The notes under the pieces: model-generated
Database searches by the model: none
Told to the model about the DNA's origin: nothing
What the model saw: the letters and a program-made list of their open reading frames with translations, nothing else
In this document: one piece after another, positions 1 to 64,000 of the stretch
How positions within the stretch are numbered: the stretch's first letter is position 1
Layout of the letters: every line of letters starts with the position of its first letter
Translations under genes and position numbers: made by a program
Assembly (NCBI GenBank): GCA_963811105.1
Contig: CAWEPZ010000011.1
Span: 1,056,001 to 1,120,000, forward strand
DNA: 64,000 nt
Direction: 5' to 3'
Source: Candidatus Bathyarchaeota archaeon
Lineage (GTDB): Archaea > Thermoproteota > Bathyarchaeia > Bathyarchaeales > Bathycorpusculaceae

Positions 1-1
1 C

Positions 2-1576
2 TTGATCGGGTTAAACACCGTTAATGCTCAGAATATAGTTTACAGTGTTGACCATCAATATACCCAGATATTCATTAACCAAGACGGCACCATCGACTTA
101 ACCTACAACATTACCTTAACAGTTACCTCAGGAGTAATTCATGGATTCTATGTTGGTCAACCAAAAAACGACTTTACCATAGGTCAAGCAGTAGACCAGT
201 ATGGAAACAATCTTCAAGTTTCAGACGCTAGCAGCGGCGGCGACTATAGAGTTGATGTTACACTAAACCCGCCCTTAACAGCTGGAAACTCGATCTGGTT
301 CACTGTAACAACCAATGTTGCAGGAATGATATACAACGACACAAAGAACCCTGGCAACTTTGGCATGCAGTTTGCGCCAGAATGGACTAATGTACCAATT
401 AATGATGTACGAGTTCAAATTTTGCTTCCGCCAGGCGCTACTACAAGCGATGTGAAAACTACTCAGAACTTCTATAACAGCACCTCAATAGTGGAGGGAA
501 GGCTGGCTGTATTTTGGCAAATTCCAGTAATACAAGCTAACCAGAAATACTTCGTGGGCGTTTCTTTTCCAGCAAAATACATGCCTAACTACAATCCTCC
601 CAAGACATCAGGCGACTTGGGCAGTCTGGGAAATATTCTTCCATTGATTGTTTTGCCAATAATCGCAATACTCGTAATCATAGCGGTTGTTGGAGTGGCA
701 AGGAAAAGCACGTATTCTTCGCCTAAAGTCAGCATGGAAACCCTCGGAGTAAAACGCGGATTAACCGCAGTTGAGGCTTCTTACCTTCTTGATTTAAAGC
801 CCACACAAATAGTTACAGAAATTCTCTATAGCCTTTTGAAGAAAAGGGCTGTTTGGGCTCAAGAAACCAAACCTTCGCTTAAACTTCAGTTGCTTACGCC
901 TTATGAAAACAAAACAGGCACAGCAGAGAATCCCCTGCAGTATTACGAGATTGATTTTCTTGCCTCGTTGAAAACTGACGGCATGCTTGACGAGGAGAAA
1001 TTGGCGCACACTATCATGTTTTTGCGTGACACGATTGAACAGAAACTGCAGGGATACAGCCGACAAGACACAGTTGACTATTACAAAAAAATAGTTGCTC
1101 AAGCATGGACAATAGTCGAACAGGCTGGAACGGTGGAGTTAACATCAAACGCTTATGATGAACAATTGCTTTGGTTAATGCTTGACCCGAACCAAAAAAT
1201 TAAAACAGAAACAGTCTTTCAAAACAGAGTGTTCCAGCCTAATCCGCTTTGGTTCTGGTGGTGGTTCGGTTACACCACATATTATCCAAATCCAACATAC
1301 AAACCAAACATTCAAGCACCAACACAATCAGCAAAGCCGCCAGCAATTCCAGGCGCTGAATTCGCAAACAACATTGCAACCTCAGTAGAAAAAACTTCAA
1401 ACAACATGGTAGTCAACATAGAAAAATTCGCTAACTCCATTGTTCCACCGCCGCCAAAGGCTTCCCAGCAACCAGCACACCACAAAGCAGACTGCGTCTG
1501 TGCGTGTGCTGCATGTGCCTGTGCTTGCGCTTGTGTTTCATGTGCTTGTGCATGTGCAGGTGGAGGTGCCCATTAG
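2..1576 (+). CDS. Membrane-anchored protein (DUF2207-like; N-terminus probably cut by the window edge) with a C-terminal Cys-rich tail CVCACAACACACACVSCACACAGGGAH
   Basis: Beta-rich N-terminal region, one hydrophobic TM segment (ILPLIVLPIIAILVIIAVVGV), 10 Cys in 21 residues at the C-terminus. Confidence 0.8.
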   Translation: MIGLNTVNAQNIVYSVDHQYTQIFINQDGTIDLTYNITLTVTSGVIHGFYVGQPKNDFTIGQAVDQYGNNLQVSDASSGGDYRVDVTLNPPLTAGNSIWFTVTTNVAGMIYNDTKNPGNFGMQFAPEWTNVPINDVRVQILLPPGATTSDVKTTQNFYNSTSIVEGRLAVFWQIPVIQANQKYFVGVSFPAKYMPNYNPPKTSGDLGSLGNILPLIVLPIIAILVIIAVVGVARKSTYSSPKVSMETLGVKRGLTAVEASYLLDLKPTQIVTEILYSLLKKRAVWAQETKPSLKLQLLTPYENKTGTAENPLQYYEIDFLASLKTDGMLDEEKLAHTIMFLRDTIEQKLQGYSRQDTVDYYKKIVAQAWTIVEQAGTVELTSNAYDEQLLWLMLDPNQKIKTETVFQNRVFQPNPLWFWWWFGYTTYYPNPTYKPNIQAPTQSAKPPAIPGAEFANNIATSVEKTSNNMVVNIEKFANSIVPPPPKASQQPAHHKADCVCACAACACACACVSCACACAGGGAH

Positions 1577-2923
1577 ATGAGTTTTCTAAAATGGATTTTT
1601 GGTAAGCAAAAGGTTCCTGTAGGTCGTTATACTTATCGGGGTAAGGATAAGTTTGTGGGCATGTCCCTTCAACTGCGAATAGAGCAGAGTGGACAAGGGG
1701 TAATGGTAATCAATGCTAACAATGTTCTTCACCTAAACCATACTGCAACAGCGTTCGCTTACTTTTTCATGCAGGGATTGCAAAAAGAAGATGTTGTTAA
1801 AAAGATTCGCAGGTTGTACCGAGTTAATGCTGAAAGAGCAAAGGCCGATTATGAAAAACTAGTATTCACAATAAGTACATTGGCTCAAACAGAAAAAATT
1901 GACCCAGTCACATATCTTGAAATTGAAAAAGAAGAACCGTTCAGTCATCACTATTCAGCACCTCTACGCATGGATTTAGCTTTAACTTTTAGATGCCAAA
2001 ACGACTGCGTCCACTGCTACGCAGGGGGTCCACACGAGACACCGGAATTGTCAACGGTTCAGTGGAAAAGTGTCATCGACAAACTTAGTGAAATCGGCGT
2101 TTTCATCTTAACCTTCACAGGCGGAGAACCAACTTTACGTGAGGATCTGCCAGAACTATTATTGTACGCTCAGAACAAGGGCATCGTTACAGGGTTAATC
2201 AGTAATGGACGAAAGCTAAAAGATGAAGCGTTCGTTGAAGTGCTGGAAAAATCAGGTTTAGATTTTGTTCAGATCACCCTTGAATCACATAAACCCCAAG
2301 TTCACGACAAAATAACCTGCGCAAAAAGTAGTTGGAAAGAAACGGTTACAGGAATAAGAAATGCCGTAAAATCCCGAATTTACGTTTCAACGAACACTAC
2401 CCTAAACAAACAAAACGCCTCAGATTTTCTAACTACAATTGATTTTATTCAAACGCTTGATGTAGACGCTTTCGGATGCAATAGCTTAATTTATTCGGGA
2501 AAGGCGCCAGAAGCAAGCCAAGAATTTGCGCTATCCGTCGAAGAATTGAATACGCTTCTGGTTAAAATCCGAGACAAAGCCCACATGCTCAGGCTAAAGT
2601 TTCTTTGGTATACACCTACACAATACTGCCAATTTAATCCCGTACAGTTAGGCTTAGGCGTCAAAAGCTGCACTGCAGCCATGATAAATGCGTGTGTTGG
2701 ACCAAACGGCGATGTTTACCCATGCCAAAGCTACTTTGAAAGCTTAGGAAATATCCTAACTGATCCCTGGGAGAAAATTTGGAACAACCCGTTAGCCATA
2801 AAACTGCGAAAAAGAGACTATGTTGAGCAAAAATGTACAGATTGTTCACAGTTGCAGGTTTGCGGTGGAGGATGCCCCTTGGAGCTTCAAAACAAGGGGT
2901 ATCAATGTAGCCAGACAGGATAA
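1577..2923 (+). CDS. Radical SAM/SPASM enzyme with N-terminal PqqD/RRE-like domain
   Basis: CQNDCVHC (CxxxCxxC), TGGEP, SPASM CTAA..GDVYPC..CTDC..VCGGGC; N-terminal LHLNHTATAF..EDVVKKIRRLYRV..AKADYEKL resembles PqqD/RRE. Confidence 0.9.
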   Translation: MSFLKWIFGKQKVPVGRYTYRGKDKFVGMSLQLRIEQSGQGVMVINANNVLHLNHTATAFAYFFMQGLQKEDVVKKIRRLYRVNAERAKADYEKLVFTISTLAQTEKIDPVTYLEIEKEEPFSHHYSAPLRMDLALTFRCQNDCVHCYAGGPHETPELSTVQWKSVIDKLSEIGVFILTFTGGEPTLREDLPELLLYAQNKGIVTGLISNGRKLKDEAFVEVLEKSGLDFVQITLESHKPQVHDKITCAKSSWKETVTGIRNAVKSRIYVSTNTTLNKQNASDFLTTIDFIQTLDVDAFGCNSLIYSGKAPEASQEFALSVEELNTLLVKIRDKAHMLRLKFLWYTPTQYCQFNPVQLGLGVKSCTAAMINACVGPNGDVYPCQSYFESLGNILTDPWEKIWNNPLAIKLRKRDYVEQKCTDCSQLQVCGGGCPLELQNKGYQCSQTG

Positions 2924-2989
2924 TTTATCTTTAGCGAGTTATCATTTGTCACTATAAACCAAGCCCCGATTCGTGAGTTCAGACATAAA

Positions 2990-4225
2990 ATGGTTGCCAG
3001 AGATAAGCCTAGGCTGATAGTTTTTGACGTTGAAGGAGTGCTTATTCCAAAAAACCGCTTCTTGTTTGAAGTAGGAAAAAAATTAGGCTTCATTAAACTC
3101 ATTAACCTTCTTTTTTATGGTTTTTTATATGAAGCAGGCCTACTAAAACTCGAATCAGCTCTAACTCGCGCCTTCAGAGAATTAAGAGGTGTTAAGCCGG
3201 AAGAATTGATGCTTATTTTCAACAAAATTGCCTCAACCGCTTTCTTGCAAACTCTATTCGCCCAAATCAAAACGAGAAATTGCAAAATCGCCTTGATTAG
3301 CTCAGGGGTGCCATCAGATATTGTAAAAAATTTAGCCATAACAGTGGGCGCAGATTACGCTTACGGAATTGAAGTTGAAACCAAAAATGGCAGGTTAACG
3401 GGCAAAATCGAGGGTGACGTTATTCAACCGAGTGGAAAGCTCAAGATTTTATCGCAGATCATAACCTTGGAAGGCGTAAGCTTAAGAGACTGCATCGTTG
3501 TCGCCGACGACAGAAATAACCGTTGCATGTTTATGCCTGGAATACTTAAAATTGGGTTTAATCCTGATTTTTTTATCCGCATGAAAGCCGACAAGGTAGT
3601 AGTTGGGAAGCTTTCTCAAATCTTACCCATTATCGATGGTAAAATACAAAAGCGTTCTTTCCCGTCAACGAACGATTTGGTAAGAGAAGACATTCATGCT
3701 TCAGGTTTCTTTATGCCAGTTATCGCCAGTTTTACAGGTGTGCCTTTTGTTGGCGCATTAATTTTCGCAATAGCGATGGTATACACTGCCTCTGAACTTT
3801 GGCGTTTAGAAGGAAAAGAAATATTGCTCATTTCGGCAATTACACGCCACGCTGCTTCACAATCGGAACTGCATGGTTTTGCAGCAGCCCCATTATACTT
3901 TGCTGCGGGTGTATTGTCAACGCTAATTTTGTTTCCTGCGCCCGCAAGCTATGCCGCCGTTGCTATGTTCTGCCTAGGTGACAGCGCCGCTTCCCTTTTC
4001 GGAGGCCTCATATCCACATCTTTACCATTTAATAAGGGAAAAACTTGGGAAGGCTCAGTAGGTGGATTCGTGTTTGCGTTTTTAGGCGGTCTGTTTTTTG
4101 TCTCGCCAATTTGGGCTTTGATTGGAGCAGCAATTGCTATGACAGTTGAGGTTCTTCCTTTACCGATAAATGACAACGTGCTTATACCAGTGATTACAGG
4201 AGCAGCACTAACGCTTCTACTCTAA
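2990..4225 (+). CDS. HAD phosphatase (SerB-like) fused to a CTP-dependent dolichol/phytol kinase-like membrane domain
   Basis: FDVEGVL, ISSG, VADDRNN HAD motifs; C-terminal GDSAASLFG..KGKTWEGS..INDNVLIP. Confidence 0.75.
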   Translation: MVARDKPRLIVFDVEGVLIPKNRFLFEVGKKLGFIKLINLLFYGFLYEAGLLKLESALTRAFRELRGVKPEELMLIFNKIASTAFLQTLFAQIKTRNCKIALISSGVPSDIVKNLAITVGADYAYGIEVETKNGRLTGKIEGDVIQPSGKLKILSQIITLEGVSLRDCIVVADDRNNRCMFMPGILKIGFNPDFFIRMKADKVVVGKLSQILPIIDGKIQKRSFPSTNDLVREDIHASGFFMPVIASFTGVPFVGALIFAIAMVYTASELWRLEGKEILLISAITRHAASQSELHGFAAAPLYFAAGVLSTLILFPAPASYAAVAMFCLGDSAASLFGGLISTSLPFNKGKTWEGSVGGFVFAFLGGLFFVSPIWALIGAAIAMTVEVLPLPINDNVLIPVITGAALTLLL

Positions 4226-4693
4226 AGCAACTAATGCTTTGAGATAATCCTTGACAAAAAATTTCTTGCCCCTTTGAATAATCACATGTCCTTCTTGCTC
4301 CAAAAGCCGCTTTTGAGGTTCAAATCCGCCTGGATACTTCTCATTTAGGAATCCACCACGCTTCAATGTTCTCCAATAAGGAGTAGTATCAGCAAAACCT
4401 TGTTGTTTCTGCTCTTCTGCAGCGTAGGCAGAAATCCAAGCAAAAATTCCAGTAGTTAACGGGCAACCAATTGTTGCATTGTGATTTTTTGCAAGAGCTG
4501 AGCGGATTTCATTGATTGTTGTCAATTTGCCTCTAGGCACTCTTTTCATTAACCGATCTACCTCAATGGGCGCAGGGATCACTAAGGTGCCTGGCCCCCA
4601 TTTTTTGATCATTTTACCACTAATTTCTTTCACTTTTGGGTAGCCCTTGCTGTCGTTAAGTTTTTCCTGCCAAGTCGGTTTCTTTGAAGGCAT
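4217..4693 (-). CDS. MGMT/alkyltransferase-like DNA-binding protein lacking the catalytic Cys
   Basis: VPRGKLTT..TPYWR (in place of PCHR)..QKRLLEQEG. Confidence 0.75.
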   Translation of the reverse strand: MPSKKPTWQEKLNDSKGYPKVKEISGKMIKKWGPGTLVIPAPIEVDRLMKRVPRGKLTTINEIRSALAKNHNATIGCPLTTGIFAWISAYAAEEQKQQGFADTTPYWRTLKRGGFLNEKYPGGFEPQKRLLEQEGHVIIQRGKKFFVKDYLKALVALE

Positions 4694-4745
4694 ATTCTAA
4701 CCAAAAATTTATACTCAGCATGCTTTATTGAAACTTTCGATATAT

Positions 4746-5000
4746 CTATTTCTTGTTTTGCAAGCTTACAAGGTCAAGTTTTTGCTGATGACTAAGCTTT
4801 TTTATTTCTCTTTCCCGCTTCATCGCCAAACTTCGTGAATTAAAAAGCTCCGCATAAGCAACTCTTTCCGGTTTGTGGACTTTTGTGTATCTGGCACCCT
4901 TTCCGTTTTGATGCAGTTTTGTTCGTGCGTCCAAATCTCCGGTGTATCCCGTGTAAAAGCTACCGTCAATGCAAAGCAAAATGTAAACATAAAATGACAA
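4746..5000 (-). CDS. GIY-YIG nuclease (UPF0213/YhbQ-like)
   Basis: YVYILLCIDGSFYTGYT..HQNGKGARYT..AMKREREIKKLS. Confidence 0.9.
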   Translation of the reverse strand: MSFYVYILLCIDGSFYTGYTGDLDARTKLHQNGKGARYTKVHKPERVAYAELFNSRSLAMKREREIKKLSHQQKLDLVSLQNKK

Positions 5001-5006
5001 GCTGAC

Positions 5007-5687
5007 CTACTGCTCCTTGGCTTCAGGCGGTAGGTAGTCGTAGATGACACCTTTCTGCATCGCTCTTTTCAAGTAAGCCTCAGGGTCAATTTCTTGAACC
5101 TTTGTACGATCAACATCTATTATGTAGATTTCTTGTATGCGAGCATTTCGGATTTCTTCAAAGGTCACAGGTGGCTTTTGGTAGTATGCGTCACAGAGCT
5201 TTTTTATATAAATTATTTCTTCGTCAGTTCGATTTCTAGGCGGCTTAGCTAACGCACGTGGAAAAGGTAGAGTATAATGTGGCGGCACGCCTAAAGCGAA
5301 TTTTCCTGCGAAGCTGCTGTACCGTATTATTTTGCTTGCCAATCTGGCAGTCGTGTAAGTTAAAGGTGCCAAAGCATTTTCTGGAGGAATAAAACCCGTC
5401 TCTATTTCAACAATTAAATTTCCAAAACCTTTTATGGCATATACATCACATGTCAAAAGCTCATTTAAGGTATATTCAAGCTGAACTTCGCAGCCCTTTT
5501 GAATAAGATATTTCGCACAAACAAGCTCCATAACTGAATGATTAATTTTTACAACGTTTTCTCTTTGAAGATTTGTCAGCCGATCTTTAAGGACGTTAAG
5601 TTTTTTTTCTACGTCATTTCCAGAATCCTTTGTCAGCCTATTTAAGAGGGTTGTTAAGTCTTGTCCGAATTTTTGCCTGTTACTCAT
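5007..5687 (-). CDS. Archaeal hypothetical protein, possible PD-(D/E)xK fold
   Basis: 226-aa ORF with CDVYA..IVEIETG spacing. Confidence 0.6.
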   Translation of the reverse strand: MSNRQKFGQDLTTLLNRLTKDSGNDVEKKLNVLKDRLTNLQRENVVKINHSVMELVCAKYLIQKGCEVQLEYTLNELLTCDVYAIKGFGNLIVEIETGFIPPENALAPLTYTTARLASKIIRYSSFAGKFALGVPPHYTLPFPRALAKPPRNRTDEEIIYIKKLCDAYYQKPPVTFEEIRNARIQEIYIIDVDRTKVQEIDPEAYLKRAMQKGVIYDYLPPEAKEQ

Positions 5688-5998
5688 TTGTTGCTTCCCT
5701 GCCGATTGGCTTGCTACTTTCTTTAACCTATTCGGCTTTTGAAATATATAAAGCCAAAAAATGTTTGTGCCAAAACCTCAACCAAATTATTAAGCTTCTC
5801 AATTGAAATAAGTGATTGCTGGTTTATTCAGACCTGACCGGATAGAAAATAAAAACAGAAAAAAATCCATTCATGATTTGCTCGCAGTGCCAAATGCAAA
5901 AACTTGCACAAGAAGAAATGTGACGACAATTTTCATTCTATTGCTTGCTGTTACTAAAGGGAAAAACTTCCTGAAAGTCAACACGCCTTTTTTTAGGG

Positions 5999-6178
5999 TT
6001 ATATGGAAGAGAGCACAAGTCTGGTTAAGTTAACGTCAACTTCAGTGATTTTGCAGTTTTTGAATTCTTTTGCTTCACCCAGAATGTTCTTAACTGTTAC
6101 ATTGTCTTGGTCAACTTTAACGTAGATTACGTCTTTGAATTGGACTTTTCCATTGACGATAATGTTAAATTCACACAT
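5999..6178 (-). CDS. CooT-family small nickel-binding protein (59 aa, not in ORF track)
   Basis: Hand translation MCEFNIIVNGKVQFKDVIYVKVDQDNVTVKNILGEAKEFKNCKITEVDVNLTRLVLSSI; N-terminal MC and ILGE..ITEVD pattern. Confidence 0.8.
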   Translation of the reverse strand: MCEFNIIVNGKVQFKDVIYVKVDQDNVTVKNILGEAKEFKNCKITEVDVNLTRLVLSSI

Positions 6179-6334
6179 AAGACTTCACAGCTATGGAAAA
6201 AGAGATTCTGGGTTATAAGCTCTTTTATCAGAAATTGTTTCTGATTAATCTTAAGCTTTTCTATTTGAAATGAATTCTGAGTTTAGATTAGCTACTTCAT
6301 TATTAACAAAAATTGTAAACAATTAAGGATGACA

Positions 6335-6351
6335 CCGTAAGCTTTTTATTT
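6335..6351 (+). promoter_or_regulatory. BRE/TATA promoter of the ilv leader
   Basis: ccgtaagctttttattt, nearly identical to ccgtaagctctttattt upstream of tRNA-Thr (from 43795). Confidence 0.6.
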
Positions 6352-6400
6352 GTACAGCAATGTAATTTTAAGGATTGTGGAATTTCAAGAGGAATTTAAG

Positions 6401-6451
6401 ATGAGGGATCGTCACCTCAATAGATGGGATCGTCGGGTATTTATTCTTTAA
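6401..6451 (+). CDS. Putative leader peptide MRDRHLNRWDRRVFIL upstream of ilvB
   Basis: ATG 6401 to TAA 6451, gagga SD-like motif upstream, ends in Val-Phe-Ile-Leu. Confidence 0.55.
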   Translation: MRDRHLNRWDRRVFIL

Positions 6452-6556
6452 TTCGCCCAGGGAACTCTTTGAAACTGCCATTGAAAAATTTTCAAAACAA
6501 TATTGCTCTAGAAGAGAGTATTGTTACCAAAAAGGAGATGCAGAGAAATAACCAAA

Positions 6557-8254
6557 ATGTCTGGTGCAAAAGCACTTTTAGAATCCCTTGATCGGCAAAA
6601 CGTAGAAGTGATATTCGGCATTTTAGGCGGAGCAATCCTTCCTGTATATGATGCATTATGCGGCCATGAAAAGATTAGACACATCCTTAGTCGACATGAG
6701 CAAGGAGCAGCACACGCCGCTGAAGGCTATGCGAGAGCCAGCGGACGAGTAGGAGTGTGCATGGCAACCTCAGGACCAGGAGCCACAAACCTAGTTACAG
6801 GGATTGCAAACGCCTACATGGATTCTTCGCCAATTGTAGCTCTAACAGGGCAAGTCCCAACAATTGGCGGTAACAGTTCATACATGATTGGCAGAGATGC
6901 CTTTCAAGAAGCAGATATAATCGGCATTACAACTCCTATCACTAAATACAATTTTCAGCCAAGGACAGTTGCTGAAATTCCGACAACAGTTAACACGGCA
7001 TTCTATATAGCAGCTACAGGCAGACCAGGACCAGTTCTAATTGACTTGCCGAAAAACGTGCAGGCAGAAACCGCCGAAGTCGAAGTAACTGACAAAATTG
7101 ATGCCAGAGGCTACAAATCTATGATCGAGATAGATTTGACTAAAATCAGCGCAGCTGCTAATTTGCTCATAAACGCTGAGAAACCAGTTATATTGTCTGG
7201 CGGAGGAGTCATAATTTCGAACGCTTCAGATGAGCTTATGCAAATGTCTGATTTGTTGATGGCCCCAGTTGCAACAACATTCATGGGCAAAGGTTCAATC
7301 TCAGAATGCCATCCATTATCAGTTGGAAGCATTGGAATGCATGGAAATCCAGCTGCAAACAGGTTAATGAGCGAAGCTGACGTGTTATTGGCAGTTGGAA
7401 CAAGATTCTCTGACCGAGCAACAGCAAACGTTGATACATTCGCTAATAATGCTAAAAAGATTCACATTGACATTGACGACGCAGAAATCGGAAAAAACAT
7501 TGAAGTTGATGTGCCAATAGTCGGGGATGCTAAGACAGTTTTGAAATTATTGCATACAGCCTTAGCTGGTAAATTGCACAAAAAAGAAAGCACTGTTTGG
7601 ACAAAAAGAGTCAAAGCAACAAAAGATCTTCTGAGCCCGCTACTAAAAGAAGTGCCCAAAGATTTAGTGCCCAAAGCGCTACTAATGGAGCTAAGGAAAC
7701 TGTTGCCTGAAAACACTATAGTGACGACGGAAGTCGGCCAAAACCAAATGTGGTCAGCCCTATATTTCCAAGCATTAAAGCCAAGAACATTCATCAGTTC
7801 AGGCGGATTAGGGACCATGGGCTTTGGTTTCCCAGCGGCAATAGGAGCAAAAGTTGCATTTCCAAACAGGCCAGTCGTAGATATAGCCGGCGACGGCAGC
7901 TTCATAATGACTGAACAAGAACTCGCATGCTCAGTAACGGAGAACATCCCTGTAATAGTCATAGTGCTGAACAATTCAGTACTTGGCATGGTGGCACAGT
8001 GGCAACGAATGCTCTACAAACGGCGCTACATGGCAGTTAATCTAGGCAAAACACCAGATTTCGTGAAGCTGGCAGAAGCTTACGGAGCACAAGGCTTCCG
8101 AGCAGGGTCAATGGAAGAGTTCCAAAAAGCAGTTAAGAAAGCACTAAACAGTAAAGTAACAACGGTAATCGATGTACCTATAGGCTCAGAGGAGGACGTC
8201 GTACCTTTTGTACCTCCAGGCTGCGGTTTACCACAACAGCAAGGTGACTATTAG
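6557..8254 (+). CDS. ilvB: Acetolactate synthase large subunit
   Basis: RHEQGAAHAAEGYARASG, TSGPGATN, SGGLGTMGFG, GDGSF ThDP motif; start moved to MSGAKAL. Confidence 0.97.
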   Translation: MSGAKALLESLDRQNVEVIFGILGGAILPVYDALCGHEKIRHILSRHEQGAAHAAEGYARASGRVGVCMATSGPGATNLVTGIANAYMDSSPIVALTGQVPTIGGNSSYMIGRDAFQEADIIGITTPITKYNFQPRTVAEIPTTVNTAFYIAATGRPGPVLIDLPKNVQAETAEVEVTDKIDARGYKSMIEIDLTKISAAANLLINAEKPVILSGGGVIISNASDELMQMSDLLMAPVATTFMGKGSISECHPLSVGSIGMHGNPAANRLMSEADVLLAVGTRFSDRATANVDTFANNAKKIHIDIDDAEIGKNIEVDVPIVGDAKTVLKLLHTALAGKLHKKESTVWTKRVKATKDLLSPLLKEVPKDLVPKALLMELRKLLPENTIVTTEVGQNQMWSALYFQALKPRTFISSGGLGTMGFGFPAAIGAKVAFPNRPVVDIAGDGSFIMTEQELACSVTENIPVIVIVLNNSVLGMVAQWQRMLYKRRYMAVNLGKTPDFVKLAEAYGAQGFRAGSMEEFQKAVKKALNSKVTTVIDVPIGSEEDVVPFVPPGCGLPQQQGDY

Positions 8255-8255
8255 A

Positions 8256-8768
8256 ATGGAAGCCGAAAAAACAAAAATCATCTCCGTATTAGTTGAAAAC
8301 AAGCCAGGAGTATTGCACGGAGTAGCCAACCTCTTCCGGCGAAGAAACTTCAACATTGAAAGCATAACAGTCGGCCCAACTGAACACGCAGACATCTCTC
8401 GAATGACAATAACAGTCAACGAGGATGAAAAGACAATAGAGCAAGTCATCAAGCAACTAGCAAAACTCATTGACATACTAAAAGTTGAGGAACTGGAGGA
8501 AGGAAGCTATGTAATGCGTGAACTTGCTTTGATAAAAGTCAATGCGCCGAGCCCAAAAGAACGCTCCGACATAATAAACTGCGTAGAAGTTTTCCGAAGT
8601 AGAGTCATAGATGTTTCAATTGATAGCCTAACAGTCGAAATGACAGGAACACCTGACAAAATAGATGCATTCCTTAATCTGATGAAAACAACTGGCGTAA
8701 TTGAGCTTGCAAGAACGGGTATAACCGCATTAGCTAGAGGAGCAAAATCGATAAGAATAGACGAATAA
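8256..8768 (+). CDS. ilvH: Acetolactate synthase small regulatory (ACT) subunit
   Basis: ISVLVENKPGVL..FRRRNFNIESITVG..ELARTG. Confidence 0.96.
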   Translation: MEAEKTKIISVLVENKPGVLHGVANLFRRRNFNIESITVGPTEHADISRMTITVNEDEKTIEQVIKQLAKLIDILKVEELEEGSYVMRELALIKVNAPSPKERSDIINCVEVFRSRVIDVSIDSLTVEMTGTPDKIDAFLNLMKTTGVIELARTGITALARGAKSIRIDE

Positions 8769-8825
8769 ATCGTCTCTGTTGACGGAAACCCTTAACTCTC
8801 AGTTTCTCAAAATTCACAAACCTTC

Positions 8826-8840
8826 ATGATAATTGTCTGA
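8826..8840 (+). promoter_or_regulatory. Mini-uORF M-I-I-V-stop upstream of leuC
   Basis: atg ata att gtc tga about 30 nt after a BRE/TATA-like ggaaacccttaact (8784-8797). Confidence 0.35.
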
Positions 8841-8872
8841 AAACAGGTTAATTGTAACAAAGGTGAAAAAAT

Positions 8873-10141
8873 ATGAATATAACAGAAAAAATCTTGGCTA
8901 AAGCTTCAGGAAAACAAGTTGTGCACCCACGAGAAATAGTTGATGCAAACGTGGACATGATAATGGTTCATGATTTAACTGGACCTTTGGCTGTAGAAGC
9001 TTTCAAAAAAATAGGCGTACAAAAAGTGTGGGATAACAGGAAAGCAGTGGTCATACTGGACCATCAGGTACCAGCGGAATCAGTTAAAGCTGCAGAACTG
9101 CACAAAACTATGCGGCAATTCGCCAAAGACCAAAAACTACGAATATATGATATTGGCAGAGGCGGTATCTGCCACCAAGTCATGCCGGAAAAAGGACATG
9201 TTGTTCCAGGAACCGTAATTGTTGGTGCTGATTCTCACACTTGCACTTATGGAGCCTTCGGAGCTTTCGCAACTGGCATCGGTTCGACTGAAGCAGCTGC
9301 AGTTTTTGCTACTGGAAAGATTTGGCTGAAAGTTCCCGAAGCAATAAAAGTAAATGTGACTGGAGAATTCCAAGATTTTGTTACTCCAAAAGACTTAGTA
9401 TTATCAATAATAGGGAAAATGAGCGTTGACGGCGCTATATACAAAAGCGTTGAATTCACTGGCCCAACTATAAAGGACATGAGTATAGCGGGAAGAATGA
9501 CAATATGCAACATGGCTGTGGAAATGGGTGCTAAAAACGGCATCATAGAACCAGACGAAACAACCCGCAAGTTCTTAGAAGGCAGAGTCAAGAAGTTGCC
9601 AAACTTTGAATCCTTGAAAAGCGATAAAGATGCAGTATACGAGCGCACAATTGAATTTGACGTTTCAAAGATGGAGCCGCAAGTTGCTTGTCCATCATCA
9701 GTTGACAATGTTAAACCAGTTTCGGAAGTAGGCAACATGCAAATTGAGCAGGCGTTTATCGGATCATGTACCAACGGCAGAATCGAAGATTTACGTTTAG
9801 CTGCTCGAGTCCTGAAAGGAAAACGCGTAAAAGATGGCGTTAGGGCACTGGTGATTCCAGCCTCTCAAGAAGTTTACAAACAAGCCTTAAACGAGGGCTT
9901 ACTAGAAATATTTACAGATGCAGGCGCAATAGTTTGCGGTTCAGCTTGCGGTCCATGCTTAGGTGGACACATCGGACTGTTAGCAGCAGAAGAAATATGC
10001 GTAAGCACTTCAAATCGGAACTTCATCGGGAGAATGGGCAGCACGCTGGCCAGCGTATTCTTGGCTTCGCCTGCAACTGTTGCTGCTTCAGCAATTACAG
10101 GGAAAATTACTGATCCAAGAAAACTGGAGGCAAAGGCATGA
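8873..10141 (+). CDS. leuC: 3-isopropylmalate dehydratase large subunit (archaeal type)
   Basis: GADSHTCT, IGSCTNGRIEDL, CGPCLG, STSNRNF. Confidence 0.93.
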   Translation: MNITEKILAKASGKQVVHPREIVDANVDMIMVHDLTGPLAVEAFKKIGVQKVWDNRKAVVILDHQVPAESVKAAELHKTMRQFAKDQKLRIYDIGRGGICHQVMPEKGHVVPGTVIVGADSHTCTYGAFGAFATGIGSTEAAAVFATGKIWLKVPEAIKVNVTGEFQDFVTPKDLVLSIIGKMSVDGAIYKSVEFTGPTIKDMSIAGRMTICNMAVEMGAKNGIIEPDETTRKFLEGRVKKLPNFESLKSDKDAVYERTIEFDVSKMEPQVACPSSVDNVKPVSEVGNMQIEQAFIGSCTNGRIEDLRLAARVLKGKRVKDGVRALVIPASQEVYKQALNEGLLEIFTDAGAIVCGSACGPCLGGHIGLLAAEEICVSTSNRNFIGRMGSTLASVFLASPATVAASAITGKITDPRKLEAKA

Positions 10142-10641
10142 ACCTGAAAATCGAAGGCGTGGCTATAAAATTCGGAAACAATGTTGACACAGATGTTATT
10201 TTGCCAGGAAAATACCTAATACTGATCGATCCTTACGAATTAGCAAAACATGCATTGGAAAGCTTAGACCCAACGTTCCCTGAAAAAGCAAAAAAAGGCG
10301 TCATTTTAGTCGGGGGCAAAAACTTTGGTTGCGGTTCAAGCAGAGAACAAGCTCCTTTAGCCTTAAAGTTTGCAGGTGTGAAATGCGTGTTAGCGGAATC
10401 TTTCGCAAGGATTTTCTTCCGAAACGCCATTAACATTGGCTTACCAGTAATTGAATGCAAAGGCATATCTAACGCCGTTGAAACAGGCGAAGAATTGGCG
10501 GTAGACTTTGAAGCTGGCAAGATAGAAAATGTTTCACGAGGCAAAAAGTTTCAAGTGGAGAAGCTTCCACCATTTATCTTAGAAATACTAGTTGAGGGCG
10601 GATTGATAGAAAATTTACGAAGGAGAATGAACAAAAAATGA
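10138..10641 (+). CDS. leuD: 3-isopropylmalate dehydratase small subunit
   Basis: NVDTDVILP, NFGCGSSREQA, ESFARIFFRNAIN. Confidence 0.93.
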   Translation: MNLKIEGVAIKFGNNVDTDVILPGKYLILIDPYELAKHALESLDPTFPEKAKKGVILVGGKNFGCGSSREQAPLALKFAGVKCVLAESFARIFFRNAINIGLPVIECKGISNAVETGEELAVDFEAGKIENVSRGKKFQVEKLPPFILEILVEGGLIENLRRRMNKK

Positions 10642-11675
10642 CTGAATACATAATTTCCCTGATTCCTGGCGACGGGATTGGCCCAGAATTAACAGAAGCC
10701 ACCTTGAAAGTTTTAGATGCCGTTAAGAAGAAGTTTGGCATTGAACTTAAAATTGTTGAAGCAGAAGCAGGAGACGCAACTTTAGCTAAAAGAGGTGCAG
10801 CCCTTCCTGCTGAAAGCGTAGAAATAATCAAGGGATCCCACGCTTGTCTAAAAGGACCAGTTGGCGAAACTGCAGCAGATGTCATCGTTAAACTCCGTTT
10901 GATGTTTGATTTGTATGCTAATCTCCGTCCTTTGAAAACTTATCCAAACGTTCCAGTTGCCAGGCCAGACATTGACATGATATTTGTTAGGGAAAACACC
11001 GAGGACGTTTACAAAGGATTGGAATTCGCCATAGGCAACGACACAACCATATGCCTAAGAATAATTACGAGAGGAAATTGTGAACGCATAGCCAAAAAAG
11101 CCTTCGAAATTGCACGCTTACGCAACGGCAAAAAGAAAGTAACTGCTATACACAAAGCGAACGTCATGAGAATAACGGACGGATTATTTGCCAGCGTATG
11201 CCGCGAAACAGCAAAGAGGTACCCAGACATCGCCTTTAACGAATTATATGTTGATGCTGCTTCAATGCGATTGATAAAAGAGCCGCAGGAATTTGATGTC
11301 TTCTGTACCTGCAACATGTTCGGCGACATTCTCTCAGATGAAGCCGCTCAGCTAATCGGCGGGTTAGGCATGGCTCCAGGCGCAAACATAGGTGACAACT
11401 TTGCTCTCTTTGAACCCATCCACGGTTCAGCACCAAACAGAGCAGGGAAACATACAGCAAACCCAATCTCCATGATACTATCTGCGAAAATGATGCTGGA
11501 GTGGATAGGCGAAAAATACAACGATAAAAAAAGCATACAAGCAGGCAAAGCAATAGAGAACGGAGTAATATACGCATTACGTAACGGTCAAACTGTTCCA
11601 GACTGCGGCGGCAACACTACGACCGTGGGAATGGCAGAAGCCATTGCTGCAGCCTTGACAGTGAAAACTGGTTGA
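10638..11675 (+). CDS. leuB: Isopropylmalate/isocitrate-family dehydrogenase
   Basis: IPGDGIGPE, RENTED, NMFGDILSD, EPIHGSAP; operon context. Confidence 0.85.
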   Translation: MTEYIISLIPGDGIGPELTEATLKVLDAVKKKFGIELKIVEAEAGDATLAKRGAALPAESVEIIKGSHACLKGPVGETAADVIVKLRLMFDLYANLRPLKTYPNVPVARPDIDMIFVRENTEDVYKGLEFAIGNDTTICLRIITRGNCERIAKKAFEIARLRNGKKKVTAIHKANVMRITDGLFASVCRETAKRYPDIAFNELYVDAASMRLIKEPQEFDVFCTCNMFGDILSDEAAQLIGGLGMAPGANIGDNFALFEPIHGSAPNRAGKHTANPISMILSAKMMLEWIGEKYNDKKSIQAGKAIENGVIYALRNGQTVPDCGGNTTTVGMAEAIAAALTVKTG

Positions 11676-11679
11676 AAAA

Positions 11680-13203
11680 ATGACAAATAAAACTTCAAAA
11701 CGTATCCGTATTTTTGACACAACATTAAGAGATGGGGAACAAACCCCCGGCGTATCTTTAACTGCAGATGACAAGATTGAGATTGCACGTCAACTGAGCA
11801 AACTAGGCGTTGACATTATTGAAGCCGGTTTTCCAAGTTCATCTGAAGGCGAGAAAAAAGTTGTCGCTCAAATAGCGAAAGACGGTTTGGAACCAGAAAT
11901 TTGTGCACTATCGCGTGCAACCAAAGGCGATATTGATGCCGCCGTTGCCTGCGACGTGGACTTAATCCACGTCTTCATTCCCACTTCGCCCGTACAAATG
12001 AAGTATGCTGTAAACTTAACTCCTGAACAAGTACTTGCCTCAACCATAGAATCTATTGAGCATGTGAAGAAGCACGGCATGAAATGCGAGTTTTCTCCTA
12101 TGGATGCCACACGCTCAGAAATGCCTTTCCTAAAACAAGTTTGCCAAGCAGCAGAAAAAGCAGGCATGGACACTTTAAACGTCCCAGATACTGTGGGAAT
12201 AATGACTCCAAAAACAACCATAAAGCTTATCGAGGAACTCAAAACGGTAGTTAAAGTTCCCGTTAGTACGCATTGTCATGATGACTTTGGTTTGGCGGTT
12301 GCAAACTCCTTAGCTGCTGTTGAAGCAGGCGCTGCCCAAGTGCATGTTGCCATTAACGGTTTAGGTGAGCGAGCAGGTAACGCGTCGCTGGAAGAAGTAG
12401 TTATGGCTTTACATGAGATTTACAATTATAAGACAAACGTAAACACACGGTTATTGTTCAGCACATCCAGAATGGTGGCTTCATTAACTGGCATAGCAGT
12501 GCAAGCGAACAAAGCAATTGTTGGCGAGAACGCGTTTGCCCATGAATCAGGTATTCACACTCGCGGAGTAACAGAGAAACCACTAACGTTTGAGCCGATA
12601 AACCCTGAGTTAGTGGGTCGTACAAGAAAATTAGTTGCTGGAAAACTGGCTGGATCCCGCGGCATAAGAGCTGAGCTAGAAGAGATAGATATTCACCCAA
12701 CTGAAGATCAACTTAAAGAAATTGTACAACGCGTCAAAGAACTCGGGGAAAAGGGCAAGATGATAACTGATGCGGATTTGCTGGCATTAACTTCTGCGGT
12801 TATGGGCGAAGTAATAGGCGAAGAAAAAATCGTTGACTTATGCGACTTGGCAGTTGTAACAGGCATCAAAGTTATCCCAACAGCATCAGTTAGGCTAACT
12901 TTGGACGGCAAAGAGCACATTGCCGCAGAAACGGGAGTTGGCCCAGTAGACGCAGTCTTAAAAGCCATCCAAAAACTAACCAATAACCTAGAAAATATTA
13001 GCCTCAGCGAGTACCGGCTTGAGGCCATCACTGGCGGCTCAAATGCAGTTGCAGAAGTCGTCATAAAAGTTCAAGATGAAAAAGGCAATATCGTTTCAGC
13101 TCGGGCAGCTAGAGAAGACATCGTTATGGCTAGCGTTGAAGCAATGATAAACGGTATAAACAAACTCTTGATAAAGAATCGTAAGCAGGGAAACAAAAAG
13201 TGA
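11680..13203 (+). CDS. leuA: 2-isopropylmalate synthase / citramalate synthase family
   Basis: FDTTLRDGEQTPG, HCHDDFG, GERAGN, HESGIH, C-terminal GVGPVDA regulatory domain; leuA versus cimA not resolvable by eye. Confidence 0.85.
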   Translation: MTNKTSKRIRIFDTTLRDGEQTPGVSLTADDKIEIARQLSKLGVDIIEAGFPSSSEGEKKVVAQIAKDGLEPEICALSRATKGDIDAAVACDVDLIHVFIPTSPVQMKYAVNLTPEQVLASTIESIEHVKKHGMKCEFSPMDATRSEMPFLKQVCQAAEKAGMDTLNVPDTVGIMTPKTTIKLIEELKTVVKVPVSTHCHDDFGLAVANSLAAVEAGAAQVHVAINGLGERAGNASLEEVVMALHEIYNYKTNVNTRLLFSTSRMVASLTGIAVQANKAIVGENAFAHESGIHTRGVTEKPLTFEPINPELVGRTRKLVAGKLAGSRGIRAELEEIDIHPTEDQLKEIVQRVKELGEKGKMITDADLLALTSAVMGEVIGEEKIVDLCDLAVVTGIKVIPTASVRLTLDGKEHIAAETGVGPVDAVLKAIQKLTNNLENISLSEYRLEAITGGSNAVAEVVIKVQDEKGNIVSARAAREDIVMASVEAMINGINKLLIKNRKQGNKK

Positions 13204-14012
13204 AAGTTGCCTTCCAAGGCGAACCAGGAGCATATAGCGAAAGTGCAGTCTTCCAAGTCTTCGGAGAAAATACACAGGTTAAACCATGCAAAGACTTCAA
13301 AGACGTTTTTGAAAACGTCTGCTCAGCGGAAACAAATTTTGGCGTTGTCCCAGTCGAGAACAGCTTAGAAGGCAGCATAAATCAAAACTACGACCTCTTT
13401 CTAAGATATGATTTGAAGGTTTTCGGAGAAGTCATTGTAAAAATCGAGCACTGCCTTATCACAAATCCCGGCACTGCTTTGTCCGACATCAAATTTGTTT
13501 ATTCTCATCCTCAAGCGCTGGCACAGTGCCGAAGCTTCTTGGAGGATTTCGGGCGCGAACTCATACCATCATATGACACAGCCGGAAGCGTCAAGTTGAT
13601 TAAAGAAAAAGGCTTAAAAAACGCTGCGGCGATTGCAAGTGAAAGAGCAGCCAACATATACAGCATGCATATCGTCGCCAAAGACATCGCAGACAACCCT
13701 GAGAACTACACGCGGTTCTTCATCCTTTCAACCGAGGATTCACCCGCATCCGGCAATGATAAAACCTCAATAATTTTCTCCGCAAAACATGAGCCAGGCT
13801 CACTTTATCATGCTATTGGGGAATTCGCTAAAAGAAACATCAACCTTACCAAAATCGAGTCGAGACCCACAAAGAAAACTGCATGGGAATACAATTTCTA
13901 CCTTGACTTTGAAGGACACCGAACCGAACCCATACGTGCAGAAGCCTTGAAAGCTTTGGAGAAATATTCAATTTTTATCAAAATCTTAGGTTCATACCCT
14001 AAAGGCGTTTAA
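13200..14012 (+). CDS. pheA: Prephenate dehydratase
   Basis: AFQGEPGAYSE, PVENSLEG, SHPQALAQC, NYTRF, LTKIESRP. Confidence 0.96.
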   Translation: MKVAFQGEPGAYSESAVFQVFGENTQVKPCKDFKDVFENVCSAETNFGVVPVENSLEGSINQNYDLFLRYDLKVFGEVIVKIEHCLITNPGTALSDIKFVYSHPQALAQCRSFLEDFGRELIPSYDTAGSVKLIKEKGLKNAAAIASERAANIYSMHIVAKDIADNPENYTRFFILSTEDSPASGNDKTSIIFSAKHEPGSLYHAIGEFAKRNINLTKIESRPTKKTAWEYNFYLDFEGHRTEPIRAEALKALEKYSIFIKILGSYPKGV

Positions 14013-14039
14013 CTTCGTAATTTTGGTTTCAATTAGATT

Positions 14040-14394
14040 TTACTTCTTCTCTTTTTTGGGCGGTAATGATGAAACGTACTTTATTGATTTGCCCAACCAT
14101 ATAGCAAAAAATCCATTGTCAGAGTAAAGAATTTTGGAAGAACAACATAACCTTCCATAGCCCTTCCCGGAATTGGTTCAGAGATGCAATAACATCCTTT
14201 CACTTTTTCATTATTTCCGCAATGTCAACGTCCGATAGCCGCAGGAAAGTCTAACACCGTAGACTCCAAAAAACATAATTGCCATTACTAAAATATGCTG
14301 GGTGCCCGAAGATAATGCCGCAATCGCATTTTGTGTCTTTCATTTTTTCTGTTATGGCTCTACAAGTTCCGCCATGGCTTTCGTCCCATTCCAA
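14040..14394 (-). pseudogene. Degraded TfoX/Sxy N-terminal-family gene
   Basis: Minus-strand fragments IFGHPAYFSNGN, EPIPGRAMEGYVVLP and WLGKSIKYVSSLPPKKEKK, interrupted by frameshifts/stops. Confidence 0.6.
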
Positions 14395-14454
14395 AAAATC
14401 AGCTCAGACTATTAAAGCAAAAAATAATTACTTTAGTTTTTCTATCGGTATTTA

Positions 14455-15327
14455 TTACTCTGCAGATTCAAGCATCTTATACATGACATCATAGGACTTC
14501 GCGAAGTCTGTATCAGTCTCTTTTAGCTTTGCCTTCAACTGTTCCATCCGCTCAACGATTGCTTTTGCGTCTTTCTTTCTAATCAGACCCAACCATTCTT
14601 GCGCTTTTGCCATAAACTGGTCTTCGATTTTGCTCAGATCAGGCAAATCTGTTTGCAAACTTGCGTAGAGGTCCGGCGTTTCCAAAGCTGTTGCTTCCGC
14701 CAGAGTGAATAGCATTCGGTAGGTTATGCCTGCCACCTTCTTGGTTTCGGGCAAATTCTTCTGTTCCAAAAGTGTCTCACACGCAACTAAACCAAGAAAA
14801 TGTGGCAAACCGAGAACAACCGACATTAATTCATCATGTTTTTTCGGCGACATAACAAATACGTGAGCTTCCTCTTTCTCCAGCACTTTCTTAAATTCTT
14901 GAGCAAACTTTTCTTCTGCAGCATTTGTTGGGGTTAGGATGTAAGCCTTATGCTTAACGCCGTTGCTTCCTGGCCCAAAAACGGGGTGCGTACCCAGCGC
15001 CAAAGCTTCTTTAATGTTTTCATGCATGAGTTTGACAGGGGTTTCTTTAATTGAGCAGATATCCATTACGATTTGTCCTTTGTGAAGTACTGGAGCAATG
15101 GTTTTGACTACTTCTTCAAAGGCTGTGATAGATACACAGATTAGTACTTGGTCAACGCCAATTACTGCTTCTCTGAAATCAGTGGTTGTATTGATCTGCA
15201 ATTGCTTTTTGAGGTTAGCTATTTTTTCTTTTTTTCTATCAGCCAAAGTAACGGAGTAACCTTTTGAATGATAAAATTTAGCGAACCAAACACCCATTTT
15301 ACCTGCGCCAATTACGGCGATTTTCAT
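14455..15327 (-). CDS. tyrA: Prephenate dehydrogenase
   Basis: IGAGKMG, DICSIKE, HPVFGP, HDELMSVVLGLPH. Confidence 0.93.
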   Translation of the reverse strand: MKIAVIGAGKMGVWFAKFYHSKGYSVTLADRKKEKIANLKKQLQINTTTDFREAVIGVDQVLICVSITAFEEVVKTIAPVLHKGQIVMDICSIKETPVKLMHENIKEALALGTHPVFGPGSNGVKHKAYILTPTNAAEEKFAQEFKKVLEKEEAHVFVMSPKKHDELMSVVLGLPHFLGLVACETLLEQKNLPETKKVAGITYRMLFTLAEATALETPDLYASLQTDLPDLSKIEDQFMAKAQEWLGLIRKKDAKAIVERMEQLKAKLKETDTDFAKSYDVMYKMLESAE

Positions 15328-16403
15328 TTAAGCCCCTCGCTTATTATCTCAAGAGCAGTTTTGATTTCGTTTCTTGGCGCAGTTAACGAAATGCGGAAAT
15401 GTTCTTTGTAATCTCCAAATGCAGTGCCTGGAGCTACTGCTACACCTTTGTCAAGTAAGTCTAAGGTGAATTTTTCCGAGTTTAAACCTGGGCGCTTTGG
15501 AAAAACGTAGAATGGTGCTTCAGGCTTTGTGAAGAAGAAACCTGCTTTTGCCAAAGTTTTGCTTGCCATTTTTGCTCGTTCCTCGTATTCTTCTTTTATG
15601 TTTGTGGCAAGCTGTTTTTGCAGTTCTAGTGCTTTTAATGCTGCTTCTTGAATAAAAACGGGGACGTTGTTGATGGTGATTTGGTTGAGTTTAGTAATGT
15701 TGTCAACAAATCGTTTATTTGCTATTATGTAGCCTATTCTCCATCCAGTCATGCTAAATGTTTTGGAGAACCCTGTTGTGAGAATATGTGTTTGGTCACG
15801 GTCGTATTCCAAGATGCTTTTGGTTTTAACGAAGCTAATTGTTCCGTATACTTCATCTGAGAGGATGGTAACGCTTTTTTTGTTGGCTATTTCTACGATG
15901 CCTTCAAGAGTTTCAGCATCCATAACTTTGCTTGTAGGATTGTTTGGGTTGTTAAGTATTATCATTCGGGTGTCTTTGTCAATCATGCCTTCAAGCTTGT
16001 TCAAGTCGATTTTCCAGCCGTCTTCCATCTCTGTCCGCAGCAGTTTAGTCTTTGCTCCGAGGCTTTTAGCGATTAAATCGTAAGCTGTCCAGTAAGGTGT
16101 AGGGATGATAACGTTTCCTCCACCCTTCATTATAAGATACATGGTTGCGAAAACGCCCCATTTTGAACCAGGCGTAATTACAACGTTTTCAGTGTTAACC
16201 CCATGAAGTTCAGCAAGTTTTTGCCGAAGTTCGCTCTCGCCATAAGAAGAGGAATACTTTGTTTTTCCGGCCTTCATTGAGGCGTAAGCTGCTTCAATTA
16301 TCTCGTTAGGTGTAGCTAAGTCAGGGTCACCTAGGTTCAAGCGTATTATCTTCTTTCCTTCGCTTTCTAGCCTTATGGCTTTCTCATTTATTTCGTAGAG
16401 CAT
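15324..16403 (-). CDS. Class I PLP aminotransferase (aromatic/aspartate)
   Basis: NNPNNPT, SDEVY, GFSKTFSMTGWRIGY. Confidence 0.93.
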   Translation of the reverse strand: MLYEINEKAIRLESEGKKIIRLNLGDPDLATPNEIIEAAYASMKAGKTKYSSSYGESELRQKLAELHGVNTENVVITPGSKWGVFATMYLIMKGGGNVIIPTPYWTAYDLIAKSLGAKTKLLRTEMEDGWKIDLNKLEGMIDKDTRMIILNNPNNPTSKVMDAETLEGIVEIANKKSVTILSDEVYGTISFVKTKSILEYDRDQTHILTTGFSKTFSMTGWRIGYIIANKRFVDNITKLNQITINNVPVFIQEAALKALELQKQLATNIKEEYEERAKMASKTLAKAGFFFTKPEAPFYVFPKRPGLNSEKFTLDLLDKGVAVAPGTAFGDYKEHFRISLTAPRNEIKTALEIISEGLK

Positions 16404-16431
16404 TACTGTTAACTCCCGTTAAGAGTTCTTT

Positions 16432-16692
16432 TTACTGTTGAACAGCACTGCACATATTAACTATTTCGCGGTAAACCGCTTCAATTTGCAGGGGATCAAG
16501 ATTAAATTCAACAGCTTTTTGCTTGACATGCTTATAGAGCTGATTTTCTCTGGAAGTATCTCTTACCTGCATTCCTTGTTTTTTCTTAACTTTTCCAATA
16601 GCCCTGCAGATTTTTGCTCGCTCGTTTAGAGCATTGAGGATTTGCTCGTCAATTTCATCTACTTGTTTTCGAAGTTGTTGGATTTCATTCAT
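16432..16692 (-). CDS. Chorismate mutase (AroQ type)
   Basis: LRKQVDEIDEQIL..R..IGKVK..VRDTSRE. Confidence 0.92.
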   Translation of the reverse strand: MNEIQQLRKQVDEIDEQILNALNERAKICRAIGKVKKKQGMQVRDTSRENQLYKHVKQKAVEFNLDPLQIEAVYREIVNMCSAVQQ

Positions 16693-17801
16693 TATTTTTG
16701 TCTCTCCAAAACTTTCGGTATTAAGCCAGCCCGAATCATTTGGTCAGCTAAGATTATGGCAACCGCGGATTCTATAGCTGGCACAGCTTTTGGAACCACA
16801 CAGGGGTCATGTCTACCCTTGACGGTGAGGCGCGCATCTTTCATTGCAGTTAGGTTAACGGTCTTCTGTTCTTTGCCGATGGAAGGTGTCGGTTTAATTG
16901 CCACTCTCATCAAGATAGGCATGCCATTGGATAACCCACCTAAAATTCCACCCATATTATGTGTGGACGTTGCAACTACCCCGCCCTCCATAACGTAGGG
17001 GTCGTTGGTTTCTGAGCCTTTGAGCTCTGAAATTCTGAAGCCCAAACCGAACTCAACCCCTTTGACCGCGGGAACATTAAACAATGCCTTCGCTAAATCC
17101 GCATCAAGAGAATCAAACAGTGGTTCACCAACACCTACTGGAACATTCAGCACTATACATTCTACTATTCCGCCAAGACTCTCGCCTTCTTTGCGGGCAT
17201 TAACTATAGCCTCTTCCATTCTTTCTGCACAAGCCAAGTCTGGACACCTCGTAGACGCTACATATCTGTTCCTGCGAATTTCTTCTGCACTGAACTTTTT
17301 GTCACTTTTAACTTTGCCAATTGATGTGCTGTAAGCTAACACATCAACATCGAATCTGCCCAGTAGTTTTTTGGCTACTGCTCCAGCCATGATAAGTGCA
17401 ACGGTGACTCTGCCTGAAAAGCGTCCGCCACCACGATAATCTCGAAAGCCCCCATACTTCACATGAGCAGGATAGTCAGAGTGCCCAGGCCTTGGCAGAT
17501 CCTTGATGGCTTCGTAATCATTTGAGTCAACTTCCTTATTTTCAACCATCAACGCTATTGGAGCACCAGTTGTAAACCCATTGAAAACCCCCGATAATAT
17601 CTTTATAACGTCTTTTTCGATTCTTCCAGAAACAATTTTTGGCTCTGCTGGAATGCGCCTGTCCAAGTCCATTTGAATATCTGCTTCTGTAAGAGGCAAG
17701 CCTGCTGGGCAACCGTCCACCACTACGCCAACGACTTTGCCGTGGCTTTCACCGAAACTGGTTACTGTGAACTCTTTACCTATCGAATTTCCCGCCAACA
17801 A
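16692..17801 (-). CDS. aroC: Chorismate synthase
   Basis: SFGESHG, PRPGHSD, RGGGRFSGR, KPTPSI, GRHDPC. Confidence 0.97.
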   Translation of the reverse strand: MLAGNSIGKEFTVTSFGESHGKVVGVVVDGCPAGLPLTEADIQMDLDRRIPAEPKIVSGRIEKDVIKILSGVFNGFTTGAPIALMVENKEVDSNDYEAIKDLPRPGHSDYPAHVKYGGFRDYRGGGRFSGRVTVALIMAGAVAKKLLGRFDVDVLAYSTSIGKVKSDKKFSAEEIRRNRYVASTRCPDLACAERMEEAIVNARKEGESLGGIVECIVLNVPVGVGEPLFDSLDADLAKALFNVPAVKGVEFGLGFRISELKGSETNDPYVMEGGVVATSTHNMGGILGGLSNGMPILMRVAIKPTPSIGKEQKTVNLTAMKDARLTVKGRHDPCVVPKAVPAIESAVAIILADQMIRAGLIPKVLERQK

Positions 17802-19080
17802 TTTCAGCTCCTAATTGTTTTAGATGAGTAAAGAACTGCGGATAAGACTTTCGAACGCACTGCGCATTGTGAATTGTTGTTTGGCTTTCTGCCCGTAATG
17901 CTGCAACTGTGCAAGCCATCGCAATACGGTGGTCATTATGAGGGTCAATAACAGCACCATGAAGTGGAGATAGACCTTCGACAGTAAGACTACTAGAATC
18001 CACAGTTAATTGAGCGCCCATCTTTCCAAGTTCAGCATGAAGCGCTGCTAACCTATCTGACTCTTTGAGTCTGAGCCTTTGCGCTCCAGTAATGTGAGAG
18101 GTGCCTTTGGCATAACAAGCAAGCGTAGTGCAAATTGGGACAAGATCGGGAATATTCTTAGCATCAATATTAACGGCCTCTAGTGGGCTGCCAGATCCAG
18201 CTATTTCAACACTGTCCGAACATACTTTTCCATCAACGCCCATTTGCTTGAGGATTCCCACAATTGCTCTGTCGCCTTGAACGCTATTGTAAACAAGATT
18301 GCTTACTCTAACATTCGAGTTGGTTATGGCCGCTGCAGCTAGAAGAAAAGCAGCTGAAGAGAAATCACCAGGCACTTTGTCATCAATGGGCATGTATGTT
18401 TGGTTGGCTGGGATAAATATTCGTTCGTAGTTTCCATGAATTTCTATGCTTATCCCGTGGTTGAAAAGGACATTTTGCGTCATTCTAACGTAATCTACCG
18501 ACTCAAGCGGCGATGTCACAAGGATTTCGGTGTCCACTTTTGCCATTGGGCAAGCAAACATTAACCCTGAAATAAACTGAGAACTGACGTTGCCGGGAAT
18601 AGAGGTTTCACCTCCAAGAATCCCACCGCCCTGAACGAAGACGGCGTCTTTGTTTCCTATTTTTTTAACGTAAGCTCTAGCACCCAGGTCATCGAGGCTT
18701 TTAAGCAGCGGTTCGATGGGACGGCGTTCAAGAGAACCACCAAAAATCAACAGTGAAGGATCCGGTGTAAGGGCGGCTATGGGTATCATTAAGCGAAACG
18801 TAGTTCCAGATTCGCCGCAGTCAACAGGCTCTTTTGCGTTTTCAAGCGGATTTGCACCAGTAACTGTCCAGCAGCCTTCCGACGAATGCACTTTTGCACC
18901 CAAAGCCGTAACTGCGCGCAACGTTGCTTTTGTATCGTCGGAAAGCAGGGGATTAGAAACCTTTGCAGCCCCATTTGAAAGAGCAGCGGCTATGAGCATT
19001 CGCTGCGTATAAGACTTGGAAGCTGGCGCACAAACCTCGCCACTTAGTTTTTCAGTTTTCTTAACAATAACATCTACCAT
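17776..19080 (-). CDS. aroA: EPSP synthase
   Basis: PASKSYTQR, CGESGTT, SSQFISG, RLKESDR, DHRIAM, KSYP. Confidence 0.97.
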   Translation of the reverse strand: MVDVIVKKTEKLSGEVCAPASKSYTQRMLIAAALSNGAAKVSNPLLSDDTKATLRAVTALGAKVHSSEGCWTVTGANPLENAKEPVDCGESGTTFRLMIPIAALTPDPSLLIFGGSLERRPIEPLLKSLDDLGARAYVKKIGNKDAVFVQGGGILGGETSIPGNVSSQFISGLMFACPMAKVDTEILVTSPLESVDYVRMTQNVLFNHGISIEIHGNYERIFIPANQTYMPIDDKVPGDFSSAAFLLAAAAITNSNVRVSNLVYNSVQGDRAIVGILKQMGVDGKVCSDSVEIAGSGSPLEAVNIDAKNIPDLVPICTTLACYAKGTSHITGAQRLRLKESDRLAALHAELGKMGAQLTVDSSSLTVEGLSPLHGAVIDPHNDHRIAMACTVAALRAESQTTIHNAQCVRKSYPQFFTHLKQLGAEIVGGKFDR

Positions 19081-19082
19081 TA

Positions 19083-19955
19083 CTACAGCACCCTAGCTTT
19101 CTCACGGTTCAAATTTGCCATTAAGATTTCACCGCCAAACTTTTGCAAAGCCGCCCTCACTGAATCAACCTTATCTTCTGGCACAACTGCTGTTACTGCT
19201 GGTCCTTTGCCGCAGAGCCCAGCTGCCACCGCGCCCGAAGCCAATGCATCAATTGCAATTGAACTGTCATATCCTTGGGCGGAAGAATAAATTAACCCGT
19301 TAATTGTCAATGCCTCCCATATCTTGCCCTCCAAAGCCTTCTCATACGCCACTTCGACAAGCGGCTTAACCGTTTGCAGCCTGCCCACGTTAGAGTCTGC
19401 CGTATACGCCTTCTTGGAGGGCACATGAAAAAGAACCGCTAAATTTCCAGTTACCAGCAACTGCTTGACAATTTCTCGCTTCTGATTGTCAGTGATGACT
19501 ACACCGCCAAAATATGAAGCACAAGCATCATCAAAAGCACCCGTCACTGTAACCTTCGCATCAAAAGCAGCATCGACACTCAACTTAACAAGTTCTAAAT
19601 CATCAAGAGTCTTCCCTAATGCTGCAGTGGCTGCTAACGCTACTGCATTTGCGGCCGCACTGCTACTTTTAAGCCCTCTAGCAATAGGAATGTTAGAGCA
19701 AGTTCTTATTTTTGCCCCAAAACGGTTTTCCAAACCAAACCGCCGAAGAACCCTCGCTACGGTTTTTTCTATTAAGAGGGTGCTTTCGTTTGGGTCATCG
19801 GTTATTTCTGATTTGAAAACACAGGGTTCATCTGTTATCTCGACCTCAGCTTTAGTCCACAAGTCTACCCCAAAAGCCGCGCCCTTGCCAAGTGCAATTG
19901 CGTTAACGATTGTTGCGGCGCCATGAGCTATAGCTGTAGCTTTCCCAATCAACAT
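19083..19955 (-). CDS. aroK: Archaeal GHMP shikimate kinase
   Basis: GAATIVNAI, PIARGLKSSSAA, TGAFDDA. Confidence 0.95.
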   Translation of the reverse strand: MLIGKATAIAHGAATIVNAIALGKGAAFGVDLWTKAEVEITDEPCVFKSEITDDPNESTLLIEKTVARVLRRFGLENRFGAKIRTCSNIPIARGLKSSSAAANAVALAATAALGKTLDDLELVKLSVDAAFDAKVTVTGAFDDACASYFGGVVITDNQKREIVKQLLVTGNLAVLFHVPSKKAYTADSNVGRLQTVKPLVEVAYEKALEGKIWEALTINGLIYSSAQGYDSSIAIDALASGAVAAGLCGKGPAVTAVVPEDKVDSVRAALQKFGGEILMANLNREKARVL

Positions 19956-20812
19956 CTACACCTTTGCAAGTGGTTAAGCGCTGCCTTCCTCATAACTTCA
20001 ACTGGTGCCTTGCAGCTTGTCCAGATCTCAAAAGAAGCGGCCCCTTGGTAAATGAGCATTTCAACCCCGCTTACGACTTTGGCTCTGGCAGCTTTAGCAT
20101 CCTTCGCCAGTGTGGTTTCGATTGGATTGTACACTATATCCATTACTGCCAAGTCATGTTTGAGCCACTCTGGCTGTACTGAGGTTTGGTTGGCGTTTGG
20201 TTTCATTCCAACTGATGTGGCGTTAATAAGCACATCAGCGCCAACAAGGTAAGCTTTGATTGTGTTAGGCGAAAGTGTGCCTGCTGTGATTTTCTTTTTG
20301 AACGTTTGCTTCAGGAGATTCGATAGTTCCTCAGCTGGCTGTGGTGTTCGATTCAAAATCGCCAATTCACCCGCCTGCGATGCAAGAGTGTACGCTATAG
20401 CTCGTGCGGCTCCGCCTGCTCCAAGCAATAGGACCTTTTTCCCTTTCGGATCAATACGGTTCGCTTTGAGCGCATTTAGAGCGCCGATTCCGTCGGTGTT
20501 AAAGCCTAGAAGTTTGCCATTTTTGTTTTGAATAGTGTTAACTGCATTAAGGAATTTTGCCGTTGGGTCTATTTCATCTAAGTACTTGATAACTGCTTCT
20601 TTGTGTGGCATAGTAACATTTAACCCATGAATATTCATGACACGAATTCCATCCAGGGCGCCTGCAATACCGTCAGGCTTAACCTTGAACGCTAAAAAAA
20701 CGCAATCCAGTTTCAAAGCCTCAAACGCTGCATTATAGATAACTGGGCTCAGGGTGTGTTCTATGGGGTCGCCGATTACGCCGAAAACGCGGGTTTTTCC
20801 TGAAATAACCAT
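19949..20812 (-). CDS. aroE: Shikimate dehydrogenase
   Basis: GDPIEHTLSP, NVTMPHK, AVNT, NTDG, GAGGAAR. Confidence 0.96.
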   Translation of the reverse strand: MVISGKTRVFGVIGDPIEHTLSPVIYNAAFEALKLDCVFLAFKVKPDGIAGALDGIRVMNIHGLNVTMPHKEAVIKYLDEIDPTAKFLNAVNTIQNKNGKLLGFNTDGIGALNALKANRIDPKGKKVLLLGAGGAARAIAYTLASQAGELAILNRTPQPAEELSNLLKQTFKKKITAGTLSPNTIKAYLVGADVLINATSVGMKPNANQTSVQPEWLKHDLAVMDIVYNPIETTLAKDAKAARAKVVSGVEMLIYQGAASFEIWTSCKAPVEVMRKAALNHLQRCRC

Positions 20813-21495
20813 TATTTTTGCCCCAAAACGTCATAGGCAGCCTGCATTTGCTCAATTGTAATTTGCCCAGCCGCTGTTTCGCTGCCCTGTCCAAGCGAAG
20901 CAAATGTGAAGTACGCACCAAACAGTGGCGACAGCAACCTAGATACCTTGCCTTGTTCGCCCATACAGAAACACACAAGTTTCACTCTACCGGATTTAGC
21001 TGAAACAAAGTTCAGCGCCCCTAGATTGTCTTCTATTTTCTTTGCGGTTGTTACTATTTTGCAGACACTGGCGCCGCTTAAAATTTCCTGTTCCAAAATT
21101 CTTCCCATTTCAGGAATGCTAAGTGCGCTGTCGTGTTTGTGGAAGGAAACGATTGTTTTAGCGCCCAGCTGCTTGAGTTTATAAATTACTTTTTTATGGT
21201 CAGGGCTTGACAAGTCGATATCAACATATTGAAAGCCGTTTTTGGCGGCAGACAGCAAGGTTTGTTGGCGTTCAGCTTCAGTTCCAGCGAAAAAGCCCTT
21301 TTCACTTTGCAGCTTGTTTGTTGCGATAAGCGGGATTGTTGTGCATTTAGAGAATTCTGAGAGGTTTCCATTGGTTTGAAGACAGTCCAATCTAACTTCG
21401 ATGAAATCAGCTTTGGTGCTCTTTGCCCTCTCAATGAGGTTTAACGCTTCTGTGTTGTTTTCAGGGAGAATCGAGACGCAGATTCTTGGGGTCAC
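20812..21495 (-). CDS. aroD: 3-dehydroquinate dehydratase type I
   Basis: EVRLD, IVSFH, CKIV, FCMG..SR, AAGQ. Confidence 0.92.
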   Translation of the reverse strand: MTPRICVSILPENNTEALNLIERAKSTKADFIEVRLDCLQTNGNLSEFSKCTTIPLIATNKLQSEKGFFAGTEAERQQTLLSAAKNGFQYVDIDLSSPDHKKVIYKLKQLGAKTIVSFHKHDSALSIPEMGRILEQEILSGASVCKIVTTAKKIEDNLGALNFVSAKSGRVKLVCFCMGEQGKVSRLLSPLFGAYFTFASLGQGSETAAGQITIEQMQAAYDVLGQK

Positions 21496-22535
21496 TTTTC
21501 AATCACCGTTTCTTCAGGCACAGAAACGCCGAAGTGCCGCCCTCCTTTCGCAGATAAATGAACCAAAACCTCATCGCCTGGTTTCAGCTCAGTTACAGGT
21601 TTTGAAGCCTTAGGAGTTACTAAACGTACGGTTTCGGCGTTTTGTAGGATGGTTTTGATTTTTGTATCGTCGGCTTGTGCCTCAATGAGCATTAGGGGAC
21701 GGAACTCAATTTTTGAGCGCCCCAGGTTTGTTATTCTGACTTTTCCTTCCCTGTTGATGATTAGGACTTCGTCGCCTGCTCTTAGCTCAGAGAGGTATCG
21801 TGTGTTCTGAAGGGAAGTTAATGTGTAGTGGGAGGCTGGTCCAGCGTTAACTCGAAAAGGTCTAGATTGGACATAGGGGTTTTCGTTTACTTCTGCTTCA
21901 ACAAGAAAGAAACCGGCGGATTGGCAGCCGACTAGCATTCCTTCGCCTGGAACCATCAAATCAACGGTGTCAACGCAAACTCTGGCTCCAGTTCCAATAG
22001 GTTTGATAGATAAGATTTTGGCGGTTGTTAAGGGGATTTTTGGCATTTGCTGCTTAACCAGTTTGATGGTTTTCGTAAACTCATTAGGATTGGATGTTTT
22101 CACCAGAACGCCGTCGGTTCCCAACTCTAAGGCTTCGAGAACTATTTTGGCGTCCTCCGCAGTGGTGACTTCGGCTATTAGTTTGCTTTTGCCGCCATGC
22201 GCCTTGGCTATTAAATTTTCGAGGGGAATTACTCGCCAATCAAGAGTGTTTATAATTATATAGTCAACTTGGAGTTCGGCTGCTTTGGCAGCTTGGTTTT
22301 CGTCTTCTTTACCTTTAATGGTTATTTTGATGGCTATTCTTTTGCCTTCGCTTTTCAGTTGGGCAAGCTTTTTCTCGTTTAAGTCAGCGAGGAAATTTAT
22401 GTTGAGTTTGCCTGAGCGGTTACTTATTTGTGTGCCGTCTATGATTGCGTCTGCATTTTCATGGGCAAGGCTAAGCAAGCTTTCTTTTTCTTGATTTGAA
22501 GCTGCTTGGTCAATTTCTATCCAAAGTTCCTTCAA
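21492..22535 (-). CDS. 3-dehydroquinate synthase II (AroB')
   Basis: DWRVIPLENLIA, RVCVD, RPFRVNAG, LQNAETVRL, GRHFG. Confidence 0.95.
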   Translation of the reverse strand: MKELWIEIDQAASNQEKESLLSLAHENADAIIDGTQISNRSGKLNINFLADLNEKKLAQLKSEGKRIAIKITIKGKEDENQAAKAAELQVDYIIINTLDWRVIPLENLIAKAHGGKSKLIAEVTTAEDAKIVLEALELGTDGVLVKTSNPNEFTKTIKLVKQQMPKIPLTTAKILSIKPIGTGARVCVDTVDLMVPGEGMLVGCQSAGFFLVEAEVNENPYVQSRPFRVNAGPASHYTLTSLQNTRYLSELRAGDEVLIINREGKVRITNLGRSKIEFRPLMLIEAQADDTKIKTILQNAETVRLVTPKASKPVTELKPGDEVLVHLSAKGGRHFGVSVPEETVIEK

Positions 22536-23323
22536 CTTTTTTCACCGAGGATTTTAAGAGCCTGCTCTACGCCGACATTTTTGTGAACTATTGCTAAAAG
22601 CGCCTTAACCATCAGAGCGGGTTTGTCATGTTGAAACACATTTCGCCCAATTGAGACTCCTGCTGCTCCGGCTTTTAGCGCGTCATGGGTGGTTTGGAGA
22701 ACTTCTTGAGATGTTTTGCATTTAGGTCCCCCCGCAATCACTACTGGTACGGGGCAGCTTTCGATTACTGATTTGAAGGTATCAATGTTGCCTGTGAAGT
22801 TTGCTTTAATGATGTCTGCGCCAAGTTCAGCACCAATGCGGGCTGCATGCGCTACCACGTCGGCGGCATGTTCGTTTTGGATTTTTGGCCCGCGAGGATA
22901 CATCATTGCAAGCAACGGCATACCAAATAAGTCGCATTCTTCAGCTACCTTCCCCAAGTTGCTCAGCATTTTGTCCTCATCCTGCGCTCCAACGTTTACG
23001 TGTACGGAGACTGCATCGGCACCTAAGCGTACGGCTTCTTGGACACTACAGATTTGGACTTTGCTGTTTATTTTTGGGCTAAGGTTAGACATGCCTGACA
23101 ACATAACGATTAAACCTGTGCCATTAGCATCAACCTGTTTGGCTATGCCTTTGTGGACAAGTATGGCATCAGCTCCGCCTTCAAGAAGCTGATTGATGGT
23201 TTGCTGCATGTTAACTATGCCTTGGATTGGGCCAATTGTTACGCCGTGATCCATAGGCACTATTACTGTACGGTTGTCTTGCTGCATGATTCTTTTTATT
23301 CGCCTTGCTTTACCTTGATTCAT
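22532..23323 (-). CDS. 2-amino-3,7-dideoxy-D-threo-hept-6-ulosonate synthase (AroA', DhnA-type aldolase)
   Basis: PMDHGVTIGP, MMYPRG, ELGADIIK, AGGPK, GRNVFQ; adjacent to DHQ synthase II. Confidence 0.92.
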   Translation of the reverse strand: MNQGKARRIKRIMQQDNRTVIVPMDHGVTIGPIQGIVNMQQTINQLLEGGADAILVHKGIAKQVDANGTGLIVMLSGMSNLSPKINSKVQICSVQEAVRLGADAVSVHVNVGAQDEDKMLSNLGKVAEECDLFGMPLLAMMYPRGPKIQNEHAADVVAHAARIGAELGADIIKANFTGNIDTFKSVIESCPVPVVIAGGPKCKTSQEVLQTTHDALKAGAAGVSIGRNVFQHDKPALMVKALLAIVHKNVGVEQALKILGEKS

Positions 23324-23338
23324 ATTTTGTCACCTTGG

Positions 23339-24586
23339 TTATTTTGCGCTCCTTAAAGAGTTTCTAATTAACTTTAAAGCTTTTTCACGCTCATTCCAAT
23401 CCAAAAACAGCAAAATACTTGACGTGATAGTCAGTATGCCTGAGATGTTAATGCCACTGACTCGGAGGTCTTCACTAATTTTTCCGATGATACCGTGGGT
23501 TTCTTCCAAGCCGACACCGCTGGTTTTTATGTATACTAAGTCCTTTTTGATCGCCATCGCAATAGTTTCTTTGTTTCTCTTCGTTATGTCGTGAATGTCA
23601 TTGAAAAGGGCATCCAAGTTTTTCTCCTGAGAAACGTAAAGTATCAACGAGTTTGCACTCATTGACATGCCAAGCAGAAGGGAGTGATGTTTGGTTTTTT
23701 CAACCATTTCTTGGATGATTTGCGGGTTAGCGGATATGCCGCAGCCGATTACTGTTATTTCAGCAACCGGGAAAGGATGGGCGATTTCTGCGTCTAGTTC
23801 GGTTGTAAGGGCGCCTGTGATTATTGTGCCTTCACTTGCTAGGTTGCCGTGTGCGTGGTTGATTACTTTTATGTTGATGTTTTTAGGTTTATACTTCAGC
23901 GCTTTGCTGTGGATAAATTTGGCTCCTGAATCAGCCAAACCTACAAGAGTGTTAACATCAATTTCTCTGAGACGCTCCGGATTGGAAACGATTTTAGGAT
24001 CCCCTGACATTACCCCATCAGCATTAGTAACTAAAACAATCTCATCAGCGCCCAAAGCTTCAGCTAAAACAAACGCAGTCGTATCACTTCCGCCTCGTCC
24101 TAGAGTTGTAATTTTGCCATCCTTAGTTTTACCCAAAAAACCCGCAACGACCGGAATAATACCTTTATTCATAATTGGCAATACACATTCACGAATGTTC
24201 TTTTCGCAGTCTTTCAGGATTGGATTTGCATTTTGAAAAGCTGAATCTGTAATTATTGGCCAGGTGCTGTCAATTGGGTCAAAGTAACAAGATTCGGCAC
24301 CGTTGGTTTTCAGTGCAGCTGCAAATATTCGAATACTAGTTCGTTCGCCCATCGAGAGGATATCGTCCAGGTCTTTTTTCTCGAGTTTGCCGTTTGAGGC
24401 GTTTTTTGCTGTTGTCATGAGGACATCAGTTGTTTTTCCCATAGCCGAAACTACAACGGCGATTCGAGTGCCTTTTTTGGCTTCGTTTATCACGGCGGTT
24501 ACCGCTTTTAAGAGCCTTTCGTGGTCTGCTAGACTGGAACCACCGAATTTAACCACAATTTTTTTCATAGAGTTCTCTTTTGCCAT
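23339..24586 (-). CDS. lysC: Aspartate kinase
   Basis: VVKFGGSS, VVSAMGKTTD, TLGRGGSDTTA, ACT domains. Confidence 0.93.
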   Translation of the reverse strand: MAKENSMKKIVVKFGGSSLADHERLLKAVTAVINEAKKGTRIAVVVSAMGKTTDVLMTTAKNASNGKLEKKDLDDILSMGERTSIRIFAAALKTNGAESCYFDPIDSTWPIITDSAFQNANPILKDCEKNIRECVLPIMNKGIIPVVAGFLGKTKDGKITTLGRGGSDTTAFVLAEALGADEIVLVTNADGVMSGDPKIVSNPERLREIDVNTLVGLADSGAKFIHSKALKYKPKNINIKVINHAHGNLASEGTIITGALTTELDAEIAHPFPVAEITVIGCGISANPQIIQEMVEKTKHHSLLLGMSMSANSLILYVSQEKNLDALFNDIHDITKRNKETIAMAIKKDLVYIKTSGVGLEETHGIIGKISEDLRVSGINISGILTITSSILLFLDWNEREKALKLIRNSLRSAK

Positions 24587-24605
24587 CTTTTTACGCCCCT
24601 GCCTT

Positions 24606-24643
24606 GCCCAGAACTCTACTCAAAAAATTTGACAGTTCTGGGC
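24606..24643 (-). promoter_or_regulatory. Stem-loop between the aromatic leader stop codon and the aspartokinase SD
   Basis: Perfect 10-bp inverted repeat gcccagaact (24606-24615)/agttctgggc (24634-24643), inner tcaaa/tttga pairing, U6 inside on the mRNA strand. Confidence 0.75.
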
Positions 24644-24730
24644 TTAAGGAAAATAACGATAATAAAAGCCGAAGTCGAAGCTCTGGAACCATGATACATT
24701 GTTTTCTTTTTTGCTTTGCAAATTAGACAT
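24644..24730 (-). CDS. Aromatic-rich leader peptide MSNLQSKKENNVSWFQSFDFGFYYRYFP (28 aa, not in ORF track)
   Basis: Hand translation; 1 Trp, 5 Phe and 3 Tyr in the last 15 codons, directly upstream of the aro operon. Confidence 0.8.
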   Translation of the reverse strand: MSNLQSKKENNVSWFQSFDFGFYYRYFP

Positions 24731-24768
24731 TGCAGCTTCGAACCTTGCTCAATCAGACATTAACGAGA

Positions 24769-24785
24769 AAATATAAGCGTTTCGG
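24769..24785 (-). promoter_or_regulatory. BRE/TATA promoter of the leader/aro operon
   Basis: Minus strand ccgaaacgcttatattt about 40 nt upstream of the leader ATG. Confidence 0.55.
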
Positions 24786-24877
24786 AAATAGACTAAGATT
24801 TAGCCACTAAATGTCAGCTCTGAGGGTATAGTGTTTATCAATTTGGCTGTGCATAACAACCAACGGAAGGCATCCAG

Positions 24878-25708
24878 TTGAAAGTGCAAATAGATTGGCA
24901 CCAAATCCTCATTGAATGCAAAATTAACGTGAAAGCAAGCATCAAGCCCTTCCTTAAAACCATCAAGGACCCCCAACCTAACCTAGGAGTAGGCGCAGGC
25001 GGAGATGCCATGAAACCAATGGATTTAGCGGCTGAAACAGCAATCCTTGACACATTAAAAAGCCATGATGTTTCTTTTACCTTAATCAGCGAAGAATCAG
25101 GAGTAAAAAAATTCGGCGAAGCGGCAGAGGAATGTATTGTTACCTTGGACCCGATTGATGGCAGCACCAATTTCATGCATGGACTACCCTTCTACTGTTG
25201 CTCTATTGCAGTTTCCCGACATCCTATGCTTGCCGATGCGTACGCAGGCATGGTTGCTGACTTAGTTCATGGCGCAACATACACGGCGATTAAAGGCAAG
25301 GGCGCCTATCGAGATGACGAAAAGATAAAACCCTCCACCACCGCTGATTTGCAAGATGCAGTAATAGGTCTAGACTTGAACACTTACAAAGTTAAAGAAG
25401 TTGTACCCAAACTAACCTCGCTTATAGCTGAAACCAAGCATATCCGCCATTTTGGCGCTAACGCACTTGAACTGTGCTATGTTGCTGATGGGTCAACAGA
25501 TGCGTTTGTGGATATCCGTGGGAAACTTCGCACAACCGATGTTGCAGCTGCTTTCCTGATTCTTAAAGAGGCAGGCGGAATCATGACTACCCCGAATAAT
25601 CACGTTTTAAACGTTGAATTAAACCCAAAACAAACGTTAAGCTTTGTAGCCTCAGGGAACATGCAAATTCACCAAAAAATTTTGACTTTGGTTAAATCCT
25701 TATGTTAA
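24878..25708 (+). CDS. suhB: Inositol monophosphatase / FBPase (archaeal bifunctional family)
   Basis: ISEESG, LDPIDGSTNF, RHFGANALELCYVA, DVAAA. Confidence 0.9.
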   Translation: MKVQIDWHQILIECKINVKASIKPFLKTIKDPQPNLGVGAGGDAMKPMDLAAETAILDTLKSHDVSFTLISEESGVKKFGEAAEECIVTLDPIDGSTNFMHGLPFYCCSIAVSRHPMLADAYAGMVADLVHGATYTAIKGKGAYRDDEKIKPSTTADLQDAVIGLDLNTYKVKEVVPKLTSLIAETKHIRHFGANALELCYVADGSTDAFVDIRGKLRTTDVAAAFLILKEAGGIMTTPNNHVLNVELNPKQTLSFVASGNMQIHQKILTLVKSLC

Positions 25709-26544
25709 GTTTGCTTTGGCCCCACCCAGCAGCTATGGTAAAAATCCTGAAAACCAAAACCCTTCTTATCGCTGACCCACACATCGGATGGGAGATAGCG
25801 CTTCAAGAAAAAGGCATACATGTTCCAAGCCAAACCCCAAAAATCCTAAACAAGCTAACCGCAATAATCACCAAATACAAGCCAGACCGGCTTGTTATCC
25901 TAGGCGATGTAAAATACACCGTTATTTCTAGCGAAATAGGTGAATGGCATGATATTCCCGATTTCTTTGCTAAACTGCAAAGCTGCGTGCAAAATATCGC
26001 TGTTGTACGGGGTAACCATGACGCCAACATCGAACCACTCTTACCCGAAAACGTAGAACTTCTGCCTGCAACAGGAGCGATAATCGGTGACGTAGCCGTT
26101 TTTCATGGACACAAATGGCCCTCGCCAGCCCTGCTATCGTGCAAAACGTTGGTTATGGGACATTTGCATCCGGTTGTGGTTTTCCGAGACCCCGCTGGCT
26201 TTAAAATTACAAGGCAAGCATGGATGTTAGCGAACTGTAATTCTGAGGCATTAGCAAAGATTCTGTTGCAAAAGCACAATGTAAAAATCGAGGGCTCAGT
26301 TGCGGAAACACTAATGAAGCATTACAAAATCAAATTGAAGACAACCCAGATTTTCATCATGCCGAGTTTTAACGATTTTCTCGGCGGCAGACCAATAAAC
26401 GAAACAAGACCTCGAAAAGAAGTCGGCAGCGAAGCCTTGATCGGGCCAGTTTTGCGTTCGGAAGCGGTGGATGTTGATAACTCGGAGCTTTACCTGTTGG
26501 ATGGCACTTATCTTGGTACTTTAAACCAGCTTAGGAACCTCTAG
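25702..26544 (+). CDS. Calcineurin-like metallophosphoesterase
   Basis: ADPHIG, ILGD, RGNHD, FHGH, MGHLHP, MPSFN. Confidence 0.9.
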   Translation: MLSLLWPHPAAMVKILKTKTLLIADPHIGWEIALQEKGIHVPSQTPKILNKLTAIITKYKPDRLVILGDVKYTVISSEIGEWHDIPDFFAKLQSCVQNIAVVRGNHDANIEPLLPENVELLPATGAIIGDVAVFHGHKWPSPALLSCKTLVMGHLHPVVVFRDPAGFKITRQAWMLANCNSEALAKILLQKHNVKIEGSVAETLMKHYKIKLKTTQIFIMPSFNDFLGGRPINETRPRKEVGSEALIGPVLRSEAVDVDNSELYLLDGTYLGTLNQLRNL

Positions 26545-26653
26545 AAGTTGCGCTACCAAAAAAGAGCTTTTGTAGCCGCTTAGCGTTGATTTGGTTAACT
26601 CTTATATTTGCCACATGTTATATACATGATATAGTTTGAGGGAGGAAAAACAG

Positions 26654-26809
26654 TTGAAACTTGTAACAGTACTCCTACCAGAAGCTTATCTGGAAGGATT
26701 AGATGAATTAGTTCGCGCAAACATGTATCCAAGCAGAAGTAGCGTCATAAGGTCATCCGTACGTGACCTGCTAAAGAAAGAGCTCTGGGAACAAAAACGG
26801 GGAAGATAA
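26654..26809 (+). CDS. CopG/ribbon-helix-helix regulator (51 aa, not in ORF track)
   Basis: TTG start after ggagg; MKLVTVLLPEAYLEGLDELVRANMYPSRSSVIRSSVRDLLKKELW. Confidence 0.9.
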   Translation: MKLVTVLLPEAYLEGLDELVRANMYPSRSSVIRSSVRDLLKKELWEQKRGR

Positions 26810-26816
26810 AAACCGC

Positions 26817-27590
26817 CTACAACCCTTTTAACGAATTGCAGAGCCATCGTGATGCCTTACCCGGGTCATCAGACATTGTGATTTCGCGTCCCACTATAAA
26901 ATAGCTGGCTCCTGCTTTAAGCGCTGTTTCCACCGTTCCTCCTTGAGCACCAACACCGGGCGAGTAGATAGGGACTTTATCGCCAAGAATCTTTTTTATA
27001 TCACTTATTTTTTGAGGATAAGTTGCTCCGACAACGACGCCGTCAGCACCCCATTTTAAAGCTTTTTGGGCAAAAGAAACATACTGCAGTTTTCTTTTCC
27101 CTGTTTGCGGGTCAATGATCGTTTGTCCGTAACCTTCGCATGCACCTTTGTGACTCATGTAGCAGAGAAGAATTACGCCACGGTCAAGCCGCTTTGAAGA
27201 TTCAAAAAGTGGTTTTAATCCTTCCTCCCAACCCACGAATGGATTAGCTATTAATGCGTCAAAACCCGCCTCATAATAGTAATCCGCGATTACCTCGTTG
27301 GTGGCACCTATGTCGTTTACCTTAGCATCCATAATCGCCAAAAGCTCGTGCCCGTGAATTTGCTCAACCAACTGTTGAACACCATTAAAAGTACCAAGTG
27401 GAAGCACAAGATGATGATTAATTTTAACCGCACAAACGTAAGGGTGAACGGCTGTAAGAATTCCCTGGGCTCTGCTCAAAATTTTATCTTTTTTTTCTGG
27501 ATTTTCAAAAGGCAAATCCAACGCTAACACAATCGGCGAATTTCTGTCTTTTGCACCATCTTGAATTTTGGCTTTAAACGACACAGTCAT
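26817..27590 (-). CDS. pyrF: Orotidine 5'-phosphate decarboxylase
   Basis: VLALD, DAKVNDIGATN, VVGAT, SPGVGAQGG, IVGR. Confidence 0.95.
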   Translation of the reverse strand: MTVSFKAKIQDGAKDRNSPIVLALDLPFENPEKKDKILSRAQGILTAVHPYVCAVKINHHLVLPLGTFNGVQQLVEQIHGHELLAIMDAKVNDIGATNEVIADYYYEAGFDALIANPFVGWEEGLKPLFESSKRLDRGVILLCYMSHKGACEGYGQTIIDPQTGKRKLQYVSFAQKALKWGADGVVVGATYPQKISDIKKILGDKVPIYSPGVGAQGGTVETALKAGASYFIVGREITMSDDPGKASRWLCNSLKGL

Positions 27591-27817
27591 TGCCTCTTGC
27601 TCTATCTTGTTAATAGCTGAGCTATTTCATTTTTTCGTATGCTTTCAAAATCAAATGTAAAGGAAAACAATCACAAGAGATCATCTTTTTTTCAAAACGT
27701 TTCTTGTTATCTGGAAACAAGAAAATTCCATAAGGTTTATAGTGACTAGGTAATCAATACCGTTAATGGTGGCAAAGCATTAACTCTTCAGCAAAGTCCA
27801 CTTAATTTAGGGGGTAC

Positions 27818-30379
27818 ATGGTGAATCCAAAAAAAATTCAGATAATTGCTGTTTTGGCTTTGTTTCTTGTTTCGTCAGTTTTTGCTTCAATTTCAATCTT
27901 TCACGCAACTGCAAATGCGCAGGCGGCTACGAACACCGCTTCAAGCAGTTCCATATTAAGTCAGTATGAGTGGCCTCAGTTTCAAGGCGATTCCTCTTTT
28001 ACACGGTTCTCACAGGGACCAGCCCCTGAGACACCAGCAATACTTTGGAAAGCGAATGTAACTGGAGTTCAAAGTTATATCGCAGCTTTTGACGGATTCG
28101 TTTTCGTATGCACAAATACTTCAGTTGTTGCTCTTGATCAATCAGGAAAAATAGCCTGGAGAACAGATGTGCAAATGCCGAGAAATTGGCCAATAGCATA
28201 CAAAATCGATGATTCACACATGATTGTGGAAGGCACCTGCCTTGACCCCAAAACAGGTAACATACTTTGGACTAGCTCGCAGTTCACTGCAGATACAGGC
28301 ATTTTCAACGCCAACGTCTATAGTCCAGAACAAAAAATGTTCTATATCAAAATAAATTCCTATACTGAGGCATGGGACTTCTCTGACGTCTCTAAACCGC
28401 CAACGTTAGCATGGAGAACATACGTTCCTGGCGGCGGAACAACAGGGTTAGGAACAACCTATGGCAGCGGATTGGTTTTCCCAGGCTCTTTTGAAAATCA
28501 GCAAATAGCGCTCGACGCCAGAACAGGCAAAATCGTTTGGAGTACGCTCACGAAAGGACCAATGATTTTCAATGGCGCTTATTCGGATGGGAGATTCTTC
28601 AGAGGTGGAACTGACGACAATACAATGTACTGTTTCAATGCCACAAACGGCGAAATCCTCTGGACATACTCGCCTCAAACAAACGGATACTTCACAACAA
28701 GCGCCGCGGTAGCTTACGGGAATGTTTATGAAATGAACAAAGACGGATATTTATACGCCCTTAACGTGGGAACAGGTGATCTCGTATGGAGATACAAAGG
28801 ACCAGATGACACGCTTCTTTGGCCAGGGATGCCCACAGTGGCAGATGGAAAAGTTTATGTGACCACAGGTGAAGTTGCAGAATACGGCGGTCAAGTTGGG
28901 ATTTCTGAGTTTGCATGCTTGAACGCTTACACGGGAGAGCCAATTTGGAAGCTGCCAATTGAAGCCTTGGCGCCTAGAGAATCTGTAGCTGTGGCCTATG
29001 GTAACTTATACCTTATACCAGGCAATGTTACTACATCGGTTGACTCGGTTTCAGGAACCGAGTACAGTTGGGTCAATGAGGTATGGGCAATAGGAGCTAA
29101 CTCAATTCCAGTTTCCAACTGGACTATGTGGAGAGCCGACTCAACGCACTCTTCGACTGCTCAACAGGGACCTTCTAACCTCAGTTTAACCTGGAAGTTT
29201 TCAACTAACGGCGCCGTTATTTCTTCCCCCAGCGTGGTAGATGGAATAGTTTACTTCGGTTCGCAGGACAAAAATATCTATGCTGTTGGAGCATGGAGTG
29301 GCAACCTGATTTGGAAGTTTACAACTCAAGGCTCCGTTGAATCTTCACCTGCTGTTGCGGATGGCAAAGTTTACACAGGAGGCGATGACGGCTACGTCTA
29401 TTGTCTTGACGCTTATACAGGTAGCCTCATCTGGAAAACTTTTGTTAATGGTAATCAGGAGTTCACTTTTGGTTCGGTCGTGCTTAAATCTTCGCCCTCG
29501 GTTTCCGGAGGCAAAGTCTACATTGGATCTTTAGACGGATACATGTATGCACTTGATTCCAACAGCGGCAACATCATCTGGCAGACAAAAACCAATGGGC
29601 CAATCGAATCTTCTCCAGCGGCAGCCTACAACGCGGTTTACTTCACCTCGCAAGAACCAACAACAGGAGTTCTCTACAAACTTAGCGCCAATACAGGGGA
29701 TGTTATCTGGAAACAGCAGCTTCCTTACGAATATCAGTTTACAGGAGGCGATGAGATGCTTGGTTCCCCATCCGTTGCAAACGGCATGGTCTTCGCTACA
29801 GCTAACATAAGAACTTACTACGGCATTAACGATACAACAGGCGCGATTGTTTGGACAGTTACTGATCCAGCAGCTACTGAATTCGTGGTTCTTGCTCCAA
29901 TCTATGTTAACGGTCAACTTTTCATAATTGATAAATTTGACATCAAATGCATAAATGCAATGACTGGGGCCAACATTTGGAGCTTTTTCACAGGAGATGA
30001 ACTTTACATCTCGCCGTCTTATGCCGATGGCAAAATCTATGTGGTCACTAGTCAACGTGACATTTTCATTCTTGACGCTGCTGCCAAAGGAGCAAAACTT
30101 GCAACTTACACCACGCCGTCCAGTAGCTGGTCTTCACCAACTATAGCTAATGGAAAACTGTACATTGGATGTAACGACTGGAACCTTTACTGCTTTTCTA
30201 ACGTCAATTTCCCCGCAAGCCAACCCAGACCTTCATCATCAACGATTATCGACATCAATACAGGAATTAACATGACAATTGCGTTTGCCATTATTTTAGT
30301 AGCTATTGTCATCATTATTGCCTTGGGCTACCTGCTTAGAAAGAGGGCCAAAACAACCAAAATTGCTCATGCGAGTTAG
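27818..30379 (+). CDS. Secreted, C-terminally anchored PQQ-like beta-propeller repeat protein
   Basis: Signal peptide, many SSP(A/S)V.dG.VY.GS.DG.lYalda.tG..iW repeats, C-terminal TM helix plus basic tail. Confidence 0.9.
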   Translation: MVNPKKIQIIAVLALFLVSSVFASISIFHATANAQAATNTASSSSILSQYEWPQFQGDSSFTRFSQGPAPETPAILWKANVTGVQSYIAAFDGFVFVCTNTSVVALDQSGKIAWRTDVQMPRNWPIAYKIDDSHMIVEGTCLDPKTGNILWTSSQFTADTGIFNANVYSPEQKMFYIKINSYTEAWDFSDVSKPPTLAWRTYVPGGGTTGLGTTYGSGLVFPGSFENQQIALDARTGKIVWSTLTKGPMIFNGAYSDGRFFRGGTDDNTMYCFNATNGEILWTYSPQTNGYFTTSAAVAYGNVYEMNKDGYLYALNVGTGDLVWRYKGPDDTLLWPGMPTVADGKVYVTTGEVAEYGGQVGISEFACLNAYTGEPIWKLPIEALAPRESVAVAYGNLYLIPGNVTTSVDSVSGTEYSWVNEVWAIGANSIPVSNWTMWRADSTHSSTAQQGPSNLSLTWKFSTNGAVISSPSVVDGIVYFGSQDKNIYAVGAWSGNLIWKFTTQGSVESSPAVADGKVYTGGDDGYVYCLDAYTGSLIWKTFVNGNQEFTFGSVVLKSSPSVSGGKVYIGSLDGYMYALDSNSGNIIWQTKTNGPIESSPAAAYNAVYFTSQEPTTGVLYKLSANTGDVIWKQQLPYEYQFTGGDEMLGSPSVANGMVFATANIRTYYGINDTTGAIVWTVTDPAATEFVVLAPIYVNGQLFIIDKFDIKCINAMTGANIWSFFTGDELYISPSYADGKIYVVTSQRDIFILDAAAKGAKLATYTTPSSSWSSPTIANGKLYIGCNDWNLYCFSNVNFPASQPRPSSSTIIDINTGINMTIAFAIILVAIVIIIALGYLLRKRAKTTKIAHAS

Positions 30380-30490
30380 GTAGATTTAGGAGAAAGGAGC
30401 TTTAGTACAAGCTTTTGGTGGAAAACTTGTTTTGCCATAAATACGGTACAGAGCATCCAGACGATGCATCATCCGGCAGTAACAGAAGCT

Positions 30491-30870
30491 ATGAAAACCG
30501 CAGTTTTTTAGGTCTCACAAACTGGAAAGACTAAACGTTTTGCAGAAGCAACATCTGGGTCATTGAAAGTTCCGCATTTTTACATTTGCACTATCATTAG
30601 CTGCAGACTTCGATTTGTTGATTATTGGAACGCAAGTAAATGGATTTAGAGCGGTACCTGAAATGATTTCGTTTGTTCAAAAACTTCTGGAAGGCACCAA
30701 CAAAAAAACGGTTCTCTTCTGCATCTACGCAGTCTCTTAAGGAAACACACTAAAAGAATTGGAGCAGAGCTTTCCAAAAAAAGGCAACAAAAATCTCTGG
30801 TGTAAAACCCAGAAAAACATATTTCCTTGATCCAATAAGTGAAATTATAGAATGCTTAGATAACTCAACT
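30491..30870 (+). pseudogene. Flavodoxin-family pseudogene (end approximate)
   Basis: MKTAVF*VSQTGKTKRFAEA and ADFDLLIIGTQVNGFR..KKTVLFC with internal stops. Confidence 0.6.
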
Positions 30871-30958
30871 AAGCCTTCAGAAACATTATCAGGCCTAAGG
30901 GGCACAACCACTTTCAAATCAATAAAAGAAATCTTTTGAGCACTTCTCAAAAAGAAAG

Positions 30959-31297
30959 CTAAGTTGACTGTTCCGAACTTTCCTTTTCTTTGCTTCCTGA
31001 GCCCTTCTTGTTTAGTATAATTAGAAGTTGGTGGTTTTTTCTGGTTAGAACTACATCTTCATTTTCTATGTTTTCCGCGATTACTTCACCATTGTACTTC
31101 ATGCGGCTGGTATAGCCAAGTTCTTTTAATTCGTTCATCAACTGCTCTCGTAGTTTTCTGAGCTGCTCGCTGGAGGTATCCTCGCCCCTTTTGAAGCAGA
31201 AAGTAATGGTTTTTTTATCTTCTTCGTAGTTTGCTCGGGTGCCTTTGCCAATTTTTTCCACGTGACCCCAAACTACTTTGTCAATGGGTTCTCTCAT
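30959..31297 (-). CDS. Hypothetical protein
   Basis: 112-aa ORF directly downstream of aIF2-alpha. Confidence 0.55.
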   Translation of the reverse strand: MREPIDKVVWGHVEKIGKGTRANYEEDKKTITFCFKRGEDTSSEQLRKLREQLMNELKELGYTSRMKYNGEVIAENIENEDVVLTRKNHQLLIILNKKGSGSKEKESSEQST

Positions 31298-31309
31298 ATT
31301 TTCGCCTTA

Positions 31310-32098
31310 CTATTTCTCTCTCTTGAAGGAGCCATTTCCGCCAGCTTTAGTTATGTTGGTTACTACGTTTTGGCTTACCTCATCAAGAAGATCTTCAGCT
31401 TGTTTCCAGTTATCAGCCGAAACCTCTATACTGTATCTGGGAGCAGCAATGACGTAGAATTCTATTTTGGCGTCTTTAGCTTTCTGTGCTTTCTTAGCGT
31501 TAACAATTGCTTCTTGAATACATTTAACACCGTTAGGTTTCATGCAGCGAATTTCAAGAACACCTCTAACTTTAACCAGTTTAATACGTATACGTTCTTC
31601 AGCAACTTTAGCGAAGGCTTTGGCGATGTCTTCAGGGATTTCGAGTTTAGTAAGGGCCTCGATGCCTTCTTTGAGCACCATTTCAAAGCCTTCATATAAA
31701 CCGACTTTTTCTTCAAGGACAGCGCCTGCTTTTTGGTAGACTTCATGCACCGGTAAGCCAACTATTTCCGCGACTGCGCGTAGGAGCACTTCGCCCTTTC
31801 GTTCTTTTTTCCAGACTTTAATTTTTTCTATTCTTTCCCTTTTTGTAACTCGTCTTAATGATAGGTCGATGTGACCTTTTTCAAGGTCTACCCGAAGGAC
31901 TTTTAGGACCATTTTTTGTTTTTCACGAACGAAGTCGTGAAGATTTCTTACTCTGGCGCTTGAGATTTCAGAGATATGAAGGAAGCCTCGTTTATTGTAT
32001 TCATCTAGGTTAGCGTAGGCTCCGTAATCCATAACACTCTCGATAGTAGCGATTACGAGGTCGCCAGGATCAGGCCAATCAGCTTTATGTTCAGACAT
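31310..32098 (-). CDS. eif2a: Translation initiation factor 2 alpha subunit (aIF2-alpha)
   Basis: S1 domain WPDPGDLVIATI..YGAY..LHISEISS, GHIDLSLRRV, AAPRY. Confidence 0.95.
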   Translation of the reverse strand: MSEHKADWPDPGDLVIATIESVMDYGAYANLDEYNKRGFLHISEISSARVRNLHDFVREKQKMVLKVLRVDLEKGHIDLSLRRVTKRERIEKIKVWKKERKGEVLLRAVAEIVGLPVHEVYQKAGAVLEEKVGLYEGFEMVLKEGIEALTKLEIPEDIAKAFAKVAEERIRIKLVKVRGVLEIRCMKPNGVKCIQEAIVNAKKAQKAKDAKIEFYVIAAPRYSIEVSADNWKQAEDLLDEVSQNVVTNITKAGGNGSFKREK

Positions 32099-32144
32099 TA
32101 TCTACATCGACTCTAACTTGGGAAAAAGAATATGGACAATGCTT

Positions 32145-32489
32145 TTATGGCTTTTTGTCCAATTTGACAATATATACTTCTTTGTTGCGTACTCTGAGTG
32201 CTACATTGAATTTTCTATCAGTTTTCTTATTGTACTGCTTGACTCGGAATGTGAATGGAGCATACATTGATTTCACAGTTTTACCCTCAACTTCAACTTT
32301 AAACATTTTCTCGGGACTCTCTATAATCTGTTTGAAAACTGCATCATATTCGGGAATCTTTGCGATTTTTCTTCCTTCAGGAATTTCCTTTACAGGAGTT
32401 GCTTTCGCTACTATTTGCTTATTCTTACTTTTTTCTAGCTTAGACATTTTATTCACACTAATACACATGTTAATCGCTCTATATAACAA
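32145..32489 (-). CDS. Small basic hypothetical protein (true start may be MSKLEKSK)
   Basis: Lys-rich ORF upstream of aIF2-alpha. Confidence 0.55.
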   Translation of the reverse strand: MLYRAINMCISVNKMSKLEKSKNKQIVAKATPVKEIPEGRKIAKIPEYDAVFKQIIESPEKMFKVEVEGKTVKSMYAPFTFRVKQYNKKTDRKFNVALRVRNKEVYIVKLDKKP

Positions 32490-32740
32490 TTGTTAAAAGA
32501 TCATAGTAAAAGCTTAGTATAAATAATAGATACTAAGTCAATATAATAGTAAATAATAATGCAGTAGGAACTAACGCTAAAATAGTAATGCACTGGCCGC
32601 AAACTTTATGTCTTCGTCAACTAAACACATGGCATTCAATTTTCTCAACAAAAAAACACGAAAATTTGTTACCGATTTTTATTTTGAAGGGCAATGTTTT
32701 AGAGCGCGTGAATGGTTTTGTTTGCTTGTTAGGTGTAAAT

Positions 32741-32863
32741 ATGAGCGTTATGAAAAGAAAGAAGAAGAATACACAGCTAGAACAACAAAAGAAAACGCAA
32801 CGAGATAAAGATTTAAAAAAGAAACAGATGCGTCAGCAACTTCCTGCTAAAGGAAAAAAATGA
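32741..32863 (+). CDS. Small Lys/Gln-rich peptide (40 aa)
   Basis: aggtg SD then MSVMKRKKKNTQLEQQKKTQRDKDLKKKQMRQQLPAKGKK, T-rich tract after the stop. Confidence 0.5.
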   Translation: MSVMKRKKKNTQLEQQKKTQRDKDLKKKQMRQQLPAKGKK

Positions 32864-33147
32864 ACGTTTTCTTATTTTAGAAAATTTTCTAAATTTTCCT
32901 TAGAGTAGATTTCAGAATGTTATTTTTTTATTTTTAAAGGCAGAGTTGTCGCCGAAAGAGAAAAAAGAATATTTCCTCAAGATGCATTTTTCCTTGCTTA
33001 ATTAGTTGTTTTGAATCCAGTGGGGATACATCTGAAAGACCCTTATTTACCAATTGATCTTGTCCATACGACGCTAAAACTGAGTTTCAATATGGTCAAA
33101 CTTAAATTATACTCAGTCTAAAGGGATATAGCAAACGAGTAGTATTC

Positions 33148-34317
33148 ATGAGACGAATTCCAACACAGTTCCTTACTCCAGTGTGCAGAAACCCCGAACT
33201 TGTGAAGAGTTTCAGCAGGGGAGCATACAGACAGTTTGTTAAATCAAGAATGGATTATCGACATGAAGACGGAAGCAGCTCCGCTCTGTGGTTGCTGAGC
33301 CTAAGAATTACTCACCGTTGTAATCACAGATGCGCAATCTGTGCACAATGGGGACAAAATGGATACAATGCCCGAGAAGATACTCCAAAAGTTGCGGGAG
33401 AAGTTCCGATAGAAATTTACAAAAAAGTAATAGATGAAGTCTCACCAAAAAAAGTTCACGTTTACATAACAGGTGGAGAGCCATTTCTCTACGAACCGTT
33501 GGTTCCCCTTGTTAACTACATGAAACAAAAAGGTCTAACGGTTCAAATAGTAACAAATGGGTCATGCCTGGAAAAGAACGCTGAAACCATAGTTGAAAAC
33601 GGATGGGATATGATTTGCGTCTCGTTCGATGGTCCTAGAGAAATTCATGACAAATGCCGAGGCGTTCCAGGTGCGTTAGATGCAACAATTAGAGGGATAT
33701 CGGCAATCCAAAAACTAAAGAAACAGAAAAAAAAGACTAAACCAGCTATTTTTGTCCTCACAACAATCTCCAAGAACAACGAGACTTCATTACTTGAAAC
33801 AGTGAAAGAAGCAGAAAAGTTGGGCCCTGACGGCATGACAGTTTACTACTCATGGTTTACTCGAGAATGGATAGGGCAAAAACACGCAAAGATAGCAGAA
33901 GAAAAGTTAGGTATAACACCTTTCGCTTGGAAAGGCTATGTACGCGATACGACAAAAATGAATGTTGGTGAAATTGCTGAACAGGTGCAAAAAATAAAAT
34001 CTAAAAAATCTGGCATGCCTGTTCTCTTTGTCCCTGACCTCAAACCAGAACAAATCGGCACGTATTATATGGAACCCGAAAACTTCTTTGGATACAAACA
34101 TTGTGTTTCACCATGGTTCCAATTGGATGTAATGCCAAATGGAGATACTGTAACATGTAGAGATTTTCCGGACTTCGTAACTGGAAATATTAAGGAATCA
34201 AGTGTCCTCGAAATATACAACAATGAAAAACACCGCAAATTTAGACAGGCTCTGAGAAGCTGCGACAATGGAGTTTTTCCAATATGCTCTCGATGCTGCG
34301 GCTTGATGGGGTATTAA
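33148..34317 (+). CDS. Radical SAM protein with SPASM/twitch domain
   Basis: CNHRCAIC, TGGEP, CVSPW..GDTVTC..CSRCC. Confidence 0.9.
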   Translation: MRRIPTQFLTPVCRNPELVKSFSRGAYRQFVKSRMDYRHEDGSSSALWLLSLRITHRCNHRCAICAQWGQNGYNAREDTPKVAGEVPIEIYKKVIDEVSPKKVHVYITGGEPFLYEPLVPLVNYMKQKGLTVQIVTNGSCLEKNAETIVENGWDMICVSFDGPREIHDKCRGVPGALDATIRGISAIQKLKKQKKKTKPAIFVLTTISKNNETSLLETVKEAEKLGPDGMTVYYSWFTREWIGQKHAKIAEEKLGITPFAWKGYVRDTTKMNVGEIAEQVQKIKSKKSGMPVLFVPDLKPEQIGTYYMEPENFFGYKHCVSPWFQLDVMPNGDTVTCRDFPDFVTGNIKESSVLEIYNNEKHRKFRQALRSCDNGVFPICSRCCGLMGY

Positions 34318-34449
34318 AAACAATTTTCGGCAATGGGGAGAGACATCTGACAAACTTTTTGATTATTGATCCGGACAAGAGAGTTCTTCGCCAACCAACC
34401 AAAACTTTTCTATTCAACCAAAACCTTCAGCTAAAAAAATAGGTAGATT

Positions 34450-35196
34450 ATGATGGAGCCCGTTGACGTTGCAATTCTCACAATGAACAGCGCAAGAATG
34501 TTGCGGGAATGCCTTAATTCTGTTTACAAAAATATTCCGGTTAACAACCTGATTGTTATTGATGGCTTCTCCACTGACAACACGGAAGAAATTATAAACG
34601 AGTACCAAAAAAAATATGGAAATGTTATCTTCGTTCAAGAGAAGGGAACACGAGGCACCGCGAGGCAGAGAGCAATTCAACTGGTCAAAACTGAATGGTT
34701 CGTATTCGTGGATAGCGATGTTTTACTGTCAAATAATTGGTTTGTTCAAGCGGAAAAACTGGTTAAAGAAGATGTTGGAGCTGTCTGGGGAATTGAACTT
34801 TGGTCCGTGCTAAAAGATAGCAAAGTGTTAAAGTTATTTGAAAGAGTTACTTTGAAAATTTTTGAAAAAAGAGGTGGAACCCATGACCTTCTGGTTCGCC
34901 GAAAAACAGTTGAAGACATCAAAATTCCGTATCAGCTACATACTTATGAAGATGGATACATCAAAGATTGGATTGGCAAGAAAGGCTATAAGGTTTTAGG
35001 CGTTTATGAACCGTACTGCATTCATTTTCGCTCCGACTCAGTATGGACAACCAGAAAGCACATTGAATTCATGGTCAGCGACCTAAAATACGCAATTCAC
35101 CGCCCAATACTTCTTCTTTCATACAGCTTCTACTCATTTATTGTTGGTTACCAAATTGTTTCAAGCAGATTCAAGCGAACATCCAACGAAAAATAA
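34450..35196 (+). CDS. Glycosyltransferase family 2
   Basis: VIDGFSTDNT, FVDSD. Confidence 0.88.
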   Translation: MMEPVDVAILTMNSARMLRECLNSVYKNIPVNNLIVIDGFSTDNTEEIINEYQKKYGNVIFVQEKGTRGTARQRAIQLVKTEWFVFVDSDVLLSNNWFVQAEKLVKEDVGAVWGIELWSVLKDSKVLKLFERVTLKIFEKRGGTHDLLVRRKTVEDIKIPYQLHTYEDGYIKDWIGKKGYKVLGVYEPYCIHFRSDSVWTTRKHIEFMVSDLKYAIHRPILLLSYSFYSFIVGYQIVSSRFKRTSNEK

Positions 35197-35521
35197 CAAT
35201 TAGTCAACAGTCTTGTACGGGCGTGTTTGAAATTTTGATTTTTCTATATTTCACCCGCACCCTCTCTTTTTCCAAAGAATGGAACAGTTGGCAACTGAAA
35301 TTGGCTTGGTAAACACTTAGGCGAAAAATATTCGTAACAAATACGTGTGTCTTTGGAAAAAGTTGTAGAGTTTTCTCCCCCTTATCCATGTTGTAATATT
35401 TGCTTTTTTTCGAATTTATCTACAAGTTTTGTACTATTTTAAGACAAAAATTGCACTAAAGTTTATATGCCCTATGATGCGATAGTGTTCGCTCATAAAA
35501 TTAGAGGAAGAGAAAAAAAAA

Positions 35522-38125
35522 TTGAAAATTTCAATAGACAAAACAAAAAAGACAATGTCAATCGTTTTAATTCTTTTGATGGCTTCAATTTCAATAATAG
35601 CAATTGCACCTTATGCTGTTAAAGGTGGCGACGTAGCCACTAGCGGACCACTACCCGCAGGCGCATATGCCGCTGACACAGTTCAGCCAGTTTGCATGCT
35701 TAGCGTAAACCAAAACCCAGTAGGTGTCGGACAATACGTCTTAGTCAACGCATGGCTATCTCCGGCAGTTACGGCACAGCGCTCTGCTAAGAGCTACATC
35801 TTCACTATTACAGCACCCGATGGAACCAACACAACTTGGACGCAAGACGCAGAAAACGCAACTGCAGCAACATGGTTTACTTACACACTCACCACAGTAG
35901 GAACATACACATTCAGTGCCCGCTTCACTGGCTGTTACTTCAACGGCACAACAGCCGCTGGCTCAGCATACTATCTACCAGCAACCGCTAAACCAATAAA
36001 TGTCACATGCCAACAAGAGTTAATTTCATCATGGCCAGCAGCCCAAATCCCAACCGGATATTGGACCAGGCCAGTAGATTTTGGCTTTAGAGAATGGTGG
36101 CCAATCCTTGGAAACTATCCTGCATACTACGATGGCACTGTAGACTCACAGTGGAATACACGTTACCCTGATACCAACCCATACTGGAGCTCACAATATG
36201 ACTTTACTCCTTGGGTTCAATCACCACACAGCTCACACATAGTTTGGATGGAACTTGACATAGCAGCAGCAGGTGTCATCGGAGGACAAGTAGGTTTACA
36301 AGGCAACACAATCGCAAGCGATTTATCAACAAGTCCTTGGCTCAGCAACTTAGCTTTCGGTGGCAGAGGCTATCGAACAGTTGTAAAACCAGAGCCAACA
36401 GTGATTAATGGCACCACTTATCTACAGCCAGTCAGTGTCTGGGAATGCTTCGACCTTCGAACTGGAAAAGTGTACTGGGATCTGCAAGGGATGCAAATTC
36501 CCACATTCGTTGAATACGCCCTCAGTACAACAACTGCTGCCATCAGTGAAGATGCAGTCACAGCAACCCTTGATTACCTATCCGCAGGCACTGCAAACGC
36601 TACCACAGGCGCTGTGACAACTCCAGGCAGGCTGGTAAAGTATAACCCAACAACTGGAGCAGTGATATCCAACATATCACTTGATCTGGGAGGCACATAC
36701 ACTCACTATAATAACGCCTATATCCTAACAGTGCAAAACCTTGGCACTAACACTCCTCTTGCCCAACGATACCGCTTAATCAACTGGACCATAGCAGGAA
36801 CAAGCACTAACTTTGCTTCTAGAATCGCACCCAACGGCAACACGAGCTATGCAGTTAGCGCACTACCCGGTGTTATCGATTGGAACACTCGTCTTGGTGC
36901 TACAGTGAGCGGTATAACTGGAACATCAGGCATAATGAACGCAATAAACGCGACAGGCGTCGACTTGATGACAGGCCAAACACTCTGGAGCATCTTGCTA
37001 GCCAACTATACCATGTTTAGTGGTTCTTGCACTGTTGCTGACCACGGCAAAGTCGCTTTCAACTGTCAAGTAATTAATGGCCAAACCGGCGCTTACGTAG
37101 CATACGATCTGAAGACAGGAGCCTTAGCATGGACAAGCCCATCAATGGAATCTCCTTGGAGCGCAACTGGTTTCGGAGCTTACGGTGTCTCATCGGCTTA
37201 CGGCTTGATAATCCACGACGGCTACTCAGGCATAACTGCAATTAACTGGACTAACGGACAAATAGCATGGGTCTACCACAGATATGCACTTGCACCATTC
37301 GAAAGTCCATACACTGATGCAAATGGAACAGAGGTTTACTCTTTCAATTCAGGCAATAAAATTGCCGACGGCACAATCTATGCATACAACTGCGAACACA
37401 CTACAACTTTCCCAAGGACAAGAGGATGGAGCCTTTGCGCTGTCAACATTACCAATGGCGCAGAAGAATGGAGCTTAGCACTCCCTGGTAACGCAGCTTT
37501 CGGCAACGCACCAGACATAGGCGCAATTGCAGATGGATACCTGAACATGATGTCTGACTTAGGCTACTTTGTCACATATGGTATCGGTCAAAGCAAGACA
37601 ACAATCACCGCACCTGATACAGTAGTTCCACAAGGCACCGGACTCGTAATCAAAGGGACAGTACTTGACCAATCTCCAGCACAACCAGACACACCATGCG
37701 TATCACATGATTCAATGACAACACAAATGCAATACTTACACCTACAATACCCAGTTAACGGTCTCTGGCAAAATGAAACAGCGATAGGCGTTCCAGTCAC
37801 ATTGACAGCCATAGGTTCAGACAACGCAGTTTACAACTTAGGCAGCGTCACAACCAACGGCTACTACGGCACATACGCTTTCACATGGACTCCACCAAAA
37901 GCTGACTCATACACTATAACCGCATCATTCGCAGGTGACGATTCCTACGGCAGCTCATCCGCAGGCACCGACATAACAGTTAGCGCAGCACCAGTAACAC
38001 CAACACCAGCGCCAACACAACAAGCAGCAGCCTTGCCGCCATTTGAATTATACTTTGCAGCATCAGCCATAGCGATAATCATTGCAGTAGCAATCGCAAC
38101 AGTACTTATACTCAGAAAGAAATAA
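35522..38125 (+). CDS. Secreted surface protein, PQQ-propeller/Ig-like with C-terminal anchor
   Basis: Signal peptide, NPVGVGQ..VNAW, IKGTVLDQSPAQPDTPCVS, Pro/Thr linker, TM helix plus RKK. Confidence 0.85.
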   Translation: MKISIDKTKKTMSIVLILLMASISIIAIAPYAVKGGDVATSGPLPAGAYAADTVQPVCMLSVNQNPVGVGQYVLVNAWLSPAVTAQRSAKSYIFTITAPDGTNTTWTQDAENATAATWFTYTLTTVGTYTFSARFTGCYFNGTTAAGSAYYLPATAKPINVTCQQELISSWPAAQIPTGYWTRPVDFGFREWWPILGNYPAYYDGTVDSQWNTRYPDTNPYWSSQYDFTPWVQSPHSSHIVWMELDIAAAGVIGGQVGLQGNTIASDLSTSPWLSNLAFGGRGYRTVVKPEPTVINGTTYLQPVSVWECFDLRTGKVYWDLQGMQIPTFVEYALSTTTAAISEDAVTATLDYLSAGTANATTGAVTTPGRLVKYNPTTGAVISNISLDLGGTYTHYNNAYILTVQNLGTNTPLAQRYRLINWTIAGTSTNFASRIAPNGNTSYAVSALPGVIDWNTRLGATVSGITGTSGIMNAINATGVDLMTGQTLWSILLANYTMFSGSCTVADHGKVAFNCQVINGQTGAYVAYDLKTGALAWTSPSMESPWSATGFGAYGVSSAYGLIIHDGYSGITAINWTNGQIAWVYHRYALAPFESPYTDANGTEVYSFNSGNKIADGTIYAYNCEHTTTFPRTRGWSLCAVNITNGAEEWSLALPGNAAFGNAPDIGAIADGYLNMMSDLGYFVTYGIGQSKTTITAPDTVVPQGTGLVIKGTVLDQSPAQPDTPCVSHDSMTTQMQYLHLQYPVNGLWQNETAIGVPVTLTAIGSDNAVYNLGSVTTNGYYGTYAFTWTPPKADSYTITASFAGDDSYGSSSAGTDITVSAAPVTPTPAPTQQAAALPPFELYFAASAIAIIIAVAIATVLILRKK

Positions 38126-38146
38126 GACACAGCAACCAAAATCAAA

Positions 38147-38165
38147 TTTCTTTTTTTCTTTTTTT
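38147..38165 (+). terminator. Oligo-T terminator
   Basis: Long T tract about 20 nt after the stop at 38125. Confidence 0.55.
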
Positions 38166-38832
38166 CGCATTTTTGCTCAAAAACTATAATCGGAAGTCTA
38201 TTTCGTTTCGGTGTTTATCCAAAAAACTATTGCAGGGATTTTCTTCATTACTCAATTCTGAGTAATTTTAGCTGGGACCTCTCCTTAGAATAACCTCAAA
38301 TTTAATTGATTTTGGTCAGAACTCATTTTTCTATGGCTTATTGATTTGAAGATCCTCGTGGAGTTTTACTCATTTTTGACAATGAAACATCGAGTGATTT
38401 TGATAGTGAAAAAGAAAAACTGTGTTATTTCAGATCTTCGGCGAGACGACCTCTGGTTTTAGCTTTAGGTCAACTTTGCTGAGGTACAGCGCAGAGGGTT
38501 AGATCTAAACACATGTCTAAATTTAACGCGCAGGACCTAATCACTTTAACCATAGCATAGGTTCACCAAATCTTTGAAAAGTCCAAATGTGAACCAAATC
38601 AGGTTCAAGCTGCATGCAATTTGACAAAGTCATTTTAGAAGCAGGCTAATCCTTTTTCATAATGACGGACTGAAAAGTGAATTAAGTCTATTCCCTAAAA
38701 TCCCATTTCAGGGACGAACAGCGAGATTTTGGAAATCAGAAGCGCGAGTATTAGTTAGGATTGTGGATTCTTAAAGGTTAAATAAATATTCGTTCGATAA
38801 GTAAGAAAAAGCAAGTCAAGTTTACTTCGCCA

Positions 38833-40602
38833 ATGGTGAGCAAGTACATGCAAGAAAGAAAAAATACAAGCTTATTATTTAGGTTCCTGAGTAAAGTCGT
38901 TACTCCGCTAAAGATTATCACTCCAATTCTATTGTGTCTATTGCTTTTTGCGGCACTATTAACGCCGCTGAATGCTGCGCTTAGTCCTGCTAGGGATTTG
39001 ACTGGAACATGGCAAAGCGCTTTATCTGAAAAGTACTATGAAATGGATCCTTCTGATCCAAGCACACGGATGAATGATGTAACCGTAACATATACTATGA
39101 TTATAACTCAAAGCGGTAATTCGATAAATATAGTATTGAATATTGACGAATCAAGTTGGGTAACTGATAGCGCGTACTCGAATGAGTACGGCATTTCTGG
39201 TGTTCCTCCGGTTGGATTTAATCAAATTGTGCTTTCTGGAACGGTTTCGAGCGCAAGTTTTACCGCTGACGAGCTAGGCGCAAGCACAGGAAACGCAGAA
39301 CATTTAGCTGGATCATTTACCACGGACATTATAACAGCAACCCTTACAGGTCCATACGAAACAAGCGATACCAACGGCTTAATCGTGTTGCGGTCAGGCT
39401 CATCAGCCACAATGCCTCCCACCACAACTCCAGCTTCAACTCCCACACCCACACCAGCGCCCGCCCTGCCAACATCAGACAATTTAGGCATCGTTTCACT
39501 AATTCAAGGTACAACATGGTTTTCTGTAACTGGTACGCCAGTTACCGCTCAAACTCAAATAGGTGCAGGAGCAGAAATTCAAACAAGCGGCGACAGCAAT
39601 ACAGTAGTCGGCGTCAACTATCCTGACAATGGAGGAACCGCCTATTTGGGCGCAAACACTCACGCGGGATGGGTGTATCTTGAGCCACAAACCGATCCAA
39701 TAACTGGAAACATAACGTACATTGCAGTGCCACAGACAACAAGTTGGTCTGATAAGGCGTTAGAAAATGAAGAGTTTGGTCAAGCCGGATTGCAGCTTTC
39801 AATAGAAGTCGGCTTCGGGCTTGGCGTGATGCTGGTGACCGGAGCGCCACTATCCTTAGGAGGCGCATTAGTCGTCGAGGGAACAATATTGCTGGGAACA
39901 GGCATAGCATATGTTATTGAACAGTTGTCTCCGCAACAAGGAACCTATGACGTGAGACCTGTAGCAGTGCCGCAAGGACTAATTATGGGTGATGGAACCG
40001 AGTATGTCGTGATCGTTTCCAATGAATCGACAACGATCCAAGTCATGGACGGCTCAGTTATATTCGTCGATCAATACACCAACAATACAATAACCGTACA
40101 ATCGAACCAGATGCTGACGCTTCCCTCTGGAGTACTAACAGGATTCAGCAACTTAGACTTGCAATTGCACATATCTGCCTACGATGCGTCTTCAATAGAC
40201 CAATGGTGGATACCAATTGCTACCCCTACACCAATGATTGTTACGGCGTTGCCGACAAATTCGGTAACGAGCGACAACACGAATCTTCTGTCTCAACCTA
40301 CGTTTTTAGGGCCTCTTATTCTGATAATAGTCTTTGTCATAGCCGCGGTATTCCTTTCTGTACGAAGAAAACAAACTAGAAAACCTCACACGTCAAGCAA
40401 AAATGCAAATAATCAAAACGGCCTGCAGCAAATCACGAATGAGCCCAAGAAACCAACAGCGCAAACCACCGAAACAATACCTCTGCCGCCTAACGACCTG
40501 AATACAACGCAACCGAAGACTGTCTTTTGTCCCAATTGCGGGAACCAACTTCGCAACCCCACAAAGTTCTGCCCGTCGTGCGGCTCGGACCTAAGCCAGT
40601 AA
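38833..40602 (+). CDS. Membrane protein with FecR-like extracellular region and C-terminal zinc ribbon
   Basis: Signal/TM, Pro-Thr linker, GTEYVV..TTIQVMDGSV, TM helix, CPNCG..CPSCG. Confidence 0.75.
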   Translation: MVSKYMQERKNTSLLFRFLSKVVTPLKIITPILLCLLLFAALLTPLNAALSPARDLTGTWQSALSEKYYEMDPSDPSTRMNDVTVTYTMIITQSGNSINIVLNIDESSWVTDSAYSNEYGISGVPPVGFNQIVLSGTVSSASFTADELGASTGNAEHLAGSFTTDIITATLTGPYETSDTNGLIVLRSGSSATMPPTTTPASTPTPTPAPALPTSDNLGIVSLIQGTTWFSVTGTPVTAQTQIGAGAEIQTSGDSNTVVGVNYPDNGGTAYLGANTHAGWVYLEPQTDPITGNITYIAVPQTTSWSDKALENEEFGQAGLQLSIEVGFGLGVMLVTGAPLSLGGALVVEGTILLGTGIAYVIEQLSPQQGTYDVRPVAVPQGLIMGDGTEYVVIVSNESTTIQVMDGSVIFVDQYTNNTITVQSNQMLTLPSGVLTGFSNLDLQLHISAYDASSIDQWWIPIATPTPMIVTALPTNSVTSDNTNLLSQPTFLGPLILIIVFVIAAVFLSVRRKQTRKPHTSSKNANNQNGLQQITNEPKKPTAQTTETIPLPPNDLNTTQPKTVFCPNCGNQLRNPTKFCPSCGSDLSQ

Positions 40603-40867
40603 TTCACAAAAGCCAAAAATAGCCATTACGCCACTGCATTGCCCTTTCTCTTTATTATGTGTTGAACTAGGTAGGTACCACTGATTTGTTAGGTCTTACA
40701 AGGTGGTGTTCTGCTACGTCTCCACTCAAAAATTTTTAGACCCTGAATGCCTAAATTGTAGCCCTATTTCCTATTATGGAATTTTAGAAAACATAGTAGA
40801 ACCTAAGAGAAAGGAGTTAATTCTGTCTTATTTGATACCTCTGTTGATTAGTTATGTTAAGAAAAAT

Positions 40868-40891
40868 GTGCAGGGGGTGGGATTTGAACCC
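40868..40891. repeat. att site: copy of the tRNA-Leu 3' end
   Basis: gtgcagggggtgggatttgaaccc matches 43598-43621 with one mismatch. Confidence 0.85.
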
Positions 40892-41429
40892 TTTCCGAGT
40901 CCGGAAATGTCTCATGGTTCCCTTCTTTCTTCCTAGACTTTTTTGTCGAAAAAGTCAGATTTTACTATGGAGTCGTTGGATAATAGATCAGAGGTCGTTT
41001 ACTATTTTTATGGGGAACGAGTCTGGATAGCCATGATTGTTAGCGCCGTCTCCTACAAAAAAGACGTTTTGTCGTACGCGCTCAAGGTTATGTCATAGGT
41101 GCAAGATTCCCCGCGGTATAGTTTTCCGGGTGGAGGCGGGACGTAGGGATTCGGTTTTGGTTCTGCGTCAATGGCACTTATTATGTCCCATTCTGCAAGG
41201 ATTCCTCTCTCGGTTATCTTCGCCACGAGTTGGTTCGGAGCTTGGTCCGTTGGGACAATCTGAACCCAGCAATCGACGACGTTACCCCATACTGGAACGA
41301 AATTTGGTCCTATAGGGGGAATCTGCCACGAAAGTATTGCCCTTGCCCTGACCACAAAAGGAGCTTGATGACATGGTTGAGAATGCAACCGCCATTTTTT
41401 CTGTCAATGAGCATTACAAATATAATGAG

Positions 41430-41579
41430 CTACTTTTTAGGGTCCTTTGCAATTTTGTCATTAGCAAGCAAGTATTCGACATATTCTCTCAATGTGCGGT
41501 TGGTTTCTTTTGCTCTTCTTTGAATGTCTTGGTGAACTTTGTCAGTGACTGTCAAGCATTTGTATCCTTTACGAGGCAA
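41430..41579 (-). CDS. Small RHH-like DNA-binding protein (49 aa)
   Basis: Hand translation MPRKGYKCLTVTDKVHQDIQRRAKETNRTLREYVEYLLANDKIAKDPKK; ggag SD upstream. Confidence 0.65.
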   Translation of the reverse strand: MPRKGYKCLTVTDKVHQDIQRRAKETNRTLREYVEYLLANDKIAKDPKK

Positions 41580-41817
41580 AAAAAGATCAAACTCCTTCTC
41601 CGTACTTTACCGTACGATTATATATATAATTAACGGTTTAACAGTTTGACTGAACATGTAATTAGCGGTTTTGCCGAACGATTGAATATTCAATTGACGG
41701 TGAAGCCTTGCAGAGAAAATGCAAGAAAGCTTCAGAGCTGGAAAAGAAGAAAATTCTCGTACATTGTGAAACTTTAAATAAACATACGTACGCTAACTAA
41801 CTTGAGAGGGAAGCAAA

Positions 41818-42006
41818 GCGCCCAAAAAAGGCTACAAAAGCATAACCGTAAAAGCCGAGGTTTACGATTACTTTTTTGAAGAATGGTTAAAGGTCAAAAA
41901 GGAATACGCCATCAAAAAAGGTATACATAGCTTCTCAGCCTATATTACATCTACCTTAGCACAACTTATGAACGAAGACAAGAAACGCAACAGCAAAGGA
42001 AATAGA
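41818..42006 (+). CDS. Small RHH-like protein paralog; start codon reads GCG (mutated GTG or sequencing error)
   Basis: (M)PKKGYKSITVKAEVYDYFFEEWLKVKKEYAIKKGIHSFSAYITSTL; TATA tttaaata upstream. Confidence 0.55.
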
Positions 42007-42132
42007 TAGAATTCAATGGGAAAATAATAAGCATTGAAGTTTGGGTTATTTGTAGTATCAAGATGTGCCAACATATATTCAAGTGATTGAACTTCTCGCT
42101 AGTACGGCATAGTACCGTACCGAGAAGATTAT

Positions 42133-42258
42133 ATGGCTAAATGTCCCACTTGTGGTAAAGAAGTTGCGGAACCTGACAAATTTTTAGAAAATGATTGGTT
42201 CCACATCGAAGCTTATACATGCAAAAACTGTAACTGCTATTTCAAAGTGACGAAATAA
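42133..42258 (+). CDS. Small zinc-ribbon protein (41 aa)
   Basis: MAKCPTCGKEVAEPDKFLENDWFHIEAYTCKNCNCYFKVTK. Confidence 0.65.
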   Translation: MAKCPTCGKEVAEPDKFLENDWFHIEAYTCKNCNCYFKVTK

Positions 42259-42484
42259 CTAAATAATTCTTGTACTCTTCTATTAAGAACCTGTTATTAA
42301 GAAATACTTCAATTTCTTGAAGATTGTAATCGCCTTTAATTCTCAACTGGTAACTATCTGGGCATCTCTGCTCAACAAGTACTACTGAAGGCTGGATTAA
42401 CTGATCTGAACCTAACTCTTTTAGAAGAGCGACTGCTTCTGCTCTTTTTATGCACTTCCCCTCAAACCATGGGTGAACGTACAA
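42242..42484 (-). CDS. Hypothetical protein
   Basis: 80-aa ORF, start uncertain. Confidence 0.4.
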   Translation of the reverse strand: MYVHPWFEGKCIKRAEAVALLKELGSDQLIQPSVVLVEQRCPDSYQLRIKGDYNLQEIEVFLNNRFLIEEYKNYLVISSL

Positions 42485-42589
42485 GACTAATAACTCTTTT
42501 GCTATATACTCCAGAGTAAACTTGGTTATGCAATAGCGTTTTTAAGTATTTTTCGCGATAACTCATTTCTTAATACAAGATGAACCAAA

Positions 42590-43535
42590 ATGTCAGAACA
42601 ACAAACAAATGAAGTTCTGCGGAGAAACCAAACTGGCGACGTCAAAGGAAAAATCATCGAATACGCCTGGTGGCTCAAAAAAGACGGAAAAAGCGACTCA
42701 ACAATCCTAGGAAGAACAAAAATACTCAGAGTACTCACAAAACGAGGCGCAAACCTCTACGACCCAGAAAGCATCAAAGAAATAATAGCAAAACAACCTT
42801 GGAGCAACGGCAGAAAAAACAACGCAGTCGACGCCTACTCATCATTCCTAAGAATGGTAGGCGGCAACTGGGAAGCACCACTACTACCAAACAATCCGAA
42901 AGCTACCCTTCATCCCAAAAGAAACCGAAATAGACCAACTTATTGCAGGATGCAGCAAACGCATGGCAACCTTCCTACAAATGCTAAAAGAAACAGGCGC
43001 AAGATGCGGAGAAATCTGGCGACTCAAATGGGACGACATAGACTTCGAAAGCAAAGTCGTAAACATAACACCCGAAAAAAACAGCAACCCACGAGTAACC
43101 CATCTCAGCAACAAACTCCTCGAAATGCTCAGACAACTGCCAAAAAACTATGGAGAACAGAGTCTTTTCCCACCCACACATGCGAGTCGACAACCACGCC
43201 GTAACACTTTCAACAACAACGAAAACGAATAGCACAGAAAATCGGTAACCCAAGACTACTAAAAATCCACTTCCACACCTTCAGACACTGGAAAGGAACA
43301 ATGCTCTACCACGAAACCAAAGACATGTACTACGTAATGCAAGCGCTTAGGCCACAAAAACATCAAAAACACGCTCCTCTACGTCCAACTCGAAGAAGCA
43401 CTATTCCAAGGCGAAACAGACTACATCTCAAAAGTAGCTAAGACTGAAAAAGAAATCTGCAGCTTAATCGAAGCAGGCTTTGAATACGTCACTGAATTTG
43501 AAGGCTCAAAATCTTTAGAAAAAGCAAGACTTTAA
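42590..43535 (+). pseudogene. XerC/D-like tyrosine integrase, frameshifted
   Basis: TGARCGE, HFHTFRHW and GHKNIKNTLLY catalytic motifs spread over several frames. Confidence 0.85.
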
Positions 43536-43595
43536 GCATGAAAAACCAAGAAATCAGCTCATCGGCGGGACCCCCTAGTATGTTTTATTTATATA

Positions 43596-43683
43596 TGGTG
43601 CAGGGGGTGGGATTCGAACCCACGAACGCCTACGCGATAGGGTCCTAAGCCCTACTCCGTTGACCTGGCTTGGAGACCCCTGC
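43596..43683 (-). tRNA. tRNA-Leu (TAG), CCA encoded
   Basis: Cloverleaf: anticodon arm tagggc-ttagga-cccta, long variable arm, GGTTCGAATCC T-loop. Confidence 0.95.
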
Positions 43684-43844
43684 CCAATCTTATTCTTTGA
43701 GAATACGTTTAGCACTCATTAATATTTATTTACCCCTTGTGCCGAGCGATGGTAGCTTATTCTATCCCTAATAGATAAAGAAAATTCCAATCGACCGTAA
43801 GCTCTTTATTTAGAAGAGCTGTTGTTTCAAAGAGAAAATGATTT

Positions 43845-43921
43845 GCCTTCGTAGCCTAGCCCGGTGGGGCGTTACCTTGGTAAGGTAATGGTCGCGGGTC
43901 CAAATCCCGCCGAAGGCTCCA
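43845..43921 (+). tRNA. tRNA-Thr (GGT), CCA encoded
   Basis: gccttcg/cgaaggc acceptor stem, ttacc-ttggtaa-ggtaa anticodon arm. Confidence 0.95.
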
Positions 43922-43932
43922 ATTTCCACCTT

Positions 43933-44178
43933 CTATTCAATAAAAGAGACGTGATTTAAGCTCTTTTGATTTTGCTGACCGTTACTAAATTTTGTAACAT
44001 GGTTACTAAATTCTGTAACACTTAATCCGTTGATGCCAATTCCCCGCAGCTCGCAATAATGCGATTTGAGTCGGAAATCCTCAACCTTTCCGTTAACTCG
44101 ATAACGCATTAGAAGTCGGTAATCTGCGTCAAAGCGCTCAGGGTTCCTAAGAAATTCAATTTCCGTCTTGCTTAACAT
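43933..44178 (-). CDS. Hypothetical protein reading toward attL; possible N-terminal part of a split integrase
   Basis: MLSKTEIEFLRNPERFDADYR; stops 11 nt before the att. Confidence 0.45.
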   Translation of the reverse strand: MLSKTEIEFLRNPERFDADYRLLMRYRVNGKVEDFRLKSHYCELRGIGINGLSVTEFSNHVTKFSNGQQNQKSLNHVSFIE

Positions 44179-44435
44179 TCTATCGCCTAAAATTAGTTTG
44201 AGACGCTGGCATATTTAACCTATTTATTTTCCAAAAAGCTCATTAATTTACACAAATTTTCGCAACAAACACTACTATGGAGATTTGGGTGAACCGAGTA
44301 TAATATAGTAAGTGATTCACCCTGTTTTCTATAGGATAAGAGTCTTTGCAAATAGTCATGACAAATTTCTTGTAAATAGAGGGCGTAGAGGTGTCAAAAT
44401 ACGGGCCATTCTTTCTTCATGACAAAACGTCTCCT

Positions 44436-44800
44436 TCAATGGATTTCCAAAGGTTCACGGTGTTGAACATTTTGGTGTTTTTTCTTTTTAGCGTGAACGT
44501 TTCTGTAAGCTGTATTTTTTTGTCCCAAATGAGTTTTGGATTCACCAGTTTTATGAAAGAACCAAAATCGCATGTATAGCGCACATAGAAGAAAAACAAC
44601 TACAAGCGCTATTACACCAAAGCCCATTATACATCCAAAGGCTAATGTTACAGCGGAGCCTCCGAACAATAATGCGATTGAAATCAAAAATAAAAATCTG
44701 TAATAATCATCCTTTAGCTTGGCTGCCGCAGAAATTAGACCTTGCGGTAATGAAAAACATCCTAAACGACTTTTGACTATCTTGTTTCCTGTTTTCTTGA
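44436..44800 (-). pseudogene. Two-TM membrane protein, paralog of 47653-48042, start degraded
   Basis: Upstream in-frame SRLGCFSLPQGLISAAAKLKDDY matches SRLNRFSLPQGLISAAGKLKDDY. Confidence 0.6.
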
Positions 44801-44993
44801 CCGTGTTTCCATCTCTATATTGTTAAGCTTGACTAAATAGTTGCCAAACTACTAACAACAATGTTCAAACAGCTCCTAAAACGCTACTCGCTGAATACCC
44901 ATAACCATGCTTTCAAGTAATTGGAATAAAGAAATGTATGAATACTTGGAATAGATTTCTTTATTACTTAGGGTATGGTTATTAAGAATAAGA

Positions 44994-46050
44994 ATGCTGA
45001 ATTCTATGTGTCACAAGAATATTCTCAAAGTATGCCCTTGTGAAGAAAACTGCAAACAAAAAAGACATACAGCAGTCAATTTAATATTAAAAAAGGGCGC
45101 ATGTACTTCTAAAGATTTGCATAACTTTCTTTATGGCAAATTGGGTGTTTATGCCCTCAGAAGCAGCATTGAATATTTAACCACTGGGAAGTGCAAATTG
45201 GTCGATGTTTTTGGTATTTCTACTAACCAAAAGCCACCACAGTTTGGAAAAAGAGGACGGTTATTTTATTCAAGAGCATTTCCGGCAACATTTTTGAATA
45301 GCGTCGTTGTAGATCTCTTGGCACCTCTACAAAAAAGGATATTGAAAAAATTTTCGGACCTTAATGATCAGATTTATTATTTCTCGCTATATGATCTTCG
45401 GCGTATAGTACCTTCGTCCGGAACCGAGATTGACTACGCTCTTGGAAGATTAGTCAGGCACGGTTTATTATGCAAAGTTATCTTCTTCAGGAACAGATTT
45501 TTACATTAAACCAATTCATGTCTCGAAATTTACAAAAGAGGAAAAGCAAGTAGTAATCGATAACAAGACAGAATATGCGGTTGCAAAAGCTGTTCATGAG
45601 CTTATTATGCACCTTTACCCAAAAGACATTATCACAGATTATCATGGCAGGATTCGACCTAAAACTCAAGATATTTTAATAGTCACCGGAGGAATGTCTT
45701 TTGACCTTTTTTACCAATTCAGAGATCCAATAGTTGGTAAAAGTTACTTGGCCGTAGATGTTTACACGAGATTTCCAGTTAGCGGTTTTATAATTAACAC
45801 TTTTGCTAAAAAAATAGAATGGGCTAAAACCGGACCAAGGAAAAATTCTACTAATTATCTCAAAGATAAAACACATGGAATGATAGTATTCCTAAATGCT
45901 ACCAGGAAAGCTATGCCAACCGCTAAACGATTAGAAATTAAGTTACTTCGTGTTTTTGATGATTTAAGAATTGATTATAAAGCAATACGTCAAGAAATAG
46001 AAAAGAACAATGATGGTTGCTCAACAGACATATCAATTAATACTTTTTGA
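44994..46050 (+). CDS. Hypothetical protein (wHTH-like plus possible nuclease fold) split by one +1 frameshift near 45487
   Basis: Removing one T joins the two ORFs (VIFSGTDFYIKP..ELIMHLYP). Confidence 0.55.
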
Positions 46051-46056
46051 TTTTTC

Positions 46057-47065
46057 TGCTGTGTTGAATGACTTAAATAATAGTTCTGTGCAGAACGGAT
46101 AGATTATGAGTTATTTAAGAGATTGGAATAGCTACAACGAAGCGTTAGTGAAAAGAGGCTTAATTCTTCTTGATTTAGATTTTGTTGCAAGCTGGTCAAG
46201 AGAACCTAAAGCAATGAACGAGAGCAAAGAAGGCGGCAAGATACCGCTACCCAGAATCCTTCATCAAGCTATTAGCGGTCGTGCATACCTATGTTTTGCC
46301 TTACAGGCAACTGGAAGGCTTCATGCGAGGTTTAAGCCAGTATGTTGATGGCCTAAAAGCGCCAGACTACATACCATCAGATGGCGAATTGCCAGAATGA
46401 AAGTTGACGTGGCCTCATCTGTAGAGTTGGATAAAGACGTCACAATCGCTGTGGACTCAAGCGGCATAAAAGTCTCAAACCGAGGGGAACGGATCCATAA
46501 GAAGCGGAGAGTCCAGAGAGGCTTCATTAAAGTGCATATTGCCGTTGATACGAAGACCAAGCAGATTTTAGCAATTGAAATTACTAAAGAGGACGTTGGA
46601 GACGGACGCGTGCTTGGTAAACTGGTTAAGGGTTCAACTGGTATTGCGAACGTTAAGAAATTGATTGGTGATGGAGCATATGATTCTAAGAACAATTTTA
46701 GAATGGTCAGCGGAGTTGGATATTGAGCCTTTGATTAGGGTGCGCAAGAACGCTTCTTTGAAAGGTGGAGGTTGTATGCCTTGCAAGTTCACTGTTATGG
46801 AGCAACTGGGCAGTGATGGCTGGAAAAAGGAAAGGGTTATGGTTACCGGTGGATGGCTGAATCAGCTTTCTCATGTTTGAAGCGGACGTTTGGCGAGTAT
46901 ATTTGCGCTGTGAAGTGGCCTAACATAGTGAAAGAACTACTTTTGAAAGCTTCAATTTACAATCTTTTCATGAAAATGAACCTCAATCAATCTCTAAATT
47001 AGAAAGCGTAGGAGAAATGGTTCAAACTGTCACCCAAAGACAACTCTCAGTCATTCAACACAGCA
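46057..47065 (+). mobile_element. IS5-family insertion sequence with frameshifted DDE transposase (46106-47001)
   Basis: 17-bp TIRs tgctgtgttgaatgact / agtcattcaacacagca; 8-bp TSD gatttttc (46049-56, 47066-73); DWNSYNEALVKRG, AVDSSGIKV, GDGAYDS. Confidence 0.92.
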
Positions 47066-47652
47066 GATTTTTCCAGTACACGTTTTTGGCAAAGTAAAAC
47101 TTAGTCAACTTCAAATCTTAACCGTCAACTACCTGTTAGGGTAACAATTACTGCCATCTGTGATGAGGTACCTTCGACCTTATACAGATAACCCAGTTCC
47201 CTTTATGCCCATAAAGGGGGTGAAAATAACGCCCTGTTAATAGCTCGATCTAATGCCCGATTTGGGCTTAGTTCATTCAACTCACATAAACTGTTTTGGA
47301 GCCTCCGACCAATACCAAAAAAACAATTGAGGAAAGGCTGGCTAAACAGTTAATTGTAGTTGAAGTTAAAACGGTCGAATTGCCAAAAGGAGCTCAGTTT
47401 GTCTCTCTCATCTAAACCAATTCGGGAGGCTTGGGCTCATGAGAAAATTAAACCTGAATATGCTCCAAAAATAGTTTATAGGAGTTAAAGCTAAGACGGT
47501 CGGATTGGCAAAAGGAGCTCAAATTAAAAGATGCATCAATTTCTAAGGTTTTGCAAACGGAATCTAAAAGTCGGAAATATAGAAATGTCTCCCGTACAGA
47601 AGCTCGAAACTTTCGGTTATAACCTTGATAGAATTCTGGACAAAATTTTGGT

Positions 47653-48042
47653 TTAACAATAACTCAAAACACATCTGAATGCTCGCTGCGTTTTATTGCT
47701 TAACCAAGTCTCGTTGTCTTCTTCTTTTAAGATGCGATAATCATCAGCATAATGACCTTTTTTCTCATAATTTTCTGGAGAAAAACGGAAACGTATGTAA
47801 AGGGCAGAAATGGCAAAAGCTATAACTAAAGCAACGACAACAACCCCAAATGCAGGTCCATAAGCAATCGCTACTATGGTTGAGCTGAATAACAAAGCCA
47901 CAGTCATTAAAAGTAAAAACTTGCAATAGTCATCTTTTAGCTTGCCTGCAGCAGAAATTAGTCCTTGCGGTAACGAAAATCGATTTAATCGACTATTATC
48001 TTTCCTTTTTCCGCAAGTTCTTTTACCCGTTTTCTCACCCAA
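47653..48042 (-). CDS. Two-TM membrane hypothetical protein
   Basis: Hydrophobic pair; paralog at 44436. Confidence 0.6.
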   Translation of the reverse strand: MGEKTGKRTCGKRKDNSRLNRFSLPQGLISAAGKLKDDYCKFLLLMTVALLFSSTIVAIAYGPAFGVVVVALVIAFAISALYIRFRFSPENYEKKGHYADDYRILKEEDNETWLSNKTQRAFRCVLSYC

Positions 48043-48168
48043 TTTTAACTGTCAAGTACTAACCACACAGTAACAAATACCTTAATACTTAATAAACTTA
48101 ATGGTTAATAAGATGTTGAGAAATTAACAACCAGACAGTAGCATTTAAATGCTTAGAGTACATTAATC

Positions 48169-50335
48169 ATGACCATCATGAGCCTAACTAACCAATTCAT
48201 AGATAGTTACGTTGGGAATCCTCAATACTTAGAATTACTTAGGGCAATGCTTGGGCTAACGCAATACGAAGGAACTGCTTTCATTGCTCTTGCTTTAACG
48301 GGAGAGGCTTCAGCTACACGAATTGCAGATACCGGCGGCATCCCCCGACCAAAAATCTACTCAACCCTTAATTCATTGAAAGACAAAGGCCTGGTTGTGG
48401 AAGTCCATGAGCAATACAAAGTTAATGTCAGTCAAGTTGAAGAACTATTGCATAAGTCAAAGGATTTACTCGACGGTTTCCAGAAATTTATTGAGCGAGT
48501 GCTTATATATTCCAGAAGCTCCGCTACAAAAGTCCAGGCGATAAAATCTATTCTTAAGGAAGCCATCCAAAGTAGTGGTTATCATAATGTCCCAATCGAC
48601 AGTGAAACTGCTTTTCACGATGGCAGGTTCGAAATGTACATTGAGCGCGCATTTTTGGATGGTCATCGCACACGAGATCTAAACTACAGCAGATTCCGAG
48701 AAATAGCCACTAAGAAATCGTATTTTATTGATGACTTAATCGAATCAAGCACCTCAGGCATTAAGGTTTCAATAAACGTCCTTTCAGAAGAGAAATATCA
48801 AACTACGAGCAAAGATATGCTTATCCCAGGAATTTTAGCAACAGCTGCGACATTCAGATGCGAAGCTGCGATTTTAATTGTGCTTCCAGAAGTGAATATA
48901 ATTGAAAGATTTGAAAGGGTTCAAGCAAAATGGGCTCCAAAACTATTTGTTATGTCAGCGCACGAACCTGCAATCGAAAAAGATGTATATCGAATTCTTT
49001 CGGATCTTGACAGAAACTGGTTAGACGCAAAACGACAAGTTAATAAAATTGGAACAGAAATTACGGAGCTAAAAATTCAATTAACATCAACACTAGATTC
49101 AACCTACCAACATGCTCGAGATGTCACCAATAAGGGTGGAAAACATAGGGAGCGCTACTTGGAAATTCTTGAGAGAATTCAAGCTGATCTAATTGCCTCA
49201 GAAGACATGTTATCAACAATTAGGAAAGATTTTGAGCCTATATCTGAGAGACTTGAGCAAGCTGGTAAAATACCTGACTCCGACCAAGTGACGATAATTA
49301 GTAATCGAGTTGATTCTTTGCGGGAAGACCTCAAAAGGAAGATTCAAGCGCGAGATCAACTACTTGAAGATATTTTAGCTCACATGAGAGGCGGGAAAGC
49401 ATACGTTGAATACGGATATGTTACTAACCCATTCGTCTTTACTGTTCCTCCCGAATATCCGAAAGATATTGTGAATCAATCAGAATCAAGACAACGATTA
49501 GAGACCTTCTTGAAAGATATGATGAAAGGGTCCTCACGTAATTTTGTTTTTGTATGCGCTGATGAAGGAATGGGAAAAACACATTTTCTGAACTTTTATG
49601 CAAAATCACTTAATGATAAAAAATTCGGAAACGCAATAGCCCTTCGATTGAACTGCAAGCCCAAATCAGACATTATTGACTTATACACCCAAGTTCCTTT
49701 GGCAATTTCACGTCTCGTTAAAGATAACATTCTCAAGGCCGAAGCCATAAAGACACTGGAAATGGCGGGTACTCCTAAAAATATTAATGACTTTATCAAC
49801 TTGCTTAGACTATTAAACTCAAATCTTGCGGAATCTGGGTTTCAAGGAATATTTCTGTTAATAGATGATTTTGAAAATACATTACCCACCGAAATATCAG
49901 ATTTGACACCGCGTTCAATTCTTCAGTTGACGGATATGGCAAAATTAGAAAACATGGGAATAGTGGTTGCCATGAGAGCTAAAAGTTGGGATTTGTGGAA
50001 TAAAGAAATCAGAAACAGGATACCCAAGATTGGCAGAATAAGTGTAATCAAACTTGAAAAGCTAGGGATCTAAAGAGACGCATGAATTACTGAAATACAG
50101 GTTGAGTGAAAAAGATGTTGAAAGGCAAAAAGAACCGCCTGAATTTGATTTATCCGTTTCAGACAAAATATGCGTCATTGGGCAAGGCATTCCGAGGCAA
50201 ATAATCTCAATTGCAAGAGAAGTTTTTAGAATTGCTGTTCTTGAGAATAAGAAAATAACTCAAGAACTCGTCGAAAGTGCAAAAAAACAAGAAGCAATTC
50301 TGAGTAGAGACTTATCCCAAAGTTCCAATACGTAA
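48169..50335 (+). CDS. TrmB-type HTH, coiled coil and P-loop AAA+ ATPase fusion (+1 frameshift near 50066)
   Basis: LGLTQYEGTAFIAL..GIPRPKIYSTLNSL, Walker A DEGMGKTH, Walker B LLIDDFE, lid GIPRQII in 50102-50335. Confidence 0.75.
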
Positions 50336-50424
50336 TATCCCACATATTCTAAACTTTTGTATCTTTTCCGCCTGAATAAGACCTCGACTGCCACGTCCTG
50401 TTGAAAGGTTACATAGAAATATCA

Positions 50425-51240
50425 CTACGTACCCATTTCTTCTGAAGCTTTCAACGTGTGTTCCCTAAGCTCTTTTATCGCTGGAGAAAAATAGTGCCTC
50501 ACGAATATGCTAGGTGGAATTCTTCCGCATAACAAGTCCGCCTCTTGTGCAACGAGGCCATGCTTAATCATAAAAGTGCCAAAGTAATCACGTAACTCAC
50601 TGATCCGACTGGGGATTTTGTGCCTATGCAGCCTTTTTATCAATCCTGGGTAAGTAACACTTTGACTCTTCACAATTTCTGCAACTAATCTTACAGGTAC
50701 AATAGAAATGTAGCAGTTTTTGGTTCCCTGTAAGAACTGTTTCTTATAACGGAAATGTTCCAAGATTCCAAGTTCAGGATTAAAGTATTCACTTAATTTC
50801 CCTTGCTTAGAGAGCTCGATTATCAAATTAAAGCTCGCAATTCCCTCACCTTCCCGCAAACCAGTTACCTTCAGAAAGTTCAGCAGCAGGTTTTCTTCTG
50901 ATCTAAGAATAGGCTTAACTTTACTAAGCCATTCTCCAATGTCAGCGTTCTTATTGTTGTAGATGTCGGATGAAGGCGGCAAACACATCCGGTCTATTTG
51001 TTTTAACCCCATAACTTTTCAAAACTGCTTTTAATTGTTCGTAGAATCCAATGTATTTAGGCATTATTATTGGGCTCTTGATAACGTCGGTCTTAACAGT
51101 TGATTTAAAAGAATTGATCTGTCCGATATTTCCTGATTCAAGAGTGTATATGTACCGCTTAGCGTAACTCATAACTTTGGGCGCGGTCGGACTTTGCGTA
51201 CTTGCCATAAACAAAATTCTTGAATGCAACCCAATCAAAA
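50425..51240 (-). pseudogene. Archaeal (SSV1-like) tyrosine integrase C-terminal part, frameshifted
   Basis: TGLREGE, ELRDYFGTFM, DLLCGRIPPSIFVRHY; 5' end at attR. Confidence 0.8.
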
Positions 51241-51273
51241 CTTGTAAAGTTCGGATAACCGATTTGATTCGAG

Positions 51274-51320
51274 CCTTGGTAAGGTAATGGTCGCGGGTCC
51301 AAATCCCGCCGAAGGCTCCA
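51274..51320. repeat. attR: 3' part of tRNA-Thr
   Basis: Identical to 43875-43921. Confidence 0.95.
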
Positions 51321-51386
51321 CTTCTGTTTTAAAAAAATCGGTTATTTGCTCGAAATTTAAATACGGTAATCACTAATAGCTATATT

Positions 51387-51659
51387 ATGGCATTTCAGCT
51401 TGTTCCTTTTCCAATTTCAATCATTTTTGCTCTTGTCTTCGGAGTCGCGGTTATAGCCGTTCTATGGAGGCTTCGTAAAAGGGGAAAATTCTTCTTAATC
51501 CTATTTTATTTAAGTCTTATAATTGGGGTTGCAGTGTTTGCTTTGCTTTTTTATTCAATAGCGACAGGTTTGCTGAATTCAAATCCGCAAACAGGAAATC
51601 TTCATCAGCCTATTTTGTCTCAAAATGTCACTCAGATTATTCTCTTGTTCTTGATTTGA
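51387..51659 (+). CDS. Small membrane protein
   Basis: Two hydrophobic helices, TATA tttaaata upstream. Confidence 0.55.
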   Translation: MAFQLVPFPISIIFALVFGVAVIAVLWRLRKRGKFFLILFYLSLIIGVAVFALLFYSIATGLLNSNPQTGNLHQPILSQNVTQIILLFLI

Positions 51660-51852
51660 TTTGAAAAAGATTGTTGTTTAGCTATGCCTCTTTTTGACAA
51701 CCAGCGCATCGTTGCTCTAGCGAATGGTTCCAACCCCATCCTTTTGGTTCTTATCAGGCAAGTGTCTTCTTAAGCTCAAACAGAACGGATTCACTCTTGA
51801 AAACGTTCTTATGCCATGCTTACAAATATTTTCCTGAAGAGAGAGGGTAAGC

Positions 51853-53109
51853 GTGGTTAGCTTCTCGTTTGCCAAACGCGAACTTGTTATTTTAGCCGTC
51901 ATGCTTGCTGTTTCCTTCTTAGTCAGGGTTCTACTGTTTCCCCTACAAGGCTACCCAATTGACACTAACGATTTTACGTCATGGTTTAACACTGCATCAA
52001 CCCATGGAATAAGACCATTTTATACCTTAACTTGGGCGGACTACCCGCCTTTCAACGTTTACATTTTCTGGCTGTTTGGAAGTCTATCAAACGCCTCATC
52101 AACGTATGGTATAAGTGTCGTGAATTTCATCAAGTTGGCTCCCAACCTTTTCGATTTAGGAACTGCAGCTCTCATTTACTTTTTTGTCAGAAAACAAGCA
52201 AGTTTCAAGCTTGCACTTGCCGCTACAACACTATACGCTTTTAACCCAGCAGTACTCTTTAATGCGGCAGTATGGGGCCAATTTGACGCCATTTACACCT
52301 TTTTCCTTGTGCTCTCACTTGTGCTTGCGCTTAAATCTAAACCTGAACTCTCAGCCGCAATCCTTGCAATTGCCCTTTTGACAAAGCCCCAAGCGATAGC
52401 ACTTGCCCCATTAATTGCCTTCTTGATTTACAGAAAAAGCGGATGGAAGAGGATGTTGTTTTCTGTGGTAACGTTCGCTGTAACGATTGCAGTTGTTGTT
52501 TTGCCGTTTCAATGGAATGGTTCTCCCTTAGCCGGGTTGAGCCAAGTTTACTTCGGAGGATTCGGACAGTACGCTGTTACTTCGGTTAACGCATTTAACC
52601 TGTGGGGGTTGTACGCCTTGTGGGCTCCTGACACAGGCATCTTTATAGTGGGTTGGGCGTTATTCATTGCATTTGCGATTTTCATTTTCTACTTTTTCCA
52701 TAAACGGTTCAAGGTTTCAGGCGAGATGGTTGCGTTTTTCTCAGCGTTCATGTTTCTTTTTGCGTTTTTCATGTTACCGACAAGGATTCATGAACGATAC
52801 CTGTTTCCAGCCATAAGCATCTTAGCACTAATGTTTCCATTCGTCAAAAGAATCCGCCCCTTCTACGTGGTTTTGACTGGGACTTTGCTTGTCAATGAAG
52901 CATACATTCTTTATTGGCTAAGCGCCTCTTATCCTAATGCTGGTCCCAATCTTACGGGAGACCCAGTAGTTCTTGCCGTAAGCGCTATTAATTTATTCAT
53001 GCTCATTTATGCATCATTAATAATGATAGATGAACTACGAGGGCGCAACTGGCTTAAAATTGCATCTGCCGAGTTAAGGCCAAACGAAAAGGAAGGGGAA
53101 CAAACATAG
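51853..53109 (+). CDS. GT-C polytopic glycosyltransferase (mannosyltransferase-like)
   Basis: ADYPP, FNPAVLFNAAVWGQFD, KPQ, HERY. Confidence 0.85.
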   Translation: MVSFSFAKRELVILAVMLAVSFLVRVLLFPLQGYPIDTNDFTSWFNTASTHGIRPFYTLTWADYPPFNVYIFWLFGSLSNASSTYGISVVNFIKLAPNLFDLGTAALIYFFVRKQASFKLALAATTLYAFNPAVLFNAAVWGQFDAIYTFFLVLSLVLALKSKPELSAAILAIALLTKPQAIALAPLIAFLIYRKSGWKRMLFSVVTFAVTIAVVVLPFQWNGSPLAGLSQVYFGGFGQYAVTSVNAFNLWGLYALWAPDTGIFIVGWALFIAFAIFIFYFFHKRFKVSGEMVAFFSAFMFLFAFFMLPTRIHERYLFPAISILALMFPFVKRIRPFYVVLTGTLLVNEAYILYWLSASYPNAGPNLTGDPVVLAVSAINLFMLIYASLIMIDELRGRNWLKIASAELRPNEKEGEQT

Positions 53110-53138
53110 ACTTTGGAATTAAGCTTACAAAGAAAGAC

Positions 53139-54947
53139 GTGGTAACTATTGTTTTGCTTTCTATAGTTTTCTTTGGCATAGCGGCTTGGAATGTTGGTTC
53201 AATTAAGTATCCAACTACAACTTGGCAAAGTACTCAAAAAGAAAGTTTCTATGTGAATTTAGGTTCAATGCAGCAAGTCCAAACAGTGTATTTCTGGGTT
53301 AAAAGCGGCAACGCCACTGCAACAATATATTCAGGTTCTCCAGGAAACTGGAGTAATGCAGGAGAATTAGTTCTTCAACCAGCTGGAACGGACTATGCAA
53401 TTTGGCAATCGTCAAAAATAAACTCAAACACTCAATTTTTGAGCTTTGATGTTAACGCATCAAATTATGATTCTCGGCCTAACTTTTATTGGGTTGTACC
53501 TAACCCATCTGACCAGGAACCTTCACCTTTCATCCAAATTTCAGAAATCGGCTTACAAAGTCAAAGCAACAATCAAATTCCAATCATTGGAATTACAGGT
53601 GAAAACACAACAGACTCATCCTTAACTAAACTTGTTGATGAGCAAAGTTCCCTTGAAATTCCTCCAACTTACATGTCCAAGATGTATTTTGACGAGGTCT
53701 ATTTCGCTAGAGCTGCAGAAAACTATCTGCATAACCAGATACCTTTCGAAAGAACTCATCCACCGCTAGGAAAGCTGATTCAAGCATCAGGGTTAGCGGT
53801 TTTCGGCGATACCCCTTTTGGCTGGCGAATTATGGGTGTGATATTTGCTGCTTTGATGATACCGTTAATGTATCTACTGGGAAAGAAGCTGTTTGGAACA
53901 TGGATAGGAGGTTTCTCTGCAGCGTTCCTACTTACTTTTGATTTTATGCACTTCACAATGGCGAGAATTGGCACGGCTGACACTTATGTTGTTTTCTTCT
54001 CGTTGCTATCACAGTTATTTTTCCTTATTTATTTCATCAATGTGGTTAAAAGTGGCTGGAGAACGTCTTTAGTTCCTCTATTCTTAGCTGTAATTTTCTT
54101 TGCACTGGGATTCTCTACGAAGTGGTTTACAATCTTTGGTGCGGCAGGTTTGCTTGTTTTGCTTATAGCGATCAGGTTCAAAAACATTGTAAAGCTAAAG
54201 GGCAGCTTGGCTGATAAGTACGTTGCCTTCTTTGACTATCCCGCCTTATTGCTTCTTGGTTTCATAGGGCTTTCAATCATTATTTACTTCATAACTTATA
54301 TTCCCGACATGCTTGCTGGCGATTCCTTCCTAAAGATTCTCAATTTGCAGAATGCAATGTTTGGCTTTCATTCAAGCTCAACCATAACTGATCCGTCGTC
54401 GTCTCCTTGGTGGTCGTGGCCTTTCATGTTCAGGCCAGATGGAATTAGTGTACCCCGATGGTTTGACATATCATATTTGCCGAACAATGTTGATTCAACC
54501 ATAACCGTTTTCGGTAACCCAGCTGTCTGGTGGATTGGCTTTGCAGCGGTAATTGTAATTGCCGGTATGGTCATACATAAAAGCGGAATTGTTCAAGACC
54601 TAAGGTCTAGAAAACGCTTACATAAACAGCTTAATCTGCATCAAACTGATTTACCTATTGTCTTCATTGCCGTTGTCTTCTTATTCTCGTGGCTACCTTA
54701 CATTGTAATATCCAGAGCGACATACATTTACCACTTCTATCTGAGTGTTCCACTACTTTGTTTAGCTACAACATACTTCATTAACAAATACTGGAGCACC
54801 CCCAGAGGAAAACTTGCTGCAATAGCCATATTCGCTTCTACAGCGGCATTATTCATAGTATTTTACCCAGTCATTTCAGGCATGCCCGTTCCAACTTGGT
54901 ACATAAATAATTTGAAGTGGTTCCCCAGCTGGCGCTTCACGGGATGA
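53139..54947 (+). CDS. Dolichyl-phosphate-mannose-protein mannosyltransferase (PMT/GT39-like)
   Basis: YFDEVYF, ERTHPPLGK, PFGWR, SSPWWSWP, GNPAVWW, YIYHF. Confidence 0.9.
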   Translation: MVTIVLLSIVFFGIAAWNVGSIKYPTTTWQSTQKESFYVNLGSMQQVQTVYFWVKSGNATATIYSGSPGNWSNAGELVLQPAGTDYAIWQSSKINSNTQFLSFDVNASNYDSRPNFYWVVPNPSDQEPSPFIQISEIGLQSQSNNQIPIIGITGENTTDSSLTKLVDEQSSLEIPPTYMSKMYFDEVYFARAAENYLHNQIPFERTHPPLGKLIQASGLAVFGDTPFGWRIMGVIFAALMIPLMYLLGKKLFGTWIGGFSAAFLLTFDFMHFTMARIGTADTYVVFFSLLSQLFFLIYFINVVKSGWRTSLVPLFLAVIFFALGFSTKWFTIFGAAGLLVLLIAIRFKNIVKLKGSLADKYVAFFDYPALLLLGFIGLSIIIYFITYIPDMLAGDSFLKILNLQNAMFGFHSSSTITDPSSSPWWSWPFMFRPDGISVPRWFDISYLPNNVDSTITVFGNPAVWWIGFAAVIVIAGMVIHKSGIVQDLRSRKRLHKQLNLHQTDLPIVFIAVVFLFSWLPYIVISRATYIYHFYLSVPLLCLATTYFINKYWSTPRGKLAAIAIFASTAALFIVFYPVISGMPVPTWYINNLKWFPSWRFTG

Positions 54948-55685
54948 CACAACAAAATACTATCAGCAAAACAGTTCAGGTCTCAGTGGTTTTTCCAGCG
55001 TTCAACGAAATTGATTTTTTGCTTATAGCAGTTGATAAAACTACTCAAGCTCTAAATGAGTTTACGAGTTCCTACGAAATAATAATAGCCGAAGACGGTA
55101 GCACTGATGGCACAGCTGAACGCACCGAAGAGATAGCGCAAAAATACCCGTATGTCCGGCATATTCACCGGGAAAAACGCTTAGGAAGAGGAACTGCTCT
55201 AAAAAATGCTTTCAAGCAAAGCAAAGGTGAAGTTTTGGTTTATATGGACTTGGATTTAGCTACTGACCTTAAAGCTCTTAAACCTCTAGTTGAAGCTATC
55301 ACTGTTGAAGGTTACGATTTTTCCACCGGTTCCAGAATGCTGCCTCAAAGCAAAGTTGAGCGTAGCCTACGCAGAAGCATCAGCTTCCAAATCGTATAAT
55401 TTCCTTGTGCGGCACATTGCAGGTTCAAAACTCAGGGATCATCAATGTGGCTTCAAAGCTTTCAAGAGACAACCTGTTTTGCAATTGCTTGATGAAGTTG
55501 AGGCGACTCATTGGTTTTGGGACACTGAGATAATGGTGCGTGCTCAACGCCGAGGATATAAAGTAAAAGAGATTCCAGTTGAATGGAAAAGCGGCAAGGG
55601 TACGAAAGTAAATCTGTTTAAAGACTCATTGAACATGGGTCGCCAAATAATGAAGTTATGGTGGAAACTCAAAGTCAAAGAATAG
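54944..55685 (+). CDS. GT2 dolichol-phosphate hexosyltransferase (+1 frameshift near 55386)
   Basis: FPAFNE, EDGSTDG, MDLDLAT, then DHQCGFKAF and FWDTE in the second frame. Confidence 0.85.
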
Positions 55686-55686
55686 T

Positions 55687-56202
55687 TTATCTTTTGGCCA
55701 AAAGCACAATTGCTCTTGCAACCAACGACATGCCACCAATTAATATTATTCCAGCCCAAAAGACAAACCACTCAGCCATTATCGTCATGTTAACAAGATA
55801 AGTTATTGCCAAGTAGCTTGCTCCAAGCCAGAAAACGAGGTTTCCAATAGTTTCAGCTTTTCTTGCAATTGGGGAATGAAGCCAGATTCTAATTGCCAAT
55901 ACCATAATTTCTAAAATTCCTAAGCCTAAACAAAACTGGAAAACCGCAACATATAGTGCCAAATGGGCAGCTGGGTCTGCTGGTGCGGGTAAGGAAAAGC
56001 CAGCGCCTGGAACCTGAGCCAGCGTTAAAGAGCTGAAAAATTTCACTATGCTATCCCAAAGATTGTTAGGCAGATTAGCAAAATAAACAATGGCAAGCAA
56101 AATAAAAACAGCGCCGACATAAATTGCAGTGATTAAGTTTTCTTTTTTCTTTTCGTCTAATGCCTGAGGGTTAAAATTCTTAAGCAAATTGTTTTTCCCC
56201 AT
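55687..56202 (-). CDS. Membrane hypothetical protein
   Basis: Four hydrophobic segments. Confidence 0.7.
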   Translation of the reverse strand: MGKNNLLKNFNPQALDEKKKENLITAIYVGAVFILLAIVYFANLPNNLWDSIVKFFSSLTLAQVPGAGFSLPAPADPAAHLALYVAVFQFCLGLGILEIMVLAIRIWLHSPIARKAETIGNLVFWLGASYLAITYLVNMTIMAEWFVFWAGIILIGGMSLVARAIVLLAKR

Positions 56203-56302
56203 TCGACTATGGAATATTAGCAGATATATCTTTCCTAAATCAAAGAGTAAAGTGCATATTTTAAATAGTAAGTGAATATAAAAGTAGTGCAGGGAGATTT
56301 AG

Positions 56303-56710
56303 ATGTCTTATTGTCCGAAATGCGGCAATAAAGTTGAGGAAACAATGGCTTTTTGCCCACACTGTGGAACAGCGCTAAAAGTAACAGCAGCAACCGGCCA
56401 ACCTGTACCGGCACCTTCAAGGCCATATCGGAGACAAGAAAAAGCAGAAAAGAATGAGAAACAAGAGAAGAATCAACCTCAAGAGAAGGGTGAAAAACAA
56501 GAGAAAAGTGAACGTGGCTTTGTCGGTTTTCTGATAGGTGGCTTGATACTAATCACTATAGGTATTTTCTCTCTGCTGGAATTAAACGGCAGTTACTTTA
56601 GTTCAGGTCAAGACTTAGCTGTCATGCTGTTCATAATCGGCATAATCATCATAATTGGTGCTGTTTATGTAGCTATGACCGCCCGCAAACATTTCCCCGC
56701 CCCCTCCTAA
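56303..56710 (+). CDS. Zinc-ribbon membrane protein
   Basis: CPKCG..CPHCG, EK-rich linker, two TM helices. Confidence 0.8.
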   Translation: MSYCPKCGNKVEETMAFCPHCGTALKVTAATGQPVPAPSRPYRRQEKAEKNEKQEKNQPQEKGEKQEKSERGFVGFLIGGLILITIGIFSLLELNGSYFSSGQDLAVMLFIIGIIIIIGAVYVAMTARKHFPAPS

Positions 56711-57847
56711 ATCAGCCATCGTAGAAACATTCGATAAAGTCTATGCTCTAATAGCGTTGATACGTTTTTTCTTCCGATTATACGATAATAGTTTTTTCCT
56801 GCTGCTTCAACTAAGTCACCGATGTCATATCGCGGTAACATGCATGAAGAAATTATAAGACTTCCCCAATCGCCGCGCTTGAGTTCATGAAGCATTTTTA
56901 CACCCCTGCCAGTTGCAACTTCAAAGAGGTAGGAGTCATAATTTGGTGTTACATATGGATAGTCGTCCAGTTGCTGGGCAAAAACGCCCTCGGTGGCTGT
57001 GTACATTTCTACAACTGGAGCTTTACCAAAATAGCTCTGAAGCACTGGACCATACCTGTATTGTATTTTGCGCACGCTAGTGCAGAAGAGAGCTTGAAGC
57101 TTCCATTAGGTCAGCTGGTTTTTTCCCATGCTTCCGTTTCATGTACCTAGCGAAAGCTAAGATTACAGGGGTTACACCCATGGTGGCAGTGACATCTTGA
57201 TTTATAGCCTGTTGATAGACAAGTTCAAACCGTTTCTCCCAATCCTTACTTGTTAACTCTGAACCTAAGGCGTCAATTTCTTCTTGACGAGGCAGAAGGC
57301 TCACCCTTTCAAACATTGGGTTCAGCCGCGCGTAGGTGCCTGAACTGTAGCCATAAGCGACTTCCTTGCCTTCAAAGTTCATTGTGTGAACATTTGACGG
57401 AAAATTCAAGTTAAGAATTGAACCAGTGAACACGTCGAAGTTTTGTTTTTTGATGGCAAAATTGATTAATCCTCTGGCACCGCAAGTAAAAATTTGTTTT
57501 AGGTGCGTTTGGGTGGCGGGCAAAACTTTGGATGTTCCTGTTGAGCCCCTTGTCATAACCCAACATTCAGGCGGTTCATTCAAAATTGCCTTGTAGTTTC
57601 CTTCCTTAACTTGCGCAAGAAAAGGAGTAAGTGCTGAATAGTTGATGACAGGGAAGCTTTTTTGGTAATCTGAAATGCTGTTTACCTGAGGGGCGTTATG
57701 ACTTAATCCATAATCAGTGGTAATGTACTTTTTAACTAAGTCAGTGAGCACTTGCTCTTGCGCTTGCTGTGGATTCCGCAGGGACTCGTACCAAGGACCT
57801 ATGATTGGCTTTAGAATATTGTTAATGCCTTCATCATCTGGCAACAT
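56707..57847 (-). CDS. GH3-family (acyl-amido synthetase-like) protein, +1 frameshift near 57106
   Basis: TRGSTGTSKVLP, EMYTATEG, PRYDIGD, IIGR. Confidence 0.8.
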
Positions 57848-57934
57848 AACATTCTCTTGATAGAATTTGGCATGAATTGGCTTATATGCTTCTCCATAAA
57901 TAAACTAAACAACTAAAAACCTTGCGAATTTAGG

Positions 57935-58870
57935 TTGAATATTATGACTGAAACAGTTCGTGTTACAGCTGAGCGCATTAGAAAACTCGAAGTTCAAGGA
58001 GCAAGAAATGTAGCAATAGCTGCCGTGAAAACTCTCCAAACTCTAGCTGAGCAAACCAAGGCAAAAAATAAGACTGCATTAGTAAACGAGCTTAAAGAAG
58101 CGCAGGCTTTGCTTTTTGCATCAAGGGAAACTGAGCCACTTATGAGGAATGCTGTTCGCTGGGTAATAACTCAAGCTCAAGAGGGCAGCAATGAAAAAGT
58201 TGAAGCAATTGCCGAATTGGTTATTGGAAATGCAGGTTTGTTTCTGCAAAATCTCGATGCCTCAAGAGAATGCACAGCTGAAATAGGTTCAAAGCGAATA
58301 CGGGACGGTATGCTAGTATTAACTCATTGCCACTCATCAACAGTTACGCGCATGCTTGCCAAAGCCAAAGCTGACGGCAAAAACTTTAGCGTAATTTGCA
58401 CTGAAACCCGACCCGCTTTTCAAGGTAGGATAACGGCACGGGAAATGGTTGAGCTGGGGGTTGAAACCATGTTTATTGTTGATTCAGCCGCCCGATCATA
58501 TATGGGAAATGTTGACCTTGTTGTTGTTGGCGCGGATGCCATAACGTCCGAGGGCAATATAGTTAACAAGATTGGCACTAGCAGCATCGCCGTTTTAGCC
58601 AATGAAGCTAGAAAGCCCTTCTACGTAGTCTCGGAACTGCTAAAGTTTGATCCTGAAACACTGTTTGGGGAGTATGAACGAATTGAGCACCGAAGCCCTG
58701 CTGAAGTTTGGACGGAAGCGCCAGAAAAACTATCAGTGCGCAATCCGGCTTTCGACGTTACCCCAAGCCGATATATCAGTGGGCTTATCTGCGAGGAAGG
58801 TGTGATCGCGCCTCAGTCTGTAGCTGAAGTTATGCTTAGAGCTTATCCTTGGGCATTTAAGGGCACCTAA
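57935..58870 (+). CDS. Ribose-1,5-bisphosphate isomerase (eIF2B-like)
   Basis: VQGARNVA, THCHSS, ETRP..QG, GADAI, NKIGT, RNPAFDVTP; next to RuBisCO and AMP phosphorylase. Confidence 0.92.
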   Translation: MNIMTETVRVTAERIRKLEVQGARNVAIAAVKTLQTLAEQTKAKNKTALVNELKEAQALLFASRETEPLMRNAVRWVITQAQEGSNEKVEAIAELVIGNAGLFLQNLDASRECTAEIGSKRIRDGMLVLTHCHSSTVTRMLAKAKADGKNFSVICTETRPAFQGRITAREMVELGVETMFIVDSAARSYMGNVDLVVVGADAITSEGNIVNKIGTSSIAVLANEARKPFYVVSELLKFDPETLFGEYERIEHRSPAEVWTEAPEKLSVRNPAFDVTPSRYISGLICEEGVIAPQSVAEVMLRAYPWAFKGT

Positions 58871-60090
58871 GCTTTCCAATACTCCAAAGCAGCCTTCAAC
58901 TCTTTGTGTGTTTCAGCGTATTCTTTCAGCGTCTTTTCTTTCAGGATTGCGTCTACGGCTTGCCTCATCGCTTTTGCCCCTGCCACTGTGCCGTCCGGGT
59001 GCCCGTGGACGCCACCCCCTGCTTGAAGGACCACATCATTGCCAAACGTTTCCATAAGCGCAGGAACCAGCCGTGGGTGCAATCCGCCTGAAGCAACAGG
59101 CAAAACAGGCTTCAAACCTCCCAATTCAGCTTTACAAGCATCGATATTTTCAAGCACTTCTGCTCTGGTTTCGCTCATTTTTCCAACAACCGTGCCCACG
59201 TGGAGTTGGTCTACGCCGATTACTCTTGCCACAGTTGCAATGGGACGCATAGCGATACCATGCAGCGGGTTTTTTGTGAAAGCAGCGTGTCCCGCACGAT
59301 GCGCATGAATGACAAGTTTGCTGGTTTGGTCTCGCAGCGTTTGGAGGGCTGACCAGCCGCAAGTTAAGATGTCCACCATAACGTATTCGCCGCCTTGAGC
59401 AAGGACAGTTTCTGCACGTTTCAGCATAAGGTTGGTTTCAGCGGTGATGTTTATCATGTAGACTTTGCGTTCACCCGTTTCTTGCTGGGCTTTGTCTCTT
59501 TTTTCCAAAGTTTGCGAAAGGCGATCATCGAAAGGATTGAATTTTTGACTGCTCAAGTTTTCGTCGTCTTTGACGATGTCGCAGCCGCCGCTCCATGCAT
59601 CGTAAGCGACTATAGCGTGGTCTTTTGTGTTTAAGCCCAGTTTAGGTTTGATTATTGTGCCAACCAAGGGGCGCTTTGGAATTTTTAGGAGTTTGCGGAT
59701 TCCAGCTATGCCGTAGCTGGGTCCTTTGAAACCGTCTATTAGCGCTTTGGGCATTTGGATATCAAGCAAGCGCAGGTTTTTGAGTGCTTTAAGCCCGAAC
59801 ACGTTTCCCGCCACACTGCTCAATATATTAGGCATGTTTGCTGGCTCAAAAAGCTCAATGGGATAAGCGATTTTGGCTATGTCACCTTCGAGGCTGAAAA
59901 CCTGAGCTGCCAACCTATCGACATAGGGTTGCTCAGTTGTTAGCTGCGTCCATGTACCTACGGAGCTTTCTGCTGCTACGCCCCCTGCTGCTTCTTTGAG
60001 GCTGAATCCGTCGGGCTCCAAGAAGAAAGTGCAGATTAAGTCGGTTTCTTTTAATTTGTAAGTTGGATTTAAAAAGTCAAGGTACTTCAA
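58867..60090 (-). CDS. rbcL: RuBisCO form III large subunit
   Basis: AAESSVGTWT, GTIIKPKLGL, DIVKDDE, HAHRAGH, GKM, SGG, GGG. Confidence 0.96.
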   Translation of the reverse strand: MKYLDFLNPTYKLKETDLICTFFLEPDGFSLKEAAGGVAAESSVGTWTQLTTEQPYVDRLAAQVFSLEGDIAKIAYPIELFEPANMPNILSSVAGNVFGLKALKNLRLLDIQMPKALIDGFKGPSYGIAGIRKLLKIPKRPLVGTIIKPKLGLNTKDHAIVAYDAWSGGCDIVKDDENLSSQKFNPFDDRLSQTLEKRDKAQQETGERKVYMINITAETNLMLKRAETVLAQGGEYVMVDILTCGWSALQTLRDQTSKLVIHAHRAGHAAFTKNPLHGIAMRPIATVARVIGVDQLHVGTVVGKMSETRAEVLENIDACKAELGGLKPVLPVASGGLHPRLVPALMETFGNDVVLQAGGGVHGHPDGTVAGAKAMRQAVDAILKEKTLKEYAETHKELKAALEYWKA

Positions 60091-60175
60091 AGAGTTTCAT
60101 TCCAGCTCTATTGTGACTGGGTTTTGCTTAAAATCTTTAACTATACGCGCATCTTACAATAATCGAGTGTCCTGC

Positions 60176-61720
60176 ATGCAACTTACCGTTGAAGTTTTAA
60201 TGATCACTACTGGAGGAAGCAGAATCGCTATATTAAGCGAAGAAAGCGCCAGCCTCTTGGGCGTACACAGTTCAGATAGAATACGGATAATACGTAGCAC
60301 CAAAGAAATGATAGCTATTGCAAATATAGCGTCTCATTTTCCTAAAAATCGCATTGGACTCTACGAAGAAACCGCTTTGGCGCTTGGAGTAAAAGATGAC
60401 GAAACTGTTAATGTGCAGCTAGCGCCACTTCCCGAATCACTTTTTAATGTTCGTGCAAAATTGCATGGCGAACGTTTACGTGAAACAGACATAATCACAA
60501 TCGTTAACGATGTTGTTGAGCGACATTTGAGCACAGTTGAGATTGCAGCCTTCTTAACTGCTCTTAGCATTCACGGCTCAAGCGCTAGCGAAAACGAGGC
60601 CTTATCAAGGGCTATGGTTGCATCCGGCAAAACTCTCAGTTTCGGCGAAGGCCCCATCCTAGACAAGCACAGTGTAGGTGGAATACCGGGCGACAAAACC
60701 AGCATGATTGTCGTGCCAATAGTAGCCGCGGCAGGATTCACCATACCTAAAACTTCTTCACGCGCTATCACATCACCTGCTGGAACCGCTGACAGAGTGG
60801 AGACTTTGTGCCCTGTCAACTTATCTATTAGTGAGATTAGGGATGTTGTTGCAAAAACTAATGGATGTTTGGTTTGGGGTGGCTCGTTGGAGCTTGCACC
60901 AGCTGACGACCTTTTCATTCAAGTTGAGTATCCACTTGGAATTGACCCCATGCTTTTGCCCTCGATTCTTAGCAAGAAAAAAGCTATTGGAGCAACCCAC
61001 GTGGTCATCGACATTCCCACCGGCATGGGTGCAAAAATCAAGACACGTACTGAAGCTTATGTTTTGGCTTCGGATTTTGTTGATTTGGGGAAACGTTTAG
61101 GCTTAAACATTCAATGTGCCTTGACATTTGGTGACCAGCCATTAGGCTGCAGCATTGGACCTGCTCTTGAAGCGCAAGAAGCCTTGTCAACCTTGATGGG
61201 TGCTGGACCTTCTGACCTAAGGGAAAAAGCTGTCAGCCTTGCAGGTATGCTTTTCGAGATGGTTGGAGCTGAAAACGGACAAGCTAAAGCAGAAGAAATG
61301 CTTGATTCAGGCAAAGCAGAGGCAAAAATGCGGGAAATTATTGCAGCTCAAGGTGGAAATCCAAAGGTTAAACCTAATGAGATTCCTGTTGGCGCTGAAA
61401 TGGCTGAAGTTCGTTCTGAACACGCTGGTAAAGTCATATGGCTAAGCACTGCAGACATTGTGCGTATAGCACGCGAAGCCGGAGCGCCAAAAGAGAAAGG
61501 CGCAGGCTTGGTGTTGCACTCAAAATTAGGCGAAACTGTTCACAAAGACGATGTTCTTTTCGAAATATATGCTGAAAGAGGCTGCAAGTTGACTTCAGCG
61601 TTGGAGCTTGCCAAAAAGTTGTCGCTCATTGTTCTCACTAAGAAGCCTGCGGAGAAGATGATTTTGGACAGGGTGCCTGAAAAGCTCGCTCATGAAAAAA
61701 CCTTCATGCTAGATAGGTAA
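60176..61720 (+). CDS. deoA: AMP phosphorylase
   Basis: DKHSVGGIPG, PKTSSRAITSPAGTAD, LAPADD, IGPALEA, N-terminal extension. Confidence 0.93.
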   Translation: MQLTVEVLMITTGGSRIAILSEESASLLGVHSSDRIRIIRSTKEMIAIANIASHFPKNRIGLYEETALALGVKDDETVNVQLAPLPESLFNVRAKLHGERLRETDIITIVNDVVERHLSTVEIAAFLTALSIHGSSASENEALSRAMVASGKTLSFGEGPILDKHSVGGIPGDKTSMIVVPIVAAAGFTIPKTSSRAITSPAGTADRVETLCPVNLSISEIRDVVAKTNGCLVWGGSLELAPADDLFIQVEYPLGIDPMLLPSILSKKKAIGATHVVIDIPTGMGAKIKTRTEAYVLASDFVDLGKRLGLNIQCALTFGDQPLGCSIGPALEAQEALSTLMGAGPSDLREKAVSLAGMLFEMVGAENGQAKAEEMLDSGKAEAKMREIIAAQGGNPKVKPNEIPVGAEMAEVRSEHAGKVIWLSTADIVRIAREAGAPKEKGAGLVLHSKLGETVHKDDVLFEIYAERGCKLTSALELAKKLSLIVLTKKPAEKMILDRVPEKLAHEKTFMLDR

Positions 61721-61747
61721 TTATACGAAAAAAAAAGTTGAGTGGTT

Positions 61748-62113
61748 TTAATGTGCAATTGCTCCGCCTATCAAACCGCCGACCGCTGCAATTATGCCTG
61801 CGAATATGGAGAGAATGATTGCTGCTGCGCCCACGCCTAAACCAGCTAAGCCTCCAAAGAATGCTCCTGTGATTCCGCCTGCAAGTCCTCCCGCGAATGC
61901 AAAACTGAAGAATGCTAGAATTGCGATTATTATTGCACCAAATATACCTGCTAGAAAACCAGAAATCAATCCTTTAAAGGCGCCTCTAGCTGCGAGCCCC
62001 GCCACTAAGCCGCCGATGAATAAGCCGATAAGATGACCGGCTCCTGAAAAAATAAAGGCGATAATAAGGATTACCAAAAATCCGACGAAAGCTCCCAACC
62101 ATATGCTTCCCAA
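61748..62113 (-). CDS. Gly/Ala-rich membrane protein (DUF5518-like)
   Basis: GxxxG-rich helices; TTG start chosen after a ggggtgg SD. Confidence 0.65.
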   Translation of the reverse strand: MGSIWLGAFVGFLVILIIAFIFSGAGHLIGLFIGGLVAGLAARGAFKGLISGFLAGIFGAIIIAILAFFSFAFAGGLAGGITGAFFGGLAGLGVGAAAIILSIFAGIIAAVGGLIGGAIAH

Positions 62114-62363
62114 ATTTTTCCACCCCCTACAAAGTGAATGGCAAACTGAATGCTCTAAAGTTATAGCTAAAACAGAATTTAAATAAATGCTTTGTTGATG
62201 ATGCCACACAATAACACACAACACCTAAACATAACTTCCTTGCCGAGCATTCATAATATGATACTTAACCATCATTTTTACCCCTAAATATGCGTTAATT
62301 ATAATAGAGCGATTTCCCAGAGTACCTTACAGTAAGTAGTGGGCAGTTTCTAGGGTTTGAAAA

Positions 62364-63062
62364 ATGGCCGAATCAGTTAGAGTATGGCTTAAAAAAGCAT
62401 TCAGTATATCATTAATGCTTAACTCACTCATAACGGTGGCAGCGATAGCTGGAATCACTTATGGATTCTACCATTCATGGCCCAATTGGAAGCCCTATGC
62501 TCCATATCTTATCAACGGAAACCTCTTCTTGGTAGTCGCTGCGGCGGCAATCATCAACATATTTCCAAGCGCAAGCATAGGACGAGCCTTGCATACAGGA
62601 CGATTCTTATTCCACCATTACGTCTACGGTGCAGCAGTCCTGTTCACCTCGTCATTTTGCATAATAGCATTTTCATCATTGTCTTTGATTACTCTTTTTC
62701 TCGTCAACAGCTCAAACATAGCAGTAAATGCCGGAAGATTTTTCGTTCTAACAGGGTTAACACTGCTTTTAGATGACCTTCCAGATGTTTCAAAACGAGT
62801 TGAATTAACGCTAAACAAGGTAAAATCGGGATTCTACAGAATCCGAAAAGGAATCCATATCTTTCAATTAATTACCGGCACGGTAACATTCTACATTTTT
62901 ATAGCCATTTTGCTTGATTCAATCCATAAATTTTCTCTAACAGTTTCTAACTTTCTCACAATGAGTACTCTAATCATAACCAGTATCACTTCCTTTGCTT
63001 GCGTTAAAAGAAAAGCATGGCTAAAAATAACACCGGCATACGCCACACAAAAAAGTCATTAG
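62364..63062 (+). CDS. Membrane hypothetical protein
   Basis: Polytopic; GRFLFHHYVYG, LLLDDLPDVS. Confidence 0.7.
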   Translation: MAESVRVWLKKAFSISLMLNSLITVAAIAGITYGFYHSWPNWKPYAPYLINGNLFLVVAAAAIINIFPSASIGRALHTGRFLFHHYVYGAAVLFTSSFCIIAFSSLSLITLFLVNSSNIAVNAGRFFVLTGLTLLLDDLPDVSKRVELTLNKVKSGFYRIRKGIHIFQLITGTVTFYIFIAILLDSIHKFSLTVSNFLTMSTLIITSITSFACVKRKAWLKITPAYATQKSH

Positions 63063-63774
63063 CGCTTTCGTTTAAGGATTTCTTCGGCCACAGCTTCAAG
63101 CTGCTGGCTAGAATACAAATTGGAACTTTGATAAGACGTAATGAGGTTGGGCAGCTGTGCAGCTTAACGATCGGAACTGTCGGATCGTTGAGATGAAGCG
63201 TTGAATGATTATTTGCAAAAACTACTATGCCTTCAAGCTGTGTACCGAGCATTCTATAATCATGAAAGGAACCGATTATTCCTTTGATTAAAGCAGTATT
63301 TTTTTTGACCTGAATACTTGGACTCCCCTTAAAGTGTTGCTTGCCAGCTCTTTGCCACTGGTCACCATAACAAGTAATGTCACCATTCCAATTCTTAGTC
63401 TCCAAAACAAAAATGCCGCTAGGTCCAAGAACAATGTGGTCAATATCGCCTCCCCCGTTACGCAGGGAGAGGCCATTTACGAGGAAATAATCATCGCTAA
63501 GCTTACTGCTGAGAAGTTTGGCTACCTGTTGCTCTCCAGTCAAACCGCCCCGGTAAATTCTGTACTAAAGCAGAAAATAGTAGAATGCTGCTAAAGATGC
63601 CATAGAAACCATCAATCCAACCCCTTCAAAAACGTTTAAGCTTAGTGTCAAAAGCATCCGCAGACTTATTGCAGATAGAATCAGGAAAAACAAGAGTAAG
63701 CAGACAGCCGCTTTCGCCAAGTTTTTTCTTACTTGATTCTTAAGGTAGTTGCCCGACCCTTTCAGGTTTCTCAT
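63059..63774 (-). pseudogene. Membrane-anchored NERD nuclease-domain gene with an in-frame TAG (63565) and a late frameshift
   Basis: GEQQV..DIDHIVLGPSGIFVLETKNWNG; two N-terminal TM helices in the same frame across the TAG. Confidence 0.75.
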
Positions 63775-63930
63775 GCATTTAACGCTCTCGACAGCTTTCC
63801 ATTAACTTAAAACTATATTACTATATTCATCTTGAGCTATGCCTCTCAGGCAAAAGCGTTATTTTAAGCTTGATTTTAACCAGCAAAAAAACATTGACCA
63901 AAAATAAGAGTCTTAAAAAAAGACTATGCA

Positions 63931-64000
63931 TTATTTATTGTCTGTCAGATATTGATGCATTGCTTTTGCCGCGCGTTTGCCTGCGCCCATTGCGCTGATG
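63931..64000 (-). CDS. 3' end of an NADPH-dependent glutamate synthase small chain/SudA-like oxidoreductase
   Basis: ISAMGAGKRAAKAMHQYLTDNK then stop. Confidence 0.7.
   Translation of the reverse strand, partial: ISAMGAGKRAAKAMHQYLTDNK

Follow-up and report, generated by a model that had tools for sequence, protein, structure and literature searches.

A membrane protein with a conserved cysteine-alanine tail is coupled to an RRE-radical SAM-SPASM enzyme in archaea and bacteria: a candidate for in-place tail modification

The window, a stretch of 64,000 nucleotides from Candidatus Bathyarchaeota archaeon, opens within a gene (ORF 2-1576, forward strand) for a DUF2207-like membrane protein whose C-terminus, CVCACAACACACACVSCACACAGGGAH, contains ten cysteines. 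The stop codon of this gene (TAG, 1574-1576) is directly followed by the start codon (ATG, from 1577) of a 448-residue ORF ending at 2923. Both the ten-cysteine tail (1493-1573) and the enzyme gene immediately behind it are located as the preliminary description of this DNA had claimed. Gene order and coupling, the RRE-radical SAM-SPASM architecture of the enzyme, the invariance of the tail and the reciprocal co-occurrence of tail and enzyme are all observed, and the three-gene set to which both genes belong is common to many other archaea and bacteria. The reading that we consider probable is that the Cys-Ala tail undergoes an RRE-directed modification in place, cysteine thioether cross-links being the likeliest form of it. 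RRE-dependent radical SAM enzymes act mostly on short secreted peptides and on few proteins; if the present reading is true, this chemistry extends to a full-size membrane protein that is recognised at an internal site, and of which precursor finders would therefore catch only fragments. A core of 7-10 cysteines with unactivated Ala/Gly neighbours may, furthermore, reveal new radical chemistry, and the unit provides a handle on membrane proteins of the DUF2207-like and TIGR04222-like kinds, the low-complexity tails of which have no assigned function. The features are compiled in Table 1.

Table 1. Location of the unit and its features, and the basis of each assignment
Feature	Position in the window	Strand	Basis
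First gene of the unit, 122 aa	Wholly upstream of the window (G000:C11:1055589-1055957 = L001:9589-9957)	+	TIGR02098, homologues
DUF2207-like membrane protein, 541 aa (residues 18-541)	2..1576	+	ORF, weak Pfam match, ESM Atlas look-alikes, hydropathy
Predicted extracellular outer domain, DUF2207-N-like (residues 27-215)	29..595	+	P0195, E 5.5e-5
Predicted transmembrane helix, followed by basic residues (residues 229-250)	635..700	+	Hydropathy 3.36
YSSPKVSME, predicted YxxP-type RRE recognition sequence (residues 255-263)	713..739	+	Conservation, complex prediction
Leader proposed in the preliminary description (residues 470-497)	1358..1441	+	Unsupported as RRE ligand
10-Cys (Cys-Ala)n-GGG tail, likely substrate	1493..1573	+	Sequence, conservation
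RRE-radical SAM-SPASM enzyme, 448 aa	1577..2923	+	Pfam, NCBIfam, fold match
RRE (PqqD-like) domain and linker (residues 14-124)	1616..1948	+	Profile, model
CxxxCxxC SAM-cluster motif (C140/C144/C147)	1994..2017	+	Motif
SPASM region C351-C444 with clade-invariant PCQS motif	2627..2908	+	Cys alignment

The start codon of the membrane-protein gene lies 50 nt upstream of the window, which gives a full length of 541 residues. The predicted order is a signal peptide, an outer domain, one transmembrane helix, a cytoplasmic part and the tail, a fold and topology that rest on hydropathy and weak profile matches; by hydropathy, exactly one such hydrophobic segment past residue 45 is present in 71 of 102 family members. 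Pfam DUF2207 matched the window protein below its cut-off (E 0.0014, 19.3 versus 24.4 bits) and none of 40 representative tail proteins at E <= 0.001, no PF20990 match was returned in the genome itself, and a profile search against solved structures yielded no match below E 0.1. The ESM Atlas look-alikes are DUF2207 proteins, and the protein is here termed DUF2207-like because many close homologues bear a precomputed PF09972 label. TIGR04222 matched two of 16 representative tail proteins weakly (E 2.5e-4 and 1.1e-3), with a best score of 20.8 bits against a cut-off of 43. The tail protein was found in Bathyarchaeia, Thermoprotei, Korarchaeota, Theionarchaea, the methanogen Methanooceanicella nereidis and Anaerolineaceae. 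DUF2207-N-like outer domains also occur fused to other surface domains (P0162, P0175, P0176, P0185 and P0210).

Of 105 long representative matches, 102 have the tail, which is the most conserved part compared, with a mean conservation of 0.92 as against 0.58 for the YxxP motif and 0.40 for residues 470-497. Its core of 7-10 cysteines is nearly invariant, the alanines being as fixed as the cysteines, and Asp or Glu occurs in only three of 102 cores. Its codons are mixed (TGC/TGT for Cys; GCG/GCT/GCA/GCC for Ala), and the 102 CACACAGGG cores from the fetched loci, some of them duplicates or close kin, have 84 distinct DNA spellings with the two Cys codons about equally frequent. This mixing across loci therefore reflects selection at the protein level and not slippage, as had been proposed from the window alone, and together with the conservation it rules out a microsatellite or frame artefact. 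The core comes after a low-complexity linker, and the Cys run has few residues behind it; some members carry the tail internally, with about 90 residues after it. Scanned in six frames for stretches of at least four Cys-X, the genome yielded no second Cys-Ala tail with a GGG end. Sactipeptide and ranthipeptide systems are defined by a short Cys-rich precursor with a leader beside the enzyme; here the core is the end of a 541-residue protein, and no short Cys-rich ORF was found in the unit or conserved in its relatives, in agreement with the earlier observation that a separate small precursor is missing.

Recognition by the enzyme is predicted to occur far from this core. A juxtamembrane YxxPxV sequence (residues 255-262), some 260 residues before the tail, is predicted to sit in the RRE cleft: the modelled complex scored 0.81, the best of three controls 0.00, and of 157 solved complexes 116 attain the mark applied, as against 2 of 215 mismatched pairs. 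At least 37% of contacts recur between runs, with a partner pLDDT of at least 68, and in the model the RRE binds residues 252-266 of the membrane protein, the motif pairing with RRE residues 51-57; the tail is not among the confidently placed residues. The score may derive from likeness to solved RRE-leader structures. Conservation within the motif is high (Y255 in 101/102, P258 in 96/102, E263 in 91/102), and in lasso peptides YxxP has been described as a motif recognised by the RRE (PMC12710340). An aromatic-x-x-Pro also follows the membrane helix of canonical DUF2207 proteins without a radical SAM enzyme, and YxxP may therefore be ancestral; it is mostly missing from type-B carriers. The preliminary description had instead proposed EFANNIATSVEK... 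(residues 470-497) as the RRE-binding leader and had suggested a complex prediction of the RRE with the last 80 residues. The proposed leader is only modestly conserved, is absent from the short type-B carriers and falls outside the confident interface, and on these three grounds it is not supported as RRE ligand.

The enzyme exceeds the cut-offs of Pfam Radical_SAM (PF04055; E 9e-24, 85 versus 29.5 bits) and SPASM (PF13186; E 4e-11, 43 versus 21.5 bits), which substantiates the CxxxCxxC and SPASM motifs noted earlier; C140, C144 and C147 are invariant in 45 of 45 members, all picked for bearing the motif. Cysteines of the SPASM region are found at 351, 365, 373, 383, 420, 423, 429, 433 and 444, and the enzyme Cys pattern aligns with those of CteB, SuiB and anSME. 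On the window enzyme alone PqqD scored below the Pfam cut-off (E 0.006), while 33 of 49 family members matched it at E <= 0.01, the family profile matched the lasso-peptide RREs TfuB1 (E 2.7e-7) and TbiB1 (E 0.036), and the model (pLDDT 89) places RRE strands at 30-53 and helices at 55-104, fitting the three-strand, three-helix make-up of an RRE; the PqqD/RRE-like N-terminus that had been suggested, and put forward for checking, is thus upheld by the TfuB1 match, the family matches and the model. The best fold match in a wide VIA-align search was SkfB (Z 28.3, rmsd 3.6, 344 residues aligned, RRE included), followed by SuiB and anSME, while the best SPASM-region matches were anSME and SuiB; SkfB was also the best sequence match (E 1e-31). 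None of the best 25 of 71 NCBIfam matches reached the cut-off of a named radical SAM equivalog, the families compared being SkfB, AlbA, StsB, PqqE, MftC, NirJ/Ahb, GeoRSP and ACGX and the top score 143 bits against a cut-off of 500 (NirJ2).

In a quick tree with outgroups from the own genome only, the unit enzymes form one clade with an invariant set of active-site residues, Y148, T181, Q384 and S385 being present in 45/45 members and T234 in 43/45. The set Y-T-I-T-Q-S shares three of six residues with StsB (Y-T-I-S-K-L), three of six with SkfB (Y-T-F-S-Q-L) and none with CteB, the third position being mapped by inference and variable among members. The AuxI candidates C365, C383 and C433 are conserved, an extra cysteine is present at 349-351 in all 45 aligned enzymes, and C368, which aligns with C261 of anSME, is present in 13 of 14 twitch-type enzymes. 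The AuxI cluster may therefore have a full set of ligands, in contrast to CrpC with its three-Cys open site, and the possible fourth ligand counts against textbook thioether chemistry. The last AuxII cysteine is kept in only 23 of 45 members. Action on the tail by another chemistry, i.e., anSME-like Cys oxidation (to thioaldehyde, formylglycine or enethiol), C-alpha epimerisation of alternating residues or C-C coupling, is accordingly an alternative, which we deem unlikely. It gains from C349-351 or C368, one of which every member has as a possible fourth ligand of AuxI, from the rank of anSME and SuiB among the SPASM-region and fold matches, and from the small number of residues that come after the Cys run as potential hairpin acceptors; its difficulty is that the active-site set resembles those of the sactisynthases SkfB and StsB more than those of SuiB, PqqE or CteB, and that no universal H-donor Cys candidate is present, since C301 and C373 vary and C351 is missing from the twitch type. 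CteB, moreover, has an upstream cysteine that is not known to be a cluster ligand.

The suggested survey of tail and radical SAM clade showed an almost strict co-occurrence. The enzyme clade was detected in 15 of 301 genomes, 14 members at E <= 3e-174 and one frameshifted (next best 2e-62), using a profile (A2) built partly from the surveyed genomes, among which kin are not independent; the tail protein was present in all 15, and in two further genomes in which it is cut by a contig end. Among 125 metagenome stretches, the 80 with flanks were counted and, after removal of four same-contig duplicates and four chance matches, with three true tails missed by the search pattern (L030, L085 and L095) restored by eye, 72 true-tail contigs were retained. 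A same-strand enzyme homologue, upstream or downstream, was found on 59 of these, and the other 13 end before the expected enzyme position. As a control, 15 of 15 canonical DUF2207_C proteins of the same phylum lack Cys in their last 40 residues, and no radical SAM match lay within 1.5 kb of their genes (0/15). Cluster-less paralogues that retain the RRE are common, and on three contigs (L055, L082 and L098) the sole homologue in the examined flank lacks CxxxCxxC.

A third conserved gene lies upstream of the window, beyond the view of the preliminary description. It encodes a 122-residue protein with a hydrophobic N-terminal half, a CxxC...CxxC zinc ribbon matching TIGR02098 above its cut-off and the C-terminus EEPKW, and its stop codon overlaps the start of the tail-protein gene (ATGGTGA). 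In loci of both archaea and bacteria, homologues adjoin the tail gene, and in four contigs a zinc ribbon lies inside the tail protein itself. Membership of the HAD-family gene downstream (2990-4225) and of the lysine/arginine genes upstream was rejected, since most relatives have the unit in a setting of unrelated genes. A scan for sigma-70 promoters and terminators, with a model ill-suited to archaea, performed near chance. The flanks examined for neighbours were short (3.5-6 kb); one S9 peptidase and one alpha/beta hydrolase were among the neighbours, and PspA, LemA plus TPM, or Band-7 genes adjoin the unit at single loci. No MNIO family match was obtained among 55 scanned neighbours, and no other conserved candidate substrate was seen near the unit.

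An unmodified tail serving as a metal or Fe-S thiolate array, with the radical SAM protein bound as its partner in a membrane complex for signalling or metal handling, perhaps using SAM on another substrate or mainly acting as scaffold, is in our estimation quite unlikely. CxC repeats are typical metal ligands, and the cluster-less RRE paralogues (the sole homologue in three contigs), the conserved zinc-ribbon partner, the zinc ribbon inside the tail protein in four contigs, and the PspA, LemA plus TPM or Band-7 neighbours would all suit such an array. They have to be set against the invariance of CxxxCxxC and the substrate-facing residues in live archaeal and bacterial members, including those that have lost AuxII, against the lack of another conserved candidate substrate nearby, and against alanines as fixed as the cysteines, which would better fit a core read by an enzyme than a chelator.

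No conserved peptidase, transporter or cleavage motif was seen near the unit in 13 archaeal regions of 7-16 kb inspected by eye or in bacterial flanks of up to 3.5 kb, and the leader protease or exporter typical of sactipeptide and ranthipeptide clusters was thus missing from the regions examined; a separate short precursor, a peptidase and a transporter were rejected as parts of the unit, none being conserved, and the option of a tail released by cleavage, raised in the preliminary description, is unsupported by these neighbourhoods. Modification followed by cutting by a housekeeping protease and release as a free RiPP is very unlikely: the low-complexity linker, the three tail fragments in a published precursor set (PMC10288494 supplement) and the single S9 peptidase and alpha/beta hydrolase neighbours speak for it, but no peptidase, transporter or cleavage motif is conserved (flanks of 3.5-6 kb), the tail is internal in some members with about 90 residues beyond it, and full-length carriers retain, as judged by eye, the signal-peptide-like start and the outer domain.

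Under in-place modification, the radical SAM enzyme would bind the membrane protein through its RRE. Given the predicted signal peptide and single transmembrane helix, the residues after 250 are predicted to be cytoplasmic, alongside the enzyme. The RRE would take up YxxPxV as an added strand, so that the recognition sequence would be internal, and the flexible Pro/Ser/Gly-rich linker would let the tail reach the active site. SAM-derived radicals would then abstract hydrogen from Ala or Gly, to which the Cys sulfurs would couple; this thioether chemistry, which we infer, would be sactionine-like because Asp/Glu acceptors are nearly absent from the core. With neither a peptidase nor an exporter conserved in the regions examined, the product would presumably remain on the membrane protein. 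The zinc-ribbon protein may be an accessory subunit, and a methyltransferase and a cluster-less paralogue appear to be added in many bacterial versions. As to biological role, our guess is an envelope or metal/redox sensing or binding module. More tentatively, and with considerable doubt, a class of membrane proteins may act as their own RiPP precursors across domains, an internal juxtamembrane YxxP recruiting the RRE-radical SAM enzyme (by itself or together with its cluster-less paralogue, zinc-ribbon subunit and methyltransferase) to turn a (Cys-Ala)n tail 260 residues away into an attached poly-cross-linked or metal-binding cofactor for transmembrane sensing, via undescribed chemistry such as radical-route bonds from Cys-S to Ala-C-beta (lanthionine-type).

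No publication naming this unit was found in a search largely without subscription papers. The closest solved relatives of the enzyme RRE are the lasso-peptide RREs TfuB1 and TbiB1, with YxxP as recognition motif, as is predicted here; they are stand-alone RREs serving a protease and a cyclase, and neither of these genes was seen at the unit. In Methanococcus voltae, the RRE-radical SAM-SPASM enzyme CrpC (TIGR04463) cross-links a protein, CrpA, and its thioether cross-links were shown on this protein and not on a short peptide (Dieter et al. 2026, PMC13692751). This pair resembles the present one in that an archaeal enzyme of the same architecture adjoins a Cys-rich protein; CrpC contacts CrpA through its RRE and further domain contacts, and RRE docking is predicted here. 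It differs in that CrpA, a protein of 29 kDa, has its leader at the N-terminus and bears C-x-x-Q/D repeats and CrpC is described with a three-Cys open AuxI site (PMC13692751), while here a membrane protein carries an internal motif and a (CA)n core with Asp/Glu in 3/102 cores; TIGR04463 is not among the best 25 of 71 NCBIfam matches of the enzyme, and CACACA, DUF2207 and Bathyarchae are absent from the CrpC supplement files searched (PMC13692751).

Among the synthases of hairpin sactipeptides (Precord et al. 2023, PMC10288494), SkfB is the closest in sequence and fold, SkfB and StsB/BlaB each have three of six catalytic-site residues in common with the present enzyme, and the StsA/BlaA leaders carry YTTPKV, resembling YSSPKV of the tail protein. 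The present enzyme scores far below their NCBIfam cut-offs (SkfB, 92 versus 300; StsB, 80 versus 625) and has a possible fourth AuxI cysteine, and no short precursor, protease or exporter is conserved with its unit in the regions examined. The supplement of the same study holds three C-terminal fragments of the tail family as 'Other Uncharacterized', group 40, and the sections examined do not discuss this group or its membrane-protein nature (PMC10288494).

Canonical DUF2207 proteins (PF09972/PF20990), exemplified by SMU.243 of S. mutans (PMC10457818), have a similar outer domain, an aromatic-x-x-Pro past the membrane helix and a Gly-rich end (e.g., ...GGGAGAR), whereas their tail is Cys-free, with no radical SAM gene within 1.5 kb (15/15), and the tail family falls below both Pfam cut-offs. 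TIGR04222 membrane proteins, which pair with MNIO (DUF692) enzymes (Antoine et al. 2025, PMC12452194), likewise have a Ser/Gly-rich, Cys-bearing C-terminus proposed as substrate of a RiPP-type enzyme. In that system, as reported there, the enzyme is a non-haem iron protein loosely associated with the membrane protein and missing in a third of genomes, and the tails are variable and predicted periplasmic, whereas here the tail is nearly invariant and predicted cytoplasmic, and its link to the enzyme is almost strict.

The 122-aa zinc-ribbon gene, the 541-aa tail-bearing membrane-protein gene and the 448-aa RRE-radical SAM-SPASM enzyme gene form a unit that is real, widespread and tightly linked. 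The window opens within the tail gene, whose product begins 50 nt 5' of the window; the 122-aa gene precedes it, with a stop that overlaps its start. The tail protein was found to end in CVCACAACACACACVSCACACAGGGAH, as read in the preliminary description, and the tail codons are mixed, with 84 DNA spellings among the 102 CACACAGGG cores of the fetched loci. All six relatives detected among the species genomes are Bathyarchaeia, and in each of them (6/6) tail and enzyme genes are arranged as here; the small gene was seen in five, the sixth being cut by a contig end. The host, at 98% identity to L002, is thus most likely a Bathyarchaeon as well. The hydrophobic half of the HAD/SerB-like product encoded after the unit is, by eye, presumably akin to dolichol/phytol kinases.

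Coordinates of features in the window and at comparison loci (L, fetched loci, L001 being the source locus; G and C, genomes and contigs, G000:C11 being the source contig; P, homologous tail-protein matches)
Feature	Sequence	Positions	Strand	Remark
448-aa enzyme gene	window	1577-2923	+	abuts tail-gene stop without a gap (TAG ATG)
HAD/SerB-like domain, hydrophobic multi-pass C-terminal half	window	2990-4225	+	follows unit in several close Bathyarchaeia only
Ordinary biosynthetic genes, ilv/leu and pheA/tyrA-like	window	6521-15327		downstream of unit; named by eye from translations
LysW-type lysine/arginine set	L001	479-6147		upstream of unit; named by eye from translations
Stretch with an internal Cys-Ala run	L159	6319-8436		~90 residues after the run, as in P0145 and P0160
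Stretch with an internal Cys-Ala run	L161	3748-5640		likewise
TPM-domain and LemA genes	L076	2645-3764		directly after tail gene
Band-7/SPFH domain	L089	4331-5998		same open frame, upstream of enzyme
Rearranged three-gene unit	L160 (G298:C8)	6225-9545		small gene inverted between enzyme and tail gene
Rearranged unit	L158	6292-9618		small gene after enzyme
Fragmented tail and enzyme genes	L162 (G013:C55)	49900-52400		sequencing error or decay
~710-aa radical SAM/SPASM frame, another family	G000:C11	near 1340723	+	look-alikes in many related genomes
~710-aa radical SAM/SPASM frame, another family	G000:C11	near 1464410	-	look-alikes in many related genomes

Of 301 genomes from the phylum, 17 contain the tail protein and 15 the enzyme clade. 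Each of the 15 also encodes the tail protein from an adjoining gene (with the small gene between the two in one genome); in the remaining two of the 17 the tail gene is cut by a contig end. A metagenome search with a DNA pattern built on the tail alone returned 76 distinct flanked contigs, representing 72 true tails and four chance matches. A same-strand enzyme homologue is present on 59 of the 72 (many contigs are close kin, so that these counts are not independent trials), and the other 13 end before its expected place. The co-occurrence of tail and radical SAM clade, put forward earlier as a check, was observed in both collections. The enzyme lies mostly downstream of the tail gene in type A, where the tail forms the very end of the carrier, and upstream in type B, i.e., short carriers in which the tail is followed by AGC.... 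Genes outside the unit differ from lineage to lineage. The enzyme gene is also broken in L003, L005 and L012, by sequencing error or decay, and in L030, L062, L074 and L081 a related 180-210-aa ORF, which by eye we take to resemble a REP-associated tyrosine transposase, is inserted between tail gene and enzyme.

The tail protein possesses a hydrophobic N-terminus ending in VNA-Q (a predicted signal peptide), a weakly DUF2207-N-like domain (E 0.0014, below the cut-off), a hydrophobic helix at residues 229-250 followed by basic residues, and a predicted cytoplasmic portion of ~290 residues. Hydropathy gives a single such helix after residue 45 in 71 of 102 family members, more than one in 29 and none in two. 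Its profile matched 776 proteins at E <= 0.001 (50%-identity representatives). The tail is carried by 102 of the 105 listed matches of at least 500 aa, mostly with 7-10 Cys, using a profile that included the tail and is hence biased toward tailed matches; the remaining three match in the outer domain alone. Methanooceanicella nereidis, Thermoprotei, Theionarchaea, Korarchaeota and Anaerolineaceae are among the named carriers. When members selected for having a tail were aligned, with identities as low as 24%, the tail proved to be the best-conserved part (0.92), ahead of the cytoplasmic (0.45) and outer (0.41) domains. Canonical DUF2207_C proteins of the same phylum, taken as a control, have Cys-free ends (15/15), Gly-rich in all 14 complete ones, and no radical SAM hit within 1.5 kb (15/15). 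The outer domain is fused to unrelated surface domains, without a tail, in P0162, P0175, P0176, P0185 and P0210, and is apparently present twice in P0148, P0161 and P0211; tail-bearing genes stand in tandem in L032, L044, L048, L098 and L105.

The enzyme scores above cut-off for Radical_SAM and SPASM and below it for all of its best 25 NCBIfam families. The RRE/PqqD-like N-terminus previously ascribed to it is upheld by profile matches to lasso RREs (TfuB1, E 2.7e-7; TbiB1, E 0.036), by PqqD matches in 33 of 49 family members, and by the RRE strand-helix pattern of the enzyme model (pLDDT 89, pTM 0.88). The best fold match of this model is SkfB (Z 28.3, rmsd 3.6, 344 aligned), followed by SuiB (25.4), anSME (24.7), ChlB (24.5) and CteB (24.4). 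In a quick tree, a single branch (SH-aLRT 99) separates 36 tail-linked homologues, among them live, twitch-type and cluster-less forms, from 12 other radical SAM proteins of the source genome.

Residues 470-497 of the tail protein had been proposed as the RRE-binding leader, a proposal that is not supported: the segment is modestly conserved, is absent from type B and, like the tail, lies outside the confident contacts of the complex model. This model, of the enzyme with tail-protein residues 252-541, scores 0.81 (0.79-0.82 in three runs; best of three controls 0.00), passing a threshold that 116 out of 157 solved complexes attained, as did 2 out of 215 mismatched pairs, with contact agreement between runs of at least 37% and partner pLDDT of at least 68; the pass may stem from likeness, since RRE-leader complexes have already been solved. 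The RRE partners of residues 257-262 are residues 51-57 and helices 79-98; residues 357-373 add more contacts. Residues 257-262 fall within YSSPKVSME, just inside the membrane (Y255 in 101, P258 in 96 and E263 in 91 of 102). YxxP is an RRE recognition motif according to PMC12710340, and YSSPKV resembles YTTPKV of the StsA/BlaA leaders in PMC10288494. Against docking through YxxP, an aromatic-x-x-Pro also follows the membrane helix in canonical DUF2207 proteins; the motif is missing from most type-B carriers, being kept in L051 and L076.

At the six catalytic-site positions, taken from Precord et al. (PMC10288494), the enzyme clade reads Y-T-(I/N/V/L)-T-Q-S, four positions being invariant (45/45) and one kept in 43/45. 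PCQS is present in all 18 type-B enzymes printed, and pattern matching found Y-T with QS in none of the 18 other radical SAM-like ORFs of the genome. The set is nearest to those of the hairpin sactisynthases StsB and SkfB (3/6 identical each) and unlike that of CteB (0/6); the Asp/Glu acceptors used by ranthipeptides are nearly absent from the tail cores (3/102). It is probable, if far from assured, that the tail is modified in place, with thioethers. Two features speak against a textbook thioether synthase: a possible fourth ligand of AuxI occurs in every enzyme (C349-351, 45/45), and only 23/45 keep the final AuxII Cys. C368, aligned with anSME C261, is a candidate AuxI ligand in 8/45 and in 13/14 twitch types. 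Other radical chemistry on the tail is unlikely. Somewhat less probable again is an unmodified metal-binding or signalling complex. Bacterial-type loci often carry an extra enzyme paralogue with the RRE kept and CxxxCxxC gone, and the sole enzyme homologue visible beside the tail genes of L055, L082 and L098 (in tandem in L098) is a cluster-less paralogue that retains some SPASM Cys. Release of the tail as a free peptide is very improbable, as no conserved peptidase or exporter occurs among the neighbours in the loci compared.

The zinc-ribbon gene is conserved across archaea and bacteria, and four type-B contigs have a zinc ribbon within the cytoplasmic portion of the tail protein itself. Related class I methyltransferases follow the unit on 10 contigs and two fragments, scoring 132-342 bits against their profile (eight members being its own seeds) versus 65 bits for the best match in the source genome. 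At L159 the unit is extended by genes for PspA/IM30 and for a small membrane protein; the PspA, TPM/LemA and Band-7/SPFH neighbours are three single cases that hint at an envelope-stress setting.

The unit looks to be built like an RRE-dependent maturase system, in which in-place thioether formation remains our preferred reading; it falls outside the named sactipeptide, ranthipeptide and CrpC families because it lacks a short precursor, a protease and an exporter. No description of it was found in the literature searched. Three C-terminal fragments of the tail-protein family are among the 'Other Uncharacterized' precursors in the PMC10288494 supplement, so that the link is already catalogued in a dataset. 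TIGR04222 membrane proteins with Cys-rich ends have been proposed as MNIO substrates (PMC12452194), and two tail carriers weakly match the TIGR04222 model. CrpC/CrpA provides an archaeal RRE-radical SAM-SPASM enzyme able to cross-link a protein (PMC13692751), its substrate differing in type from the tail protein.

Follow-up and report, generated by a model that had tools for sequence, protein, structure and literature searches.

The Phe/Tyr biosynthesis operon in the 64,000-nucleotide stretch of Bathyarchaeia DNA analyzed here (the window) is preceded by a short upstream open reading frame (uORF) that ends in a block of Phe and Tyr codons and whose stop codon touches a hairpin. This element looks like a ribosome-sensing attenuator of a kind so far described only in bacteria. 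A full-text literature search likewise returned descriptions for bacteria only and no archaeal case of leader-peptide attenuation. We tentatively propose that this archaeal element works as a ribosome-mediated attenuator and senses the charging of tRNA-Phe and tRNA-Tyr, a reading whose chances we place somewhat short of even. The parts of this proposal differ in standing. The Phe/Tyr sensor is well supported, and the output step, which may be termination or translation, has to be deduced from the arrangement of the leader, especially in the clade of the window. The evidence consists of a conserved ORF and its codon bias, the geometry of stop codon and hairpin, and the covariation of the stem. 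In some families the leader also contains complementary segments for an alternative pairing, and the genome of the window uses oligo-T runs as terminators.

The candidate controlled operon comprises 11 genes (Table 1). According to NCBIfam assignments, aspartokinase (AK) is followed by ADH synthase, DHQ synthase II, aroD, aroE, an archaeal shikimate kinase, aroA, aroC, chorismate mutase, an aminotransferase, and prephenate dehydrogenase. The ten genes past AK belong to the shikimate pathway in its archaeal form and to the branch toward Phe and Tyr, and the products of the operon are chorismate, Phe, and Tyr. Its gene ends overlap or abut. The uORF lies on the same strand directly upstream, with 57 nt between its end and the AK start. 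Its peptide lacks aromatic residues at positions 1-13 and has nine among the last 15 residues (one Trp, five Phe, and three Tyr), and the base following its TAA (24646-24644) is the first base of the hairpin 5′ arm. The uORF at 24730-24644, the distribution of its aromatic residues, the abutting 10-bp stem, the U6 tract, and the Shine-Dalgarno (SD) sequence had been pointed out in an earlier sequence-only reading and are confirmed here. Taken from the window sequence alone, however, the aromatic content of the leader is only mildly unusual: at least seven aromatic residues within 12 residues occur in 12 of the 6041 upstream ATG-started small ORFs (sORFs) of this genome. The fold of the 221-nt region is no better than that of shuffled sequences (z = -0.61). 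The SD of the uORF itself is weak (-4.3 kcal/mol vs. -3.5 for shuffles), and a strong SD for the uORF is thus not supported. The openness of the reading frame also proves little on its own, because a second frame (frame 2) is likewise open for at least 20 codons in 42 of 59 loci. That the leader is more than a product of chance follows from the comparison among relatives, not from the window sequence alone.

Table 1. Features of the candidate leader region and the operon downstream, in window coordinates.
Feature	Position	Strand	Basis
BRE/TATA-like promoter box, CCGAAACGCTTATATTTT	24768..24785	-	read from sequence
5′ box A (GGTTCGAAGCT), just upstream of uORF start	24734..24744	-	conservation, pairing with box B
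Leader uORF, 28 codons + TAA, MSNLQSKKENNVSWFQSFDFGFYYRYFP	24644..24730	-	read from sequence
Aromatic codon block (W F.. F. F. F Y Y. Y F P)	24647..24691	-	
Box B (AGCTTCGAC, Ser-Phe-Asp codons), partner of box A	24674..24682	-	codon invariance, pairing
Hairpin 5′ arm C (GCCCAGAACT), from the base after the stop codon	24634..24643	-	
U6 tract (TTTTTT) in the 18-nt hairpin loop, oligo-T terminator-like	24622..24627	-	
Hairpin 3′ arm D (AGTTCTGGGC), perfect pairing with C, 10 bp	24606..24615	-	
AK Shine-Dalgarno-like element, AGGGGCG	24594..24600	-	anti-SD match
Aspartokinase (AK), first gene, ATG at 24586	23339-24586	-	
Candidate controlled operon, 11 genes	14455..24586	-	NCBIfam assignments

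An in-frame uORF of 24-29 codons that starts with ATG precedes AK in all 30 genomes of the same genus. Across seven families of the order, a Phe/Tyr-rich uORF was found before AK in 100 of 101 loci (30/30 of the genus, 60/60 further loci of the order, and 10/11 others), although such locus counts overstate independence because the related genomes are kin. In other orders of the class, a Phe/Tyr-rich uORF before AK is strong in 11 and weak in five of 31 loci. Families f26 and f35 have other conserved uORFs ahead of AK. The leader is always located immediately upstream of the Phe/Tyr operon on the same strand. Conservation of an aromatic-rich uORF upstream of the AK-aro operon, on which the earlier reading depended, thus extends through the genus and the order and into parts of the class. 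In a set of 87 leaders, the last 14 residues consist of 27.8% Tyr, 25.5% Phe, and 1.7% Trp (53% Phe plus Tyr), compared to 1.5% Tyr, 2.3% Phe, and 0.6% Trp (4% Phe plus Tyr) in the remainder of the peptide, and the last aromatic codon is 1-3 codons from the stop in all 87. The proposal that the codons cover all three products of the operon holds for Phe and Tyr and does not generalize to Trp. As this residue is present in just 26 of the 87 leaders, the element is Phe/Tyr-rich rather than generally aromatic. The N-terminal half of the peptide varies freely, Phe and Tyr interchange, and their number and spacing differ between clades; family f1 retains a short S-F-D/E/G-Y motif. The alignment columns of the ORF contain 42 gap runs, all with lengths of 3, 6, or 9 (except for the column at the junction of stop codon and hairpin), and gap runs in the non-coding part are 1-7 long. 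The Tyr/Phe codons at positions 3, 5, and 6 past the SF anchor vary only at their third base. A genome-wide scan of the 6041 upstream sORFs for enrichment of single amino acids revealed no convincing second leader, and the trp operon (C2:283775-289642 in this genome, G000) lacks a Trp-rich leader. Both results led us to discard the idea that this genome uses attenuation generally.

The TATA hexamer of the promoter-like box is situated 46 nt before the uORF ATG, and the box is nearly invariant among the 30 upstream regions from the genus. Most loci of families f1, f7, f11, and f5 also have a TATA-like hexamer that begins 41-48 nt upstream of the uORF AUG. The BRE/TATA-like element noticed earlier is therefore kept at a constant distance from the uORF across families. 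Based on the usual archaeal spacing between TATA box and transcription start site (TSS), the TSS is predicted approximately 12-18 nt 5′ of the uORF AUG, and box A probably forms the very 5′ end of the transcript. Box A is kept in all loci of the f1 GCCCAG clade (alignment A1). In box B, the codons AGC TTC show no change at any of their three positions in 43/43 loci of the clade, unlike the neighboring codons. The two boxes are complementary, and an A:B helix is predicted by RNAalifold. In the window's clade this helix consists of eight pairs and is 96.4% paired across the alignment, and the changes are mostly to G.U (19 G.U vs. 5 A.C cells).

RNAalifold also predicts the hairpin adjacent to the stop codon. 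Its C:D stem comprises 10 pairs and is 96.0% paired in 40 sequences. The stem covariation that the earlier reading proposed to look for is evident from compensatory changes: four pairs are changed on both sides, and the covariation score was reached by none of 500 shuffles. G.U cells outnumber A.C cells (23 vs. 3), which fits an RNA on the sense strand. The hairpin starts immediately after the uORF stop (0 nt) in 67 and within 6 nt in 86 of the 87 loci. The lower stem GCCCAG/CTGGGC shows almost no change within the window's clade; between clades, the stem sequences are wholly different (GCCCAG.., GGAGAA.., or GCUUCGAGG..). Some clades have GC-rich loops without a TATA-like run, and the position and geometry of the hairpin are retained there. 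The 16S rRNA of this genome ends in GGAUCACCUCCU, and the best match to the anti-SD falls past the hairpin and ahead of the AK start in the 85 scored loci. The SD of AK reads GGGTG in most of the genus and is found 3-10 nt past the hairpin, never within it.

The position of the U tract differs between clades. U6 begins 16 nt after the uORF stop in the window, and the loops of its clade contain a U run of at least four in 40/43 loci and of at least five in 33/43. The first run of four or more starts 16 nt past the stop in 23 of these 40 loci (range 12-23), and a U run of at least three after the stem occurs in 0/43. With the U tract in front of the 3′ arm and none behind the stem, the hairpin of this clade cannot act as a bacterial terminator. 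Many other clades show the order hairpin, U3-6, and SD, with a tail U run of at least four in 8/11 loci of f11 and a stem of 12-13 bp followed by U5 in f14. The earlier statement that a classical stem-then-U terminator is missing is thus correct for the window's clade and incorrect for many others. A scan with the sigma-70/terminator consensus detected no terminator and nothing relevant at the locus, and cmscan against Rfam (23500-25500, E ≤ 10) yielded only chance-level matches and no amino acid leader family. GCCCAG..CTGGGC recurs elsewhere as a single copy within a uvrA-like coding region, and a repeated element was dismissed on this basis. A nearby co-occurrence of two motifs, at C11:136921, is likewise inside a coding gene.

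Folding calculations with a masked ribosome (assumed footprint from -15 to +12 relative to the A site, as derived from bacterial data) link the state of the hairpin to the position of the ribosome. The hairpin probability is 0.91 in the free leader, 0.90 and 0.95 with a ribosome on the first and a middle aromatic codon, 0.31 on the last aromatic codon, and 0.02 at the stop, where the ribosome blocks the hairpin because the stop codon abuts the 5′ arm. The mean accessibility of the SD is constant across the ribosome states (0.36, 0.36, 0.35, 0.35, and 0.35; 85 loci). Among the clades it shifts both ways: between the free leader and the leader occupied at the stop, it goes from 0.38 to 0.41 in the window's clade and from 0.43 to 0.25 in f1_other. 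Sequestration of the SD was thus rejected as a general mechanism, and the accessibility calculations lend no support to the suggested control of downstream initiation.

Alternative pairing partners of the hairpin arms were found in several families. In f7/f6, the 5′ arm has its complement in the 20 nt that precede the uORF AUG (A:C pairing; mean -11.1 kcal/mol, z = -2.1; p ≤ 0.05 in 67% of 18 loci), and this complementarity is also significant in f7_g75 (-14.6 kcal/mol) and f5 (-12.7 kcal/mol). Where the arm changes from GCCCAG to GGAGAG, the 5′ box changes from CUGGGC to CUCUCC. In f11 the 5′ box is instead complementary to the 3′ arm (A:D; -10.0 kcal/mol, significant in 45% of 11 loci). For the window's clade, the calculations gave only a weak signal of this antiterminator-like A:C pairing (-7.4 kcal/mol, z = -0.9; p ≤ 0.05 in 16% of 43 loci). 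Other partners considered for the arms in the window's genus, namely the pre-aromatic codons for D and the AK SD for C, were inconsistent between species and were abandoned. By eye, genus g23, whose arm has no GAAC segment, seems to have lost A:C pairing.

The U tract may be a termination signal in its own right. Runs of five or more T are 6-7 fold enriched at +1 to +40 past the stops of long ORFs in this genome (232 and 293 run starts per 20-nt bin past 1773 long ORFs, vs. 35-47 inside genes), and hairpins upstream of these runs are lacking (MFE -2.9 vs. -2.4 in shuffles). This distribution indicates that the genome uses oligo-T runs as hairpin-independent terminators. The T6 of the leader has the form of such an archaeal oligo-T terminator (at least five T soon after the end of a unit) and is a putative terminator itself.

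In the attenuation mechanism that we infer, the uORF would be translated, ribosomes would stall in it, and termination would be the output, with the direction of response as follows. Transcription would begin approximately 15 nt 5′ of a leader ORF of about 26 codons, more than half of whose last 12-14 codons specify Phe or Tyr, up to 1-3 codons from the stop. The stop would touch the 5′ arm of the hairpin, with oligo-U in the loop (window's clade) or after the stem (most other clades) and the AK ribosome-binding site a few bases further on. When Phe and Tyr are plentiful, the ribosome would complete the leader and depart, the RNA would adopt its ground state of A:B helix and stop-adjacent hairpin, and the polymerase would stop at the U tract, so that only a short leader RNA would be made. 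When Phe and Tyr are scarce, the ribosome would be slow on the terminal Phe/Tyr codons and hold the 5′ arm, or, in families with a 5′ box complementary to a hairpin arm, this box may capture the arm instead. The hairpin would be prevented either way, and the polymerase would enter the 11-gene operon. Some observations are at odds with this mechanism. A ribosome at the stop blocks the hairpin (0.02), which is opposite to the trp/phe design, and termination in the state of plenty would therefore require fast release of the ribosome. Simple coupling, in which a ribosome close behind the polymerase suppresses termination, would give the wrong sign for attenuation. The cooperation of hairpin and U6 in the window's clade, where the U tract precedes the 3′ arm, is also left unexplained. 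In a variant that we regard as unlikely, contact between ribosome and polymerase at a hairpin-independent archaeal terminator would be decisive, and the inverted repeat and the 5′ box would lock the outcome. A ribosome at the uORF stop would then be located approximately 27-28 nt behind a polymerase on the oligo-U, which is roughly the spacing in structures of bacterial ribosome-polymerase complexes.

The same Phe/Tyr sensor could also have a post-transcriptional output, a possibility that we take seriously and yet consider rather doubtful. The held ribosome would melt the hairpin and thereby increase initiation at AK, for example by opening a single-stranded standby platform beside the SD, or it would stabilize the mRNA. 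Such an output has the right sign without kinetic assumptions and suits a slow-growing archaeon, and initiation at the first gene would set the translation of the whole operon because the operon genes overlap or abut. The hairpin would be opened only by a ribosome that has reached the last codons or the stop, which would explain why the aromatic codons reach the stop and the stop abuts the stem. The constant location of the SD 3-10 nt past the hairpin is also consistent with this output, and mycobacteria have uORFs that sense amino acids and exert their effect at the level of translation (10.1101/834739). However, the SD is never part of the hairpin, its accessibility is equal in all ribosome states and mixed by clade, and neither the conserved U tract nor the complementarity of the 5′ box would be explained.

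The remaining explanations do without tRNA sensing. It is very unlikely that the uORF is an independent small gene for a functional aromatic-rich peptide, which might bind an enzyme or the membrane, with the hairpin and U tract as its terminator or stabilizer. A T run 16 nt past the stop is an ordinary gene end in this genome, and the S-F-D/E/G-Y motif is conserved in f1. Beyond the aromatic positions, however, the peptide is not conserved, and even there Phe and Tyr are swapped and their count and spacing vary by clade. The fixation of the AGC-TTC codons at all three positions points to a constraint on RNA, not on protein. Moreover, the element invariably occurs right before the Phe/Tyr operon on the same strand, and no promoter-like box shared among the clades is found between uORF and AK. 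We consider it highly improbable that the conserved segments are protein-binding elements, either a palindromic repressor operator or a protein-bound RNA hairpin, and that the ORF is incidental. Candidate operators would be the TTCGAA-type boxes A and B and the C/D inverted repeat around its AT-rich, TATA-like loop. Box A (GGTTCGAAGC) reads almost the same as its reverse complement and coincides with the predicted TSS, a usual location for archaeal repressors; the lower stem GCCCAG/CTGGGC hardly varies in the window's clade; and the C arm with the loop resembles the upstream BRE/TATA element (CCAGAAC..AAAAATTTTTT vs. CCGAAAC..CTTATATTTT). Nevertheless, the strong excess of G.U over A.C in both helices (23:3 and 19:5) would be unexpected for a DNA palindrome, stems and loops differ completely between clades at unchanged position and geometry, and conservation extends to the ORF with its frame and codon bias. 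The G.U:A.C ratios and the turnover of stems between clades thus disfavor the view that a DNA palindrome or operator explains the element by itself.

The well-known bacterial attenuators, such as pheL-pheA, trpL, and hisL of E. coli, share several features with the candidate attenuator. A short ORF enriched in codons for the end product precedes the biosynthetic operon, the remaining peptide is not conserved, and a stable hairpin with a U run stands before the first gene. As in these systems, the ORF lies on the same strand past a promoter-like box, and a cluster of end-product codons is retained in an otherwise drifting peptide. Alternative pairing overlaps one hairpin arm in some of the families analyzed here, and the A:B helix of the window's clade involves the regulatory codons, like the bacterial segment 1:2. 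In contrast to the bacterial examples, the leader belongs to an archaeon, whose promoter is of the BRE/TATA type and whose terminators are oligo-T runs, and two amino acids would be sensed at once. The stop abuts the hairpin (gap 0 in 67/87 loci; hairpin probability 0.02 when the ribosome occupies the stop), whereas the bacterial stop is placed about 15 nt upstream and leaves the terminator free. Furthermore, the competing segment is located 5′ of the leader start and not between leader and terminator, and the loop contains the U run in the window's clade, so that no hairpin with an immediate U run exists there.

Other systems resemble the leader in different respects. At the leaderless poly-Cys sORF attenuators of mycobacteria (the "ribulon"), stalled ribosomes block a structure that sequesters the ribosome-binding site (10.1101/834739). 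These attenuators also have an amino-acid-rich sORF as first cistron, pausing at cognate codons controls the operon, and a classical terminator is not needed; they differ from the archaeal leader, whose SD lies outside the hairpin and has a constant computed accessibility. The sequestered ribosome-binding site typical of translational attenuators of the ermC/cat type and of the poly-Cys sORFs is thus not found in the hairpin here. In pyrBI of E. coli, a closely following ribosome prevents the terminator hairpin, and in tnaC a ribosome held at the stop covers the adjacent site of a termination factor. Both systems set the position of the ribosome against a terminator element, and the abutment of stop and hairpin is closer to their geometry than to that of trpL. 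However, they sense UTP or free tryptophan and not tRNA charging via runs of cognate codons. In addition, tnaC acts via Rho, which archaea are not known to possess.

Leader-peptide attenuation is a textbook consequence of coupled transcription and translation. If the proposed attenuator is real, archaea use ribosome-mediated attenuation, and a Phe/Tyr leader of non-bacterial architecture has been kept across much of Bathyarchaeia. If contact between ribosome and polymerase is decisive, it would represent a new way of controlling termination. The leader, present in about a hundred species, offers a sequence-defined test of communication between archaeal ribosomes and RNA polymerase in regulation. 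It comes with a natural set of variants, in which the U tract is placed in the loop or after the stem and the 5′ box pairs with either arm. The same leader bears on the question of how oligo-U terminators become conditional, and on the control of amino acid synthesis in uncultured archaea that are globally abundant in sediments and soils.

The uORF, a leader open reading frame, and the hairpin that the sequence-only reading had placed ahead of the aspartokinase (AK) gene were both confirmed at the positions tabulated below, and its count of aromatic residues, none in the first 13 positions and nine in the last 15, is right. AK is the first gene of an 11-gene operon (AK, ADH synthase, DHQ synthase II, aroD, aroE, archaeal shikimate kinase, aroA, aroC, chorismate mutase, aminotransferase and prephenate dehydrogenase) that encodes the archaeal pathway from aspartate semialdehyde to chorismate and the branch to Phe and Tyr. 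The 16S rRNA of the window's own genome (G000) is archaeal, with the 3' end GGAUCACCUCCU. Following the TATA box and preceding box A is a three-codon mini-ORF, ATGTCTGATTGA (24749-24760, minus strand), whose TGA(C/T)TGATTG core is kept in most of the genus; judged by spacing it is located at or upstream of the predicted transcription start, and it could serve as an initiator region or bind a protein. An inositol-monophosphatase/FBPase-family gene and a metallophosphoesterase (24878-26544, plus strand) diverge from the leader promoter region, so that both promoters would sit in the 150-nt intergenic region upstream of the leader. The prephenate dehydratase gene pheA (13200-14012, plus strand) overlaps the end of the 2-isopropylmalate synthase gene (11680-13203) by 4 nt, is carried by the strand opposite to that of the aro operon and converges on the operon's tyrA end (14455). 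Because of this overlap and orientation, the Phe-branch and Leu genes (11680-14012) seem to be co-transcribed and outside leader control.

Features of the AK leader in the window
Feature	Position	Strand	Basis
BRE/TATA-like box CCGAAACGCTTATATTTT	24785-24768	minus	sequence reading
Conserved box A GGTTCGAAGCT	24744-24734	minus	sequence reading
uORF MSNLQSKKENNVSWFQSFDFGFYYRYFP, 28 codons	ATG at 24730, TAA 24646-24644	minus	sequence reading
Hairpin 5' arm C GCCCAGAACT, no spacer after uORF stop	24643-24634	minus	
Hairpin loop, 18 nt including TTTTTT	TTTTTT 24627-24622	minus	
Hairpin 3' arm D AGTTCTGGGC	24615-24606	minus	
G-rich SD of AK	24600-24594	minus	
AK ATG	24586	minus	

Judged from the window sequence alone, the leader is hardly beyond chance. 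Genome-wide, 12 of 6041 upstream ATG sORFs contain at least 7 aromatics in 12 residues, and the folding of the 221-nt leader region does not stand out from that of shuffles (z = -0.61). It is the comparison among relatives that settles the question. AK orthologues are present in 36/36 other genomes of the genus searched, and in each of the 30 upstream regions fetched from the genus an ORF of 24-29 codons starts with ATG, shares its frame with an aromatic block and stops at the hairpin; since the compared genomes are relatives, these and the following conservation counts are not independent events. In the order as a whole, 128 of 251 genomes have an AK orthologue (E <= 1e-90). Among 60 further upstream regions, drawn from seven families, 59 were flagged for a uORF rich in Phe and Tyr whose end lies 50-80 nt ahead of AK, and the sixtieth (L083) has one too, with a frame extending beyond the fetched stretch. 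Ten of 11 additional loci also possess the uORF; that of locus L037 is weaker, with 4 aromatics among the last 14 residues. Outside the order but within the class, 31 loci divide into 11 with a strongly aromatic uORF (at least 7 aromatics of the last 14 residues) and a hairpin after it, 5 intermediate ones and 15 without such a uORF. Two loci (L154, L166) with AK 84-89% identical to that of the window stem from public records titled bacteria (Acidoferrum and a Limnocylindrales MAG), and these contigs are probably mis-binned archaeal DNA. Families f26 (L104, L105, L107) and f35 (L111, L112) lack a Phe/Tyr leader and have conserved small ORFs before AK, MG(D/G)xLFGDGVY... and MGGHLYWH(K/R)PAPETLIQV, respectively, which could represent leaders of another kind.

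The uORF appears to evolve as a coding sequence. Between species its N-terminal half is scrambled, whereas start, frame and stop positions are constant. In an alignment of 40 loci of the window's clade (the GCCCAG-clade of family f1), all gap runs in the ORF (n=42) are 3, 6 or 9 long except for a single stop-junction column, and those in the non-coding part from hairpin to SD are 1-7 long without periodicity. In the Tyr, Phe and Tyr codons at positions 3, 5 and 6 after the Ser-Phe anchor, codon positions 1-2 are invariant and position 3 varies. The last 14 residues of 87 leaders consist of 27.8% Tyr, 25.5% Phe and 1.7% Trp (1.5%, 2.3% and 0.6% in the rest), and in 29, 53 and 5 leaders the last aromatic codon precedes the stop by one, two or three codons, respectively. 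Weaker points of the case for reading as codons are an SD match of the uORF barely above shuffles and a second frame open for at least 20 codons in 42 of 59 loci. Trp is present in 26 of the 87 leaders, and the proposed sensor is therefore one for Phe and Tyr. Where the sequence-only reading had proposed ribosome-mediated attenuation responding to all three aromatic amino acids, its interpretation is partly supported: the sensor strongly so, the output being putative, and Trp sensing is not general. The trp operon of the same genome (contig C2:283289-289642, trpE at 283775) begins about 35 nt after a cutA-like gene and has neither a Trp-rich leader nor a stop-adjacent hairpin.

Of 87 loci, 67 have the hairpin (-10 to -31 kcal/mol) directly after the stop, and in 86 it starts within 6 nt. 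In the 40-sequence alignment, 96.0% of the cells of its 10 C:D pairs are paired, four pairs have changed on both sides, and the covariation score was matched by 0/500 shuffles; slid registers reach 22-48%, no more. RNAalifold found the hairpin unaided, and in family f7 its fold also pairs the AA of the stop codon with UU after the stem. From one clade to another the stem is made of entirely different sequence (GCCCAG.., GGAGAAACC.., GAAGAAACC.., GCUUCGAGG.. and others) at a constant position. A second helix, also predicted by RNAalifold, joins box A to the Ser-Phe-Asp codons (box B) in 8 pairs (96.4% paired, mostly wobble changes), and AGC-TTC is invariant at all three codon positions in 43/43 clade loci. 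A DNA palindrome was considered as an explanation, but G.U cells outnumber A.C cells (23 vs 3 in C:D, 19 vs 5 in A:B), an excess that argues against it and that, as a sequence pattern, is the expected signature of selection on the sense-strand RNA. In f14 (L113, L114) the hairpin next to the stop has a stem that is perfect over 12-13 bp, with U5 and then GGAGG behind it; the two arms (GCUUCGAGG.. / ..UUUCGAAGC) look similar to boxes B and A in the clade of the window, as though that pair of sequences had been put to use at another position.

In several families, complementarity between the 20 nt before the uORF AUG and the 5' arm argues for the competing-helix logic of an attenuator. This pairing averages -11.1 kcal/mol in f7/f6 (z = -2.1 vs shuffles; p <= 0.05 in 67% of 18 loci) and reaches -14.6 kcal/mol in f7_g75 and -12.7 kcal/mol in f5. 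A CUGGGC box accompanies a GCCCAG arm and a CUCUCC box a GGAGAG arm, and exchanging boxes and arms between types abolishes the pairing. In f11 it is the 3' arm that the box complements (-10.0 kcal/mol; 45% of 11 loci), and the box itself is similar to the 5' arm. A:C pairing is weak in the window's clade (-7.4 kcal/mol, z = -0.9) and, read by eye, seems to have been lost in genus g23, whose arm is without the GAAC segment. No competing helix was definable for the window. The partners that constrained folding gave are inconsistent between species.

In G000 (1773 long ORFs), T5+ runs start 35-47 times per 20-nt bin inside genes and 232 and 293 times in the two bins after stop codons, a 6-7 fold enrichment over 40 nt, and the 35 nt before these runs fold no better than shuffles (-2.9 vs -2.4 kcal/mol). 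By this pattern, the organism appears to use hairpin-independent oligo-T terminators. Such terminators are reported in other archaea. The leader U run fits the pattern: 40 of the 43 clade loci have it in the loop (at least 5 U in 33), and in 23 of these 40 it starts 16 nt after the uORF stop (range 12-23). None of the 43 has a U run after the stem. U4+ occurs in 12 of 17 loops in f7, and in f11, f1_other, f10 and f14 U3-6 directly follows the stem, then GGAGG/GGGGG.

The leader element would work like the pheL/trpL/hisL attenuators, but two of their defining features are absent from the window: a terminator with the U run behind its stem, and a stop codon that does not obstruct the terminator. 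It also fails the definition of translational attenuators, since the SD is not sequestered, and matches no Rfam family. It is therefore read as a variant of the attenuator kind, in a domain for which the open full-text literature searched (including PMC2965389, PMC4833913, PMC7858274, PMC7261190 and 10.1101/834739) yielded no described case. When the RNA was masked with a ribosome footprint, hairpin probability was 0.91 for free RNA, 0.90 and 0.95 with the ribosome on the first and middle aromatic codons, 0.31 on the last and 0.02 at the stop; SD accessibility remained at 0.35-0.36 overall, shifting in both directions by clade. These folding models point to one robust physical effect, the holding of the 5' arm by a ribosome at the very end of the uORF, which would explain both the aromatic codons reaching as far as the stop and the lack of a spacer between stop and stem.

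Transcription attenuation is the reading that we favour, tentatively and at somewhat less than even confidence. Counting against termination, U6 is transcribed ahead of the 3' arm in the window's clade, the hairpin is blocked also by a ribosome at the stop, and a closely following ribosome would usually suppress termination. The same Phe/Tyr sensor could instead have a translational output or act via RNA stability, which we regard as less likely. A ribosome whose A site holds the stop would have its P site about 27-28 nt behind the U6 end (arithmetic on the window sequence); speculatively, this geometry would allow direct ribosome-polymerase contact to decide the outcome. Under transcription attenuation, if Phe and Tyr are plentiful, the ribosome would depart, the RNA would adopt its ground-state fold and the polymerase would halt at the U tract; if they are scarce, a ribosome on the terminal Phe/Tyr codons, or the 5' box where it is complementary, would prevent the hairpin, and the polymerase would read on.
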